A DNA stretch of 64,000 nt from an uncultured Nitrospiraceae bacterium (lineage in GTDB: Bacteria > Nitrospirota > Thermodesulfovibrionia > Thermodesulfovibrionales > Dissulfurispiraceae), in contig CAVSHF010000005.1 of NCBI GenBank assembly GCA_963727805.1, positions 352,001-416,000 of the forward strand, given 5' to 3'. The notes below the pieces were generated by a model. It did no database searches and was not told the DNA's origin. It was given only the letters and a program-made list of their open reading frames with translations. Shown here in pieces: positions 1-64,000 of the stretch (position 1 is its first letter; the number at the start of each line of letters is the position of its first letter). Made by a program: the position numbers and the translations under genes.

Positions 1-107
1 CACTGTAAAAAAATGACCAGTTTCTGAACCCAGGTTGCGATAGACCTAAGCTATAGCTTTCAGTCATTTGTGGCACACAATGTCCGTATACGGTAGGGAG
101 CATAAAA

Positions 108-1466
108 ATGTCTGGTGAGAGATTCAAACAATCTTTTCTTCATGCGTATCCGCGGGAACTCGTGTCTTTTATCCTCGATCAATGGAAAGATCCATTGTTC
201 ATAGAAAGACTCAGTGTAGCTGGGATCGATCCTTCAGTAGAACTTCCCGACCGTCCAGCGCTTGAGCACGTAATCTCAACATGCTACCAGGCAAGTCTGC
301 TGAGGGAGGAAGAACGGATGGTCATGTTTCGACTCATCATCCGAAACCATCACCTCTTTTCTCATGATGATGGCCCTCCCACAGGACTGCACCAGCTACA
401 ATTCGCCAAGATGCGCCCATTCAACGAATACGAACTGCGCCGTCTTGCTCCGGCAGCTGATTATTACAGGGCGCTGATCGGGATCGATCTTAGCCCTGAG
501 AAGAGTGCGCAGATATGGGGGATGGTCTATTCCGGAACCCGATGGATGCAGCCTATAACCGGTGGTACTAAAACCGTTCCTCCGCTTCCTTCATCTCTTG
601 TTGTTTACGTGAGAGGACCCGGCCGCATTGCCGTCAGCATTGGCTCGGAGATAATCGTCTCATTAAATGGTGGTCAAATCAGTTCGCAGTCTCTGGACAT
701 TTTTTCGGCATCGTGGCTTGCGGAGAGTTTTGCCTCGGTACGCTCTGAGATTGAAAAGATGCATGAGACTGCTCGTATCCAATCAAAGAATCCCTGGGCA
801 AAACTTGACCCACATTTCGGCGGAATCCTCGGCCCGCAGGTCACACGGCGCATAGTCAGCCTGATCCGCAATTCTCGCCACGGCGGTATGTTGATATTCA
901 TTCCGACTGAGACGAGTCGAGACATCTCCGCCTTGAAGCGCCACATTTCCCTCAAGTATGAGTTCCGTGATGAAGAGCCGCGGCAGCGTTTTCGTACCCT
1001 CATGCTGAGGATTATGAACACTTTTGCAGAACTCCATGGAGAGTCGGGAAACTCCGATAAAGTGGTTGGTTGGCAGGAATACGTCAATAGTAAGAGCGAC
1101 GCGATCGAACTTCTCGATGAGGCTTTTTTCGATCTTGCCCATCTTATTGCCGCCCTTTCAGCGATCGATGGCGCCGTAATCATGAATAGGCGTCTGGAAA
1201 TCCTCGGCTTTGGAGGGGTGATTTCAGGGGACATCGATCAAGTGCAGACCATTGCACACGCTCTCGATATTGACGGGCTCCGCACACAGAAGGAACTCAT
1301 CGAAGAGGGTGGCACCCGACACCGTGCTGCCTATCGTCTCTGCCATGAAATACGCGATGCTTTTGCTATCGTTGTCTCTCAGGATGGAAACGCGCGGTTA
1401 GTCAAATGGCACAACGGTTCTGTTACCTACTGGGACTTAGCAGCGGCAGGTGTGTCCGGATTCTAA
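108..1466 (+). CDS. Diadenylate cyclase (DisA_N/DAC) domain protein with long N-terminal putative sensor region
   Basis: C-terminal DAC motifs AIDGAVIM, GGTRHRAA and VVSQDG. Confidence 0.75.
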   Translation: MSGERFKQSFLHAYPRELVSFILDQWKDPLFIERLSVAGIDPSVELPDRPALEHVISTCYQASLLREEERMVMFRLIIRNHHLFSHDDGPPTGLHQLQFAKMRPFNEYELRRLAPAADYYRALIGIDLSPEKSAQIWGMVYSGTRWMQPITGGTKTVPPLPSSLVVYVRGPGRIAVSIGSEIIVSLNGGQISSQSLDIFSASWLAESFASVRSEIEKMHETARIQSKNPWAKLDPHFGGILGPQVTRRIVSLIRNSRHGGMLIFIPTETSRDISALKRHISLKYEFRDEEPRQRFRTLMLRIMNTFAELHGESGNSDKVVGWQEYVNSKSDAIELLDEAFFDLAHLIAALSAIDGAVIMNRRLEILGFGGVISGDIDQVQTIAHALDIDGLRTQKELIEEGGTRHRAAYRLCHEIRDAFAIVVSQDGNARLVKWHNGSVTYWDLAAAGVSGF

Positions 1467-2045
1467 GTTATTCTGTTTATCATCTGGCGGTGCTCACTTG
1501 CAGTAGCTACAAAGTGTGCTTGGTTTGTTAATGTGAAGTTTAGGATGAGCGGGCGCTGAGGGATCCTTTTTATAAAATTGTCAGATTATTGCGATAATCA
1601 TCATTCGTGTGTGCAGATAAGAATTATTGGTTTTCAGGTTATATCGAGTCAGCAGCCTCGATATGGTTGTCGCGATGATTACGACATGCTATCAAGGACG
1701 TCAAATTACTGGCAACTATAAAGTGTACTTCCGGTAATCACTAAATCCCGGGTACTACTAAAATAGATACTTATCGGTAGACATCAAGTACCTATCCCTA
1801 CACCATCTGCTGTAAACATTCTTTTTTTCTCATATTTCTTGATTCTGTCCTTGCTTCCTGATAAATATTATATATAGACAGCATAGTGGTAACTTCCGCA
1901 GAAGCTAAGGAGTTGCTGGCAGCTTCAGAGCTTATCCGGCCAGCAAACATGGAGTTTTTGCCTCAATATCATCATCAGCACTAATATGGATGTCATCAGT
2001 AGAGCGGATATCTGATTTAAAACACTTCAATTCAAGGAGGATGCC

Positions 2046-2513
2046 ATGGGAGAAGTTGTTCATACTTCCCGTATAAAAATCGTCAGAGAAAATGGCCCGA
2101 CAAGACGGGCAATGATAGAGGGGTTTTCTGAACCTATTTATTATGGAGTCCACGGAGGGATAAAACGATTTTACAAGGTGGAGCCCGAAAAAGAACACGC
2201 TGCAACACTAGACCACATTGTTGCCGCCACTGCTGCATGAATGATGGGGACACTGGCCAAGGTCTTGGCTGACTACAAAATCCGCACTTCTGAAGAGTTT
2301 TTCTGGGCAGATGTAGAGGGAGATATAGAGAATGTTAAGGGTGTTCTCAAGATTACAGTAATTCGTACTATATTCCACCTGAAGGTATCAAAGGACAAAC
2401 ATGAAAACGTCAAGACTGCATTCAGTTCATATCTGGTCATGTGCCCGGCTGCGCAGAGTATCCTGCCTTGTATTCAGATAGCGGATGAGCTAGTGCTGGA
2501 GGAACTTGGTTGA
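2046..2513 (+). CDS. OsmC/Ohr-like protein, probable selenoprotein (in-frame TGA at 2238-2240)
   Basis: ORFs 2046-2240 and 2241-2513 are contiguous and in frame; TGA sits at the first Cys position (AATAA*MMGT); second Cys in CPAAQS; AGGAGG RBS before 2046. Confidence 0.8.
2255..2270 (+). promoter_or_regulatory. Bacterial SECIS-like hairpin
   Basis: GGCCAA-GGTC-TTGGCT stem-loop starting 15 nt after the TGA; GGUC apex resembles the fdhF SECIS. Confidence 0.7.
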
Positions 2514-2667
2514 CTTATCTACTTTGGGCTTTTATTGCCTCTGAAAACTAAGGAGAGGGAGTACTTCGTCGCGCGTTCGAGATGCAAGACCTACTCTCAT
2601 GATGTGGCAATCAAGTGCGCCAATTGCTCGCACATTACATAAATAATGAAGGAACTTTATTTCGCTT

Positions 2668-2683
2668 TGTAGCCTGCGCTACA
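2668..2683. promoter_or_regulatory. Crp/Fnr-type palindromic site
   Basis: TGTAGC-CTGC-GCTACA about 60 bp upstream of the flavoprotein gene; Crp/Fnr gene nearby. Confidence 0.55.
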
Positions 2684-2740
2684 GAAAGTTCTTGCCGGAT
2701 TAGTTAAAGTGGATTAAAGGAATATTGCGGAGGTCTATTC

Positions 2741-3394
2741 ATGAAGGTGCTGGGCATTTCTGGCTCTCCCATCCCCAATAGTAATACTGATCGTGCAGTT
2801 AAGGCTGTGCTCGACGCTACAGGTCTTGAGACGGAATTTATCAAACTGATCGACTATACCATTGCCCCCTGTCAAGCCTGTCTCGGTTGTCTCGAGACAA
2901 ACCGCTGTGTCATTGAAGACGATGGTATCATTATGGCCGAAAAGGCTAAGGAGGCTGATGCGCTTGTTGTAGGCGGCTATACAAGCTATTCCAGTCTCGA
3001 TGCGCGCACCAAGGCATTCATTGAGCGGCTGTATCCGCTCCGCCATATCAATGGTTTTATGAGAGGCAAACCGGGAGGTGCTGTCATAACCTGTGCTGTC
3101 CCTGAAACAGCTAAGGAGTTGCCTCCCGCTTTCGATATGGGAAGCAACGCGATCATGTTCTACATGATGGAAGAGGGAATGATTTTTGAAGGCTCGGTAA
3201 GGGTTATGGGTAATCCCCCATGTATTAAATGCGGCCATGGCGATCTGTGCGATATGTCCGGTATAAAGATGCTCTTTGGACCCAACGCTACAATAGAAAG
3301 TGTCGGCGTCAATATTCTTGAAAGCCAGCAAAATGCTGTGACGGCAGCTATAGAGCTAGGAAAGAAAATAGCGCAGGCTCTTTCGGAGAAGTGA
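2741..3394 (+). CDS. Flavodoxin-family / iron-sulfur flavoprotein (NADPH-dependent FMN reductase fold)
   Basis: GISGSPIPNSNT FMN loop; CQACLGCLETNRC cluster motif. Confidence 0.85.
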   Translation: MKVLGISGSPIPNSNTDRAVKAVLDATGLETEFIKLIDYTIAPCQACLGCLETNRCVIEDDGIIMAEKAKEADALVVGGYTSYSSLDARTKAFIERLYPLRHINGFMRGKPGGAVITCAVPETAKELPPAFDMGSNAIMFYMMEEGMIFEGSVRVMGNPPCIKCGHGDLCDMSGIKMLFGPNATIESVGVNILESQQNAVTAAIELGKKIAQALSEK

Positions 3395-3449
3395 TTAGAA
3401 GCAATACGGCAATGCGCCTAAGTATGTATTCAAAAAGGAGGTGAAAGAT

Positions 3450-3566
3450 ATGCCAAAATGCGGGATATGTGGGGGAGAGGCTCCTAAGCAGCCTTGTATC
3501 ACGGAGGATGGCAAGTGCGACCTCTGTGGCAAAAAGGTCATCCTTGCAGAAGAAAAGAAAAAGTAA
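3450..3566 (+). CDS. 38-aa Cys-rich zinc-ribbon-like peptide, not in ORF track
   Basis: AAGGAGGTG RBS; MPKCGICGGEAPKQPCITEDGKCDLCGKKVILAEEKKK with two CxxCG motifs. Confidence 0.7.
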   Translation: MPKCGICGGEAPKQPCITEDGKCDLCGKKVILAEEKKK

Positions 3567-3702
3567 TACTGTAAACATAGAAATGAATACACTATAAGTC
3601 TAAGCCGCGGAAGTCTGAACGAAGCGGGGGTATGTGGATATTGGAATGCAAGCACTGCATATCCCCCGCTTTATTATTTAAGCAAGGAGGCAATACTAAC
3701 AC

Positions 3703-4395
3703 ATGGGATGTCTTTGCAATGATCTTGCTAGCAAGAATGCCTCACTTGCGTCCACCTGCATCGGCCATTTGTGGATGTTTGAGCACTTGCAGCCGTCCGA
3801 ACTGGAAGCTCTTGTTTCTGCTGCCGAGCGGAGGCAATTCAAGAAGGGACAGGCTGTTTTTATGCAAGGTAATCCCGGCACCGAGATGTTCCTGATAAAG
3901 GCTGGGCGGGTGAAGCTGAGCAAGCTCAATGAGGAGGGTAGCGAGCTTACTCTGGACATTCGCAAAGCTGGTGACTTTCTTGGCGAACAGATCCTTAACG
4001 AGGAGTTCGACTATCCCCTGACCGCAACCTGCCTCGAAGATTCTCTCGCCTGTGGTTTCTCTCGCCAGGGTTTTGAGAAGCTGATTCTCGACCACCCGAA
4101 CATCGGGCTTCAGGTGATCAAGAATCTGACCAGGCGTATCGAGTGGCTGACGAGCCGAGCCGAAACGATGACCACATCCAACCTTGAAGAGCGACTCTAC
4201 CGAGTGCTTACCACCGTAGCCGCCGAACACGGAGTAAAGAGTCTGAAGAAAACGACCATCCAGTTCCCTCTAACCCATGAAGAACTGAGCTTTCTAGTGG
4301 GTGCCCATCGGGTGAGCATCACCCGCGCCATGAAAAACTTGAGGGATTCAGGCAAGATCATTCAACAGGGCAAAACATTGATACTTGTGAACTGA
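3703..4395 (+). CDS. Crp/Fnr family transcriptional regulator
   Basis: cNMP-type domain (GRVKLSK, GDFLGE); HTH LTHEELSFLVGAHRVSITR; N-terminal Cys residues. Confidence 0.9.
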   Translation: MGCLCNDLASKNASLASTCIGHLWMFEHLQPSELEALVSAAERRQFKKGQAVFMQGNPGTEMFLIKAGRVKLSKLNEEGSELTLDIRKAGDFLGEQILNEEFDYPLTATCLEDSLACGFSRQGFEKLILDHPNIGLQVIKNLTRRIEWLTSRAETMTTSNLEERLYRVLTTVAAEHGVKSLKKTTIQFPLTHEELSFLVGAHRVSITRAMKNLRDSGKIIQQGKTLILVN

Positions 4396-4412
4396 CAATA
4401 GAGAAAGTATTA

Positions 4413-4535
4413 TCAACTATTAGCAACCATAGATTCCCCGTTCTGCAATTGCAACGTCGGGCTGCCTGTCATAATTACAGCTGCTGTGGTTGCCGACGTC
4501 TTCAAGAACTCCCTTCGACTCATCTCTGCTGCCAT
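4413..4535 (-). pseudogene. Orphan twin-arginine signal peptide (truncated gene remnant)
   Basis: GGAGG RBS; MAAEMSRREFLKTSATTAAVIMTG, stops after 40 aa. Confidence 0.55.
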
Positions 4536-4623
4536 GAATTAACCTCCTTCAGAGCTCTTATGCGGTTCCAAAAGGAGCCGCGATGTTAGACGCATTGCCC
4601 ATAAAATAGTTTGTTATTAGGAA

Positions 4624-4869
4624 CTAAAGTGTGCCTCTGTTGTTCAGCACTTTTTCAATCTCTTCAATCCGTTTGTTATATATCCTGCACTCTTCCTCGA
4701 ATTCTGTCTGCATGTTCTGCGCCTTTTCAGCGCCAATATGAGCAGACGTTTTGTCGAAAAAATATAGATGCATATCCTCGCAATCGCAGAGACACTCTTT
4801 AAGCCTTTCAAGCTCGACTTTCAGTTCCTCGTCTGTCATTTCATCAGGTCTGATATCTGTTTCCATCAT
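4624..4869 (-). CDS. Hypothetical acidic helical protein
   Basis: GGAG RBS; in operon order after the cupins. Confidence 0.65.
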   Translation of the reverse strand: MMETDIRPDEMTDEELKVELERLKECLCDCEDMHLYFFDKTSAHIGAEKAQNMQTEFEEECRIYNKRIEEIEKVLNNRGTL

Positions 4870-4893
4870 CTGCTCCGTATGTTGACGTGATAA

Positions 4894-5286
4894 TTAGCAT
4901 GAACACTCGCCGTAAGATTCCTTTGTGCTTTTTCCGTCACCTCCAGGGAGTATTGGAATAGTACAGACGACTGACATCATGGTTTTTCCCAGATTCTTGA
5001 TCTGATGCGGCTCGTTCGACGGTACATATATCATGTCACCGGCCTTTAATGGCCTTTCGTTTCCCTGGCAGTCCACATAGGCAGGTTCACCATCAAGGAA
5101 ATAAAATTCGTGCTCTTCCTCATGAGCGTGGAGAGAGGTGTGTCCGCCTGGTTCAAATTCCATTATCCGCATTGCATAATGAGGGCAGCCGTCTTCCTTA
5201 ATCAACGCAAAACGTGCATACATACCTGCGAAGCCCTCTCTGGCAATTAGAGTCCTCGGCACTTCTGTGAAATGCTTCTCGATCAT
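4894..5286 (-). CDS. Cupin domain protein
   Basis: PGGHTSLHAHEEEHEFYFLDG and PSNEPHQIKN motifs. Confidence 0.9.
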   Translation of the reverse strand: MIEKHFTEVPRTLIAREGFAGMYARFALIKEDGCPHYAMRIMEFEPGGHTSLHAHEEEHEFYFLDGEPAYVDCQGNERPLKAGDMIYVPSNEPHQIKNLGKTMMSVVCTIPILPGGDGKSTKESYGECSC

Positions 5287-5335
5287 TTGTAGCCTCCATC
5301 TTAATTGAGTTGATTGAAGTCATGGGTTTGTAAAA

Positions 5336-5686
5336 TCATATGATGCATGGATACCAAACATCATACGCAATAATGTCCTCCTCGATGTCGTGTGGCTGGT
5401 GCAGTGTTCCTTTGGGGATTCTTAAAAAAATCCCTTCGTGCAGTGGAACATCACCAAATCCCTCGACCCACATTTTTGCTTTTCCTCTCAGTACATAGAG
5501 AATGTCGTCGGAGTGTTCGTGAGAGTGCTTATCCGGTGCTGCTCCTGCCTGCAGATTAACCAAAGCGCAGGTGATACCGACAGCGTCAGTGTGATGTGAA
5601 ACAAGATAAGCAACTTCAACGCCGGAGAATTGGGGGTGAGGTTCCCATCTTACTTCAGAAGAATGAATCACTTTCAGACCTTTCAT
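5336..5686 (-). CDS. Cupin domain protein
   Basis: HSHEHSDDILYVLRG and PKGTLHQ motifs; start moved to the ATG with GAGGA RBS. Confidence 0.85.
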   Translation of the reverse strand: MKGLKVIHSSEVRWEPHPQFSGVEVAYLVSHHTDAVGITCALVNLQAGAAPDKHSHEHSDDILYVLRGKAKMWVEGFGDVPLHEGIFLRIPKGTLHQPHDIEEDIIAYDVWYPCII

Positions 5687-5821
5687 CGCATTGTCCTCAA
5701 TCACAGCAAACATTAACATACTTGACATAGCTACATGTTTAATACACTGACAAGTCCAAAAAAAATATAACCGCTAGCCCGTCATATTCCCTCCTTTCCC
5801 GAAATACAGTATTCCATCAAA

Positions 5822-6184
5822 TTAGACGTGCAGATTTTTTTTAATCTGATCGTATTTCGTCACAAAATAGTTCAAAATGGATATCCTCATCTCAATATCT
5901 TCCTTCCAGTATTCCAGCCTGTCAATCCCGGCAGATGTCAGCTGGTAGATCTTCTTTGCCGGTCCAGGATTTGAAGTATCCCAAGCAAATGTCACTTCAC
6001 CTTCCTGTTCCAATTTCTGAAGAGATCGATACACTGCGCCTGCATCCGCATTTTTGATGGGCATCTGTTTTGTCAAAATGGAAAATATCTCACCTCCATG
6101 GTTCGGCTTCTCAGCCAGTGCCAACAAGATAAAGGCAGGCAAGTGGCGATATTGTTTTTTCTTTTTCTTAGCGGCAATACTCAC
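5822..6184 (-). CDS. PadR family transcriptional regulator
   Basis: ILLALAEKPNHG, GAVYRSLQKLEQEG, GPAKKIYQLT; start uncertain (GTG 6184 chosen). Confidence 0.85.
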   Translation of the reverse strand: MSIAAKKKKKQYRHLPAFILLALAEKPNHGGEIFSILTKQMPIKNADAGAVYRSLQKLEQEGEVTFAWDTSNPGPAKKIYQLTSAGIDRLEYWKEDIEMRISILNYFVTKYDQIKKNLHV

Positions 6185-6659
6185 TGAAGATAGTATAGTG
6201 CACAATACATTTAAATGCAAGTATAATATTTTTCATGCTTACATTATCTTTTTCCCTTTGAATAAGTGTTACTCGACTGCGAACTTGCACACAGAGTTCT
6301 ACCGCACAGCATGACAACAGCACCGTAGCGGGTCAAAAAAACAAGGCCGATTTTCCCGTGGTCGGTAATGACTTTTTTTGGCAATCACCAAATTCATGCT
6401 ACGGCTAACCTCGATGATTTTTAGCAACCAAGTCAGTTGCCTCGATATTGCTGCCGCGATGACTTCGACATGAAAGCGATAGAACTAGCAGGGTGAATTC
6501 TTGAAACGACTAGCGATGATTTCCGTTTCTACCCACCAGTGTTTTCAGGATACGCTCGTCCGATAGTTACTCTGTAGATCGGAGTATAATATCAGACAAG
6601 CTGGGAGAAGGCACTCCATAGGCCTTGATAAAATCCTTGAACACAAAAAGGAGAATGCA

Positions 6660-6965
6660 ATGATTAATGTAATTGCATCAATTCGCGTAGAGACAGGAAG
6701 TCTTTCAAGTTTTCTCGAAATCTTTAGAGCCAACATGCCAAAGGTCAAAGAGGAAAAAGGATGTATCGAATATTTTCCGTTAGTCGATATCGACGCCAAA
6801 CTAGCATCACAAATATTGGATCAAAATGTTGTGACTATTATAGAAAAGTGGGAAAGCCTTGAAGCCCTCCGTGATCATCTTGAGGCGCCCCATATGCTTG
6901 CATACAGAGAAAAGGTGAAGAACATGGTAACAGGGCTATCTCTCAAAGTGTTGCGGGAAGCATGA
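6660..6965 (+). CDS. Antibiotic biosynthesis monooxygenase / putative quinol monooxygenase
   Basis: EKGCIEY and EKWESLEALRDHLEAPHM pattern. Confidence 0.85.
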   Translation: MINVIASIRVETGSLSSFLEIFRANMPKVKEEKGCIEYFPLVDIDAKLASQILDQNVVTIIEKWESLEALRDHLEAPHMLAYREKVKNMVTGLSLKVLREA

Positions 6966-7404
6966 CATGCAGGGTGGAAGACTTTAGCAGATGCCAGTGC
7001 GGCCCAACCATACAGAACCCCTAATATTCCCGGCACACCATTTAATTCTCTTTTATTCACAGACAAAAGTTGTTGTTATTGAAAATATAGCTTGTTTTTG
7101 GATTATTTATCTGGGTTGGCAACATCAAGAAAGCGAAAATGTGGACAAAATAGTTTTGCTGAGAGTCGCGTCCGCCCCGCCATACTTTCTAAACTATTTC
7201 AATCGGTTGCCAAAGTATTATGTAAGGAAGTACCGTCACCAGTATGCCCAGGGAGATTGAGGGGACTCTTCCATCCAGCTAGCAATGTCATCTTTTGTGA
7301 CGGTCGTCACCAAATCCGCAGTAACATCATTTTGGGTCTTATCTTCTGATACCAATAGGGCTATGATAAAAATACGTAGAGACTGACTTAGAAAGGGAGC
7401 AATA

Positions 7405-7668
7405 ATGACCAAAGTAAGTTTTCCGCCGGATCAAATTTACGATAATATATGCAATCTTATTATTTTTTCCTCATATGTCGGAGAAGGATTTATCCCATGC
7501 TCGATCTCAATTGAGGCATTACAGGATCACTTCCAGGCCGATCTCCTTCAACCAATGCAGGCCTTCCTTTGTAATCGTCTCGCAATCGAGCACATTGCCG
7601 AACGCCTCATTGATCAACAACGCTTCGAAGCTGATGGCTCAGTGCTAATAAGCACTACAGACTGTTAG
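7405..7668 (+). CDS. DUF1488-like small protein
   Basis: CSISIEALQDHF...AFLCNRLAIEHIAERLI pattern; GGGAG RBS. Confidence 0.7.
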   Translation: MTKVSFPPDQIYDNICNLIIFSSYVGEGFIPCSISIEALQDHFQADLLQPMQAFLCNRLAIEHIAERLIDQQRFEADGSVLISTTDC

Positions 7669-8339
7669 GGTCGCGTGGTCCCAACATTCGTCCGAGCGTC
7701 AAAATATTTTCAGGTTGCAAGATACCACTGAAAAAGAATCTTGTATTTGACTATCACCTCTATTTTCCTTGAAATGGGCCTTGTATGGGAGTGCAATTGC
7801 GGGGTAAGATGAAAAAAATATGGAAATAGTTACATTCCACAAGAAATTATCGAAATCGGATTCGCGATAACTTATAGTCATTGCCGTAGGGATAATGCTC
7901 ACTACTCAAGCTTCCTTTCGAAAGTCGAGACCAGCGCTCGTCGGTTGAGATTGTTTGTGGCTACTGAAAACCTTGTTTTTGGATTTTTTTGCGGGATGAT
8001 GATTGCCATTTGTACCCCTGCATTGTCGCCTGAACTTTGATGATCGTGGGTACATGTCGTAATCATCGCAGCAGCCGCATCAAGGCTGGCGACTTAGTCT
8101 CTACAAAAATCTTTGGCGCCTGCAGTCCCCGCCTATCGATGATTATGGAAATAATCTATCGGTGCCGTTTCGTTGGTTCACTTGTCTCACGCCTTGATCT
8201 GGACCGCTAGAGCCCATTTGAATGATATTGTTACTTGAACGAATATTGACCCCTTGTTACAATCTTATAGTGAAGGTCGAAACGTTCGCGAGCCCTAGCC
8301 GCCCAATCAGCAGAGTCACATTAAGCGAGAGGAATTACC

Positions 8340-9344
8340 ATGAGCAAGGCACAACCAACCCCTCCTGACCGGATTACGCCAGAGGAGGTCTATCTCAAGC
8401 GGCGCGAATTCATCAAGAACGGACTCTTGATAGCCGGCACTGCCACCGTTGTCGGCAGCGGCCTGGTCGGATTGATGAAGATCGCTCCTAACTCAATCGA
8501 TACCGGACGCGCAGTGATTCCGCCTACCCTGGTGGGTAATTCTATATCCACTGTGCCGGCGAGTACAGAGTATCCGAAGATCGGTGCTGACGAAAAGGCG
8601 AATTCGTACCAGGACATCACCACATACAACAACTTCTACGAGTTTGGCGTCGATAAGGCCGACCCGGTGAGGAATGCCGGCACCCTTCGGCCACGGCCGT
8701 GGTCGATTGCCGTGGAAGGGGAGTGTGCGAGGCCGCAGACCATAGATATCGATCAGCTGCTGAAATGGTTTCCGTTGGAGGAGCGCGTTTACCGGATGCG
8801 ATGCGTCGAGGCTTGGTCTATGGTAATCCCCTGGCTCGGGTTTCCGTTGCGTGATCTCATCAAGCGTCTGGAACCGACGTCAAAGGCAAGGTACGTGGTA
8901 TTCGAGACTCTTTTCGATCCCAATCAGATGCCGGAACAAAGAAAGTCGATTCTTAAGTGGCCGTATGTTGAAGGCCTTCGGATGGACGAGGCTATGCACC
9001 CGCTGACCCTGCTTGCGACTGGCATTTACGGGCGCCTGCTTCCGAATCAGAACGGGGCTCCCATCAGGCTCGTCGTGCCTTGGAAATACGGGTTTAAGGG
9101 CGTCAAATCTATTGTGAAGATCCGTTTCACCGAAGAACAACCGCCTACAACATGGAACCTGTCCGCGTCGGAGGAATACGGGTTCTACGCCAACGTGAAT
9201 CCCGACGTTCCGCACCCCAGGTGGAGCCAAGCGACTGAACGCCGGATCGGCGAGTTTATGCGTCGACCGACGCTCCCCTTCAACGGTTACGGTGAACAGG
9301 TGGCCCCTCTGTACCACGGAATGGACCTTCGGAAATACTTCTAG
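8340..9344 (+). CDS. msrP: Protein-methionine-sulfoxide reductase catalytic subunit
   Basis: Tat motif [48 protein letters not shown]. Confidence 0.97.
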
Positions 9345-9348
9345 CGCA

Positions 9349-10977
9349 ATGAAAAGGAGACGTCTTTCCTGGTTGGTTACCGGTGTAGTGGCCGGCGCTT
9401 TTGTGCCTCTAGTCGTTCTTGCGGAGCTGGCCTGGTCCCGACAATTGGGCGCCAATCCGATCGCCACCATTCTGAATCAGCTGGGATTCGTGGCGCTGGT
9501 TCTGCTAATGGGTTCGCTGGCCTGCACGCCGTTGAAAACTGTTACCGGATGGAGGTGGCCGATCCGTATCCGCAAGCCGTTGGGCGTGATGGGATTCGTC
9601 TATGCACTGCTTCACTTTCTAACCTACATCGGGCTCGATCGACTCCTCAGCTTCAAGACAGTCTGGCAGGATATCTCACGACGACCGTTCATCATCATAG
9701 GATTCACCGCTCTGATGATGCTGGTTCCGCTAGCAGCAACATCGACAGCCAGTGCATCTCGCCGGTTGGGAAAAACCTGGAAGGGACTTCACCGAATGGT
9801 GTATGTGATATCACCACTGGTCATCATTCACTTCACCATGCGGATGAAGGCCGACATACATCAGCCGGTGACCTACGGGGCGGTGCTCGCAGTTCTGCTC
9901 GCGACACGCGTCGTCGCTGCGGCAATAAAGCGCAAAAATGCCCCGGCCTGGGACGGATATCGGATGTTCAAGGTAGTGAAGAAGGAACATGAGCCGGGCC
10001 AGGTCTGTTCGTTATACCTCGAGCCGTCGGACGGGAAAAAGCTTCCGCCCTACAAGCCCGGTCAGTATTTGACTATGAAGGTCAACGTTGGGGGGGCTGA
10101 TGATTCAGTCATCCGCTGTTATTCCCTCTCCAGGCGTCCCGATTCTGATAGGTATCGCATCAGCGTCAAACGAATTCCGTTGGGGACTGCATCGAACTTT
10201 TTGCACGACCAGATCGTGGAAGGCACCGTCATTGAAGTCAAGGCACCGAAAGGAAAGTTCTTCGTGAAATCTTCCTCCCGGCGACCGGTGGTTTTGATTG
10301 GCGGCGGCATCGGCGTAACGCCACTGCTTGCGATGCTCGACGGGCTTACGGTGTCCGGTGCACGCGGTGTTATCTACTTTTTCTTCGGCGTTCGCAACAG
10401 CAGTGAACATTGCTTTCGCGATCAGCTGACTGCCATTGCCTCGCGCAACGGCGGCGTTAAGTTTCATGTGTGCTATTCCTCTCCCTTGCCTGAAGATCGC
10501 GTAGGGATAGATTGCCATTCCACCGGTCATATCACTGCGGCATTGCTTAAGGAAGTGCTTCCGAGTCTTGACTGCGATTTCTACGTCTGCGGGCCGCCCT
10601 CTATGATGGCTCAGCTTAAGGCCGATCTTGTAGCCGCGGGCGTCCCGGCGAAGAATTTCCACGTGGAGGCGTTCGGAGTGACTCAGGTAAAGAGGGCGGT
10701 AGGGCCGGGTGCGGCGGCTCAACGGTTTGTCGTCTCATTCGAGCTGTCCGGCAAGACGCTGGAATGGGACACGAAGTATGGCAGTCTGCTGGAATTCGCC
10801 GAGGCCAACGGGATTGAAATCGAGTTTGGCTGCCGGTCAGGCAACTGCGGCTCATGCGAAGTGGAGATCAACTCCGGCGAAGTGGAGTACCTGGTTGACC
10901 CCGGCGCCGCTCCGGAGGAGGGCGTATGCCTCACGTGCGTGACAGTGCCGAAAATGTCCCTGAGCCTGGAGGCTTAG
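9349..10977 (+). CDS. msrQ: MsrQ heme membrane subunit fused to FAD/NAD(P)H reductase and C-terminal 2Fe-2S ferredoxin
   Basis: N-terminal ferric-reductase-like TM region (YALLHF, WKGLHRMVY, IIHF); then RCYSLS, GGGIGVTP, YVCGP, CRSGNCGSC...CLTC. Confidence 0.85.
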   Translation: MKRRRLSWLVTGVVAGAFVPLVVLAELAWSRQLGANPIATILNQLGFVALVLLMGSLACTPLKTVTGWRWPIRIRKPLGVMGFVYALLHFLTYIGLDRLLSFKTVWQDISRRPFIIIGFTALMMLVPLAATSTASASRRLGKTWKGLHRMVYVISPLVIIHFTMRMKADIHQPVTYGAVLAVLLATRVVAAAIKRKNAPAWDGYRMFKVVKKEHEPGQVCSLYLEPSDGKKLPPYKPGQYLTMKVNVGGADDSVIRCYSLSRRPDSDRYRISVKRIPLGTASNFLHDQIVEGTVIEVKAPKGKFFVKSSSRRPVVLIGGGIGVTPLLAMLDGLTVSGARGVIYFFFGVRNSSEHCFRDQLTAIASRNGGVKFHVCYSSPLPEDRVGIDCHSTGHITAALLKEVLPSLDCDFYVCGPPSMMAQLKADLVAAGVPAKNFHVEAFGVTQVKRAVGPGAAAQRFVVSFELSGKTLEWDTKYGSLLEFAEANGIEIEFGCRSGNCGSCEVEINSGEVEYLVDPGAAPEEGVCLTCVTVPKMSLSLEA

Positions 10978-11393
10978 GCCAGAAAAAAACTGGACAGTCC
11001 AGAGGATGGCGCTAATTTAAGCGCCCCCCGCATGATATCTACTTCTATGCAGTGCGATGATTGCTGAATGTACTCTCTCTCATTGCCAGAAATGTGACGA
11101 TCTTGGTAGCATGTCTAAGTCATCGCGTCAGCCATATCCAGATGGCTTACTTGGCAGCTTACTTGGTTGCTAAATATACTGACCGAATTTATCAGTACGA
11201 TCTCACAACATTATTTCTCGAAGTCAAGGCTAGCGCTTTGTGACGGATAATGTTTGAGCCATACGATTATCAAAACTTTGGACATCTTTGTAAAATTATT
11301 GAATGCCGAAAATCATTGTCGGCTAACGCAATAGTTCGGACTCGGCTTTCGCCACACTATCAATCAATTGTAGCCCATTGTAATAAGGTTCGC

Positions 11394-12881
11394 TCATTTT
11401 TTGTTACTCTCCGTTAGCATATCGGACCGGTTCCACCAGCCCCCGCCCAAAGCCTGGAACAGCGCTGTTGTATCAGAGTATCGGCTGGCCAGGGCCTGTA
11501 CAAGATTGATCAGCGACTGCTGATAAGTCTGTTCAGCATTAAGCAACCCTAAATAACTGATATCACCAAGTTCTAGTTGACGGTGCGCAATGGAAAGAGT
11601 CTTCGCTGCAGCACGCTCGGCAGCGACAGCCACTTTTAACGCATCTGCATCAGATTGTATGGCGTGAAGAGTATCGGCCACATTCTGAAATGCTGTTAAA
11701 ACTGTACTCTTGTACTGTGCCGCAGCCTGGTCATATGCAGCTTCAGCAGCGCGTTGCCGGTGAAGCAATGTGCCCCCCTGGAAGATAGGCTGAGTTATAC
11801 TGCCGGCCAGGGACCAGAAGCCAGTGCCCGGAGTAAATAACTGATCGATTGCAAGGGCACTGCTGCCCAAATTGGCACTCAATGTGATATTCGGTAGCCG
11901 GTTGGCTATAGCTACGCCGATTTCCGCACTGGCAGCGTGTAGTTGCTCTTCAGCGGATCGCACGTCCGGTCTTTGCCCGACTAATTTGGAAGGAAGGCTC
12001 ACGGGAAGTTCCTGTGGCAGCTCCAGCGATGCAAGTTCGAACTTCTCAGCCAGCGTCTCGCTCGGGAAACGACCTGCAAGCCGTGCAAGTAAGTCGCGTT
12101 GCTGTGCCAGTTGTTTTTCCAATGGCGGCAGTGCGGTTTCGGTTTGAGCCAGTGCTGCTTCCTGTGCCGTTACATCCAGAGTGGCAACCTGTCCAAGATC
12201 GTATTGACGTTTCAATAATTCAAGCGATTTATTTTGAATATCTATGGTCCGCTTGGTGGCAGCTATTTGTCCACGCAGAGCAGCCTCCTGTATTGCCGCT
12301 GTTACAACATTGGAAGTCAAGGTTAGATAAGCAGCTTCCAACTGGAAACACTGCGATGCGGCCTGGGCCTTGAGCGATTCTACCTGCCTGCGGGTACCAC
12401 CGAACACGTCAGGCGCATAGGAGACGGCAACCTGCGCTGTGTGAAGACTAAAGATATTACTGCCATTGTTCAATGGACTGGAAAGCACTCCGGCTGTTTT
12501 CTGTCGCGTCGGAGTAAAACTGACTTCGACACTTGGAAAGAACGCACCTTGCTGTGCGTATACGCTTTCCCACGCGCCGCGCAGAGAAGCTTGAGCGGCC
12601 TCCAGGTCGGGATTGGCCCTGAGTGCTTGCTCAATGAGGTCATTGAGCGGCTTCGAGTGAAACAGCGTCCACCATTGCCCGGGTATGTCCATATCCTGCA
12701 CAAAACGTTGAGCCTCTCCGCCTTTGATATCGACCGAAGCTGTTTGTGGAGGCAGAGCCTGTGGGGTATAGCCATCGACAGCAAGGGAATGTGGGCGTTG
12801 GAAATCGGGACCAACGGCACATCCAGTTACAAAGACTGCAACAGTGAACAACACCATTATGAAAAACAATCTATGCATCAT
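11394..12881 (-). CDS. RND efflux outer membrane lipoprotein (NodT/OprM family)
   Basis: Lipobox VTGC; WWTLF, RPDVRSAE, ALGGGWW. Confidence 0.93.
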   Translation of the reverse strand: MMHRLFFIMVLFTVAVFVTGCAVGPDFQRPHSLAVDGYTPQALPPQTASVDIKGGEAQRFVQDMDIPGQWWTLFHSKPLNDLIEQALRANPDLEAAQASLRGAWESVYAQQGAFFPSVEVSFTPTRQKTAGVLSSPLNNGSNIFSLHTAQVAVSYAPDVFGGTRRQVESLKAQAASQCFQLEAAYLTLTSNVVTAAIQEAALRGQIAATKRTIDIQNKSLELLKRQYDLGQVATLDVTAQEAALAQTETALPPLEKQLAQQRDLLARLAGRFPSETLAEKFELASLELPQELPVSLPSKLVGQRPDVRSAEEQLHAASAEIGVAIANRLPNITLSANLGSSALAIDQLFTPGTGFWSLAGSITQPIFQGGTLLHRQRAAEAAYDQAAAQYKSTVLTAFQNVADTLHAIQSDADALKVAVAAERAAAKTLSIAHRQLELGDISYLGLLNAEQTYQQSLINLVQALASRYSDTTALFQALGGGWWNRSDMLTESNKK

Positions 12882-12884
12882 GAT

Positions 12885-15800
12885 TTATACCTCTTTTTCC
12901 GATCTCGGTTGTGCAGCAGTTTGACGGCGTTCCACCCACCTTTCCAGAGCGAAGTAACAGGTCGGCAGGATAAATAGCGTAAGGAGTGTTGCAATCATCA
13001 AGCCGCCCACAACCACAGTGGCTAGATTGCGCTGAACATCGGTTCCTATGCCCGTAGCCAATGCCGCAGGCAGCATTCCAATAGTCGCTACTGTTGCAGT
13101 CATGAGCACGGGTCTGAAACGCTCCCCAGCACCCGACAGAACGGCCTCATGCAGTTCTACTCCCTGCTCCCGCACCCGGTTGATATTGGCAATCATGATG
13201 ATGCCGTTTTGCACAGCTACGCCGAACAGTGCAATAAATCCGACAGCTGTAGCAACATTCAGCGTCTTGCCAGTGACGTGAAGCGTGAAGAGGCCGCCAA
13301 GTGTTGCCAACGGAACTACTCCGAGGATCAATATTGTCTGGCGTATTTTGCCAAATTCTGCAAAAAGGAACACAGTCATCAGCGCCAATACGATGCCCAT
13401 GATCAAAATTAGCCGGGCCTGAGCGCGCTGTTGATTTTCGAATTCCCCGCCCCACTCGATGCGATATTTATCGTGGTCAAAATGCACTGTTTGCTCTATC
13501 TTGTTCTGTGCCTCAGTCATGTAATCGGATAGTGCCCGGTCCTGTAGGTCAATCCTTACGAGCAGCACGCGATGACTTAGCTCGTGCGAAATGGTACTTT
13601 CTCCGGTCTGCATCTTGATATGGGCAACCTGGGAAAGCGGGATTTGTGCGCCACCGGGGGCTGTAAGCGGCAGGCTGCCCAGAGCTTCCGGATTGTTGCG
13701 TGTTTCTTTCGGGAACCGCACGGTAACGCCATATGTGCGGTCACTTACGTAGACTGTGCTGATAGGCGCTCCACCGACACCAGTCTGGATAAGGCTTGTG
13801 ATGTCGGAGACGTTAATCCCGTAGCGGGCTGCTGCTGCGCGATCAATATCAACCGCGATCTGCGGGATAGGAGGTTCCTGGAAGATGGAAGCATCTGCTG
13901 TGCCCCTGACGCCGTGCAGTATATTGACGATCTCACCTCCTATGCGACGCAGTTCGTTAAAGTCGTTGCCGAAAATGCGGATAACCAGCGGGCTGTGTGC
14001 GCCGCCGATCGCATCTTCCACCATATCGATAATCGGCTGGCTGACGCCGATGGAAACCCCCGGCAGCTTCTGCAGACGGGCATTGAGCCTCTGCAGAAAC
14101 ATCTCCCTGGTCTCGCCTTTTGGCCATTGCTCGTAAGGCTTCAGGCCGACGGGTGCCTCGATGTGGGAGGGCGTCCATGCATCGGTGCCGTCATCGCTGC
14201 GGCCAAGTTGGGTTATTGCATACGACACCTCAGGGAATTCATGCAACGTGCGCCGCAGTTCCCCTGCCATCTCGCTGGCTTTGTCGAGAGATATCCCGGA
14301 GGGCAATTGCACCTGTAACCAAAGGTTGCCTTCATCCAGCTCCGGCAGAAATTCGCGCCCGGTTGTCACACCCAGTACTACCACTAACACAAGGGCCACT
14401 CCCACGATAATGAACGCGATCTTCGGAATGGCAAGCATCCGCTCCAGTAGCCGGCGAAAGCCGTTCTGCAGGCTTTCGAGCGGCCGGTTGTAGAATATCT
14501 TGCGGGGCTTGCGAAAGGCCATAAAGGCGAGCCCCGGAATCAGCGTAAAAGTGCATAGAAGTGCTCCTAATAAGGCATAACCTACAGTGTAAGCCATTGG
14601 AGAGAAAAGCCTGGCTTCGGCGCGTTCAAACGCGAACAGCGGAAGATAGGCAGTGATGATTATTAGCGTGGCGAAGAAGATCGGCCGGGCTACCTGGGTC
14701 GTTGTGGTAAGTATATCCTGTTCACTTAAAAAAGTAGTCGGATCCGCTTCTCGCTTCCGCATAATGGCCTCGGTGACCACAATGGCACCGTCCACTATAA
14801 TGCCGAAGTCGATAGCACCAAGGGAGAAAAGGTTGGCTGGCATCTTTGTAAAATGCATCATTATAAAAACAGCGACAAGGGCCAAAGGTATTGTTACTGC
14901 CGTGATCAACGCGCTGCGTGGGCTGCCGAGAAAAAGAATCAGTACAATACATACCAGCCCGATGCCTTCCAGCACAGTATGAGAGACTTTGCGTATTGTC
15001 TCCTGTACAAGATCATCCCTATCTATATAGGAAACTATGTGCACACCCATCGATTTGAGTTGGTTATTCAGTTCTGCAACTTTAGAATGAATACCTTTAA
15101 GCACTTCCGAAGCATTTTGATACCTGAGCAAGTCTACAATGCCTTCAATAGTATCAGGGTTGTTGTCCTTGCCAAGTATGCCCTCGCGCTCCTGATGGCT
15201 GAAAGTCAGCTTGCCGAGATCGCGCACTAGGATCGGCACTCCGTTTCGCTGTGTGACGACTATGTTCCCGAGGTCGTCCAGTGTGCGAACCATGCCGATT
15301 CCACGTATAACATAGCCCTGTTCGCCGCGTGAAATGCGGCTGCCGCCGGCATTGGAGCTGTTATTGGTGATCGCTGTGACCACGTCGTTCAGAGCGATGC
15401 CATAACGTTGAAGCTGCAATGGGTCAAGCTCTAGTTGATACTGCTTCGTGAAACCGCCGAAATTGGCCACAGATACAACGCCGGGCACCTGCTGAAGGGC
15501 GGGCATTACGATCCATCGCTGGACCTCCGAGAGGTCCATCAGGTTTTTGGTATCCGACTCCAGCGTATACCGGTAAATTTCGCCTGTCGGACCGGCAAGC
15601 GGAAGAAGGCTCGGCATGATGCCAGTTGGCAGAGTGACCTGACTTATGTTGTCGGAGACGCGCTGACGTGCCCAGTAGTCTTCGACTCCATCACGAAATA
15701 TAATCGGTATGATCGACAGGCCAAACGTGCTGCTTGAACGCATGGATTGCACGCCGGGTGTGCCTGCCAGTGCCCGCTCTAATGGAATAGTTATCTGTTG

Positions 15801-15986
15801 CTCCACCTCCTCAGCTGCAAGCCCCGGCGCTTGGGTGACGACCTGCGCTGTCACATCTCCGATATCCGGATACGCCTCAACCGCCAGTTTTGTCCATGAA
15901 TAATAGCCAAAAAGGCAGAGCAAGATAGCGACCATTAGTACAACAAATCGCTTTCGAAGGCAGATAGCAATGATGCGATTAATCAT
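12885..15986 (-). CDS. CusA/CzcA family heavy-metal efflux RND transporter
   Basis: 1033 aa; LGAIDFGIIVDGAIVVTE and RFRPVLMTA. Confidence 0.95.
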   Translation of the reverse strand: MINRIIAICLRKRFVVLMVAILLCLFGYYSWTKLAVEAYPDIGDVTAQVVTQAPGLAAEEVEQQITIPLERALAGTPGVQSMRSSSTFGLSIIPIIFRDGVEDYWARQRVSDNISQVTLPTGIMPSLLPLAGPTGEIYRYTLESDTKNLMDLSEVQRWIVMPALQQVPGVVSVANFGGFTKQYQLELDPLQLQRYGIALNDVVTAITNNSSNAGGSRISRGEQGYVIRGIGMVRTLDDLGNIVVTQRNGVPILVRDLGKLTFSHQEREGILGKDNNPDTIEGIVDLLRYQNASEVLKGIHSKVAELNNQLKSMGVHIVSYIDRDDLVQETIRKVSHTVLEGIGLVCIVLILFLGSPRSALITAVTIPLALVAVFIMMHFTKMPANLFSLGAIDFGIIVDGAIVVTEAIMRKREADPTTFLSEQDILTTTTQVARPIFFATLIIITAYLPLFAFERAEARLFSPMAYTVGYALLGALLCTFTLIPGLAFMAFRKPRKIFYNRPLESLQNGFRRLLERMLAIPKIAFIIVGVALVLVVVLGVTTGREFLPELDEGNLWLQVQLPSGISLDKASEMAGELRRTLHEFPEVSYAITQLGRSDDGTDAWTPSHIEAPVGLKPYEQWPKGETREMFLQRLNARLQKLPGVSIGVSQPIIDMVEDAIGGAHSPLVIRIFGNDFNELRRIGGEIVNILHGVRGTADASIFQEPPIPQIAVDIDRAAAARYGINVSDITSLIQTGVGGAPISTVYVSDRTYGVTVRFPKETRNNPEALGSLPLTAPGGAQIPLSQVAHIKMQTGESTISHELSHRVLLVRIDLQDRALSDYMTEAQNKIEQTVHFDHDKYRIEWGGEFENQQRAQARLILIMGIVLALMTVFLFAEFGKIRQTILILGVVPLATLGGLFTLHVTGKTLNVATAVGFIALFGVAVQNGIIMIANINRVREQGVELHEAVLSGAGERFRPVLMTATVATIGMLPAALATGIGTDVQRNLATVVVGGLMIATLLTLFILPTCYFALERWVERRQTAAQPRSEKEV

Positions 15987-17142
15987 TTAGAAGCACTCCC
16001 CCCCTGACTATGATATGATCACCCGGATTTAACCCCTGGTCGATGCGAGTGCTGTCGCCCTCTCCATAGCCAGGCACGACCGACTGCCTGACAAAAGTCC
16101 AGGGGGATTCCTCCACAAACACCGTGGTTCTGTCGTTGTCCATAAGCAGAGCGGAATTGGGTACAAATACAGCAGATTTCTGAGGTACGTTGAAACTTGC
16201 GGTAGCGAACATGTTGGGCTTGAATTTACCGTCGGGATTGGCAAAGGCAATACGCACCTTATCACGACGAGTGTCGGGTTCGACCACCTGGCTTACGAAT
16301 GCGACTGCGCCGTGAAATATCTGCCCTGGATATGCAGCAAAAGATACATCCACAGACTGGCCTTTTGCAACGTTGGCGATTTCACTCTCCGGCACGTTTG
16401 CCGTGACCCAAACAAAATCGAGATTTGCAATCGTCATGAGTGACGCGGTCAGGTCGTTGACGAATGCACCTGGCGCGGTCGTTAGCGCCGTGACACTTCC
16501 GTTCATTGGAGCAGTGAGCGTCAAAAGGCGCAACCCGTCTTTGGGACGGGACGAAACTCCGATTTCGTTGAGGCGGGCTTCAGCCCGGTTGAATTCCGCC
16601 TTGGCCTGGGCATAGTCGCTCTCTGCCAGTTCTAAGTCTTTAAGGGCACCGGCGCCCGCCTCACGCAGACCTCGCACACGTTTTAGCGTGCTATCGGCTC
16701 GCTGCTGCGCATCTCGCGCCTTGTCGTCGTCTGCATATGCCTGGGCCAGATCGCCAGAATTAATCACGACGAGCGGTTGGCCCTTTAAAACATGATCACC
16801 CAAGTGGACCAAGAGCCTTACCACTCTGCCGGATAACGGAGACAGTATATTGACCGTTCGTGATGGGTCCGCCTCTACTGCAGCGGTCAACATAATCTTA
16901 TGTGGACCGTCGTTGACGGTTACCTGCTGAACGACCACTTGCGAACGCAGCGCAGAGCCCTGCGGTATGATTATTTTGTCGCCCTGACGGATAAGAGCCG
17001 GCTGTGCACTTTCCTGTACTGCAGCATGTCCAGACGAGTTGAACAAGCGTGTGCCAAGCCCAACGCTTAGCACTACAATGATTGTTGTGACGCCGATCAT
17101 GGCGAAGCGTTTTTGCGGCGGATAGTGATTAAAAATAGACAT
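15979..17142 (-). CDS. RND periplasmic adaptor subunit
   Basis: N-terminal TM; SPLSGRV, APMNGSV, FKPNMFA. Confidence 0.92.
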   Translation of the reverse strand: MSIFNHYPPQKRFAMIGVTTIIVVLSVGLGTRLFNSSGHAAVQESAQPALIRQGDKIIIPQGSALRSQVVVQQVTVNDGPHKIMLTAAVEADPSRTVNILSPLSGRVVRLLVHLGDHVLKGQPLVVINSGDLAQAYADDDKARDAQQRADSTLKRVRGLREAGAGALKDLELAESDYAQAKAEFNRAEARLNEIGVSSRPKDGLRLLTLTAPMNGSVTALTTAPGAFVNDLTASLMTIANLDFVWVTANVPESEIANVAKGQSVDVSFAAYPGQIFHGAVAFVSQVVEPDTRRDKVRIAFANPDGKFKPNMFATASFNVPQKSAVFVPNSALLMDNDRTTVFVEESPWTFVRQSVVPGYGEGDSTRIDQGLNPGDHIIVRGGVLLND

Positions 17143-17230
17143 GCGATGCCTCCTAAAACTATATGAATTTGCCGATACGGCTATATTTACTCGTTCTTGT
17201 CGAGCAAGAATGAAGAAGCTCTTCTATTAT

Positions 17231-17251
17231 AGTAATGATAATCATTATCAT
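17231..17251. promoter_or_regulatory. Fur box upstream of RND operon
   Basis: AGTAATGATAATCATTATC, 17/19 match to GATAATGATAATCATTATC. Confidence 0.8.
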
Positions 17252-17341
17252 AATAACGGCATAAAAAAATATATTCCAACGGTTCCTTAGGGGTTAGCTG
17301 CAAAGAATTAAGCGATTCCCAATCCTAATGACCCAAATATC

Positions 17342-17773
17342 TTACCTGCATTTCCCGCACAGACCGTAAATCTCCAGTTTATGTTTCTGAGGTATAAACC
17401 GGTTAGCTTTAGCCAGCTCATCCTGAAGTCTTTCTATTCTTTTGTCATATACTTCTGTGAATTCTCCGCATTTGGTACAGATAAGATGATCGTGGTGGGC
17501 CTCACCCACTTTTTGCTCATATCTGGTTTTTTCATTGCCAATTTTTATTTCTTCGGCAATGCCGCTTTCACACATTAACTTGAGATTGCGATGAACCGTG
17601 GCAATCCCTATTTCAGGGGATGTTTTTCTAAGCTTGTCATAAAGATCGTCAGCCGTAATATGCCGTTCAGCGGCAAGAAAGCAGTCTACAATGGTATCAC
17701 GCTGTGCAGTATGCCTCAATCCTTTGTTCCTGATGTAATCAGAAAACGCTTTTTTTGCTTGTTTTATATTCAT
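17342..17773 (-). CDS. Fur family transcriptional regulator
   Basis: TAQR, ATVHRNL, HHDHLICTKCG, GLCGKC. Confidence 0.95.
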   Translation of the reverse strand: MNIKQAKKAFSDYIRNKGLRHTAQRDTIVDCFLAAERHITADDLYDKLRKTSPEIGIATVHRNLKLMCESGIAEEIKIGNEKTRYEQKVGEAHHDHLICTKCGEFTEVYDKRIERLQDELAKANRFIPQKHKLEIYGLCGKCR

Positions 17774-17779
17774 AGTTAA

Positions 17780-17800
17780 TAATGATAAGCTTTATCATTA
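17780..17800. promoter_or_regulatory. Fur-box-like palindrome just upstream of the Fur-family gene (autoregulation)
   Basis: TAATGATAA-GCT-TTATCATTA perfect inverted repeat. Confidence 0.7.
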
Positions 17801-18248
17801 AAGCATACGAACAGAGCTTTTGTCAAGAACTTTTTTTGCAAAAAACGTTAAGGCAGTATCCAACCGATACTGCTTCAGCTCGATATTTCCGTATGCATGA
17901 TTGATTAGTAGCAATGAAGAATAGTAAATAAGTGCCTATATCGATGACTTCTTCCCGAAAGCAATACGATGATGGCTTTTCATTGATAATAATTTCAACA
18001 AAAAATATCTTACCAATGACAGAAAACCGGCAGGATCGATTATAGCATGTCGAAGTCATTGCGGTAGCCATATCTAGGCGGCTGTCGAGCTTGCTACTAA
18101 AAGTTATCGACTTCATCAGTATCAATACATTGGTGATTTATGAAAATAACCTTCATTCCCCCACGTGTTTTAAGGTTAGAGGTCGGGGGAGACCGAGATG
18201 ATTCTTAAATTGAATAATCTCGAAGTTGTTGCCTTATGACTTTCCATA

Positions 18249-18848
18249 TCAAAGGTATAGAAGCTCCACATCAAAATCTTTAAGTCCTTGCATATAGTGC
18301 TGACCTTCCCATTGATCTATCCTGCGAAAATGTCCAAATTCAGAAATACCTCTGTTGTAAATCGGGGTAAATCTAAGCAGCGACATCTTATCTTTTTTCA
18401 GGGAAACTGCGATTTCCCTGAAAATATTCTCTCTCGGCACGGCAAAAAATACCTTATGCTGACCGCAGAGAATTCTGAGTTTCTTTTGCAAGTAATAACG
18501 CACTCCCTCGCCACCTTCAATTGTCCTTTGACCGCTAGCGTTATAGAGAGAAGTATTGTCAGGTCTTCCGGGTACATCCCCTGTGACTGACTGTCCGTCG
18601 ACGTTGACGAGGAAAGAATAGATTGCCGGCTTTTTGGATTCAAGCGGGTAATATCCGGGAGGTATTGTTTTGAACTGCGCGATGAGTTCAAGGTCACAGA
18701 ATCCGGAAGACGGTGATTCACCATCTTTAACCTCGTAGAAGACATCTATGCGCTCGCTTATAGATTTAGCCTTAATTTCTCCTGATACAGCGCATCCCAA
18801 CATCGATAGATATGAAAGCGCAATTATTATCAACAGAACCTTTTTCAC
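18249..18848 (-). CDS. Hypothetical lipoprotein
   Basis: GGGAGG RBS, GTG start, signal peptide with MLGC lipobox. Confidence 0.7.
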   Translation of the reverse strand: MKKVLLIIIALSYLSMLGCAVSGEIKAKSISERIDVFYEVKDGESPSSGFCDLELIAQFKTIPPGYYPLESKKPAIYSFLVNVDGQSVTGDVPGRPDNTSLYNASGQRTIEGGEGVRYYLQKKLRILCGQHKVFFAVPRENIFREIAVSLKKDKMSLLRFTPIYNRGISEFGHFRRIDQWEGQHYMQGLKDFDVELLYL

Positions 18849-18926
18849 TTTAAATCCCTCCCTATTTACATATCTCACTATCATACAAGCTATATGCAAT
18901 ACGTGGTTACCACAACCGTGCAGCTT

Positions 18927-19793
18927 CTACCGTCTGAGAAGCCTGGTCGCAATCCAGGCTATGGCGTAAAGTCCACCAAGGAGAACGACATCCGTAGGGC
19001 CGACTGGCAAGTCATATTGGTAAGCAATCCAGAAACCGAAGAACGCGACTGCACCACCAATCAGGGAGGCCAATATAGTGAACTGATTCATATTGCGCGC
19101 AAACAGGTGTGCCATTAAAGCAGGGATCAGCAGAAATCCAAACGCAATTAATGGACCGACGCTTAACACCGCCATTGAAACAGTCAGCCCGATCAGTAAG
19201 TAAAGCAGCATGTCCCAAAAAACTACTTTCTTGCGAAGTATAACTGCCATCTCACGGTCGAACGAGACCAAGAGCAATTCCTTGTGGAACAAAGCAAGTG
19301 CTGCGATAACGATAACAAGAGTTACCGCTGTCAACAAGAGATCGAAATTGGAGATGGTAATGACTTCCCCTTTAAGCATATCGAGCCAACCGATCTCACC
19401 ATAAGGATTTTTTGACAGTAGCAAGATGCTCAATGCTGAGGCTACGACATATGCGGTGCCCAGTCGGCCTTCCGGCTGTCCACGCCCGCGCCGCTCCAGA
19501 AACGCTAGCACCAGAATGGCGGTCAAGGTGAATGTAATCGATCCGGCAAAGGCAAGTGCGTGTACGCTATGCGAACCGTGTTCGGTAAGATTGAATCCGA
19601 GCCACATAGGAAGCGAAAGCGCCACAGCAACACCTGTTGAGGAAATTTGAGGCAATGCAACGCCCATGAATACCAGCCGTCGCATCACGAGAAAGACACC
19701 AACTAGCGGGCAAGAGAAACCAATTAGCACACTCGTGTAAACCGAGTTCCGCAGTAGAAACTCGGGATTGAGAATCTGATAAAGCGTCTCCAT
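18927..19793 (-). CDS. Zn/Mn-type metal ABC transporter permease (ZnuB-like)
   Basis: GVFLVMRRLVFMGVAL, LLLVSFDRE, DLPVGP; multi-TM. Confidence 0.88.
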   Translation of the reverse strand: METLYQILNPEFLLRNSVYTSVLIGFSCPLVGVFLVMRRLVFMGVALPQISSTGVAVALSLPMWLGFNLTEHGSHSVHALAFAGSITFTLTAILVLAFLERRGRGQPEGRLGTAYVVASALSILLLSKNPYGEIGWLDMLKGEVITISNFDLLLTAVTLVIVIAALALFHKELLLVSFDREMAVILRKKVVFWDMLLYLLIGLTVSMAVLSVGPLIAFGFLLIPALMAHLFARNMNQFTILASLIGGAVAFFGFWIAYQYDLPVGPTDVVLLGGLYAIAWIATRLLRR

Positions 19794-19794
19794 A

Positions 19795-20550
19795 TTAGTC
19801 GATCCCCCTTTCAAACATTTCCGCCATCCGTTCGGCTGAAAGAAGTTCGCGTGCTGTGCCATAGAATACCGCGCCCTCGTGAAGCCAGATGACCTGTTCG
19901 GCGTGCTGACGCACCGCCACAAAGTCGTGCGTGACAAGCAGAACAGTGATCTTCCTTTCCTTGCGGATTTGAGAAATGAACTCCATTACTGCATGCGTCG
20001 CATTGCGGTCCACTCCAGCAGTCGGCTCGTCCAGCACCAGGATGTCGGGGCGTGTTGTCAAGGCGCGAGCGATGAGCACACGTTGCTTCTGGCCGCCGGA
20101 AAGTTCGGCAAAACGCTTGCGGGCAAACTCCTCAGCGCCCGCTGCACGAAGACATTCTCGAGTGAAAGCTCGTTCGCGTGAAGGCACAATAAGGCCGGGG
20201 CGCACGCGTCCATAGGTGCCCATGAGGGCGACCTCAAACGCTGTCAGCAGATAAACTGCATCGAATTGAACGGACTGGGGCACATAGCCGAATATGAGAG
20301 GTACACCTTTCGATGCGGTATCGATATGGCCCGCCACCGAAGGAAGCAGTCCAAGCACCGTCTTGAGTAGGGTCGATTTGCCCGAACCGTTTGCTCCAAG
20401 AATGGCGGTGAAACTTCCACGGGCAATAGAGAGCGAGATGCCTGAAAGCACAGATTGATTGTTGTAGCCGATACTGAGGTTGTCCAGTGTGATAAGTGTT
20501 TTGTCCATGGTCTGTTGTGTGTCCGCTCGCATATTCAGGCGGACACACAC
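19795..20550 (-). CDS. Metal ABC transporter ATP-binding protein (ZnuC-like)
   Basis: GANGSGKST, LSGGQKQR, LDEPTAGVD; real start may be 20508. Confidence 0.92.
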   Translation of the reverse strand: MCVRLNMRADTQQTMDKTLITLDNLSIGYNNQSVLSGISLSIARGSFTAILGANGSGKSTLLKTVLGLLPSVAGHIDTASKGVPLIFGYVPQSVQFDAVYLLTAFEVALMGTYGRVRPGLIVPSRERAFTRECLRAAGAEEFARKRFAELSGGQKQRVLIARALTTRPDILVLDEPTAGVDRNATHAVMEFISQIRKERKITVLLVTHDFVAVRQHAEQVIWLHEGAVFYGTARELLSAERMAEMFERGID

Positions 20551-20559
20551 TCCTTATCT

Positions 20560-21492
20560 TTATTTCCTTGATTGGACGGCAGTAACCATCGTGTGAATAA
20601 TATAGTCCATCATCTTGATGTACGTTTCCGTATTCGGCACGCCGCCCGGCATGATTGGCAACGTTATCATGGTAGCACCGGTCTGTTCAGCGATCCGTTT
20701 GGGAACTTTTTCGGGGAACTGTGGCTCGCGCACCACGATGGGAACATGCTGTGCCTTCATTGAGGCGACAAGCTCCTCGATATGACGTGCCGTCGGATCG
20801 ATGCCAGGCCTCAATTCAATAGTACCGAAATAGTCTATGCCGAAACGCGCCGCAAAATATGGCCAATGCTCATGATAGGATACGAACTTCACCCCCTTGA
20901 GCGCTTTCATTTCTTTTTCCCACTCGGCGATCTTGGAATTGAGCTTTGCGAGGTAAGCATCGCGATTATGCTTGAATTGAGCCTTGTACTGCGGCGCGAA
21001 TTCCACAAGCGCGTTATAAATATTCTCGATTGCGATCTTGGCCGACACAGGATCAAGCGTATAGTGCGGATTGCCGTACGGATGCACATCGCCTGCGGAA
21101 TGCCCGGTTGTTTTGGGAACATCGCGTGGAACGATACCTTGCGAACAGTCCACGTAGCCGGCCCTACCATATTGAATTCGTGGATTCTTGCTAGCCTCCA
21201 GCAAAGCGGGCAGAAAGGCGTGTTCACAATCAAACCCTACCAGTACCATCAGGTCTGCCCGGTTCATTATCGGTACAAAGCTTGGTTTCATCGGCACCCC
21301 GTGGGTGTCTTCCACGCCTGTGGCCAGGCTGTGGACCTCGACCAACTCCCCACCTACTGCCCGCGAAAAATCTGCCAGGTCGGTAAGTGTTGTTACAACA
21401 CTGATTTTAGCCGCATAAGCCGGTATCACGCCCATGCAAAATACCCCGACCAGCAAGATGATCGAGCACAAACAAAACAGTTTCAATTTCAT
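20560..21492 (-). CDS. Metal ABC transporter substrate-binding protein (ZnuA/TroA family)
   Basis: Signal peptide; DTHG, DVHPYGNPHYTLDP, SYHEHWPYF. Confidence 0.9.
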   Translation of the reverse strand: MKLKLFCLCSIILLVGVFCMGVIPAYAAKISVVTTLTDLADFSRAVGGELVEVHSLATGVEDTHGVPMKPSFVPIMNRADLMVLVGFDCEHAFLPALLEASKNPRIQYGRAGYVDCSQGIVPRDVPKTTGHSAGDVHPYGNPHYTLDPVSAKIAIENIYNALVEFAPQYKAQFKHNRDAYLAKLNSKIAEWEKEMKALKGVKFVSYHEHWPYFAARFGIDYFGTIELRPGIDPTARHIEELVASMKAQHVPIVVREPQFPEKVPKRIAEQTGATMITLPIMPGGVPNTETYIKMMDYIIHTMVTAVQSRK

Positions 21493-21515
21493 GTTGATAT
21501 TCCTCCGTTCCATAC

Positions 21516-22964
21516 TCAGCGTTGCTGCCAACCATGCGAGTGCGAGCCGATGATCCACGCCCATTGCACATAAACTGCATGATCGGGACTCAGACCGGAT
21601 GCAGCGTTATGGTCGGTGTACGTATATTGAAGGCGCAGCTGGTTCCAGTGGCTAAGAGCCCAAGTGACATAAGGAGAGTACTCGTAAGTCTGGGCTTTGT
21701 TGTCCTGGGCATCCTCCACAAAACCATATAGGAACCCGGCTGACCACTGCCTGTGGAACTTGTAAGTGAGGTATGAATACAGGCCAAGTGAGCCGACAGA
21801 TCGGTTGAACATCGTGCTGTCCGTGGAAATGACGTCATAGCGGTTGTTGCTGTGAAGCACTTCAGTGCCCCAGGTAAGGCTCTGGAACTGATTGTTACGG
21901 AGTGGCTTCCAGCTTAGCGCAAAGTCTGCTCCCACCAAGCGTCGCTCACGCTCTGTGAGCGTGCTGCCATCGGGTTGCGTAAGCTGGCCATCGCGGTCAA
22001 TCGTCTTGGGATTCCACAGGCCTGAAATTCCTGGTTCGAATGAGATATCAGGTGTTAAGTCGAAATATGATGACAGGCGGCCCCAGTAGTTCCACCCACC
22101 TAAGTGACGGAAATCGCCGACATTATTCGGAGGCACATCTCCACCGAACTGGTTGCCCGCGCCCACAGTCAGGCTAACATAATGCTCGATGGGCACTAGC
22201 CAGTTGACCTGTATCCCATCAGTCCTGGATTCGCCGCCGATGTATTGGTTGAGCACTAGCGGTCGATTCACGAAAGGCAGCTCATGATCGTGGATATAGG
22301 CCAGTCGGCCGAACTCGCCAAAGAAACGGCCTGCCTTCACAGTCAGATTCCAGGGCAGCGACTCTGTCTGGATAGCTGCTTCTTCGATATTAAAAGTCGA
22401 TTCGCCGGTGTGGGCATCGACTGTTGCGTTGGCCACCACGTATGCTTTGGCGAACGGGTCAACAGACGCTGCTGCGTTTAGTTCCACTGAACGTTGAAAT
22501 GCATCAAATCCGCCGGGTCGGTCGCTGCCCGTCCGCGCTGATCCTTTGCTGCGATAGGAAAAGATTGTCTCACCTACGAGTCCGATGGAAGGATTGAACT
22601 CACTTGGCAAAACTTTTCTTTGCGCTTCTACTACCTGACCTACCTGCTCCTTCAACTCTTGAACCTGCTGCTTGATGTGTCCGGTCTCTGTCGGCTGATT
22701 GGCAACGGAACTCTCGGACGAAACAGAGGGTTGAGCCTGTTTGACTTCAGCTTTCAAGTCGTCAATCAACTTCCGTTGCTCAACGATAGTTTGATCTTGT
22801 TTGTTTAGGGTTTCCTGAAGAGATCTTAGTTCCTGGATCGTCTGCTCCTGCTTCTTAAGAGTATCCTCAAGAGTCCTTACTCGATCTTCCAGGGTTTCCG
22901 CAAATACGCCTGTCGAAAATGACAACATAAATATTAGCGTGATAAACGCGATCATGATTTTCAT
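21516..22964 (-). CDS. Outer membrane beta-barrel/porin-like protein linked to metal uptake
   Basis: Signal peptide, coiled coil, FNPSIG...GRFFGEFGRL..H, C-terminal IGSHSH. Confidence 0.7.
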   Translation of the reverse strand: MKIMIAFITLIFMLSFSTGVFAETLEDRVRTLEDTLKKQEQTIQELRSLQETLNKQDQTIVEQRKLIDDLKAEVKQAQPSVSSESSVANQPTETGHIKQQVQELKEQVGQVVEAQRKVLPSEFNPSIGLVGETIFSYRSKGSARTGSDRPGGFDAFQRSVELNAAASVDPFAKAYVVANATVDAHTGESTFNIEEAAIQTESLPWNLTVKAGRFFGEFGRLAYIHDHELPFVNRPLVLNQYIGGESRTDGIQVNWLVPIEHYVSLTVGAGNQFGGDVPPNNVGDFRHLGGWNYWGRLSSYFDLTPDISFEPGISGLWNPKTIDRDGQLTQPDGSTLTERERRLVGADFALSWKPLRNNQFQSLTWGTEVLHSNNRYDVISTDSTMFNRSVGSLGLYSYLTYKFHRQWSAGFLYGFVEDAQDNKAQTYEYSPYVTWALSHWNQLRLQYTYTDHNAASGLSPDHAVYVQWAWIIGSHSHGWQQR

Positions 22965-23064
22965 GATGGTTCCTCCACATTTCAGTTCTTCCGACGCAAA
23001 TACACGCGCAAGACAGTTCGCACATGACGCGTGTCAATTGAATTGAATTATGTCTTAGAAGAAG

Positions 23065-23343
23065 TTAAGCAGGAGGTGGAGCGCGGCCGTATAGAGGTGA
23101 GTTAAATAATGCAGTAAAGGGAAATACCTTTGCTGATACGATCAACTCCGAAATGGCGTAGTTGATGTTGAAAGATATCGTATTGATGCTGGTTGAATGC
23201 GCGACATGAGCAGCTATACAGATTGGACAATCGGGATGATCGTCGCCATCGTCGTGATGATGGAAGGCTATTACAAAAAAACTAGCAAGGAGAAGCAACA
23301 CTAATATAAGTGATAACTTTCTCCTCTTTCCATTGAGACGCAT
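23065..23343 (-). CDS. DUF2946-like leader protein (TM, His patch, CxxC, C-terminal RAPP)
   Basis: HHHDDGDDHPDCPIC and GRAPPPA*. Confidence 0.75.
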   Translation of the reverse strand: MRLNGKRRKLSLILVLLLLASFFVIAFHHHDDGDDHPDCPICIAAHVAHSTSINTISFNINYAISELIVSAKVFPFTALFNSPLYGRAPPPA

Positions 23344-23603
23344 TGTTTTTATTCCCTTGACGATCCCCAGTTTGATGTTTCTATTATCGGTATGTTTTAT
23401 CTATGTTGTCAAATATGGCCGAGCAGATTATACTCACCTATGTCATATCAAGGATGCCTGCAGCACGAAATTGACAACCTGCGAATCGCTGCCAAGAAGA
23501 TGCTTATGCCTTTTCCCTCGGTCTCTGCCACAGGCGTGCCCGTGAGGCAGTCTGATAAGCGGTAACGCAAGCTAAAAAGAGCGCCACTACTGTCCTTAGA
23601 TAC

Positions 23604-23951
23604 ATGGTATGCGTAATATTTCAGTGGAAAGTCGGGCCGCCTATGCTCTTTGGGAATAGGTCATCAACAAATAAATGTATCAGGCCCAGAACGCCGACGG
23701 TTTTCCCTGATCTGAATTATCCAGCTTTTGCAAAGCGAACTGGCATGCAAGGCACAGTCATTCTGAAGGTGCTGGTAAGCCGGGACGGAACTGCACTTAA
23801 AGTGGCGATAGCTCAGTCTTCCGGTCATGACATCCTGGATAAATCTGCTATTGATGCAGTTAACCAATGGCGTTTTGTGCTAGCCCGTGCAGGAGATTCT
23901 ACTGTCGAGGAATGGGTACAAGTGCCTGTGTCATTTCGGTTGAATAAATGA
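23604..23951 (+). pseudogene. TonB C-terminal domain fragment
   Basis: YPAFAKRTGMQGTVILKVLVS; no TM anchor or Pro-rich linker; paralogous to 28957-29664. Confidence 0.6.
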
Positions 23952-24271
23952 ATAAGAAAGCAAATGCCTGAGACATGGTTATGTTCTTCTCCGCCAATAC
24001 AGGTACATCGACGGAGGCGAGAATAACCGCGATAGAATTCGGAATCTAAGCCAAGATTGCTTTAACCCCTTTAGGGAATGTGTAATCTGTTTGTATGCTC
24101 AATTCCACGTAATCCACTGGGTAGCTATTGTTACATTTTACACAGGTTGATCTCATATTTATTTCACTGAGAATGCCTTTAAAAGAACAATAATAAGCGT
24201 ATACTCATATAATAGAACTCTTTAATAATCCGGCAATCATGATACCGCCGTAAACCAAGGGGGGACATGAA

Positions 24272-25132
24272 ATGACAAGGATAATAGCGACGAGAGTGCT
24301 GCCAATATTTGTTCTGTTGATTTTGTTTTTTCCTAGTGAGGCACGCTGTCATGAAGGGACGCCTTCCGATGCAGCGGGCATAGCAGAAAAGACTGGGCAG
24401 GGTGTTCCGCTGGACCTGACTTTTGTCGATGAAGATGGCGTTGAGGTGAAGCTGAAAGATTTGGTTAATAAACCCACCATTCTGACGCTAGTTTATTATT
24501 CGTGCAGCGGGGTCTGTCCACAGATGCTGGGAGCTCTTGCTTCCGCCTTGGGAGGGGTGAAGCTTGAACCGGGAAAAGATTATGAAGTGGTGACTATCAG
24601 CTTTGACAAAGACGATACCCCTGCCATAGCAAAAGAAAAGAAGGTCAATTATATCAGGGCTGTCGGCACGTCATTCCCGGCCGACGCCTGGAAATTTCTG
24701 ACGGGCGGAGAAGAAAGCATAGGTCTGATAACGAAAGCTGTGGGATTTAGTTTTCAGAAGGAGTCGAGTATTGGAACGGTCGGATTCGGCTCACGCAAAG
24801 AGTCCAAAGGGTTTATCCATCCTACAGCGCTGATATTCCTGGCACCTGACGGCAAGGTCATGAAATATATGTATCTTGAACAATCTCATTATGGGACGCT
24901 GTCATCGCTGTCATTTTCATCCTCAGAAGTTACAGTAGCGCTCATCGATGCGGCAAAGGGTAAAGTGCGGGCCGGATCAAACAATCCCATGCGTCTCTGT
25001 TTCCCAGGAATATCAGAGCAGCAGGAGCAATTCTATACACTTATGGCAATCATCGGCACAGCCACCCTTCTGTGTGTAACGGCCTTTTTCATTTACCTAA
25101 TAAAGACGGGGAAACAGTCCGGTCGAGGTTAA
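24272..25132 (+). CDS. SCO1/SenC family protein
   Basis: YYSCSGVCP (CxxxC), WKFLTG, FIHP, C-terminal TM. Confidence 0.88.
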   Translation: MTRIIATRVLPIFVLLILFFPSEARCHEGTPSDAAGIAEKTGQGVPLDLTFVDEDGVEVKLKDLVNKPTILTLVYYSCSGVCPQMLGALASALGGVKLEPGKDYEVVTISFDKDDTPAIAKEKKVNYIRAVGTSFPADAWKFLTGGEESIGLITKAVGFSFQKESSIGTVGFGSRKESKGFIHPTALIFLAPDGKVMKYMYLEQSHYGTLSSLSFSSSEVTVALIDAAKGKVRAGSNNPMRLCFPGISEQQEQFYTLMAIIGTATLLCVTAFFIYLIKTGKQSGRG

Positions 25133-25218
25133 AAGTAAGGCGAACCATAACCTGTGCTGGCCAAAGCTCAGCCGCTTCTATCATTTTTTACCGACTTACA
25201 ATATGTACAACGCTCTTA

Positions 25219-25608
25219 TTATTTACGATAGCTGCAAGCGTCCTCGCAATGTTTGCACGTATACCCCGATTCCATACAAACATTGAAACATTTGATATCC
25301 TCATATTGTTGACACTGTTGAGGCTGTCCCTTGTTACTGTCTCTATCACCCATGTCAGATTTGCAATGATCCTTACAGCACTTTTGGGTATTGCATTCCT
25401 TGCAGCACTCCATGCCACAGGATGCTGATATGGCACTAGGAGTCAACGTCACAAAGGCAAGTAAAACAAATATCAGTAGAAACATGGGTATAATTGGCAG
25501 GGGATCTTGCCTGATTGTTATTTTACGGTGGATCTTCGGTCCTTTTTTACAGTCTTCAGAATAGTCCGGTTCATATGCCGATGCGGTTGTGAAGAGATAA
25601 TTGTTCAT
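25219..25608 (-). CDS. Membrane-anchored Cys-rich hypothetical protein
   Basis: GGAGA RBS; hydrophobic segment followed by 13 Cys. Confidence 0.5.
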   Translation of the reverse strand: MNNYLFTTASAYEPDYSEDCKKGPKIHRKITIRQDPLPIIPMFLLIFVLLAFVTLTPSAISASCGMECCKECNTQKCCKDHCKSDMGDRDSNKGQPQQCQQYEDIKCFNVCMESGYTCKHCEDACSYRK

Positions 25609-25824
25609 GATGTTCTCCAGTCGTTGCTATGCTAACAATATCATTGTGTTTTGTGTGTTGGCCGGGTCGGGCTGACCCGAATGAGCCGTAAATACAGCAA
25701 AGAGGGAAAGCACGACTCATATGATTAATACAATAGTTCTCATGGCAGAGACCTCATTCCAATAGATATCGGATGTTCTAAAAAAATATTCCTTATCAGC
25801 AGCTAGACTATGCTGATAAACAGT

Positions 25825-25852
25825 CAGGGCAGGAACATTAAGTCCTGCCCTG
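25825..25852 (-). terminator. Hairpin after Met-rich gene
   Basis: CAGGGCAGGA...TCCTGCCCTG inverted repeat. Confidence 0.55.
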
Positions 25853-25862
25853 AGGAATCAGA

Positions 25863-26612
25863 CTATTTGGAACCCGCTGAAGGCATCTTGGCAAGTAAGT
25901 CGATGACCTTCATGGCAGCTTCGCCATGCTGATGAGACATCGCCATCATTGGGTTGTCCATCGTCATGCCCTTTGCATGCATGTCCATCATCTCTTTGCC
26001 GCCCATTATGTCGGCTACCATGGGTTTGGCATCTTTCAGCATATCTTTCCCGTGCTCCACGGTCATTTTGTCGATGGCACCTGCCATGCCCATATCGCCA
26101 AGCATTACCATATTAGCTCCTTCGGCAGCCATTTGCAAGGCGTGGTTGATCATCATATGCATGTGGTGCATTGTCATCATATCAGGAGCGGACATGTCCT
26201 CCATGGACATCTTTTCGAGTATGTCAGCGACTTTTAGCATGGATTCGCCCAGTTGATGAGTATAGTCCATCAGTGGGTCCTTGGCAGGCTTCTTCATCAT
26301 GGCTGTCATCTCCGGGCCATTTAGGGCACTAGTGATCAATTCCTTGCCTTCTTTCATCATATGGTGTCCGTGATGGAGCATCTTTTCATCAACTCCCGGC
26401 GCCATTTTCATCTGCGCAAGCATTGCCATATTCGAACCTTCGGCTATCATCGACATGCCGTGATTCATCAGCATATGGAAGTGATGCATGTGCATAGAGG
26501 CATCATGGCCCTTGTGCTTCATCTCTTCAGCATTTGCAGAACCAAACATAGCAAAAGACAAGATAACTGCTAATACAATTATCTTGTTAAGCCCTTTCAT
26601 CATACCTTTCAT
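25863..26612 (-). CDS. Secreted Met/His-rich protein with internal duplication
   Basis: Signal peptide ending ANA; about 51 Met in 249 aa; two homologous halves; AGGAGG RBS. Confidence 0.85.
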   Translation of the reverse strand: MKGMMKGLNKIIVLAVILSFAMFGSANAEEMKHKGHDASMHMHHFHMLMNHGMSMIAEGSNMAMLAQMKMAPGVDEKMLHHGHHMMKEGKELITSALNGPEMTAMMKKPAKDPLMDYTHQLGESMLKVADILEKMSMEDMSAPDMMTMHHMHMMINHALQMAAEGANMVMLGDMGMAGAIDKMTVEHGKDMLKDAKPMVADIMGGKEMMDMHAKGMTMDNPMMAMSHQHGEAAMKVIDLLAKMPSAGSK

Positions 26613-26803
26613 AAATAATCCTCCTTTTTGTCGGTCTAAACCGACTTTCGGTTATCTTAAAGATAACGTGTAGCCATATAAAATATAGCTATGATCGATC
26701 CGTCAAACAACTTCACCGTAAGTTTATGCAAATCGCCTGTCACCATTACGTCCGCAGTGGTGGAAGAAATCACTGGATTATGTTCATCCAGTGACATGTC
26801 TGC

Positions 26804-27232
26804 CTATCCACTACTGACCGGGAAGGCAAAGGTGACATTGTCCTCTGCATTGTCCTTTTTAATCTTCAGCCTCATCTCCCAGCGTCCTTCCATCACGCTA
26901 TATGCCGTCCCGCATTCCTTACAAGTAAAATGACCGCTACTAAAGGTGAAGCCAACCTTGGATTTACAGCTCACACATTTATCAAGAAAAGAAAGGACTT
27001 CGTTGTCGATTTTTATGACAAAGAAATTTATGTTCTCGTTCCCGGAATCATAAGTAAAGAATTGGGGAACATCGGGCTTCAGGCTTAGAACATCGATGTT
27101 CACCTCTTCGCCTGATACCGGCGCTTTTGAATAAATAGTATGCTTAGAGCAGGCAGCAAGAAGCATTATACAAAGCATCGCAAGATAGGGTATTCCTTTA
27201 GCGAAGTCAAGACTTCTACTAGTCCACATCAT
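26804..27232 (-). pseudogene. DUF2318-like Fe-S lipoprotein fragment with a foreign C-terminus
   Basis: LAAC lipobox, INFFVIK, DKCVSC, CKECG, then unrelated MEGRWEMRLKIK tail. Confidence 0.5.
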
Positions 27233-27506
27233 CCTATAATAAACGATTGTCTTTTCAACAGTCCACCGACAAGTCTATGTTCCCGAGATGTTAGAGATTC
27301 TATCATTTGCAATATAGTACGTACGAGGCTAGCGACTTCAATCGGATCCCGCTATCTGTATATCTGGACTTGTAACGGCAATAAACTGTCGCCTACAGTG
27401 ACGCACCGTTTACTTCTTGATTATTATGAGAACACCCTATTGATGATTACCGCTATACCATTCAGTGTGTTTAGGATGCCCTCTCACGATAATTTATGTG
27501 AGCTAT

Positions 27507-28831
27507 CAGAAGTGTCCCAACGTTTAATGACGGATTGAGTTTAACATATTGAAATAACATATGGAATTGATAATGGAGCACGAAAACGACTTGAAAAGAA
27601 GTTTGGGCATCCGTCATTCTCGTGGTAACAAACACGAGGAGCGTACCCATGTATACAGGCAAGCTGATTTTCTCTCAGGTCGTCGAACACATACCACTAC
27701 CAGCCTTTCATCGGAGCGTCAACCGTTATCGTGGGAATTACAAGATCAAAGACTTCACTTGTCTGGATCAGTATCTATGCATGGCCTTTGCGCAACTGAC
27801 CTATCGGGAAAGTCTGAGAGATATCGAATCGTGCCTTCGATCTCAAAGAAGCAAACTCTATCACATGGGCATTCGTGGCAATGTATCCAGAAACACCTTG
27901 GCCAACGCCAACAAGGTAAGGGACTGGCGCATCTATGCCGACTTCGCTCATTGCCTGATTCAGAAAGCCCGTGCACTTTATTTGGACGAAGACTTCGGCG
28001 TGCAACTGGATCAGACGGTATACGCACTGGATGCAACGACTATCGACCTGTGTCTATCAGTATTCCCATGGGCGCATTTTCGTCAGACAAAGGCTGCAGT
28101 CAAGCTCCATACGCTACTGGATCTTCGCGGCAACATCCCAACGTTCATTCATATAAGCGATGGCAAGATGCACGAAGTAAATATTCTGGATTGTCTTGTT
28201 ATAGAGCCAGGAGCATTCTACATAATGGACCGAGGATATCTGGATTTTGCCAGACTGTATATGTTGCATTTGAGCAGGGCGTTCTTCGTCACCCGAGGCA
28301 AATCCAATTTCAAATTTCGCAGACAGTATTCCCATCCTGTAGATCGGACAACGGGGCTTATCTGCGATCAAAGCGGTACGCTAACCGGATTCTATTCGGC
28401 CTCTCACTATCCGGAGAAAATTCGCAAGATCAAATATCACGACGCCGAATTGGACAAGACTCTGGTATTTCTTACCAACAATTTCACGCTTCCAGCAATG
28501 ACGATAGCTCAACTATATCGATGCCGGTGGCAGGTGGAACTCTTTTTCAAGTGGATCAAACAGAACCTCAGAATCAAGAGTTTCTACGGAACAAGCGACA
28601 ATGCAGTCAAAACTCAGGTTTGGATCGCCGTATCGATATATGTTCTGGTGGCGATCATAAAGAAACGTCTCAAATTACAGGCAAGTCTCTATACGATTCT
28701 ACAGATATTGAGCGTGACCATGTTTGAGAGAACACCTTTAATACAGATACTTACAGATACACAGATCGGCGATAACGACACGTTGTCCGAGAACCAGTTG
28801 ATATTGTTCGATTAACGTTGGGACGCTTCTG
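27507..28831 (+). mobile_element. IS4 family insertion sequence
   Basis: Terminal IRs CAGAAGTGTCCCAACGTT / AACGTTGGGACGCTTCTG (17/18). Confidence 0.9.
27649..28815 (+). CDS. IS4 family DDE transposase
   Basis: LDATTI, MDRGY, YRCRWQVELFFKWIKQ. Confidence 0.95.
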   Translation: MYTGKLIFSQVVEHIPLPAFHRSVNRYRGNYKIKDFTCLDQYLCMAFAQLTYRESLRDIESCLRSQRSKLYHMGIRGNVSRNTLANANKVRDWRIYADFAHCLIQKARALYLDEDFGVQLDQTVYALDATTIDLCLSVFPWAHFRQTKAAVKLHTLLDLRGNIPTFIHISDGKMHEVNILDCLVIEPGAFYIMDRGYLDFARLYMLHLSRAFFVTRGKSNFKFRRQYSHPVDRTTGLICDQSGTLTGFYSASHYPEKIRKIKYHDAELDKTLVFLTNNFTLPAMTIAQLYRCRWQVELFFKWIKQNLRIKSFYGTSDNAVKTQVWIAVSIYVLVAIIKKRLKLQASLYTILQILSVTMFERTPLIQILTDTQIGDNDTLSENQLILFD

Positions 28832-28956
28832 GTCGGGTATATGCACTTTATCCTCCTCTAGAATTTGAATGTAATGCCTGCCAGTATTGTATTGTCAATT
28901 AGGACGTTGTCATTCCTCTGTACCTTCTTTCCGGTGAGACAGCTTGCGCTGGCAAA

Positions 28957-29664
28957 TCATTTGTCTAGATGAAAAGAAATCGGTACATTCACCCATTCTT
29001 CAAAAGGAGTATCTCCTTGACGTGCCGCAATGAAACGCCATTTTTTTACCGCCTCAACAGCGGTTCTATCAAGTAGGTCGTGACCTGAAGACTTGCCCAC
29101 ATCAATCTTGAGAGGATGGCCTTCGCGGCTTACAAGCACCTTCAGCATTACCGTTCCTTCTATTCCCATCCGTCTCGCAAAAGCCGGATAAATAGGTTTA
29201 GGATTGTTTAAATAGGCAGCCCCAAACTGGGGAGGCGTGATTGACACGCTGGAGACGCTGGGTCCTTTAGCTGATCCCGCAGTGTATGCAGATGTTTTAT
29301 TGCTGTTGTCTGACTGTACCCTTGATTCAGGTAGTGATACTGCTGGCGCGGCGGGAGCCGCCACCGAAGCTATAGCTTGGGGTTCAGAGCGTATTTGTTT
29401 GGGAGGTTGTGTTGCCGGTTGACGTATCGGCTTGGGAACTGACGGTTTAGGAATGGCTGTATGTTTGATGGATGCTGGTATCTCAACCAGTTGTGCATCT
29501 ATAGGGTTGAGCGGTATTGATTGCTCAGCCATATGGCCAAGCAATAACCCGACTCCCCACATCATAAAACCCCATAGGATCAAAGATGCAATTAAGACGA
29601 AGGGGAAGCGTCGCCAGGGATTATCAATATCCTCAAATTGAAGCGATGACTGATTTCTATTCAT
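28957..29664 (-). CDS. tonB: Energy transducer TonB
   Basis: TM, Pro-rich linker, NPKPIYP C-terminal domain. Confidence 0.9.
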   Translation of the reverse strand: MNRNQSSLQFEDIDNPWRRFPFVLIASLILWGFMMWGVGLLLGHMAEQSIPLNPIDAQLVEIPASIKHTAIPKPSVPKPIRQPATQPPKQIRSEPQAIASVAAPAAPAVSLPESRVQSDNSNKTSAYTAGSAKGPSVSSVSITPPQFGAAYLNNPKPIYPAFARRMGIEGTVMLKVLVSREGHPLKIDVGKSSGHDLLDRTAVEAVKKWRFIAARQGDTPFEEWVNVPISFHLDK

Positions 29665-30061
29665 TATATTTAACAGCTATCAGAAAATGCTCTGCTCCGG
29701 CAAGATGTGCCTGAAGCATGGCCTGGACTACCACACCCTGTGGTGCTGCATTATCAGCTGCAACAACAATGTTGCCATTTGAACTCTTGAGCATAGGCTG
29801 TAGAGTCCCCGCAAGCGTTTCGAGGCTAACGGGGGTGCTATTCAACAGGATTTCACTGTTCTTTGTCACGGTCAATGTTAAAGATGTCGTAGACTGAAGT
29901 GGTTCAGCCTTACCTTTGGGCAAATTGACGGGCAATGAATGTAGGTTTTGCAAAGAGAGTGATGCCAGCATAAATGTTGCTAGAAGAAAGAACATCACAT
30001 CTATCATGGGTATGATTTCTATCCGCCCGCGTCGCGATTGTCGCGACTTACGCAGTTTCAT
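29657..30061 (-). CDS. exbD: Biopolymer transporter ExbD
   Basis: IEIIPMIDVMFFLL. Confidence 0.92.
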   Translation of the reverse strand: MKLRKSRQSRRGRIEIIPMIDVMFFLLATFMLASLSLQNLHSLPVNLPKGKAEPLQSTTSLTLTVTKNSEILLNSTPVSLETLAGTLQPMLKSSNGNIVVAADNAAPQGVVVQAMLQAHLAGAEHFLIAVKYNE

Positions 30062-30704
30062 GGAGCACAACCTCCTGTCCATTCTGATCCATGCGGATAT
30101 GATCTATGAGTCGTGTGCCAAGTCGTTCCATCTCATCCATTGTCTTTGATTGCAGATGAGAAAAGAAATTAAATGAAAACAGGGCCACGATGGCTATGAT
30201 AAGACCAAAAGTAGTTGCAATTAAGGCCTGAGCTACGCCACCGGTAATTCCGGTAGGATTGACCAGACCACTGCCTCCAATCAACCTGAATGACTCCATC
30301 ATCCCGATAATTGTACCTACAAGCCCCAGAAGCGGCGCCGCCGTCACAATGGTTTCCAATACCCATAGCCCTCTATGCAGTGCTTTTTCTATCAATTGTG
30401 CCTCGTCAGCTGCCCGAGACTCGACCCACCATGCTGGGTTCACCCGGTTTGCAACAATTACCTGAAAGAAACGCCCGTAATAGCTTCCCGGGGCAAGAGA
30501 CTTCATCTGTTCATCTAAGTCTGTCCATGAAAAACTATAGGTCTCAATCAGCAACAACAGAGATTCGGACATCCTGACATAGCGTCGGTATACAAAAGCT
30601 TTATCCAGAGAAATCACTAATGTTGCTACACCTAAGACAAAAAGCGGATACACCGCCATACCGCCAAATTGCAAAGTATTTAATGCGTTAAGCAAAGCTT
30701 GCAT
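30048..30704 (-). CDS. exbB: MotA/TolQ/ExbB proton channel
   Basis: APLLGLVGTIIGM, ALIATTFGL. Confidence 0.9.
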   Translation of the reverse strand: MQALLNALNTLQFGGMAVYPLFVLGVATLVISLDKAFVYRRYVRMSESLLLLIETYSFSWTDLDEQMKSLAPGSYYGRFFQVIVANRVNPAWWVESRAADEAQLIEKALHRGLWVLETIVTAAPLLGLVGTIIGMMESFRLIGGSGLVNPTGITGGVAQALIATTFGLIIAIVALFSFNFFSHLQSKTMDEMERLGTRLIDHIRMDQNGQEVVLHETA

Positions 30705-30975
30705 ACTGCCACTCCTTCATGTCGTGTATTTTTAGTAAGGTTGGTCGGCAAATCGCGACAATTATCTCTATTATATAACGATCGGGGATACGGAATCTCT
30801 TTGAACTGTCTCTAATCACCCCTTTCTCTGTCTTGATGACAGAATCTTTGAATCCACTACTTTGAATTAATTCGAGCGCAGCTTCTAATATCCTGGTCAT
30901 ACTAAGCGCTATCAATACGCGTTAAATGCACTCTTATACGCGCCGGGAATCCCTCTTTCAAATGTGGGGTGCGCG

Positions 30976-31003
30976 CTGGAGTACGCGCACCCCAGGAGGA
31001 GGC
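30976..31003 (-). terminator. GC-rich hairpin downstream of the TonB-dependent receptor
   Basis: GGGGTGCGCG...CGCGCACCCC. Confidence 0.45.
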
Positions 31004-31069
31004 AGCAGATGTTACCATCCGTCGCCTTAGGGAGCTCTGAAATTATAAGCATCTTTTTTGACACGCTGC

Positions 31070-33178
31070 CTAAAAGTTATATACGAGGCTTAAACGAACG
31101 TTGAAAGGTTCTACCGGTTTGAAGTGGATATCATTAACTGCTGCGCCCGCTGGTTCAGTAGACAGTCTGGATGCATAATAATATTCGATATCGCTGGTCT
31201 TTGCATTAAGCAGATTAAACCCCTGCAACGTTGCCGTCAAATATTTTGAGAATTTATATCCTACTTGCCCTTCCAGTGTAGTCGAGGATTTTGAACGTTG
31301 GCTATTGTCCTCAATAAGAGCATAGGGGCCGAGATAGCGCAGCCGAAGGGAACCGAAATAAGGCCCCAAAGCGTGTACCGATACGCCGAGGGAGCCAACG
31401 CCCTCATTCGCTCCCGGGATGTGATCTTTTATTGTAGGGTCCGTTGGATCCGGAGCAGTGAAGCGCGCCACAGTATAAGAAAAATCTGCGTCTATTGTCA
31501 GCCAACGCACAGGGGTATAATAATTGGCAAATTCAAAACCTCTGCGCCGGCTTGGCCGTCCAGGCGAGGTCTCACCTTTATCGCCGTCCCACTGAAGTTC
31601 TGAATCGAAATCCAGTTGAAAAAATGTCAGTGAACTCTGCAGCCCGGGGACTATAACAGTGCGCGCGCCAACCTCGTATCCCTTGGAGCGAACAAGCGGT
31701 TGTACCTTTTGATTCGGGCCTGCCGTTGGGTCGCTTACAGGTACCGAGGTATCGATAGCACTGCGACCGTCATTACTGTGAAAGCCTTCTCCCACATTTA
31801 TGTAGAACTCTGTTTTTGCCCAAGGCCCGAATATCAGGCTTAACTTGGGACTAGCTATGCCGTCTGAGGTCTTACCTGAATTGGCTGTCGCAGCATAGTC
31901 GTTTATCCAGATGAAATCGCCGCGCATACCAGCAACTGTACGAAACTTTTCAAACCAATGAATAGTGTCTTGAAAATACGCCGATGCCATTTTTTCGATC
32001 ACGTGGTCAGCCCGCCAGATTTCAAGGAGTTGCCTATTCTCGGTATGGTTAAGTCCGACAAAAATACTGTCATTTTGCAGTTGCATGCCTATGGTATTCT
32101 CCATGTCAAAGCCCGCCAACTTGTCAGTCCGCGTATGGCTGGCGTTAAATGCAGCCGTTATTCTCTTATCCCATTGTTCAAACTGATCTCCGTGTACCGG
32201 GTCATCCAGAAAATAGGTGAAGTTGGAAAACAAGGCCATAGTCTTGTCAATAATATAGATATTGGATTTGGTAATTGAATTGCTTTCAGTGTGCTTCCAG
32301 TCCGCAGAGAGGCTATAGCGACGGGTAAAGGAAAAGTCACTAGGGTCAAGCGTGCCCCACCGTGATATTAAACCGGAGTCTATAGCTCGTTCAGCAATCT
32401 GATTGGTTGCAACTCCCTGACTTGTGTACGCCATTGCAGCGATGGTAAAGTGGTCTTTCCCCTCCCCAAAACTGTATCGCAATACTCCGTTCCATTTCCG
32501 GAAGTCCGCTTTATTATCCCACGGACCATCGTTGTGTTCGTATTCAACCGCTCCCAGCAGGTTGCCGATCCCAAGCTTTATAGAATCCGCAAAGAGCGTG
32601 CGTTGATAGTTGCCGGTCCCCACAGTTTGTAAAGCTATCCCCTGCTTCAGAGTATCCACATAATTGATATCTACCGCGCCCACGGAGGAAAAATCGCCGT
32701 ACTCGGCATAGTAAGGCCCCTTCCGGTATTGCATGTCGCTTATGAGTTCGGGGATCATGAAATTTGTATCGGAATATCCCTGGCCATGCGCATTTGTATG
32801 CTCATTGACCAGCATGCCGTCAACCGTAATCCTTATATCTGTCCCATGGTCAAGATTAACTCCCCTGAGAAAGTATTGGTTGGCCTTACCTTCTCCGCTG
32901 TGCTGGGTAACGATCAACCCCGGCACCACTTCCAACAGTTCTCCATTGCGATAAGCAGGTCGACTCTCCAATTGTTGCTTAGTTACAGTTCCTTCATTTG
33001 CTGAATCAGCGGTGCCTACCAGGTTTTCAATCGAGTCGGTTACTTCTACGACATCCAATGTCTGGATGCCTCCGGCGTAAGCGGGCGATGCAAGCAGTAA
33101 TAATACAAATGATTGGAGACAATATTGAATTGGCTTTCTTATCAAACTCATATTGAACATTGTCAAAGTTCTCCTCAT
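31070..33178 (-). CDS. TonB-dependent receptor (possibly Ni/Co uptake)
   Basis: Plug QHSGEGKANQYFLRG..LDHGTD; C-terminal YNF; substrate inferred from context only. Confidence 0.88.
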   Translation of the reverse strand: MRRTLTMFNMSLIRKPIQYCLQSFVLLLLASPAYAGGIQTLDVVEVTDSIENLVGTADSANEGTVTKQQLESRPAYRNGELLEVVPGLIVTQHSGEGKANQYFLRGVNLDHGTDIRITVDGMLVNEHTNAHGQGYSDTNFMIPELISDMQYRKGPYYAEYGDFSSVGAVDINYVDTLKQGIALQTVGTGNYQRTLFADSIKLGIGNLLGAVEYEHNDGPWDNKADFRKWNGVLRYSFGEGKDHFTIAAMAYTSQGVATNQIAERAIDSGLISRWGTLDPSDFSFTRRYSLSADWKHTESNSITKSNIYIIDKTMALFSNFTYFLDDPVHGDQFEQWDKRITAAFNASHTRTDKLAGFDMENTIGMQLQNDSIFVGLNHTENRQLLEIWRADHVIEKMASAYFQDTIHWFEKFRTVAGMRGDFIWINDYAATANSGKTSDGIASPKLSLIFGPWAKTEFYINVGEGFHSNDGRSAIDTSVPVSDPTAGPNQKVQPLVRSKGYEVGARTVIVPGLQSSLTFFQLDFDSELQWDGDKGETSPGRPSRRRGFEFANYYTPVRWLTIDADFSYTVARFTAPDPTDPTIKDHIPGANEGVGSLGVSVHALGPYFGSLRLRYLGPYALIEDNSQRSKSSTTLEGQVGYKFSKYLTATLQGFNLLNAKTSDIEYYYASRLSTEPAGAAVNDIHFKPVEPFNVRLSLVYNF

Positions 33179-33228
33179 AAAAACACATGATTTATTAACC
33201 CTTTATTTCGCTTCAAGAGTGATATATT

Positions 33229-33927
33229 TCAGATTCTTTGCCACCAGTACATACTTACAAGAGCACTATCTTTCATCCAAAGATGATCTTCCTCGTACAT
33301 GAGCTTATCACTCAAACTAATCTCCTCCCGACAAAACAGCGGACGCCCTTTTTTGTAAACATTGTGTTCTACTGCCTCGCCAAACGAATGATAAGCAAAC
33401 GAGCTTTCAGTTTCGTATGATTTGGCAAACATAAGATCGTAGCTGTCATTCGGCCATTTAACTTCCAGATCCGGGCACTGCTCAGTTATAACAAATACGT
33501 TCTTCGGTTTCGCTTCGAAGACCCTCGCTGATGCATGATTGAAGCCGGATCCTGTGAGGCGGAGACTGTTGCAAGCCATGATCAAATCATAATTCGCAAT
33601 ATAGGGCAGAGGTACGTCTTCCAATTTCTCTTCGCTGACTTTAACCCAGTCAATCCCCCTGTTGAAAGCTTCTTCGTAGAGAAGGTTTCTCATTTCAACA
33701 GAAGGTTCCATAGCGGTAACATCGCACCCAATGGCACAGAGTGGAAGAGATAAAATACCGCTGCCAGCCCCAATATCCAGTACTCTCCAGCCGGGGGCTA
33801 CCATAGTGGTGAGCGCATGGATAATCCGGTCGTGATAGTTGTTGTGTTCCATCCAGAGCTTGTACCACGGGGCATAACCGTCCCAGAAAGGAACGCTCGC
33901 AGCTTTTTTGCAGATTGTCTTTACCAT
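33229..33927 (-). CDS. Class I SAM-dependent methyltransferase
   Basis: VLDIGAGSG motif I; GGAGGA RBS at ATG 33927. Confidence 0.88.
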   Translation of the reverse strand: MVKTICKKAASVPFWDGYAPWYKLWMEHNNYHDRIIHALTTMVAPGWRVLDIGAGSGILSLPLCAIGCDVTAMEPSVEMRNLLYEEAFNRGIDWVKVSEEKLEDVPLPYIANYDLIMACNSLRLTGSGFNHASARVFEAKPKNVFVITEQCPDLEVKWPNDSYDLMFAKSYETESSFAYHSFGEAVEHNVYKKGRPLFCREEISLSDKLMYEEDHLWMKDSALVSMYWWQRI

Positions 33928-34005
33928 GCATCCTCCTGTGGGATATATTTCTCCTTCGTGGAGGATCCAGCCTTCAAGGCTCGATGGTTCGGTAAGGAAG
34001 GTCAA

Positions 34006-34052
34006 TAAAAAAGCCATGAATGACGCACCTTCGTGGCGCATGCCTTCATGGC
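34006..34052 (-). terminator. Intrinsic terminator in the 5' leader of the methyltransferase-TBDT operon
   Basis: Minus strand AGCCATGAA...TTCATGGCT followed by a T run. Confidence 0.6.
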
Positions 34053-34274
34053 TCAATTCGTAATGTAATAAATAAAACTAACCACGGACTTCTTGTCCGT
34101 GTGATCCATGCTACCTCAACTCATAATATCTTGTCAACTAATCGTCTCGCTTCTGCCCGTGCAGTTAATGAGTCACGCCGACCAATTAAGAGAGGCACAA
34201 ATGTGTGATCTGCAAAAAGAGGCTAAGTCCTGTCTACTTACTTTCCCTTTTCTATAATTCTACTCGTTCACTTT

Positions 34275-34517
34275 TTAATGCTTATGGTAATGAGAATCTT
34301 CTTCGTGTTTGATGTGGTTATGATCATGAAGGCCGTGATCTCCGGTGTGCTCATGACGCTCTGCCTGAGGCGTATGCTCATGTGAGTGCTCGTGGTCATG
34401 CTCATGCGCGTGCTCATGCATATGTTCATGTTTTTGATTATCGTGGGTATGCTCGTGATTATGACTGTGATTATGCTTGTGTGAGTGCTGATGATGATGC
34501 CCTTGTCCTTCTTTCAT
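34275..34517 (-). CDS. Small His-rich protein (31 His in 80 aa)
   Basis: HxHxH repeats; GAGAGG RBS. Confidence 0.75.
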   Translation of the reverse strand: MKEGQGHHHQHSHKHNHSHNHEHTHDNQKHEHMHEHAHEHDHEHSHEHTPQAERHEHTGDHGLHDHNHIKHEEDSHYHKH

Positions 34518-34747
34518 TGCTGTACCTCTCTTATAACATTTAAATACGTCAATTTCTACGATAAGGCGGCGGTTCATCTGCTTAAATAAATTATCGTTAT
34601 TATTCCTTTCAGTGTCAATAAGTGCCAAAGTTAAGAAGACAATTGAAGGCTGAGTTACTTGATGCATTAAAGCATGGATTAAATCACGTCCAATTAGATC
34701 CTTAATCAGCATCCCATGTCCTCTCAGAAGGACTGATCCGAATGTTT

Positions 34748-36724
34748 TCAGAAATCAAGGGAAAGACCCCCGAGAAAGTTCCTCGTCGGTGAGGGATAAT
34801 AAGCCCTTTGTAGAGGGTACCCGCCTATGACGCCGTACTCAGAATATTTTTTGTTAGTCAGGTTATTAAGATTTAGAAACGCCTTAAAAGGCTTCAACCG
34901 ATAAGTAAACTTTGCATTCAATAAAACATATGCGTTCTGATTGCTGAAGTCATTTGAGAAGTCGCTGATAAAAGGCCTTTCTCCTATATAGATTCCATTG
35001 AGTATTGCGTCGGCCTCTTTTGTGATATGGCATACCACATCCATAGTTGCCTTGTGCCGCGGAACATTGGGCACATTTTTCCCCTCAAACATACCTTCTT
35101 CAATCTTGGCCTTCAAGAATGTATATCCGCCCCTTACTGTAAGCCAATCAGTGGCTTTAGCTTCAAAAGATATCTCCATCCCCTCCCTGCGAGTCATACC
35201 ATCCAGGTTTTCATTCTCGTAGAGCACCGGATTGTAAATAATCTCCCGATCGGTATCTATCTTGAAAACATTTAAATGTACAGATAACGCATCACTGAAA
35301 GAGTGTCTGACGCCGATCTCGTAATTATTAGCTGTCTGAGGCAGAAGGGCGGTATTGACCGTATTGGTAATAAAACTATAGAGTTCGTCAAGGACCGGAT
35401 ACCTGAAACTTTTTGAATAACTAGCATAGACAGAGGAATTCTTGAAGTAGGTATAAGTGATCCCTGCCGTATATAGGTCTGTCGACATCGAGATACTGCC
35501 AGGCGTGCTTGGGTTGAAGCTATAGTTCGCCCTCTCATGCCTATATCCTGAGGAAAGGCTTACCCCATCGCTGAGGGTAACCTCGTCGTGAGCGTATAAC
35601 CCTACAGTCTTCTCTGTTAGCTTGAAGATGCCTAGAGACTCAAAACCGAAGAAGATGGAATCATCTACAATATCTTCATTCACTTTCTGATAGTCAATAC
35701 CGGCAGTCAAGCTGTTTTTTATAGAGCTAAAATTATTTTTGATGATGACCTGAGGCGAAATGGCACTCGTCTTGATCGCACTGTCTCCGGAGAAATTCCC
35801 CCAGTCTCCCGAACTGAAAGAAAGAGAGTCCCTTCTTCTAAAAGATGTGTCGAGGCGGAAAACGTCTTCCCCGTAAAAATACAGCTCCGGTGCTAGCCGA
35901 AGGTAGTAATCCTTCGTGTCCGCGAAATCATTGGGAAATTTCGAATCTGTTCTCGAAAATCCGGCTGCAAAGTCGCTATCGGTCAGTGCCCCAGGAAGCC
36001 CCGTATGGTCTTTGTGATAGCCGCCGCTGAAGTCGATCTTCAGGTAATCCTTCACAGGGTAGACAGTATGAAAATCGAAATCTCTAGCCACGGTTTTGCT
36101 GTTGTCCCTGTATCCGTCGGATGCAAGATAATTCCCCGACAGATGCAGCGATAGATCCTTCAGACTCCCCGAAACATACGAAACAGCCTTGAACGTTCCA
36201 TAGCTGCCTGCTGCGAGATTAGCCCCGGCTTTTAATCCGCCGTTCCCTTGTTTCGTGATAATGTTAATAACCCCGCCCGCAGCGTTATCGCCATAAAGAA
36301 CGCTTCCCTGCCCCCCGCGCACAATCTCGATCCTGCTCACGTCTTCCAGAGGGATAACCATCCAGTCTACCCCGCTCAGGTCGGCCTGGTTGACGCGTCT
36401 GCCGTCAACGAGTACCAAGGTGTTCAATGGTGCAGTTTCGCCAAAGCCACGCAGATCGACCGTGTAAAACCTCCCGGTTCCATTGATATCGTTAACCTGA
36501 ACTCCGACCTGATTCCTCAGGAGTGCGGGGACATTCTGTGCATTTGACTCTCTGATGTCTTTTTCTGTTATTACCGAAACGTTGGCGGGTATAACGGCTG
36601 TATTCTCATCATATCTTGTCGCTGTGACAAGCACCTCTTTAAGTGTGGTCTCTTCCGCTCTGACTTCTCGAAACAGTGATAGTAGCAGCACTGGCACAAA
36701 TAACAGTATCCATATATTCTTCAT
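34748..36724 (-). CDS. TonB-dependent receptor, BtuB-like
   Basis: VLVTATR TonB box, DLRGFG, IEIVRG..SVLYG; downstream of a B12 riboswitch. Confidence 0.88.
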   Translation of the reverse strand: MKNIWILLFVPVLLLSLFREVRAEETTLKEVLVTATRYDENTAVIPANVSVITEKDIRESNAQNVPALLRNQVGVQVNDINGTGRFYTVDLRGFGETAPLNTLVLVDGRRVNQADLSGVDWMVIPLEDVSRIEIVRGGQGSVLYGDNAAGGVINIITKQGNGGLKAGANLAAGSYGTFKAVSYVSGSLKDLSLHLSGNYLASDGYRDNSKTVARDFDFHTVYPVKDYLKIDFSGGYHKDHTGLPGALTDSDFAAGFSRTDSKFPNDFADTKDYYLRLAPELYFYGEDVFRLDTSFRRRDSLSFSSGDWGNFSGDSAIKTSAISPQVIIKNNFSSIKNSLTAGIDYQKVNEDIVDDSIFFGFESLGIFKLTEKTVGLYAHDEVTLSDGVSLSSGYRHERANYSFNPSTPGSISMSTDLYTAGITYTYFKNSSVYASYSKSFRYPVLDELYSFITNTVNTALLPQTANNYEIGVRHSFSDALSVHLNVFKIDTDREIIYNPVLYENENLDGMTRREGMEISFEAKATDWLTVRGGYTFLKAKIEEGMFEGKNVPNVPRHKATMDVVCHITKEADAILNGIYIGERPFISDFSNDFSNQNAYVLLNAKFTYRLKPFKAFLNLNNLTNKKYSEYGVIGGYPLQRAYYPSPTRNFLGGLSLDF

Positions 36725-36959
36725 AATTTATTCTCCATTTGTTTATAAATGATTATCAGCAACACAGTTGTCGGCAAGTTGATAGCAAAAGCATTTCTGT
36801 CATCCTGATTCATTGGAAACTACGGAACGCCGACATAAATCCATGCTCAGGAGGATTTCACTGTTTGTTTGACCTGGATGTCTTATCCAGTCCCATTAGT
36901 CTTTCTGTACCGTCTCATCCTGACCTCCCTCTTCCCTCGAAGGGTGTAGTAATTTTTGA

Positions 36960-37180
36960 GATATTCAGGGTCTCCTGACTCAGGGCAACCTACTCGCCCG
37001 CCTTCCCGGATTTGACACCAGTGGCTTTCACAGTGATAAACTTTCTTCTCGGGTACGTAACGGCTTTTCACCATGCTCCGAGATTTAAAGCCAGCTTTTC
37101 ACTGATCGAAGGCTTTCGTTCCCTTTACAGTTGCGGGGCAGTTCCCGTATTCCACGGGATTCCCCTTGAATACCTCTGTG
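36960..37180 (-). ncRNA. Cobalamin riboswitch
   Basis: Minus strand GGGAATCCCGTG...CCCCGCAACTGTAA...GCCACTG...GGGAAGG...GAGTCAGGAGACC. Confidence 0.9.
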
Positions 37181-37297
37181 AAATTGCCTAAAGCAACTTC
37201 AAGAATATTGTTGCGTACTCTCCATCTCCACCGTGCCATTGGCAATTAGGCGCTTCAGTTCTAACCCTTCCTTTGATTGCCGCATGCTGCATCATGT

Positions 37298-38074
37298 CTA
37301 ATAATTCTCCTCGAAACTTATGTATGCATCTCTTTCGCCTGCGTTTTTAATGTCTACCAACACATCAAAGGCCTCCATTATCACCGGGCGAGTCAATACC
37401 GCCGAGGGGCTGCCGATGCCGAGGATTCTACCACCTTTGATCACCATTACCTTCTCAAACCTCAGCGCAACATTGATATCGTGCAGTGCCATCACGACCG
37501 ATATGTTTCTCTCATCCCTCAGTCTCCTCAGGAGCCTGACCAGCTCAATCTGATACTTTATGTCCAGATTTGCAAGCGGCTCATCAAGAAGGAGTAGCCC
37601 TGCGCCCTGCAGGAGGGTCATCGCGATAAAAGCCCGTCTCCTTTCGCCACCGCTCAGATCCGAGATATGGGAATCTCCCAAGTGACCCAGGCCGACCATA
37701 TCGAGCGCATCGTCGATGCCTATCAAAGGAGGGATATCATAGGGATAAATCCCCATACCGACGAGTTCCCTGACTGTAAAGGGGATGCTAAAGTCGAGCG
37801 CCTGTGGAAGATAGCTGATTAGTTTAGCCCTGTCCCGGTCTTTGTAGGAACGAAAGGGTTTTCCCCAGAGCATGAGTTCGCCCGACTGAGGCTTGAGTAT
37901 TCCGCTACCGAGCTTGAGGAGTGTCGATTTGCCAGAACCGTTTGCGCCGAGAAGGCCGATGAATTCTCCTTGCCCTATTGCAAAAGACAGGTTTGCAATA
38001 AATGCCGAGTCTTTCCCGTAAGAGAAGCTTATTCCCTTCGTTTCGAGTATCGCTGGGCTAGCTGGAAAGAACAT
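37298..38074 (-). CDS. Cobalamin/siderophore ABC transporter ATP-binding protein
   Basis: GANGSGKST, LSGGERRR, LDEPLANLD. Confidence 0.9.
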   Translation of the reverse strand: MFFPASPAILETKGISFSYGKDSAFIANLSFAIGQGEFIGLLGANGSGKSTLLKLGSGILKPQSGELMLWGKPFRSYKDRDRAKLISYLPQALDFSIPFTVRELVGMGIYPYDIPPLIGIDDALDMVGLGHLGDSHISDLSGGERRRAFIAMTLLQGAGLLLLDEPLANLDIKYQIELVRLLRRLRDERNISVVMALHDINVALRFEKVMVIKGGRILGIGSPSAVLTRPVIMEAFDVLVDIKNAGERDAYISFEENY

Positions 38075-39020
38075 TCTTCCCCCTGAGTAGGTAAAGAAAA
38101 TAAGGTGCTCCGATTATCGCTGTTATTACACCGGCAGGTAGTTCCATCGGCGGCACGACCGTTCGACTGATCAAGTCCGCAATACAGAGGAGTGCCCCGC
38201 CGCTAAAAGCAGCCGCAGGGATGAGCAGCCTGCTATCGGAGCCGAGAAAGAACCGCACGATATGAGGGACGAGCAGTCCGATAAACCCTATCATGCCACC
38301 AAGAGAGACGGAAGCGGCAGTCATGAGGGCAACCGATACGAAGAGCAGAACCCTCTCGCGGTGCGGCGCAAAGCCGAGGCTGTGAGCAAATTCATCGCCG
38401 AGAATCAGCGCATTCAACGCTTTTGCGCGCATCGTCGCGACCGCGATTCCGGTTGCGACAAAGAAACAGCCATAAGGTACCTTAGACCAATCCGACATTG
38501 AGAGATCTCCGAAGATCCAGAGCATTGCCTTTCTCAGACCATCATCGCTGGAAATACTCATAAGAAGCATGAGAAGCGCCGAAAAAAGAAAACTGAGACC
38601 AACCCCGGCAAGGAGGAGCCTCTCCGGCCAAAGCCCTCCTTTTCTCCAGCCCATTATTCCGACTATGCCGCTGGTAATAACCGCGCCGGTAAAGGAAAGT
38701 ACGGGGACAGTGAAAGTGCCGAGGAAAGAGAATCCCCCAAGGATACCGGCGGCGGCGGCCAGAGACGCGCCGCTCGAAATACCAAGGACGTATGGATCGG
38801 CTAGCGGATTCCTGAGCATACCCTGAAGGACCGCGCCGGACGCACCGAGCGCCATGCCCATTAGAACCGCAACAATGCTCCTCGGCACACGGATGGAAAA
38901 AAGAATCTCCTTGGAGGTCTCATCCAAGGCGAATGGGTTTATGATATGCGGGCCTGCGACAACTGAGAAACAGAAGATAATCACAGCAACCAATACAATA
39001 ATTGCCATCCTCGCCTTCAT
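38058..39020 (-). CDS. FecCD/BtuC family permease
   Basis: RVPR, RNPLADPYVLGISSGA, GFIGLLVPH. Confidence 0.93.
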   Translation of the reverse strand: MKARMAIIVLVAVIIFCFSVVAGPHIINPFALDETSKEILFSIRVPRSIVAVLMGMALGASGAVLQGMLRNPLADPYVLGISSGASLAAAAGILGGFSFLGTFTVPVLSFTGAVITSGIVGIMGWRKGGLWPERLLLAGVGLSFLFSALLMLLMSISSDDGLRKAMLWIFGDLSMSDWSKVPYGCFFVATGIAVATMRAKALNALILGDEFAHSLGFAPHRERVLLFVSVALMTAASVSLGGMIGFIGLLVPHIVRFFLGSDSRLLIPAAAFSGGALLCIADLISRTVVPPMELPAGVITAIIGAPYFLYLLRGKNVLSS

Positions 39021-39850
39021 CGTTCCTCCATATATCGCGCCAGTTCCTCAATTCCGGTTACCGTTCTTGGGCCAAGCCTGTAGAGGTAATCTCCAACGTA
39101 ATAAACCCTTTTGTTTCTTACCGCCGGGACCTTATTCAGCCTTTCAAGTAGACCCTGCGAGACTTTTTCCATCATCCCAGTCCCCTTGCCGATAAATATG
39201 ATGTCCGGAGATCTTCTGATGATTTCTTCTATTGAAAACTTTGGGTAAGCTATCCTTGTTTCATCCGCGATGTTTTGTCCGCCGACGATAGCTATAGCAT
39301 CATCTGCTATACTGCCTGGACCGGCAACGATCAGTGGTTCGGGCCAAATAATAAACAGGATTTTTTTCTTTCTTGTGGTGCCTCCTTTAACACTTATCGC
39401 ACTGATGCCCGCCCCGATGTGCTCTGCCAGTGTCTCCGCTCTTTCCTTTTGCCCAAGGGCTCCTCCAAGGTCTCTGATCCCTTGAGGCAGCTCAGAAATC
39501 CGCTTTGCTCTGAATACATAAGTTCTTATCTTGAGGGAGCGGAGCCTCTCTTCGAATTCCTTCCGGTTACCGTCAAGCGCCATGACTACGAGATCGGGTT
39601 TCAGCGAGATCACTGCCTCTATCGAAGGGTTCTGCATACCTCCGACCATCGGCTTCTTTTTTGCCTCAGCAGGGTAATCAGAGAAACTGGCGACCCCCAC
39701 GATATTGTCGCCCAACCCCAGGGCGAAGAGTATCTCGGTCATACTCGGTGCGAGCGCAATGATCCGTTTTGGACTTTCGGCGGCGGCATTTGTCCACAAA
39801 AACAAGTGAAGACTAAAAAACAAAACAAATAGAACATGATATCTCTTCAC
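39017..39850 (-). CDS. Cobalamin-binding periplasmic protein (BtuF-like)
   Basis: RIIALAPSMTEILFALG, LKPDLV, RLGPR. Confidence 0.9.
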   Translation of the reverse strand: MKRYHVLFVLFFSLHLFLWTNAAAESPKRIIALAPSMTEILFALGLGDNIVGVASFSDYPAEAKKKPMVGGMQNPSIEAVISLKPDLVVMALDGNRKEFEERLRSLKIRTYVFRAKRISELPQGIRDLGGALGQKERAETLAEHIGAGISAISVKGGTTRKKKILFIIWPEPLIVAGPGSIADDAIAIVGGQNIADETRIAYPKFSIEEIIRRSPDIIFIGKGTGMMEKVSQGLLERLNKVPAVRNKRVYYVGDYLYRLGPRTVTGIEELARYMEER

Positions 39851-39967
39851 CTGTCTCCCCCCAAATAATTCACTTTTAAAAGTTTCAGCATGTGGAGCGT
39901 AATAAATCTCCGTGTCGAATCATATTTCGATATCGTCGAAGTAGTGGAACCGATATACATGCACATA

Positions 39968-40210
39968 TCAGTCCTGTGCAGTTTTCCGGAACAAGGTATT
40001 GTTTATTATTTCGAGTACGTAATCGTAACCCTCTTCAGTATGGGGTATGCTGCATCCTGAACAGTCCTTAATATCGTCTCTCATTACAAAGTCGCCGGAG
40101 CAGTCCAACAAGTAAAGCGGACACCAGCAAAAGAGACATGATTTCCAATCTCCAAGGTCGTGGCAAGGGTAAAAAAAGCAGTCGTTGTGAATGAAATATT
40201 TGTAATTCAT
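39968..40210 (-). CDS. Cysteine-rich small domain protein
   Basis: CFFYPCH, CLFCWCPLY, KDCSGCSIPH. Confidence 0.8.
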   Translation of the reverse strand: MNYKYFIHNDCFFYPCHDLGDWKSCLFCWCPLYLLDCSGDFVMRDDIKDCSGCSIPHTEEGYDYVLEIINNTLFRKTAQD

Positions 40211-40283
40211 ATCACACCTCCGTCGTGGTTACTCGTTCTGGTTCCTGATCAGTCGCGACTCGTACCAGAAAATTCCCATCTAA

Positions 40284-41108
40284 TCATTTCTCCGCTTTTT
40301 TGAATCCATTCTGTTTGCCCAGTGCCTCAACCACAGCCTCATAAACTGCCTTGCCTATCAGTTCCCCGAGCCGACTATGTCCGCCGGTGTATGTTGCCTT
40401 CGGCCCTATAGTGCCCGAAACAACAATGACACTGTCTGTACCGGTTCCCGTCGCCTGGACGGTTTTAGTGTAGGTGCTTGGCACCTTCAAATCCTCAAAG
40501 GCGGCCGTCTTGGCCTCGGTTACTGTAACGATAGCCCTCGCCATAGCCCCGTCGGTGAGACGTGCATTGGTCAAGATCATGATATTCACCGTGCCGTGCG
40601 GCTCCTCTCCCTCAATATTCTTACCCTCGTCAACACCGGTTCTAATGGCATTAGTTTTCGCTCCTGCGGTAACCAATGCGGTAACAACAAACGGCTTATA
40701 CTCTTTTGTGACGACGGCAAGATTATCCATATCAGCAGCCGTGGACATCTGCGCCAGGTCCGTGCTTTTCAGTCCAAGATCCCTTGCAATCTTTGCCTGA
40801 ACCTGCATGACATACTCCTTTCCGCTACAACTGTCTGCAGTCGTGCACTCTTTACTTAACTTTTCCCATAACAACGGATCGGCGGCGTGATTCATGGCCA
40901 CCATTGCTTCAATAAAGCCATCGGTGGTGGAAAGAGTTCGGCGCCGTTCGGGAAAGCGGACAATCAGCGTCTTTTCCCACAAGCTGTCTCGTTCCGACTT
41001 GATGACTGATGCCGTGGCATTGAGGTCGCGTGTCAGGGGAATATCTCCAGCCAGCACCATCGCAGGGATCAACAAAAGGGTCATTATCGATACAATCAAC
41101 TTCTTCAT
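40284..41108 (-). CDS. cbiZ: Adenosylcobinamide amidohydrolase
   Basis: TAADM, VTAG, GTVN, TEAKT, ATGTGTD. Confidence 0.88.
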   Translation of the reverse strand: MKKLIVSIMTLLLIPAMVLAGDIPLTRDLNATASVIKSERDSLWEKTLIVRFPERRRTLSTTDGFIEAMVAMNHAADPLLWEKLSKECTTADSCSGKEYVMQVQAKIARDLGLKSTDLAQMSTAADMDNLAVVTKEYKPFVVTALVTAGAKTNAIRTGVDEGKNIEGEEPHGTVNIMILTNARLTDGAMARAIVTVTEAKTAAFEDLKVPSTYTKTVQATGTGTDSVIVVSGTIGPKATYTGGHSRLGELIGKAVYEAVVEALGKQNGFKKAEK

Positions 41109-41300
41109 GTGATACCTCCTTATATTCCAAATTCCGTTCAGTGCCGCTATTTTATGCCACTTAAGGTTATCGTAAGCTCAGCCCAATAGAGTTCCGGGGT
41201 TACATCATATGCAAACCAACTGACGGAATAAAATGGAAGGTGCGCGGCAATAGTGAAGCAGCGTGGTGCACTTTATTCATTTTCTGCTTCTCCTGAAAAT

Positions 41301-41334
41301 AAAAAAATCCCCAAGGCAAAATGCCCTGAGGATT
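41301..41334 (-). terminator. Terminator in the riboswitch expression platform
   Basis: Minus strand AATCCTCAGGGC...GCCTTGGGGATT plus T run. Confidence 0.65.
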
Positions 41335-41470
41335 GCACCCTGATTTACTTCATCCTCTTTCCTTCCAGCCATGGCAAGGAGGGTTGATGAGTGAATGTTG
41401 AGTGGGGAACGGGGTATTCTTTAGGAGTGCCCTAATGATCTTCCCGTCATCAGCAACATGTCACTGAGTA

Positions 41471-41640
41471 TCACAGGCAGGTCTTCTGGCTATCGGATCT
41501 TCCTACTCACCAGCCTTCCCAGAGTTTTCCTCCAGTGGCTCAGTTGGCTTTCGTCCCCGATTACAGCGGCGGGCCCGCTCCCGAATCGGCGTTTCCGCCC
41601 CACGGGATTCCCTATTAATCCTTACGGCACCTGAGATAGT
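41471..41640 (-). ncRNA. Cobalamin riboswitch
   Basis: Minus strand AGGTGC...AATAGGGAATCCCGTG...GCCCGCCGCTGTAA...GCCACTG...GGGAAGG...GCCAGAAGACCTGCC. Confidence 0.93.
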
Positions 41641-42407
41641 ATTTTATAATCCTTAATTGGATCTTTTGTCAACTTAGTGTCAATCGAGATGGTGTCAATG
41701 GAGTGTGTAATCGAGTGTCATCGAGTCGTGGTGTCTATTAAATTGGGCTTTAATATCCCTGATCTGATGAATCATAATTATTAAAATAAACATTCATCAA
41801 TGGATCCAGTCTCAAAGTTTCAGACTTTAGATGGAAAGTTTTTAATAGATTCCACTTCCTGAAACTCTTTGGTAGGAGTGGCTATAAACACCCTAAGATA
41901 GTTGCAGGAAGAATTTTTTTGCCGGGGATAGGGAGAGCAAACGCCCCATTTAAATTCTCTAATATGTGTTGTACAGGACATAATTAATACCCAGCTAACT
42001 ATATTTCTGGTAGTAATCTCCAAAATTATCAGCATGAGCACTAGTGGTAATTACTGTGAAGCAAGTGAGTGTGCACCTCGATATTTCTGGATGCAAGGTT
42101 ACGAATAAGCGTCAATCCGCTGCGAAGTTGCGGATTGACGTGTGAAGGACTAAGCCGCTGTGCGGATATGTCAATTCAATCGAAGATTATCCTTCCTTAT
42201 ACTATCGGCAGTGGCATCTTTTAGGATATATAGGAGCAAGTCTTGCTGAACAAGGCTGATAGGCAGCGTCTTTAATGCCCCTGTTTGACCTTTGCGATGA
42301 TGTGCAAGGGCCGAAAGTGGCGTTTTCGGACAACAAGACCGTGTTGCGAAAAGAGATGTTTTTTTCGCGGGGCGATATTGAGGCGATTTTTGAAACGACC
42401 ACGGTTT

Positions 42408-43604
42408 TCATCGGCATTGCTCCGGAGGATCGTTGCAGCGGCGGGGAGGCAGAATCTCAATTCGGCGCATCTTGCCTTTTTTGCAAACGGGGCAGGTGGT
42501 GACGTCAATGCCGCAGATCCTTAGCAGCTGTTCCTGCCAGGTCTCAGGCTTGTCCTGCTCTTTCATTACGGTGTTGTGACTGTCAAGAAGCTCGCGGCAT
42601 GCAGCAATGTTATCTCTACGTTTCCTGTTTGCCAGCAGGCCGAAGTGCCTTATCCGAACGTATCGATTCGGCAGTACATGCAGAAGGAATCTTCTGATGA
42701 ACTCATCGGCCTGCAGAGTCATCACCTTGTGCTTATCGTCATCTGCGTAATCACGCCATTTGAACGAGACCTTGCCGTTTTCGGCCTCGATTATACGATT
42801 GTTGCTGATGGCGATCCTGTGCGTATATCGGCCGAGATATTGCAGGACGCCGCCAACTCCGTCGAAGGGCGGTTTGCAGTAGACAACCCACTTCTTGTGA
42901 TAAAGCTTTCTTCTGAGCATCTCGAAGGTATGGGAATCGCCGAGATGACTTATTCCTCCGGGAAAGATAAGATCACCCGCTTCAAAGATCCTTTTCAGAT
43001 GATCGAGGAACTTTCCCCGGAACAACGCCGACATTACCCTGACCGGAATGAAGAAGCCTTTGCGGCAGGATACCCAACTGTCTCCGTCGCAAGACAGGCC
43101 GCCTCCGGTGACGACACAGTGGATATGGGGATGGTCCATCAGATTCTGCCCCCAGGTATGAAGGATGCTGATGAAGCCGATGCGGGCACCGAGATGCTTC
43201 TGGTCATTTGAGAGTTCGGTGAGAGTTTCGGAGACACAACGGAACAGCAGATCATACATGACCTTCTGATTCATTATGACAACCGGATTGAGTTCCGACG
43301 GGATAGTGAAAACTACATGGAAGTACTGGATGGGCAAAAGGTCCTGTTGTCTGGCCTCAATCCACTGTTCTTTTTTCAGGGTCTGGCATTTGGGACAGTG
43401 CCTGTTCCGGCAGGAGTTGTAGGATATCTCGACGTGGCCGCAATCCTCGCACTTGTCCCTATGGCCTCCGAGTGCTGCCGTCCTGCATATCTCCACGGCG
43501 TGCATGGCCCGCAGATGACGAAGAGGCAAGGAATGAGACTGCCGATAATCGGAGCCGTAGCGGCGTAAGATATCCGCCACCTCCACACCACGAGACTGGC
43601 GCAT
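42408..43604 (-). CDS. IS91 family transposase
   Basis: YNSCRNRHCPKC, HVVFT, HPHIH, YLGRY. Confidence 0.95.
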   Translation of the reverse strand: MRQSRGVEVADILRRYGSDYRQSHSLPLRHLRAMHAVEICRTAALGGHRDKCEDCGHVEISYNSCRNRHCPKCQTLKKEQWIEARQQDLLPIQYFHVVFTIPSELNPVVIMNQKVMYDLLFRCVSETLTELSNDQKHLGARIGFISILHTWGQNLMDHPHIHCVVTGGGLSCDGDSWVSCRKGFFIPVRVMSALFRGKFLDHLKRIFEAGDLIFPGGISHLGDSHTFEMLRRKLYHKKWVVYCKPPFDGVGGVLQYLGRYTHRIAISNNRIIEAENGKVSFKWRDYADDDKHKVMTLQADEFIRRFLLHVLPNRYVRIRHFGLLANRKRRDNIAACRELLDSHNTVMKEQDKPETWQEQLLRICGIDVTTCPVCKKGKMRRIEILPPRRCNDPPEQCR

Positions 43605-43625
43605 CTGGATTTACGGCTCAGAGTG

Positions 43626-44471
43626 CTACAGATATTTTTTAGTTGCTATGTCCAGCGGACTGACAACTTTTGCCAGATTCATCTTGCTGACATGAAGATA
43701 AACGGTCGTGGTCGTCGGTGACCTGTGCCCAAGAAGCAGTTGGACATGATGAAGACTAGTCCCCGCCTCGATAAGGTGTGTCGCAAAACTATGCCTCAGA
43801 GTATGCACGCAAGCATTCTTTGCGATGCCGGCGCGTTTCTTGGATTTTTGGAATATCTGGTAGATGGAGCTTATAGTGATATGGGTGTTGTCCTTCTCGC
43901 CTTCAAATAACCACTCCTCCGGGCGATATTCCCTCCAATACTGTCTTAAGCACTCAAGGGCAGTCTGCGATAAGATGGAGTAACGGTCCTTTGCCCCTTT
44001 TCCAAGACGGACATAAACCAGCATACTCTTGCTGTCGATATCTGTCACCTTCAGTCGCGCAGCTTCACTTATTCTCAACCCGGCAGAATAGGTGATCATC
44101 AGAAGCGCCTTGTGCTTGATGTTTTCAGTGACTGAGAAAATCGCCTGGACTTCGGACAAATCCAAAACGAGAGGCAGCTTCTTCTGGGCTTTCGGATATT
44201 GAATATTATTGACTACATCCGCACGATTCAGGGTCGTATTATAAAGGAACTTGATCCCGGCCACATAGGTTCTGTATGTCCCCCTCGTTAAACCCCTTTC
44301 TTCCATAAGATGAACCAGATACTGCTTCACTTCCTCTGTACTCAGTTCTTCAGGAGACTTGCCGAAATAATTCTCAAGGTTACCGACTTCCCGGAGATAT
44401 TTCCTTTGGACACCAAGCGTAATGCCCTTCAACTGAAGATCCTGCAGCAACCGTTCTTTCAACGCGCTCAT
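43626..44471 (-). CDS. Tyrosine recombinase/integrase
   Basis: YSAGLRISE, GKGAKDR, HTLRHSFATH, LLGH, terminal Y. Confidence 0.95.
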   Translation of the reverse strand: MSALKERLLQDLQLKGITLGVQRKYLREVGNLENYFGKSPEELSTEEVKQYLVHLMEERGLTRGTYRTYVAGIKFLYNTTLNRADVVNNIQYPKAQKKLPLVLDLSEVQAIFSVTENIKHKALLMITYSAGLRISEAARLKVTDIDSKSMLVYVRLGKGAKDRYSILSQTALECLRQYWREYRPEEWLFEGEKDNTHITISSIYQIFQKSKKRAGIAKNACVHTLRHSFATHLIEAGTSLHHVQLLLGHRSPTTTTVYLHVSKMNLAKVVSPLDIATKKYL

Positions 44472-44810
44472 AATACAATCTCCTTTGAAACTGTTTTCTG
44501 CCAGCTCATGCCGGCAGCACAGCAAAGAGAGATTGTAAAAAGACTTCGATGGTTCAACAAAGAAATGTGATCAGGCAAAAGTGGCTATTCGAAAAAGATG
44601 GTACTACTACTGATAGGCCCTTGCTAATCGAATCCACCGCGCAGCGGTTTAGTCCTACTAAATATAATCGAGGTTGCACCTAACACAGTGAGAGGCTTTG
44701 TTTCAGTCGGAAATACTCAAATTTATTCCATTTTGCTTTAATGCTTATTCTAGCACTCCCAATCTGAGGCGCCAGTATCAGATATTCAATGATTTCCGGA
44801 TTAATAAAAC

Positions 44811-46700
44811 CTAGCGCTGCTTCGTGCGGCCTTGCTTCTTTGCGTAGAGAGAGGTTTTCGTTTTTTCAAGCGTCTGACTGGTTTGTCTCCTCACACGCCC
44901 CCGTTCGCTGCCTCCGCCGGCAAACAGCATTCCAGCCATCTTTTCTTTTCCCAGCTCCCTGAGTGCCTCCAACACCTTTTTGCGTTCATTAAGCTGGTTC
45001 CACAGCAGCAATGCCTTCTGCAAACCTTTTTCACGATCACTACGCGGGACATACACCTCTTTTCCGCTCTCGGGATTGATGCCAGTGTGGAACATACAGG
45101 TCGACAGAGTCCCAGGTGTAGGAGTAAAATCCTGAACCTGCTCAACCGTAAGCCCTAGCTTCTTTAAAGACAGCGCCAGTTCTAGCATGTCGGCCAGCGT
45201 ACAGCCGGGATGTCCCGAGATCAGGTATGGCACAACCTGCTGCCTCTTGCCGATACGGTCATTCTCATCGCGGAATTTCCCAAGAAAGTTTTCAAAGGCT
45301 TTTCTACCTGGTTTGTGCATTAGCGCCGTGACATGCTCAACAAGATGCTCAGGAGCTATCTTGAGCATACCGCTGACGTGATGCGACACCAGCTCACTGA
45401 AATATGCCGACTGACACTCCATTAGATCGTATCGTACCCCTGACGATACCGCCACATGTTTAACGCCGCTGTGGCTGCGAGCCTTGCGTAACAATGAAAC
45501 CGCACGCTTGTCATCCGTTTTGAGATTCTTGCAGATCTGCGGGAAGATGCAACTTTGCTTCCTGCATGATCTCTCAGCATCACGATTGCCGCACGAGAGG
45601 CCGTACATATTGGCAGTGGGCCCGCCGATGTCGCTGATGCTGCCACGGAACCATGACTTGCGGGTAAGCGCCCCGATTTCGTTTAGCACTGAGTTCTCAC
45701 TGCGAGACTGTATCGTTTTGCCCTGATGCGTGCCGATGGAGCAAAAAGAACAACCACCGAAACAGCCACGATGGCTGGTAATGGAGGTCTTGATCTGCTC
45801 CCACGCCGGGATCAAATCATGATACGAAGGGTGCGGCGCCTTCTCAAACGGCAAAGCGTAGACAGCGTCCATTTCTGATTCGGTAAGCGGCAGCGCCGGC
45901 GGCATGCAGACTAGCATGCGGGCACCATGGCGTTGCACAATAGTTCGGGCGCAATGAGGGTTCTGTTCAAGACTTGCGAGGCGGAAGGCCTCGGCAAACT
46001 TCGTTTTGTCTGCGACCACCTCTTCGAATGAAGGGATTTCAAGGATGCTGCTTTCCTCTCTATCAGAAAGCGCAATTGATCGAATATCACGGCTGATATA
46101 GGCCGTTCCGCGTACATTTCGGATGTTTGTCAGAGACTCACCTATCTGCATCCGTCTCGCCACTTCCAAAAGCGGCCGTTCCGCCATGCCGTAAATCAAC
46201 AGATCAGCCTTAGAGTCGAAGAGTATCGACCGCCGGACCTTATCTTCAGTGAAATCATAGTGTGCAAAACGGCGCAATGAGGCCTCTATGCCGCCGATGA
46301 TAACGGGCACATCGTGCCAGGCTTCCTTCAGGCGAGTGGTGTAGATAAGAGTAGCGCGATTGGGCCGTGCCCCATGTACGTTGCCCGGCGTATAGGCATC
46401 GTCGCGGCGCAGTTTGCGGGCTGCTGTGTAATGAGAAACCATTGAGTCCATTGCGCCGGCCGAGACGGCGAAAAACAGTCTGGGCTTTCCGAGTGCTCTG
46501 AATGGATTATGGGAACGCCAATCAGGTTGCGCAATAATCCCGATCCGGTACCCATGATTCTCCAACCAGCGCGCTAAAAGCGGCACGCCGAAAGAGGGGT
46601 GGTCGATATATGCATCGCCGCTGACGAAAATAACATCTAGCTCGTTCCATCCGCGGCTACGAGCCTGCTCTAAGGTCATGGGAAGAAAAGACACAGTCAT
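44811..46700 (-). CDS. YgiQ family radical SAM protein
   Basis: [29 protein letters not shown]. Confidence 0.93.
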
Positions 46701-47203
46701 GTTACCGCTTTATATTTCCGAAAGAACGGCCGCCAATACAATTTCTCATAGATCCTTCGTTATGCTTATCCATTATTTATACGGTAGTCTGCAATTATGC
46801 TTACCGTATGCGTCATACTAGCGGTATACACATTTTAGATTAACACTTTTCAACTCTGCAATTATCTGCATCCTGCACAGACTGAGAGGTGTTAGAATCG
46901 ACAGCACACCCGGAAGACGGTAAAGACACTTGTATCGAAGCGTTAAAGTTGCGCGTATAAGATTTCCATGTAAAAATGGAACGGCAACAGAGAATGTGTT
47001 AAGAATAATCTTGCTCACCAGAACACTTTAGGAGTCGTTAGCATCATAAACGCAAATGATGGGGCCAAGGTTATTGGCCACACCTTCGATTCAATATTCT
47101 AAATTACAGTTTTTCGGTTTAGACGATAAAATATCTAGAAGGAACGGTCAAATGTTGCAAGTGGGAGATGACGCAAATGCCTCCTACTCCTACACATCAA
47201 ATA

Positions 47204-48640
47204 TGGTATAACCAGAATATGGACGGTTGTTAACCGTTCATAAAGAGGCAGGAGGACGTGCTTTCTACAGGGTCATAGAATCCTTTTTTCAGTCAGTCCC
47301 CTGTCTCCCAAAACCATGATAAGTTGATCGGGCGATGAGCTCTTGTAAAGATGGAGATATGGTTGGGAGGCATTCCTGCCTAATATCCTATGCGGGAGGT
47401 GCTTGGAGATGAGCAAGGTATTTGTAGGCATCGATGCGGCAAAAGAGTACTCGACTGCCCAGGGCATTGATAGTAACGAAAAGAAGCTTTTTTACTTAAG
47501 GTTCTCAATGGACTCAGCAGGGTTTACAGAGCTTCGGGCTGCGCTTAAGGGCTGCACTGAGAACATGGATGATATTGCTGTAGCAATGGAGTCCACCGGC
47601 TGTTATCATATCAACCTCTTTTCCTTTCTATGCGCGGAGGGATTTCGTTGTGCGGTAGTCAATCCGCTTCTGATATCCAGATTTGTTCAGGGATCATTGA
47701 GGAAGACCAAGACAGATAAGAAGGATGCTATGACCATAGCGCAGTTTCTTCTGAGCAATGAAAAGAAGCTTTGCGCGGTAACTGCGTCCCAGGATGCACA
47801 GGACTTGAGGGATCTGGCCAGGGAGCGGGAGTCTCAGTCATGGATGATCGCATCAATGAAGAATGACCTCAAACGGTTACTGCAGATCACTTTCCCTGAG
47901 TTTGAGACACTACGCAAGAATATTTACACGGAGACGATGCTGAACTTTCTGAGACAGTACCCCTCCGCCAGATTAGTTCGCGAGGCAAAGAGGAGAGATA
48001 TCGACAAAGCTCTCATCTGTCCCGGGGAGAAGCGCAAGAGAGTGCAGATTAGTGCCGACGATCTTATTGCTGCGGCAAAGCGCTCGGTGGGCTCAGCCGG
48101 TAGAGCAAAGGAGCTTATTGTCTCTGAGAAGGCAACCACGATCCTGTATCTTCAGGAAAAGTGCGAGAAGATTACCGAGGCATTGGTAGAAGCGTGTCAG
48201 GCAATGCGGATCGAAGATCTTGAGATCATTAAAACTCTCGATGGAGTAAAAAACATAACTGGATGCAGCTTTTTGGCGGAGATCGGAGAGTTGTCCAACT
48301 TCAAATCATATAAGAGTTTGATTGCTTTCATGGGGCTTGATCCATCTACACACCAGTCAGGGAATCATGTGGGGCCAAGTAAAATATCAAAACGAGGAAA
48401 TCGTCATCTGAGGCGCGTCGTCCATATAATGACACTTTGTGCAGTGAGGTCTGACAATATATTCAGACAATATTATCTCAGAAGGAAGGCTGAGGGATTG
48501 CCTCCGATGAAAGCATTAATGGCGACCTCTCACAAGCTAATAAGAGTGATCTTTTCTATGCTTACACACAGAATGCCGTTTAAAAAGGAGGTGGCTGCTG
48601 TATAGTTGACTGAAAGTCAACACATTGGCTATCTCAGCAC
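47204..48640 (+). mobile_element. IS110 family element (ends approximate)
   Basis: Transposase with ~200 nt structured upstream non-coding end; no terminal IRs. Confidence 0.7.
47409..48605 (+). CDS. IS110 family transposase/recombinase
   Basis: GIDAAK, MESTG, KTDKKDA, GLDP..QSG, SKRGN. Confidence 0.95.
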   Translation: MSKVFVGIDAAKEYSTAQGIDSNEKKLFYLRFSMDSAGFTELRAALKGCTENMDDIAVAMESTGCYHINLFSFLCAEGFRCAVVNPLLISRFVQGSLRKTKTDKKDAMTIAQFLLSNEKKLCAVTASQDAQDLRDLARERESQSWMIASMKNDLKRLLQITFPEFETLRKNIYTETMLNFLRQYPSARLVREAKRRDIDKALICPGEKRKRVQISADDLIAAAKRSVGSAGRAKELIVSEKATTILYLQEKCEKITEALVEACQAMRIEDLEIIKTLDGVKNITGCSFLAEIGELSNFKSYKSLIAFMGLDPSTHQSGNHVGPSKISKRGNRHLRRVVHIMTLCAVRSDNIFRQYYLRRKAEGLPPMKALMATSHKLIRVIFSMLTHRMPFKKEVAAV

Positions 48641-48662
48641 AATCGTTGATTTCCGAAAGTTA

Positions 48663-49300
48663 GTGCGCCACGAGGCTGCACAGGAAGATGAGGGTTGGCC
48701 CCTCGAAGCCGGCTTGCAGGAGCAGGCTTCAACCCACCTTAAGCTGCTGTAGTCGAAAGGCTCCGGTGGTGAGCGTTAAAGGAAAAGGCACGACTAGATC
48801 GTGTCAGGGATGGATCAGAGAGATGAGCGTAAGCGAACCGCTGATGAGGTGTCGAAAGGAAAAGGACGACGTCAAAACTGATGTTCTTACTTTGCATCAG
48901 GATTAGTTCAGGAGATACCTGTTTACTGCCTGAACGGCGTCCGGCATAGAGGCGGCATGAAGCTGATCTAGGCTCCTGTGTGGAACGCGGGAACTCTTCA
49001 TCTGATGCTAAGAGAAAACCCTATAAGTGCAAACGAAGGGGGAAAGTATCGATGCAGGTGAAGGGGTCGGACCGTCCAATAGTACCGATGAAGCGGTGAT
49101 AATAAGCCGTGGAGGGAAGGGGATGGGTCAATCCACAAAGAGTACCAGTCAACTGGGTGACCAGGAGGAACTATCGCTCAATGTGTATGGTTGAGACTGC
49201 AAAGACTCAACTTGATGATTGACACGAGCCGTATGAATCGAGAGGTTCACGTACGGAATCTGTGAGGGGCTGGTGGTGCGATTCCACCGGCCTACTCGAC
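48663..49300 (+). ncRNA. ORF-less group II intron (638 nt)
   Basis: 5' GTGCG; domain V GAGCCGTATGAATCGAGAGGTTCACGTACGG at 49226; domain VI ending CCTACTCGAC; no RT ORF. Confidence 0.85.
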
Positions 49301-49520
49301 CTTTTAAAATCAGATTCTCACATTTAGTTAGAACTCAACAGTGGATGGCCGGGCTAATTGCTCAAATATTATCCTTAAAATAAACGTTTGCGGCCATGTA
49401 GGACAGGCGTTCTAATTATCCATGAAAATTGTTTATGGGCAGGGCCTGGGGAGCGCCATAGCCGCGGGGCACTCTGCAAAGGCTTTCGGTAGGACTTCTT
49501 AGCGGTCAGTTTGCATATGA

Positions 49521-50237
49521 CTATTCTTGAAAGTGGCGAGAGAATTCGTGATACGCTTCAATAACGAGGCCAGCCGGATCGATCACCGGGCGTGCGTTAG
49601 TCACAGGCGCCGAGATACTAATGAAGTCAGCTCCCATTTTGAGCGCATCCGCTGGAGATACAATTGCCGAAGGCTGATGCAAGCCGGGATCGAGATTCCA
49701 AAGCGGATAATTGCCATAGACGATGATCTCAAAATTATTCCCAATTGCAGTATTACGGATAACCGATAGTTCACGCGTGGAACAGATGATCCTCCTAATG
49801 TCCACCCTTAAAGCATCCTTGTCAAGTCGAAGGATAACCTCGTCACAGGTTCTACCATTTCTCCTTAGACATTCTTCATCCGTTCCAATAATCCTCAGAG
49901 AAGCTATGGCGATTGTCATTATTCTGTGGTACAATGCCTGACGCATAGCATACTCATTACAACATCGAAATGTAATGCCCCATGGATTATATGGCTTATA
50001 CATTTCAATACACTCATCAATAGCTGGAAGATACTCACCAAGACGAGTATCAATCATTACTTCGCCATGTTTCCTTATCTCTTCAATAATTTTGACAGAT
50101 TTTTTCTGAAGAGTAGTATTTATTTTAAAAATTAGATTTCTATCTTTTGTTGCTTCGAATATTCGACTCCATTCGCCATAAGGAATTCGATCAAGGTTAA
50201 TAATAAGTCCTTTACACCTCAACATTTGGGTATTCAT
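49521..50237 (-). CDS. Degenerate orotidine-5'-phosphate decarboxylase-like protein
   Basis: FKI, IDTRLGE in place of DxKxxD, SPADALKMGADFISISAPVTNA..DP; GGGAGG RBS. Confidence 0.6.
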   Translation of the reverse strand: MNTQMLRCKGLIINLDRIPYGEWSRIFEATKDRNLIFKINTTLQKKSVKIIEEIRKHGEVMIDTRLGEYLPAIDECIEMYKPYNPWGITFRCCNEYAMRQALYHRIMTIAIASLRIIGTDEECLRRNGRTCDEVILRLDKDALRVDIRRIICSTRELSVIRNTAIGNNFEIIVYGNYPLWNLDPGLHQPSAIVSPADALKMGADFISISAPVTNARPVIDPAGLVIEAYHEFSRHFQE

Positions 50238-50356
50238 GTATGACGTCCTCCCTTCCTAAAATTGAATTTCCTTGAAGTCATTCATTCCTCAGCCACGGCG
50301 TCTACGGCCCAGCGATCAATGAGGAGAAGGTATATCTTTTAGAGTCTGCCGCCTTC

Positions 50357-50914
50357 ATGACAATCGATAAGAAGACCCTTTGGGGGATAGCCCTCATATT
50401 CATGATAACGGTACTACCATCTGTGCTCAGCAATACGGTGATCAGGATAATCACAGCAGTTTTAATGGCCTCTTTTGCAGGCTGGCTCGTCTATTATCTG
50501 ATAAAACTGAAGGTATCTGAGTTCAGGAGGGTTTGCGAAGCAACTGAAAAGAAACGGCTTGCGGATTTTGCAGCGATCAGAGTGCCGGTAAGTAAACTGG
50601 CTCAGGAGCGGGCACAAATCATCCCGGTGCTGGTAGGTCAATTGAAGGAAGTCATTGAACAGACTGAGAACGCTGCTCTTGAAATCGGTGACAAATTCAT
50701 GAGCATCGTCGAGCGGGTCCAGATCCAGGCTACAAAGGCATCGGTTGCTGTCAGCAACAATCAACACGTCAGATTTAGGTCTCTTTACCTTAATCATCAG
50801 TTGTTCCGCCTTCCAGACTTCTTCGCTTTTTTTATTGCTGACGTGTCTCATCGCCTATGTCCTGCCGTTTTATTCTGCACGGTAGAGAATAAGCAATATG
50901 GATGCCTGATTTGA
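50357..50914 (+). pseudogene. Truncated chemotaxis/MCP-like protein
   Basis: Two TMs, QLKEVIEQTENAALEIGDKF, then runs into antisense sequence. Confidence 0.55.
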
Positions 50915-50975
50915 ACTGTTTGAATTAAAAGAGATAATTCGAAATAATGCCTTAGCAGGGATATGATAAAATGCA

Positions 50976-51011
50976 AACTCTAACGTTTTGTTATAACAAA
51001 ACGTTAGAGTT
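50976..51011. repeat. Perfect 36-bp palindrome
   Basis: AACTCTAACGTTTTGTTA|TAACAAAACGTTAGAGTT. Confidence 0.9.
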
Positions 51012-51014
51012 AAA

Positions 51015-51341
51015 TCATAAATCGAACATCTTTATTTTTCTAAGTAGGGTAGGATGTGAAATTCTTAATATTGCAGCGGCTCTTGTCCTATTGCCCTTTG
51101 CGTGTTCGAGGGCAACTCTTATGGCAATCTTCTCTGCTTCCTCTAAGCTCATAGGCAAATCTTGACTTTGCAAGTTTGACACCTCAGCCTTCCCCTGTTT
51201 TTCATTCGTTTCACACATACACTCAGAAACCATCTCCATTGTCAGCTCATTTCCATCGCAGAGCAGGACAGCCCTTCTTATAGGCTGGGGAGTATGAGCT
51301 GCAAGCTTGACACATTGCCGCTCGCAACAAATCATCTTCAA
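51015..51341 (-). pseudogene. C-terminal Fis-type HTH fragment of a sigma54-dependent regulator
   Basis: IRRAVLL...SLEEAEKIAI..AL...GNRTRAAAILRIS..TLLRKI; no AAA domain. Confidence 0.7.
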
Positions 51342-51712
51342 AGTATCGGGAGCACATGTTGATCAGGGGTCGACTCAAAACGTCCTACTGAAAGTCATTG
51401 AATTTACCAGTACCAGGAATTTCGTGATTACCTAAGATAACTATCAGTGTCGCTTCGTTTGTGAATCCTTGTATCACGCGGCGATCTGCAGATGAGAAAT
51501 GCGGTATAGCACCCAGTACTCAATACTTTGAGGAAGAAAAGAAACTCACGCCGCACTCTGCGCGTCGCTCGCTACGGCATCACAGGGCATTAACCCCGTG
51601 GGTCAGCACGGGTCTCCGCTACGCTCCGACGCTCCGCACCCCGACGGCATAAGGTTCCCGCAGCAGAGACTGCGGGGTATATGAGCTTAATCAAAATTTC
51701 CCTTAATACTGC

Positions 51713-52903
51713 CTAATCATAAAGCGTCCGAGAGGTCAAGTAGTACCAGCTGTCATTTATATAACTAGCAAATACTATCCTATTTCTACCTTCTTCCTTC
51801 GCTTTATAGAGGGCATCGTCAGCAGATTTTACTAAATCAATCATGGTCGTGTCCCGGGTCGGTATTATTGAAGCAACGCCGATGCTAACAGTAAGATAAT
51901 CGCTTATGCCGGACGTTTCATGCGGGATCTTCAGTGCCTCGACGTCCATACATATCTTTGTCGCGAAACGTATCGCTTTTTGCTCCTCCTGCATGGAAAA
52001 TATAACCGCAAATTCTTCGCCACCAAAACGAGCAGCTATATCTCCGTGGCGCTGTGCATCGCGCTTCAGGGTCTTTGCGACCTGCCGCAAGCTTTCATCA
52101 CCCTTCAGATGGCCGTAAGTATCATTGTATCTCTTGAATTGGTCTACGTCTATCATCATCAGTGATATTTTATACTCGCCTCGCTGAGCACGCTTCCATT
52201 CATCGTCCAGAGAGACGTCAAAAGCACGCCTGTTTGAAATGCCGGTCAGGCTGTCAAGCGTTGATGAACGCCACAGTAGTTCTTCCGCCTGTTTGCGCTC
52301 GGTGATGTCGTGATAGATTGCCGAAGCACCCGTGATCTTTCCGGAAGCATCCTTAATCGGTGACATCGTCAAAGACACATCTATCAAGGTGCCGTCCTTT
52401 TTCATGCGCACTGTTTCATAGCTCTCGACGCATTGTCCATTGACGATCCTTGAAATGATAACAGGGGTTTCGTCGGAATGATCTGGTGGAACCAGCAGTG
52501 AGATATAACGGCCTGCAACCTCCTCTTTGGTATAGCCGTAGAGCCTTTGCGCACCCGAGTTCCAAGTCGCTATAATTCCTTCGAGGCTTTGACTAATAAT
52601 GGCGTCATCTGAGAATTCGACGATTGAAGCCAGTACTGCCAGTTCGCTCGCCAATCGTATTAACAGGCGGCCGATAATAAAAGCAACTATTAGGGAGACA
52701 GTAGCCGCAGAGATCACAAAATCAGAAGTGACCTCCCCATAGAAATAAATACTGCAGGGCACTACCAGGATCTCCGCAAGGATAACCGCACACAACATTG
52801 AGAAGAAAAGAAGAGGCAACGGCCTCACCTTGGTCAGCCGACTGATAAGAAGCTTTTCGATATCAGCCATTGAACGCATGTGATATAATGTTTCCTCTCT
52901 CAC
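51713..52903 (-). CDS. Membrane PAS-GGDEF diguanylate cyclase
   Basis: 2 TMs, PAS, DSLTGISNRR, RFGGEEF. Confidence 0.92.
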   Translation of the reverse strand: MREETLYHMRSMADIEKLLISRLTKVRPLPLLFFSMLCAVILAEILVVPCSIYFYGEVTSDFVISAATVSLIVAFIIGRLLIRLASELAVLASIVEFSDDAIISQSLEGIIATWNSGAQRLYGYTKEEVAGRYISLLVPPDHSDETPVIISRIVNGQCVESYETVRMKKDGTLIDVSLTMSPIKDASGKITGASAIYHDITERKQAEELLWRSSTLDSLTGISNRRAFDVSLDDEWKRAQRGEYKISLMMIDVDQFKRYNDTYGHLKGDESLRQVAKTLKRDAQRHGDIAARFGGEEFAVIFSMQEEQKAIRFATKICMDVEALKIPHETSGISDYLTVSIGVASIIPTRDTTMIDLVKSADDALYKAKEEGRNRIVFASYINDSWYYLTSRTLYD

Positions 52904-53345
52904 TCAGCGGCATAATGACCGGCGTATGATTTTTATTGCTAATGTCATGTGTGCGGTATTTTAGTGACTGAAAACACAGGTCGACCTGCCAAAAAGGTAG
53001 AGACTTCGAAGACACTAAAATGCTGACAAATATTAAGACCTTTCCTAACAGCTCTCTTTCTTTGTCGATGGCCGCAGCGGTTGGGATACAACCTACAGTA
53101 CTTGTTGAGATTACCTGTTGGTGGGATAAGTCTACGATAGAAACCGAATTGGAAAGCTCGTTTGCAACTACTGCCTTGTTCGTATACTGGTTAATCGCGA
53201 CGCTGTTAGGACCGAACCCGACAGGAATGTCGACCGCCTCTGCCTGAGAGTATCCAAACGGATTGATAAGGAAGAAGATAGATAAAACCAGAACTAATGG
53301 AATACCATTGACAACAGATTTCGTGGAAGCCCTCCGATGCGGCAT
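52863..53345 (-). pseudogene. YVTN/YncE beta-propeller fragment
   Basis: Signal peptide, IPVGFGP, VANELSNSVSIVD, then degenerates. Confidence 0.6.
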
Positions 53346-53880
53346 TGTTTATAGTTCTGTCTATTTAGAATGCTTAGGTCTGATGCTCAATCCGACAGTC
53401 CCCAAAAAGGCCGCACTACCAAAGGCTAAACCTTCAGCAGCGCGGCCCTTTAAATCGAAAAGGTCAATCGCTCTCTGGCCCCTCCGCAGAAGGCTACAAC
53501 TCAGATAAGTTATAATAAATCTACAACGCTCCCAAGAGTAGCATAGTATTTTTGTCATTGTCAAGAACGCGTGACTATTTTCATTATTGCAAAATCAATG
53601 AGATACATTTACTTTTATCGCGCAAAGGTCTGTATTATGTGTAAAAACAAATTCCATATTCTTGACATCTCGATGTCCCTGAGGATGGCCTTGCAAGATT
53701 GTCGGACGCCCCGTTTCTATCTCCTTCGCTTACGCATGAAAAGCTTTATTTAAACATTCGCTCTGGCAAGCATGCAAGTCAATAAATGATTCACCTGCGA
53801 GTCAGCATGATGTTCAGCATGTTAAACTATTAAACTAATTCTTCTGGTTAGTAAGATTGCCACGACGACTAGAGACACGG

Positions 53881-56274
53881 TTAGCGAATTGACTTTATTA
53901 ACCAGTCCGAACTCAGGAAATTTTCTACGACTTCTGGGTCAAAATGTATCCCTGCCTGCTTGCGTATATATTCCAAGGTTTTCTCTTTTGTCCATGCCGA
54001 ACGATATGGCCGGTCGGATAGTAGCGCGTCAAATACATCCACAACTGAGAAAATGCGAGCTGCAAGGGGAATCGGATCACCCTTCAGACCGCGTGGGTAA
54101 CCCGTTCCATCCCATTTTTCATGGTGACAATATGGAATATCAATTGCCTTTCTAAGGAACGAAATAGGAGAGAGTATTTCGTATGCTATAATTGGATGTT
54201 TTTTCATGATTTCCATCTCTTCATCGGTTAGCTTGCCGGGTTTAAGCAGGATACCATCCGGGACGCCGAGTTTCCCGATGTCATGTAACAGTGCACCTCT
54301 ACGGATCTGTACCAGATCTTCATCGCCAATGCCCATTGATTGAGCCATCTTTACTGTCATCTCAGTGACACGTTGTGAATGACCTTCTGTCTCTTTATCG
54401 CGGTAATCGAGGGCACGAGACCATCCTTCCAGAGTAGTGTCATATGCAAGAGCAAGCTCAGTATTAGAGCGTTCAAGTTCATTAAACATCTCTGCATTGT
54501 CTATGGCAATCGCCGATTGAACCCCCAGGGCTTCTAAGAAGTCCAGCCACTCTTGGTCAGCGTTGATAGCGGCGCGATGGAAGATTTCGAGTACTCCTTT
54601 TATATGCCCTTTGGAGCTGAGCGGGACGGCAAAGTATTCGACAAATCCTTCATTAGTCAAGAGTGGAGAGCGTGCAAACCCATCTTTACACACTGATAGA
54701 TCTCGGACTCGAACGGTGCGTTTTTCATGGGCAGCAACGCCAGCGTGACCTTCGCCAAGTCTTAACCGGGTGTGTCTCAAGGCGCTGGTGTTGAAGCCAC
54801 GTCCATCGACGTATTCCAAAGTTTGTGTATATGGATTGAGGAGGAGGATATCGCAAGCATCCACATGTAATTGATTAGCTACTTCGTTGAGGATAATCTT
54901 GATGCTGATGCGCATGTCAAGGCTTGAAGTAATAGCCATGTCGATGTTACGGAGGGCTGAAAGTCTTTGCATTTGAGTCTCAATTTGCTGCTCTGCCTTC
55001 TTGCGTCCGGTGACGTCCCTGACTATGTGTATCATACCAACCACGTGCTGACGGCTGTCAAACCGAGGGATGGCACTTATCTCAATGAACTTATTCAGGT
55101 GGGGTTCGAACGTTTCAGATGTGTTCGGCTCTCCTGTTAAGAAGCATTGGCAGCTCGGACATTCCTTGGGTGGAGAGCCTGTGCCATGGTAATGCTCATA
55201 ACATTTTGCTCTCGAAACTTCCAGACAAGGAAGACCGAGTATCTTTTCGGCGGCCTTGTTTGACCGTATGATATTGAAGTCCTTGTCATGGACGGTGATC
55301 ATGTCAGTTATGGTGTTAAACGTTTCTTCCCAGTCATGCGAAATTTGAAAGACCTTTTCTTCCATTTTTTTCCGTTCTGAGATGTCGGCAATTATTGCTA
55401 CCAGTGCCTTGAGCTTCCCTTCGGGTCCCTCTACTCTCCTAGCAGAAACATAGCCCCAGAAATCGCTTCCATCTTTTCGAACGTAATGCCGCTCGGTGCT
55501 GACACTATCAATCTCTCCAGTTATATGTCGCCTCATGGTTTTTTCAGCAATCGCTCTCTCCGATGAATGCAAATGCTTAGAATAGTAAGTGCCGATAAAT
55601 TCAGAAAGCGCATAGCCGAGCATTTCCGCCATACGTTGGTTGGCAAAAATTAATTTCCCTTCGGAATCAAATAGGACAATGCCTGCCAATGAAGTCTCAA
55701 AGATTATTCGCAGCTCCTCCTCTCTCTCTTGCAACGACTCCTCAGCACGCTTTCGCTCAGAGATGTCTTGCAGAGTTTCGATAACTGCAACCATCTCGCC
55801 TTTTGTATTCAGAATAGGTGATGCGTCAAAAATGATATATCTGTTCCGCCCATTTAAGTTCTGATACCAGCCTTCTGACTGTAATCCATTTTTCAGCAGG
55901 GTAGACTGCGCATATTTGCCGTAGAGCGAACCCATGTCGTCGAAAGTACCATCAATTATGATATCTGCAAGTACCGGACGTTTATGCGTATAAAATGGTT
56001 TCCATTGATGATCTGTATCTTTCATATAAGAGGCTGGAATACCTGTAAGTTCTTCGCATGCTCTGTTCCATAGAACAACCTTATGATGCCGATTCAGAAC
56101 AAACGTGGCTACCGCTGAATTCTCTATTAATTCTTCTGTGAACCGCTCCTGTTCCTTTATAGATTCTTCCTCGTACTTCCGTTCTGTGTTCCTGGGCTCC
56201 AAATGAGCGATATTCCCGCGAAGAGTTATCAATTCATCGATGAGTTGTTTTTTCGTTTTAGCTTTATCTTCCAT
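53881..56274 (-). CDS. PAS-PAS-PAS-GAF-HD-GYP phosphodiesterase
   Basis: TEGHSQRV, LHDIGK, HHEKWDGTGYP. Confidence 0.95.
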   Translation of the reverse strand: MEDKAKTKKQLIDELITLRGNIAHLEPRNTERKYEEESIKEQERFTEELIENSAVATFVLNRHHKVVLWNRACEELTGIPASYMKDTDHQWKPFYTHKRPVLADIIIDGTFDDMGSLYGKYAQSTLLKNGLQSEGWYQNLNGRNRYIIFDASPILNTKGEMVAVIETLQDISERKRAEESLQEREEELRIIFETSLAGIVLFDSEGKLIFANQRMAEMLGYALSEFIGTYYSKHLHSSERAIAEKTMRRHITGEIDSVSTERHYVRKDGSDFWGYVSARRVEGPEGKLKALVAIIADISERKKMEEKVFQISHDWEETFNTITDMITVHDKDFNIIRSNKAAEKILGLPCLEVSRAKCYEHYHGTGSPPKECPSCQCFLTGEPNTSETFEPHLNKFIEISAIPRFDSRQHVVGMIHIVRDVTGRKKAEQQIETQMQRLSALRNIDMAITSSLDMRISIKIILNEVANQLHVDACDILLLNPYTQTLEYVDGRGFNTSALRHTRLRLGEGHAGVAAHEKRTVRVRDLSVCKDGFARSPLLTNEGFVEYFAVPLSSKGHIKGVLEIFHRAAINADQEWLDFLEALGVQSAIAIDNAEMFNELERSNTELALAYDTTLEGWSRALDYRDKETEGHSQRVTEMTVKMAQSMGIGDEDLVQIRRGALLHDIGKLGVPDGILLKPGKLTDEEMEIMKKHPIIAYEILSPISFLRKAIDIPYCHHEKWDGTGYPRGLKGDPIPLAARIFSVVDVFDALLSDRPYRSAWTKEKTLEYIRKQAGIHFDPEVVENFLSSDWLIKSIR

Positions 56275-56566
56275 GCGTACCTATCAAAAAAAGAGTGCTG
56301 CTTATACGGAGCTTCGATTATAGAGCAACCTTATTACATCAGCGTAGAAAAACAATGCCGCAAAAAGGAGCAACAGTCAGTGAAAGCGCAGTGCTTTAAT
56401 ATTGCAACTTCTTCTCATCGTAATCTCAGCATATCGGTCCTTCTACGAAGTCTGTTTTTTTGCGGTAGAAGAATATCGCGTACCCAACAATTCTAAGCAC
56501 AAATATAGTAGTCATCTACATTTTTCCCGTCGGTGCTTCGATAACAATGAGCAGTTATGCGTGAAC

Positions 56567-56812
56567 CTAAAAATGGACTTCTCTTTTCCCGCATATTGTT
56601 CCACGTCGCATCATATTGTTCGGCAATAAACCAATCACCCTCAGATGTTTTACCCTCTTTTTTTCTGTTTTGGCAGTTTCCTGAACTTTATATAATAGAC
56701 TGCATACCTCTACGGGTTCCAAGGATTCGCTTTCTCCTGCAGGCTGTCGGTATACATAGGCACCTATGCCTATGCCAATTATAGTAATGCCAAATAGTAT
56801 CAGATAGAACAT
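56567..56812 (-). CDS. Hypothetical small membrane protein
   Basis: AAGGA RBS and N-terminal TM only. Confidence 0.35.
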   Translation of the reverse strand: MFYLILFGITIIGIGIGAYVYRQPAGESESLEPVEVCSLLYKVQETAKTEKKRVKHLRVIGLLPNNMMRRGTICGKREVHF

Positions 56813-57298
56813 GAATTGTTGTCCTTTCTATTATTCTCGGCAAAAATCAGAATTTCTTGAAAATGGGTAGTAAGGTCTGTTCGTACACCTCAAGCCACTT
56901 GTGACACGTTCTTCCCGGAACTCAACACCTCTGGTGAAATGTCCTCGGTTAGGAGTATCAAGTGGACAGCGCATCCTTGCCAGAGAGGGCACGCCTCCCG
57001 ATTACAGGAAGAACATCTCCGTGCATAGTTCGGCTAGAAGTCAGATGCCGAAGTTGGCGGTTTTACTCAAAATAAATGAGGTGTCCGAACTGCGCTGGAA
57101 TATCCAGGTATGTCAGCTTGATAAAACAAGCAGGCCACAAAGGGGCGTACAACTCACCATTCTCCCCCCACCTCGACCATATATCTTTACCGATGGCGCA
57201 CAGGAAGGTTTTAAATAGTTATAATATCAACAGGATGAAAGTTTGCAAACAGGATGAATTTTGTTATTGTAATGAAGGATGGAAATGGGGAGGATTCA

Positions 57299-58927
57299 AT
57301 GAGATGGTTTAATGATTTGAGCGTAAGCCGAAAACTGATAGGGGTCTTCAGTCTGATTTTCATTTTGGTCGGATTTGCATCCGGCTTTACTTTGCTTCAA
57401 TTGAAGAATATAAATGGAGATATCAAGAATATAATTAAGAATCAATATGAAAAGACATCAAACTTGAACGAATGGAAGGTTAATGTCCTTAAGATAGCAG
57501 GGCGTTCACGGGAGGCATTGCTGTTTGCCGAGAAAGAACAGTTGGATGCTGGGATAAAAAGGATCGAGGATTCTCAGATAATTATAGTCGACAAATCGAA
57601 ATCCCTCGAACAAACAGTCAAGGATGACGAGGGAAAGAAATTGCTCTCTCAACTGTTAACGGCAAAAAAAGATTATGATCCTCTGGTTGAAACGGTGTTT
57701 AAGCTTATGAGGGAAGGGAAAAAACAGGATGCGCTATCTTTTATTACAGAGGATTTTAACGCTGCCCAAAAGATATATCTGGATAGTTTGGATGCGAACA
57801 TCGCTTTTCAGAAAAGCGTGATGGACGTTATCGAAAGGGATGCTGACAAGCGGATCATTAATACTTTTCTAATCCTTTTTTTGATTGGCGCCATTTTCAT
57901 AATAGTAAGTGTTGCAACGGTGCTTATTTTGAAGAAAGGGATAGCGGGCCCACTTTCGCGGGGGGTTGTCCTGGCCGAGGCTATTGCATCGGGTGACCTG
58001 ACGAAAGAATTCACCACAGAGAGAAAAGATGAGGTAGGGGGTTTACTGAAGGCTTTTGAGAAAATGAGACGGAAGTTAAGGGAGAATATTCACCGTGTTT
58101 CGGAAACGTCCAATCTTCTTGCCATGACATCCGAAGAGTTATCATCTGCTGCAAGTCAAATCACCGGTAATATAAACGAGCAGGAGTCAATGGCGAACCA
58201 GATAGCTACGGCATCTGCCGAGATGTCACAAACAGTAATAGATGTTGCGAAGAACGCTTCCAATATCGCAGAGTCTGCAACGGAGACAGCCCGGATAGCA
58301 GAAGACGGCTCTTTAATTGTCAACGATACGGTAAGTAAGGTCAGGCAGATATCCGAAACCGTTGCGGCGTCAGCGCAACTCATGTCTTCTCTCGGCATTC
58401 GGTCAATGCAGATAGGCGAAATTATCAATGTCATAAAGGATATAGCCGATCAGACCAACCTGCTCGCGCTCAATGCAGCGATTGAGGCTGCCAGGGCTGG
58501 TGAACAGGGGAGAGGCTTTGCAGTTGTAGCTGATGAAGTTAGGAAGCTCGCTGAGAGGACCACAAAGGCTACAGCGGAAATAGGGGATATGATAAACGCT
58601 GTGCAGGATGAAACAAAGAGGGCTGTTTCAGCAATGGAAGAGGGCTCTGAAGAGGTTGAAAAGGGAGTGGCCCTCGCCACGCGGGCAGGAGAAGCGCTTG
58701 GGAAGATAGTTGAAAGTGTTAACGGATTACAGGCAATGGTGCAGCAGATTGCGACAGCGACGGAAGAAATGTCCGCAGTATCGGAAACTATAAGTCAGGA
58801 TATAGAGCGCATTGCGAACGCATCAAAAGAAACAAACGATACTGCTGCCAAAATGACGGACACATCGTTAAACCAGGCCAAATTATCACTCGATTTGAAG
58901 GATGCAATCATGGGGTTTAGATTATGA
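57299..58927 (+). CDS. Methyl-accepting chemotaxis protein (4HB sensor, HAMP)
   Basis: [34 protein letters not shown]. Confidence 0.96.
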
Positions 58928-59407
58928 CAGCATGGAGATAATTCTAGGGACACTATTCTATGACAAAGAGTATACCATGAAAGATTTGTTCAGTGTTAGC
59001 AGGATTGGGTTGATAATCATTCGCGTGGCCAGTGCCTGAACTTTGATGATTAGAAAATAACTATCTTACCAGCAGTGTCGAGTGCTTCCTAGTATCACGC
59101 TGTGATCGGCATTGTTGATAAATCAGATGCGCACTGAGTATAAATACTTTCAAGAACCCAAACCCACGTCACGAGCAGAATCGAAAAATGAACGTTTTTG
59201 GCAAGATCTGGTGGCGTCAGTTATATAGTAGCCCGCAGTATCCCTGGAAATCGCACTTGCATTAGAGCCTCTGCAAAGTGAACGTCCGATCCTGTTCACA
59301 TTCTTTCATAATCTCTTCATTGCCAGTTCATAGTTATCTGGTAAACTCGAATCAGATTAGAAAAGAGGTTTTACCTCGACAAATCATATTAACATTAGGA
59401 AGCTATC

Positions 59408-59752
59408 ATGAAAAAGATAATCGGCACGATTCTCACGGGAAGCATCGTATGTATGTTCGCAGTCGCCCCAGCATTCGCCGCAAATAACGATCCCGGCATC
59501 GACCAGAGGGAGGTCAACCAGCAGAACAGGATTAACCAGGGGGTACAGAGTGGCCAGTTGACACCGAAGGAAACCGGCAAACTCGAAGCTCAACAGGCGA
59601 GGATCCAGCAGAGAGAAGATCGCATGGCGGCCAAAGATGGCGGCAACCTCACAGCAAAAGACAAAGCAAAACTCACTAAGCAACAGAACAAGGCTAGCAA
59701 AAATATCTATAAAAAGAAACACAACGACAAGACGGCAAACGTCGGCAAATAA
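59408..59752 (+). CDS. Small secreted helical protein
   Basis: Signal peptide AFA; QQNRINQGVQSGQLT and DGGNLT repeats. Confidence 0.8.
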   Translation: MKKIIGTILTGSIVCMFAVAPAFAANNDPGIDQREVNQQNRINQGVQSGQLTPKETGKLEAQQARIQQREDRMAAKDGGNLTAKDKAKLTKQQNKASKNIYKKKHNDKTANVGK

Positions 59753-59894
59753 AGCCGGCGATGGAGCGTGCGAATAAGAGATAATTGGTATCGGGGGCGA
59801 GTCAGACCGGACATATAGAGTCTAATCCGCTCATTAATTGGTGGCATATCGCCAGAATAAGTATACATCCATTGGTAATACTGAGGTGTATTAA

Positions 59895-60089
59895 ATGACC
59901 AAATGTCCCATCTGCCATAAGACCTACTGGTACGATAGCACAGAGAAGTGCGACTATTGTGATGGCACGACTTTCATTGGGCTAAGAAGATGTTCTAAGT
60001 GCAATAATGGACAAGTTTCGATCCGCAAGCCCTGCATGATTTGTAATCCTAAAGAGGAGATAAAGGATAGGCAGACTATAATTTATTGA
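59895..60089 (+). CDS. Small DnaJ-like zinc-finger protein
   Basis: Four CxxC (CPIC, CDYCDG, CSKCNNG, CMIC); GAGGTG RBS. Confidence 0.6.
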   Translation: MTKCPICHKTYWYDSTEKCDYCDGTTFIGLRRCSKCNNGQVSIRKPCMICNPKEEIKDRQTIIY

Positions 60090-60196
60090 CTATGACCTTG
60101 CCTATCTCTTTGGATACCGGATAATATTATTGAGAACTCTTTTTTGAGGGCTCCAAAATTTGATCACATGCATCATATATTTGACAGGAGAATCAC

Positions 60197-62068
60197 ATGA
60201 AGATTATTAAAGCTGTTTTGCTAGCGACAGTGCTGCTTTTGGTGCCGGGCTACGCCTTAGCTTCGAACTTTGGCTATATGCGAATAAGTCTCATTGAGGG
60301 TGACGTCCAGGTAAAGACACCCGAAGCAGGAGACTGGGGGCCCGCATCGATAAACGGACCGCTTGCCGAAGGTGATCAGATTTGGGTGCCAGAGGGAGGC
60401 AGAGTCGAACTTCAGTTGAACACTGGCTCATTTATCAGACTAGATCAGTATTCGTCACTCCAGGTATTGTCTATGGATAAGGACTCATCCCAGTTCTATC
60501 TCTCTCAGGGATATGCGTACATATTTTATGTTGCCCAAAGGGGAAGCGTAATCCAGGTCGATACTCCAGATGCGTCCACCCGAGCTTACGACAGGGCAAT
60601 TTTCAGAGTTGACACATCAGAGCAATACAGCGATGTGTCGGTCTACAAGGGCTATGTGGAAACGGAGAACCAGCTTGGAAAGACAAGGATAAATGCCGGT
60701 GATGTGCTGGTTCTTGGGCAAGACACTAATGGAGAGGTTGCGCCTATGGGTCCTCCCGATGAGTGGGAAAGATGGAACAAGACGAGAAATGACTACATCT
60801 TTGCAAGAAATGATATTAGTTCCCATTATCTTCCTGCGGAACTCAGAGTTTATTCTTCCGATTTTAACAATAGCGGTAGATGGGTACAGGTACCCGATTA
60901 CGGGTATTGTTGGATTCCCACGGTTGGTGTCTATACGGATTGGGCCCCTTACAGAAATGGCAGATGGATATGGAGAGGCGACGAATACGTCTGGGTTGGT
61001 AACGAGACATGGGGATGGACTCCGTATCATTATGGCAGATGGGCATTCGTGAATAGTGTGGGCTGGTGCTGGGTGCCGCCGGCAAGTGGCGATGTTTACT
61101 GGAGTCCCGGATATGTCGGATGGGTCAGGACAGGAGATTATGTTGCCTGGGTTCCACTGGCACCAAGAGAAACGTATTACGGCCGCGGGTATTACGGCCC
61201 TCACAGTGTGAACATCATCAATGTAAATATCGGCCAGATCAGCGTCACGAATGTATACAAGAATGTATATGTTAACAATGGCGCTACAGTCGTCAATCGC
61301 AGCACATTCAATACGGCTTCGCCGACCATTGTAAATGTGCATCAGAACGTAATACAGCAGAATATATTCGTAAGAAATAATATCAGTGTGGGCGGACCTC
61401 AGATACAACCGTCAAAGGCAAGCTACTTTGGATCTGATAAGCATATCGCACCTGCAAAACTTCCACCGCAGGATGTCAGAAACCTTTCAGTGAGACAACT
61501 AAAAGAGTCTCGTCCGTATACAAAAGATCCGGGCAGATCCGTCCTGAATCACGGTTCCAGAACGGAGACACTGCCGGTGAGCAAGGTAGCAGCTCCGCGG
61601 ATAGTGCACGAGGGTAAACCCACTATTCGACAGGTACGGCCTGCTGAGACGGGAAAGCCCGCAGGTTCACCAGCGCCAATAGGCGAAAGGCCTCAAGTGA
61701 AGCCACAGGAGAAGGGACAACCTTCAGGCTTACCAGCACCAATGGGCGAAAAGCCTCAAGTGAAGCCACAGGAGAAGGGACAACCTTCAGGCTTACCGGC
61801 GCCAATGGGCGAAAAGCCTCAAGTGAAGCCACAGGAGAAGGGACAACCTTCAGGCTTACCGGCGCCAATGGGCGAAAAGCCTCAAGTGAAGCCACAGGAG
61901 AAGGGGAAACCCGCAAGCTCACCGACACCTCAAGGGAAGAAGCCTCAAGTGAAACCACAGGAGAAGGGGAAACCCGCAAGCTCACCGACACCTCAAGAGA
62001 AGAAGCCTGTTGTGTCTGAGAAGGAACGGAAAGGTCCAAAAGAGAATATAGAAGAACGCGACAGATAA
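60197..62068 (+). CDS. FecR-domain/DUF6600-like secreted protein with Pro/Lys-rich tail
   Basis: Signal peptide, FecR-like N-terminus, WAPYRNGRW and WGWTPYHYGRW motifs. Confidence 0.85.
   Translation: MKIIKAVLLATVLLLVPGYALASNFGYMRISLIEGDVQVKTPEAGDWGPASINGPLAEGDQIWVPEGGRVELQLNTGSFIRLDQYSSLQVLSMDKDSSQFYLSQGYAYIFYVAQRGSVIQVDTPDASTRAYDRAIFRVDTSEQYSDVSVYKGYVETENQLGKTRINAGDVLVLGQDTNGEVAPMGPPDEWERWNKTRNDYIFARNDISSHYLPAELRVYSSDFNNSGRWVQVPDYGYCWIPTVGVYTDWAPYRNGRWIWRGDEYVWVGNETWGWTPYHYGRWAFVNSVGWCWVPPASGDVYWSPGYVGWVRTGDYVAWVPLAPRETYYGRGYYGPHSVNIINVNIGQISVTNVYKNVYVNNGATVVNRSTFNTASPTIVNVHQNVIQQNIFVRNNISVGGPQIQPSKASYFGSDKHIAPAKLPPQDVRNLSVRQLKESRPYTKDPGRSVLNHGSRTETLPVSKVAAPRIVHEGKPTIRQVRPAETGKPAGSPAPIGERPQVKPQEKGQPSGLPAPMGEKPQVKPQEKGQPSGLPAPMGEKPQVKPQEKGQPSGLPAPMGEKPQVKPQEKGKPASSPTPQGKKPQVKPQEKGKPASSPTPQEKKPVVSEKERKGPKENIEERDR
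61654..62006 (+). repeat. 63-bp coding tandem repeat (~5.5 copies)
   Basis: CCTCAAGTGA at 61691, 61754, 61817, 61880, 61943. Confidence 0.92.
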
Positions 62069-62080
62069 ACAAATCGCACT

Positions 62081-62111
62081 TAAGGGAGAGGGTACATTGC
62101 CTCTCCCTTAG
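62081..62111. terminator. Hairpin between convergent genes
   Basis: TAAGGGAGAGG...CCTCTCCCTTA. Confidence 0.6.
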
Positions 62112-62336
62112 GCCCAAACTTCTACTGACAACAATCAGTCCCGCCAGTGCCAGAAATATGATGACTTGCGAAATAATCTATCGTGACTGCTTTGTCGATT
62201 GAATATTTGTAACACGCAGCGATCTGCATCGCTGCGTGATGTGATGTCCAACTGGAAGTGCCCATGAATTAATGACCACGACCAACCCATAACTGTCATT
62301 TTTTGTACTCGGGGCGACAGGGATCTTAATTAGGCT

Positions 62337-63956
62337 TCATCTCTTGTCATTTTTAGGGGTCTTCATCTTTGTCTTGTCGAAATTGAACTGGAGCATGGCA
62401 TATCCATAATCGATATCCTTGCCGCTACCCGATGCATTTCGGAAAAATTCTCCGGTGAAGAACCGGTCATAGGCCAGAATGACCGAGAAATCATCGTTTA
62501 TCGTATAGGTCACGTTATAGTCGGTCTCCAGCCCCAGTCTCCGGCTAAACCCATTCTCCACACCATTGGTCATGAAATAGTGGGCGGTCGCAGTAAAATT
62601 TAATTTCTTAGTGATGTCAATTCCCCATCCCAAAGTGTAAATCCGCAGTCCGCTGGCGTGGTGTCCGGCTACGTTGACTCCTGAAAGATCCCCGATTACA
62701 TGCATATCTCCCACGAGTGAACTATTGTTGTCGGGATTGCGGAATTCTTTATCGAATTTAGTGCCGTTTGCCGCATCTTTATTGCCGCTGCCGTAGCCGT
62801 AACTTAAAAAGAACTTGTTATGATATCCATGCAGAGTTGCTTCGACAGCCGCATCAATATGCCCACCGTATGCATTTATACTATCGTTTGCACCGGTAAT
62901 GGGGTCGAGTATCCGCCCAGACTCATAGACCGGCTCAAATTCCAGAGCAAGAGGACCTAGCTTTGTAGTGCCGCGAAACCCCCATATATCCAGGTATTCC
63001 CCGATATGATGGTTAGCCGACCCGGTGTCCCTGAACATGTAGGCCTCCGCGGAATTCCCGTCTGAAAAAGCATAGGTCGCATGCCCCCCCGAAAGGTTTC
63101 CTCGAAGCCCGTCAGAGAAGGGAGTTGCGTATCTGCCACCCAACAGATCAATAGTCAAAGAATCAATGGGCTTAACCCTCAGTCTTGCAGCATCAAAAGA
63201 TAACCCGTTAAAGAATGAATTTGTCCCAAGGATGAAGGTGCTTCCGTAGAGGAATTCCTGCCGGCCTCCCTTCAGGGCCAACCAATTCTGCTCCGGGATT
63301 TTCCCTTCCACAAATCCCTGGTATAGGGAATACTTGCCTGTGTGCTCAGCACCGCCGACAAAACCGTAACCTCGCCCCTCAAGATGGATGTCGAGATAAT
63401 CAGTGGGATGCCAATAAGCATAAGGTTTGACTCGATAGAGGAAACGACCTTCGCTATGATCGGGTGCGAAGCTTATATCCCTCAGCTTAAAGTTGTTCAC
63501 TCCTTCAGCACGGAGAAAACCGTTGACACCGACTTTGTATTCGAACGCCACTTCAGGTTTAGCCAGGATTCTTTCTATTGTGTCTCGTCTGAGCACATAC
63601 TCCTCATATGTAGCCAATTCCGGTTTTAACGCCTCGTGGAGGGCTGCAATTCAGTCCAGGTCCTCACGGGGAATCGCTTCTCCACCCTCTTTCTGCTGTT
63701 TTTCCACAATTTTATCAAATATAGAAATGAGGCATTGACACAGTTCGCTTTTCGGGCAGCTCTCCCCTTCAGGGAGTTTCTTTCCCGCCGAGTATTTTTC
63801 CCCAAGCTCCTTTACTTCCTTATAGGTCCAATGCTCGCAGGGCACCTGTTCCGGAATTAGCGCAGTGCCGTTATCTTTTGCATCATCAGCTCCGGCAAGT
63901 GTCGTCGCTGACATGCTCAACAAAATAAAGAGTAACAGAAGTATCTTATTAAACAT
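62337..63956 (-). pseudogene. Alginate-export-family outer membrane protein with in-frame TGA at 63651-63653
   Basis: ORFs 63651-63980 and 62337-63617 share a frame; signal peptide in the first; GRQEFLYG..FDAAR barrel motifs in the second. Confidence 0.7.
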
Positions 63957-64000
63957 TCTCCATGAATCGATAGCTCCCAACCGATGTTCCTTATTGAAAT

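Follow-up and report, generated by a model that had tools for sequence, protein, structure and literature searches.

The electron source of the MsrPQ methionine sulfoxide reductase system is disputed, with genetics pointing to quinones, and redox potentials together with the biochemistry of the flavin reductase Fre pointing to NAD(P)H (PMC12525009). The locus described here, which lies in a window of 64,000 nucleotides from an uncultured Nitrospiraceae bacterium (the whole stretch analysed; contig CAVSHF010000005.1), is an msrPQ operon in which the MsrQ chain continues into an FNR-type reductase and then a 2Fe-2S ferredoxin domain. It thereby raises the question of whether NAD(P)H feeds MsrQ through a module carried on the same polypeptide and, if so, by which cofactors the electrons reach MsrP.

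An MsrQ-reductase-ferredoxin fusion encoded next to msrP

The fusion gene, whose product we call P0001, begins 4 bases after the msrP stop codon (Table 1). As originally predicted, a single ORF joins MsrQ to FAD/NAD domains and a plant-type ferredoxin, and all four Pfam domains score over cut-off (Ferric_reduct at residues 45-156, FAD_binding_6 at 209-304, NAD_binding_1 at 316-422 and Fer2 at 470-535); the domain-architecture search next to msrP that had been proposed as a check thus recovers the four-domain fusion immediately behind an intact msrP. An in-frame upstream GTG at 9292, which would give a protein of 561 aa, was rejected as the start because the ATG coincides with the start of the homologues. 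Promoter-like consensus sites number 8 in the interval 7700-11400, against 3.0 expected from shuffles.

The MsrP of the window shares 53% identity with its E. coli counterpart, and in addition to its equivalog score (Table 1) it displays a twin-arginine motif (KRREFIK) near residue 20 and a cysteine, Cys155, that aligns with Cys102 of the mature E. coli protein; ten other compared positions are also kept. We take the compared positions to be functional sites and the cysteine matching Cys102 to be Mo-binding. TatC and MoaC are both present in the host.

Table 1. Features of the msrPQ locus (coordinates are those of the window)
Feature	Position	Strand	Description
Putative promoter-like element	8235..8263	+	consensus match upstream of msrP: TTGAAC-17-TACAAT plus extended TG
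msrP	8340-9344	+	334 aa; periplasmic molybdoenzyme; NF003767 481.8 bits, cut-off 207
Fusion ORF P0001	ATG 9349 to stop 10977	+	542 aa, uninterrupted
MsrQ domain, aa 1-197	9349..9939	+	NF003831; alignment to E. coli MsrQ; structure model
FNR-family reductase module, aa 198-446	9940..10686	+	PF00970, PF00175; structural matches; motif conservation
Plant-type 2Fe-2S ferredoxin domain, C-terminal, aa 455-542	10711..10977	+	PF00111; four Cys

The fusion is an authentic gene

An ORF of this kind could in principle arise by chimeric assembly, or be a dead fusion produced by read-through, and one relative, from a delta proteobacterium record (locus L001, 76% identity), lends some substance to that reading: both of its genes carry frame breaks and the relative is annotated as a separate 298-aa reductase (P0014). 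However, among the best 120 matches 12 other, independent 90% clusters match P0001 over 98-100% of its length at 61-95% identity. These 12 clusters and P0001 constitute the 13 proteins that we term clade A, which forms one 50% cluster with P0009 as its sole entry in the wider cluster listing. In all three further clade A loci (L001, L101 and L102) msrP lies directly upstream of the fusion, and in L101 (80%) and L102 (96%) both genes are intact. L102 shares the 90% cluster of the window and adds little independence, but its codon differences from the window (32 synonymous, 20 non-synonymous) show an excess of synonymous changes that counts against a dead fusion. Read support across ~9930-9960, another check suggested with the original prediction, was also found: contigs were examined for 4 of the 20 runs holding the stretch (four studies; two DNA and two RNA libraries), and in 4/4 of them the junction at ~9937-9951 is bridged, by contigs spanning 9872-10683, 9780-10862, 9752-10048 and 9807-10050. 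Two contigs bridge the msrP-msrQ boundary, and contigs from the RNA libraries cover parts of msrP and of the fusion gene, although these are no proof of transcription. There is no step in GC/GC3 at the junction (0.556/0.638 versus 0.552/0.641). Hence, on the strength of the full-length clusters, the spanning contigs and the msrP-linked loci, the fusion is a product of neither chance nor chimerism; an assembly chimera is ruled out, and we give practically no credence to the wider reading that includes a dead fusion.

Affinities and topology of the membrane domain

The first 195 residues of P0001 score 155.2 bits with the MsrQ equivalog model NF003831 (cut-off 130), and all 11 other clade A proteins scanned also exceed this cut-off. 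Since P0001 is 542 aa long and carries FNR and Fer2 domains, rather than being a stand-alone protein of ~200 aa, it is a variant of MsrQ and not a canonical member. A comparison of individual positions showed that: 1) E. coli MsrQ residues R77, H91, L131, S135, W147, H151 and H164 are kept in 13/13 clade A proteins, the equivalents in P0001 being R75, H89, L128, S132, W144, H148 and H161. 2) In E. coli, H91 and H164 bind the single periplasmic heme, whereas other residues line a cytoplasmic FMN pocket (PMC12525009); by alignment, His89 and His161 are the predicted heme ligands of P0001, conserved throughout clade A (13/13). 3) The predicted FMN-site residues of P0001 are Arg75, Lys76, Leu128, Ser132, Trp144 and His148. 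4) The position of E. coli Arg78, whose mutation to alanine abolishes FMN binding, is a lysine in 12 of the 13 clade A proteins, as it is in 51 of 120 stand-alone MsrQs and in STEAP (PMC12525009). 5) R77 of MsrQ occupies the position of a NOX heme histidine (PMC12525009), and this first NOX heme His is replaced by Arg75 or its equivalent in 13/13 clade A proteins. The arginine at this position marks the membrane part as being of the one-heme/FMN MsrQ/STEAP type and not of the two-heme NOX type.

NOX enzymes are defined by four histidines binding two hemes (PMC5676040, PMC3591440). The original description of the fusion as NOX-like therefore does not extend to membership, which we rejected on account of the arginine found in place of the first heme His in every clade A protein. 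A related reading would make the fusion a bacterial NOX or ferric reductase acting on O2 or chelated iron, with msrP a mere neighbor. It would account for FRD, FAD and NAD(P) domains on one chain, the fold matches to SpNOX and DUOX, and the existence of more distant fusions without msrP (clade B, see below). We nevertheless consider it very unlikely, given the arginine substitution, the MsrQ equivalog score, the nesting of the fusion among stand-alone MsrQs in trees, and the genomic setting, in which the host's sole MsrQ match starts 4 bases behind its sole full msrP.

A structure model of P0001 (pLDDT 89.2, pTM 0.76, from a 145-row alignment) has six helices ending at residue 197, followed by an FNR fold (204-440) and then a ferredoxin fold. 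The linker at 445-456 coincides with a dip in pLDDT, and this low-confidence stretch between the FNR and ferredoxin domains is probably flexible. Lysines plus arginines number 4 at the N-terminus, 5 in loop 2, 5 in loop 4 and 4 in the C-terminal flank, as against 1, 4 and 2 in loops 1, 3 and 5, with loop 3 (4 K/R) as the weak spot of the positive-inside pattern. On account of the even number of helices and the side to which the FMN site maps, the reductase module is predicted to be cytoplasmic. The topology prediction that had been called for thus places it, from six helices and the positive-inside pattern, in the cytoplasm and not in the periplasm.

The reductase and ferredoxin modules

The FAD-binding barrel of P0001 has the motif RCYS (256-259) and its NAD(P) fold the motifs GGGIGVTP, CGP and EAF; both the FAD and the NAD(P) motifs are intact in 13/13 clade A proteins. 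Likewise, the four 2Fe-2S ligands (Cys495, Cys500, Cys503 and Cys530) have equivalents in all 13, and binding of these cofactors is likely. The closest solved relatives of the reductase are the reductase domains of flavohemoglobins (1gvh, E 6e-44; 4eh1, rmsd ~2 Å), and residues 198-542 as a whole match phthalate dioxygenase reductase (PDR) and the reductase of CYP116B (2pia, 6laa, 6kbh), superposing on 6kbh with an rmsd of 4.3 Å over 352 columns. With the Fre model NF005963, P0001 scores 57.2 bits against a cut-off of 230. The reductase is flavohemoglobin/PDR-like and not Fre-like. At the position after Ser377, clade A proteins have Ser, Ala or Asn, and never Arg (13/13); by the usual FNR rules this hints at NADH, but no more than that.

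In PDR and the CYP116B reductase the Fe-S cluster is the exit point for electrons, and its potential in PDR is about -170 mV. The stretch from Arg187 to Trp201, which connects the membrane domain to the FAD barrel, is 14 residues long in 13/13 clade A proteins. Superposition of the complete model on SpNOX fails (rmsd 13.5-14.2 Å), so that no docking geometry can be claimed from it. A complex prediction of the MsrQ domain and the ferredoxin domain with heme and FMN scored 0.13 against a mark of 0.32 and counts neither way.

A proposed path for electrons

We propose that hydride from NAD(P)H would be accepted, on the cytoplasmic side, by the FAD of the fused reductase, which would pass single electrons to the 2Fe-2S cluster. 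The ferredoxin domain may then swing on its linker to the predicted FMN at the cytoplasmic face of MsrQ, from where electrons would proceed through the single heme b to the Mo center of MsrP and on to methionine sulfoxide. MsrP could in this way repair oxidized methionines with neither a separate Fre nor a quinol donor. The FMN is included in this path because Arg75 is a signature of the MsrQ/STEAP type, which combines one heme with a flavin. The original prediction of a self-contained NAD(P)H wire is therefore still the best reading, given a real fusion next to msrP, conserved motifs and a reductase predicted to be cytoplasmic, but it had left out the FMN. The lysine found in 12 of the 13 clade A proteins in place of Arg78, which E. 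coli MsrQ needs to bind FMN, counts against the proposed path, though stand-alone MsrQs and STEAP can have it as well.

That NAD(P)H feeds MsrQ through the fused module is, in our judgment, highly probable, and the direction of flow is likely to be as proposed. E. coli MsrQ has a heme at about -250 mV and an FMN at about -340 mV, which puts both out of reach of any quinol, and MsrP stands at about -250 mV, with menaquinone at -70 mV (PMC12525009). A pyridine-nucleotide donor is favored because these FMN, heme and MsrP potentials lie far below that of menaquinone. The alternative that quinol feeds MsrQ, with the fused module occupied otherwise, for instance in reducing the quinone that is bound or in returning electrons to NAD(P)+ or to ferredoxin, can draw on the menaquinone genes of the host (see below), on the UQ8/MK8 bound by E. 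coli MsrQ and the loss of MsrPQ activity in quinone-synthesis mutants (PMC12525009), and on a 2026 review that still calls these enzymes quinol-fed (PMC13488963). We regard it as improbable, both for the potentials just given and since the repeated occurrence of a reductase-MsrQ fusion beside msrP is more simply explained as donor supply. Nonetheless, given the quinones bound by the E. coli protein, the term quinone-independent, as used in the original prediction, should mean just not quinol-fed.

The complete one-chain sequence, from NAD(P)H through FAD, 2Fe-2S, FMN and heme to MsrP, is the version that we favor with moderate confidence, and a place for the Fe-S cluster on the path seems to us reasonably probable. 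The order FAD to Fe-S to FMN is likely, but the Fe-S step is the weakest of the path. With a potential like that of PDR, transfer from the cluster to an FMN at -340 mV would be uphill, and FAD could reach the FMN directly by way of the short fixed linker. A reading with the same source and sink, in which FAD reduces the FMN or heme of MsrQ directly and the 2Fe-2S domain serves as a buffer beside the path or as the site where electrons from reduced ferredoxin enter, would make sense of the 14-residue stretch that holds the FAD barrel near the membrane in 13/13 proteins, and of the reduction of E. coli MsrQ and its FMN by NADH/Fre in the absence of Fe-S (PMC12525009). Entry from ferredoxin would also suit the DsrA of the host, which may point to an anaerobic lifestyle with low-potential carriers. 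We think this reading rather unlikely, as the four Fe-S cysteines are kept in 13/13 clade A proteins and in 124 of 125 proteins of clade C (see below), where the one protein without them is shorter and has no ferredoxin domain; the orientation in the model, unlike that of SpNOX, is a further, weak point against it.

Host genome and origin of the gene pair

The 3.89 Mb host genome has one msrQ match, the fusion itself, and one full msrP. Over the whole genome no Fre orthologue scores above the NF005963 cut-off, and tblastn found no other FNR in the host; an HMM search of the host recovered four more NAD_binding_1 proteins. By eye, two of these four resemble hydrogenase-gamma/AsrB-type subunits. 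Two MqnA/MqnD-family genes show that menaquinone synthesis is encoded, and we accordingly rejected the idea that a quinone-less host was the reason for the fusion.

The two genes have a GC content of 55-60%, against 49.1 +/- 3.1% across 1269 long ORFs; only 1.4% of these have a GC content of 56% or more. Further, msrP was not found in any of 24 genomes of the same family, and the 3 of 16 other genomes of the order that have it all possess stand-alone MsrQs. Neither 40 relatives nor 300 genomes of the host's phylum yielded the fusion. The gene pair was likely acquired horizontally. No second full-length copy was recovered from 60 relatives of G041, three Planctomycetota genomes and the 300 genomes of the phylum, and none of 1932 plasmid records with a match covers 80% of P0001. 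Stand-alone MsrQs, some of them with names from Myxococcota and Chloroflexota, share 52-61% identity with the MsrQ half; unfused reductases, mostly ~420 aa long, share 48-51% with the reductase half. An ORF with at least 3 CxxCH motifs occurs on the same strand in 65 of 80 loci, mostly of this reductase family. Sediment, peat, wetland and soil are the labels of the runs in which the stretch occurs.

The wider family and the number of fusion events

By HMM, 29 of 267 proteins gathered in the searches contain an FRD. The architecture is by no means as rare as the original prediction implied: clade C, with names from Planctomycetota, is much larger than clade A, and among the 120 clusters listed for P0342, 119 combine FRD, NAD-binding and Fer2 domains. 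Four of 201 genomes from the class to which G106 belongs encode the full fusion, with msrP directly upstream in 4/4. The best reductase model is GbcB for clade C and Hmp for clade A. In clade B (Methyloprofundus, Cerasicoccus and others) the FRD is more distantly related and likewise shows the pattern of Arg and three His. None of four clade B loci has msrP, and 3 of the 4 have an ORF for a multiheme cytochrome c; C. frondis has no msrP match, and two Methyloprofundus genomes have msrP elsewhere. As clade B lies beside cytochrome genes and not msrP, architecture alone does not fix the acceptor. Clusters combining porins and multiheme cytochromes have been described in Verrucomicrobia (PMC5615132).

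In a tree of MsrQ domains clade A falls among stand-alone MsrQs, as the sister of the unfused P0133 (support 99-100), and a single origin is rejected, both for A+C (p 0.0046) and for A+C+P0385 (p 0.0003). In the reductase tree A is separate from C; here one clade of A+C+P0385 is not rejected (p 0.29), whereas A+C alone gives p 0.034 and all FRD fusions p 0.037. These trees are quick and unrooted, with groups named after a tree was seen, and include 30-34 of 120 stand-alone MsrQ rows, sampled for likeness to clade A. We consider it likely that clades A and C were fused independently; one fusion followed by losses or domain swaps is less likely.

Relationship to known systems

Automatic protein names at JGI already join the two halves of the fusion, and the title of a 2004 work by von Rozycki reportedly speaks of YedZ fused to electron carriers. 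The legend of Figure 3 in Zhang et al. 2013 lists an FRD domain model, M8, with Ferredoxin/Fer2, known from that legend and linked there to neither msrP nor a mechanism, and dataset 2 of the same work includes an FRD from Pirellula staleyi (D2QW70), similar to clade C when judged by eye; the parts of its supplement examined hold no Fer2/PF00111 rows (PMC3591440). Thus, the FRD-Fer2 architecture was probably catalogued before. MsrQ is described as having no cytosolic dehydrogenase domain (PMC12525009), MsrQ plus Fre is treated as an unfused analogue of NOX (PMC5676040, PMC11031084, PMC8228183), and the portion of the review PMC13488963 consulted mentions no MsrQ fusion. The literature searched, which did not extend to subscription papers, yielded no description of an MsrQ-FNR-2Fe-2S protein beside msrP.

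Compared with E. coli MsrPQ (YedYZ) and Fre, the locus has the same msrP-msrQ operon and keeps the heme and FMN-site residues, but the fused MsrQ carries its own Hmp/PDR-like reductase and a 2Fe-2S domain, and Arg78 is replaced by Lys. With SpNOX and long-form bacterial FRD proteins it has in common a single chain in which the FRD precedes FAD- and NAD(P)-binding domains; unlike SpNOX and bacterial NOX, it has three His and an Arg, an extra 2Fe-2S domain, and a protein acceptor encoded next door. In STEAP2-4, too, an FRD with one heme and a flavin carries its own cytosolic NAD(P)H oxidoreductase (PMC12525009, PMC3591440), but theirs is an N-terminal F420-type domain, for which P0001 has no Pfam match, and their acceptor is chelated metal, where the fusion has a C-terminal FNR and ferredoxin and MsrP. 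From PDR and the CYP116B reductase, with which it shares the order and fold of FNR and C-terminal 2Fe-2S domains and the four-Cys plant-type motif, the fusion differs in being tethered to a membrane FRD, whereas the PDR type feeds a soluble oxygenase; its FNR part is also closer in sequence to flavohemoglobin than to PDR. By analogy, it is best read as working like STEAP, or like Fre with MsrQ, and not like NOX.

Functional and evolutionary implications

The fusion is a real and conserved variant of MsrPQ, apparently unstudied, whose predicted function is best read as that of a self-sufficient system. Its novelty is limited, as all of its parts are known and the architecture is common in Planctomycetota. 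However, a natural one-chain MsrQ-reductase beside msrP is comparative evidence for a cytoplasmic donor, and makes the dispute over the donor testable with one purified protein. The fusion would represent a bacterial equivalent of STEAP2-4 for which a physiological acceptor is probably at hand, something that SpNOX lacks (PMC11031084). It is also a tractable target for a first structure of MsrQ.

More generally, and as a tentative proposal about which we are ourselves doubtful, MsrQ-type one-heme/FMN domains may have captured an FNR-2Fe-2S reductase at least three times, as a general means of feeding them from NAD(P)H, by a one-electron Fe-S step, rather than from quinols, with the wire delivering electrons of low potential to MsrP in clades A and C and to a multiheme cytochrome c in clade B. 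If this is true, such one-chain proteins would carry electrons from NAD(P)H into the periplasm while bypassing quinones, ending in MsrP or in multiheme cytochrome c conduits.

Cysteines and genomic setting of the window fusion

All 13 members of clade A, the group of MsrQ-FNR-Fer2 fusions that includes the window protein, share an additional cysteine (Cys527) three residues ahead of the fourth Fe-S ligand, and the equivalent position is occupied by Ile or Val in nearly all members of clade C, the larger Planctomycetota-named group. Two residues ahead of Cys495 most clade A members display another cysteine, which is Phe in the window protein. A further fusion of the same architecture (P0385, 530 aa), from a cluster of 11 members, falls outside both clade A and clade C in the MsrQ tree.

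In the window the msrPQ operon converges with an RND efflux operon, and the two share an elevated GC content across 8.3-17 kb. Elsewhere, of the two cobalamin riboswitches one lies upstream of a TonB receptor and the other upstream of cbiZ and an ABC transporter. No ORF of at least 150 aa is present between the two group II intron domains.

Features of the window and of the comparison loci (L)
Feature	Coordinates	Strand	Content
Small genes upstream of msrPQ	window 2741-7668		FMN reductase family, Crp/Fnr regulator, two cupins, PadR, ABM monooxygenase, DUF1488
Fe-S-site cysteine region	window 10825-10938 (aa 493-530)		
RND efflux operon	window 11394-17142	-	outer membrane factor, AcrB/CusA-family pump, membrane-fusion protein
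Cobalamin riboswitches (2)	window 36949-37210; 41459-41649	-	
Mobile remains	window 42408-49300		IS91-type transposase with integrase, IS110 transposase, group II intron domains
Group II intron domains	window 48690-48809; 49224-49300		
FNR-2Fe-2S protein (~420 aa), examples	L006:4418-5716; L039:4992-6257		
Clade B fusion loci	L002:64-5949; L008:637-6596; L016:699-6599		

Unfused relatives and clade B fusions

Among unfused proteins, the one most closely related to the reductase half of the window fusion is a widespread (L004-L080), Hmp-like FNR-2Fe-2S protein of ~420 aa with a hydrophobic stretch at its N-terminus. A multiheme cytochrome c ORF (same strand, at least three CxxCH motifs) is present in 65 of a set of 80 loci, mostly of this reductase family, and L006 additionally carries a cNMP-binding/4Fe-4S gene.

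In three loci of clade B, the more distant fusions, the FNR-2Fe-2S module is joined to an FRD of the Arg/three-His pattern, and the fusion gene is immediately preceded by genes for a multiheme cytochrome c and a ~700-aa protein with no Pfam match. No msrP was found near these three fusions, and a search of the C. frondis genome for this gene likewise returned no match. The clade B locus possibly represents an NAD(P)H-to-cytochrome conduit.
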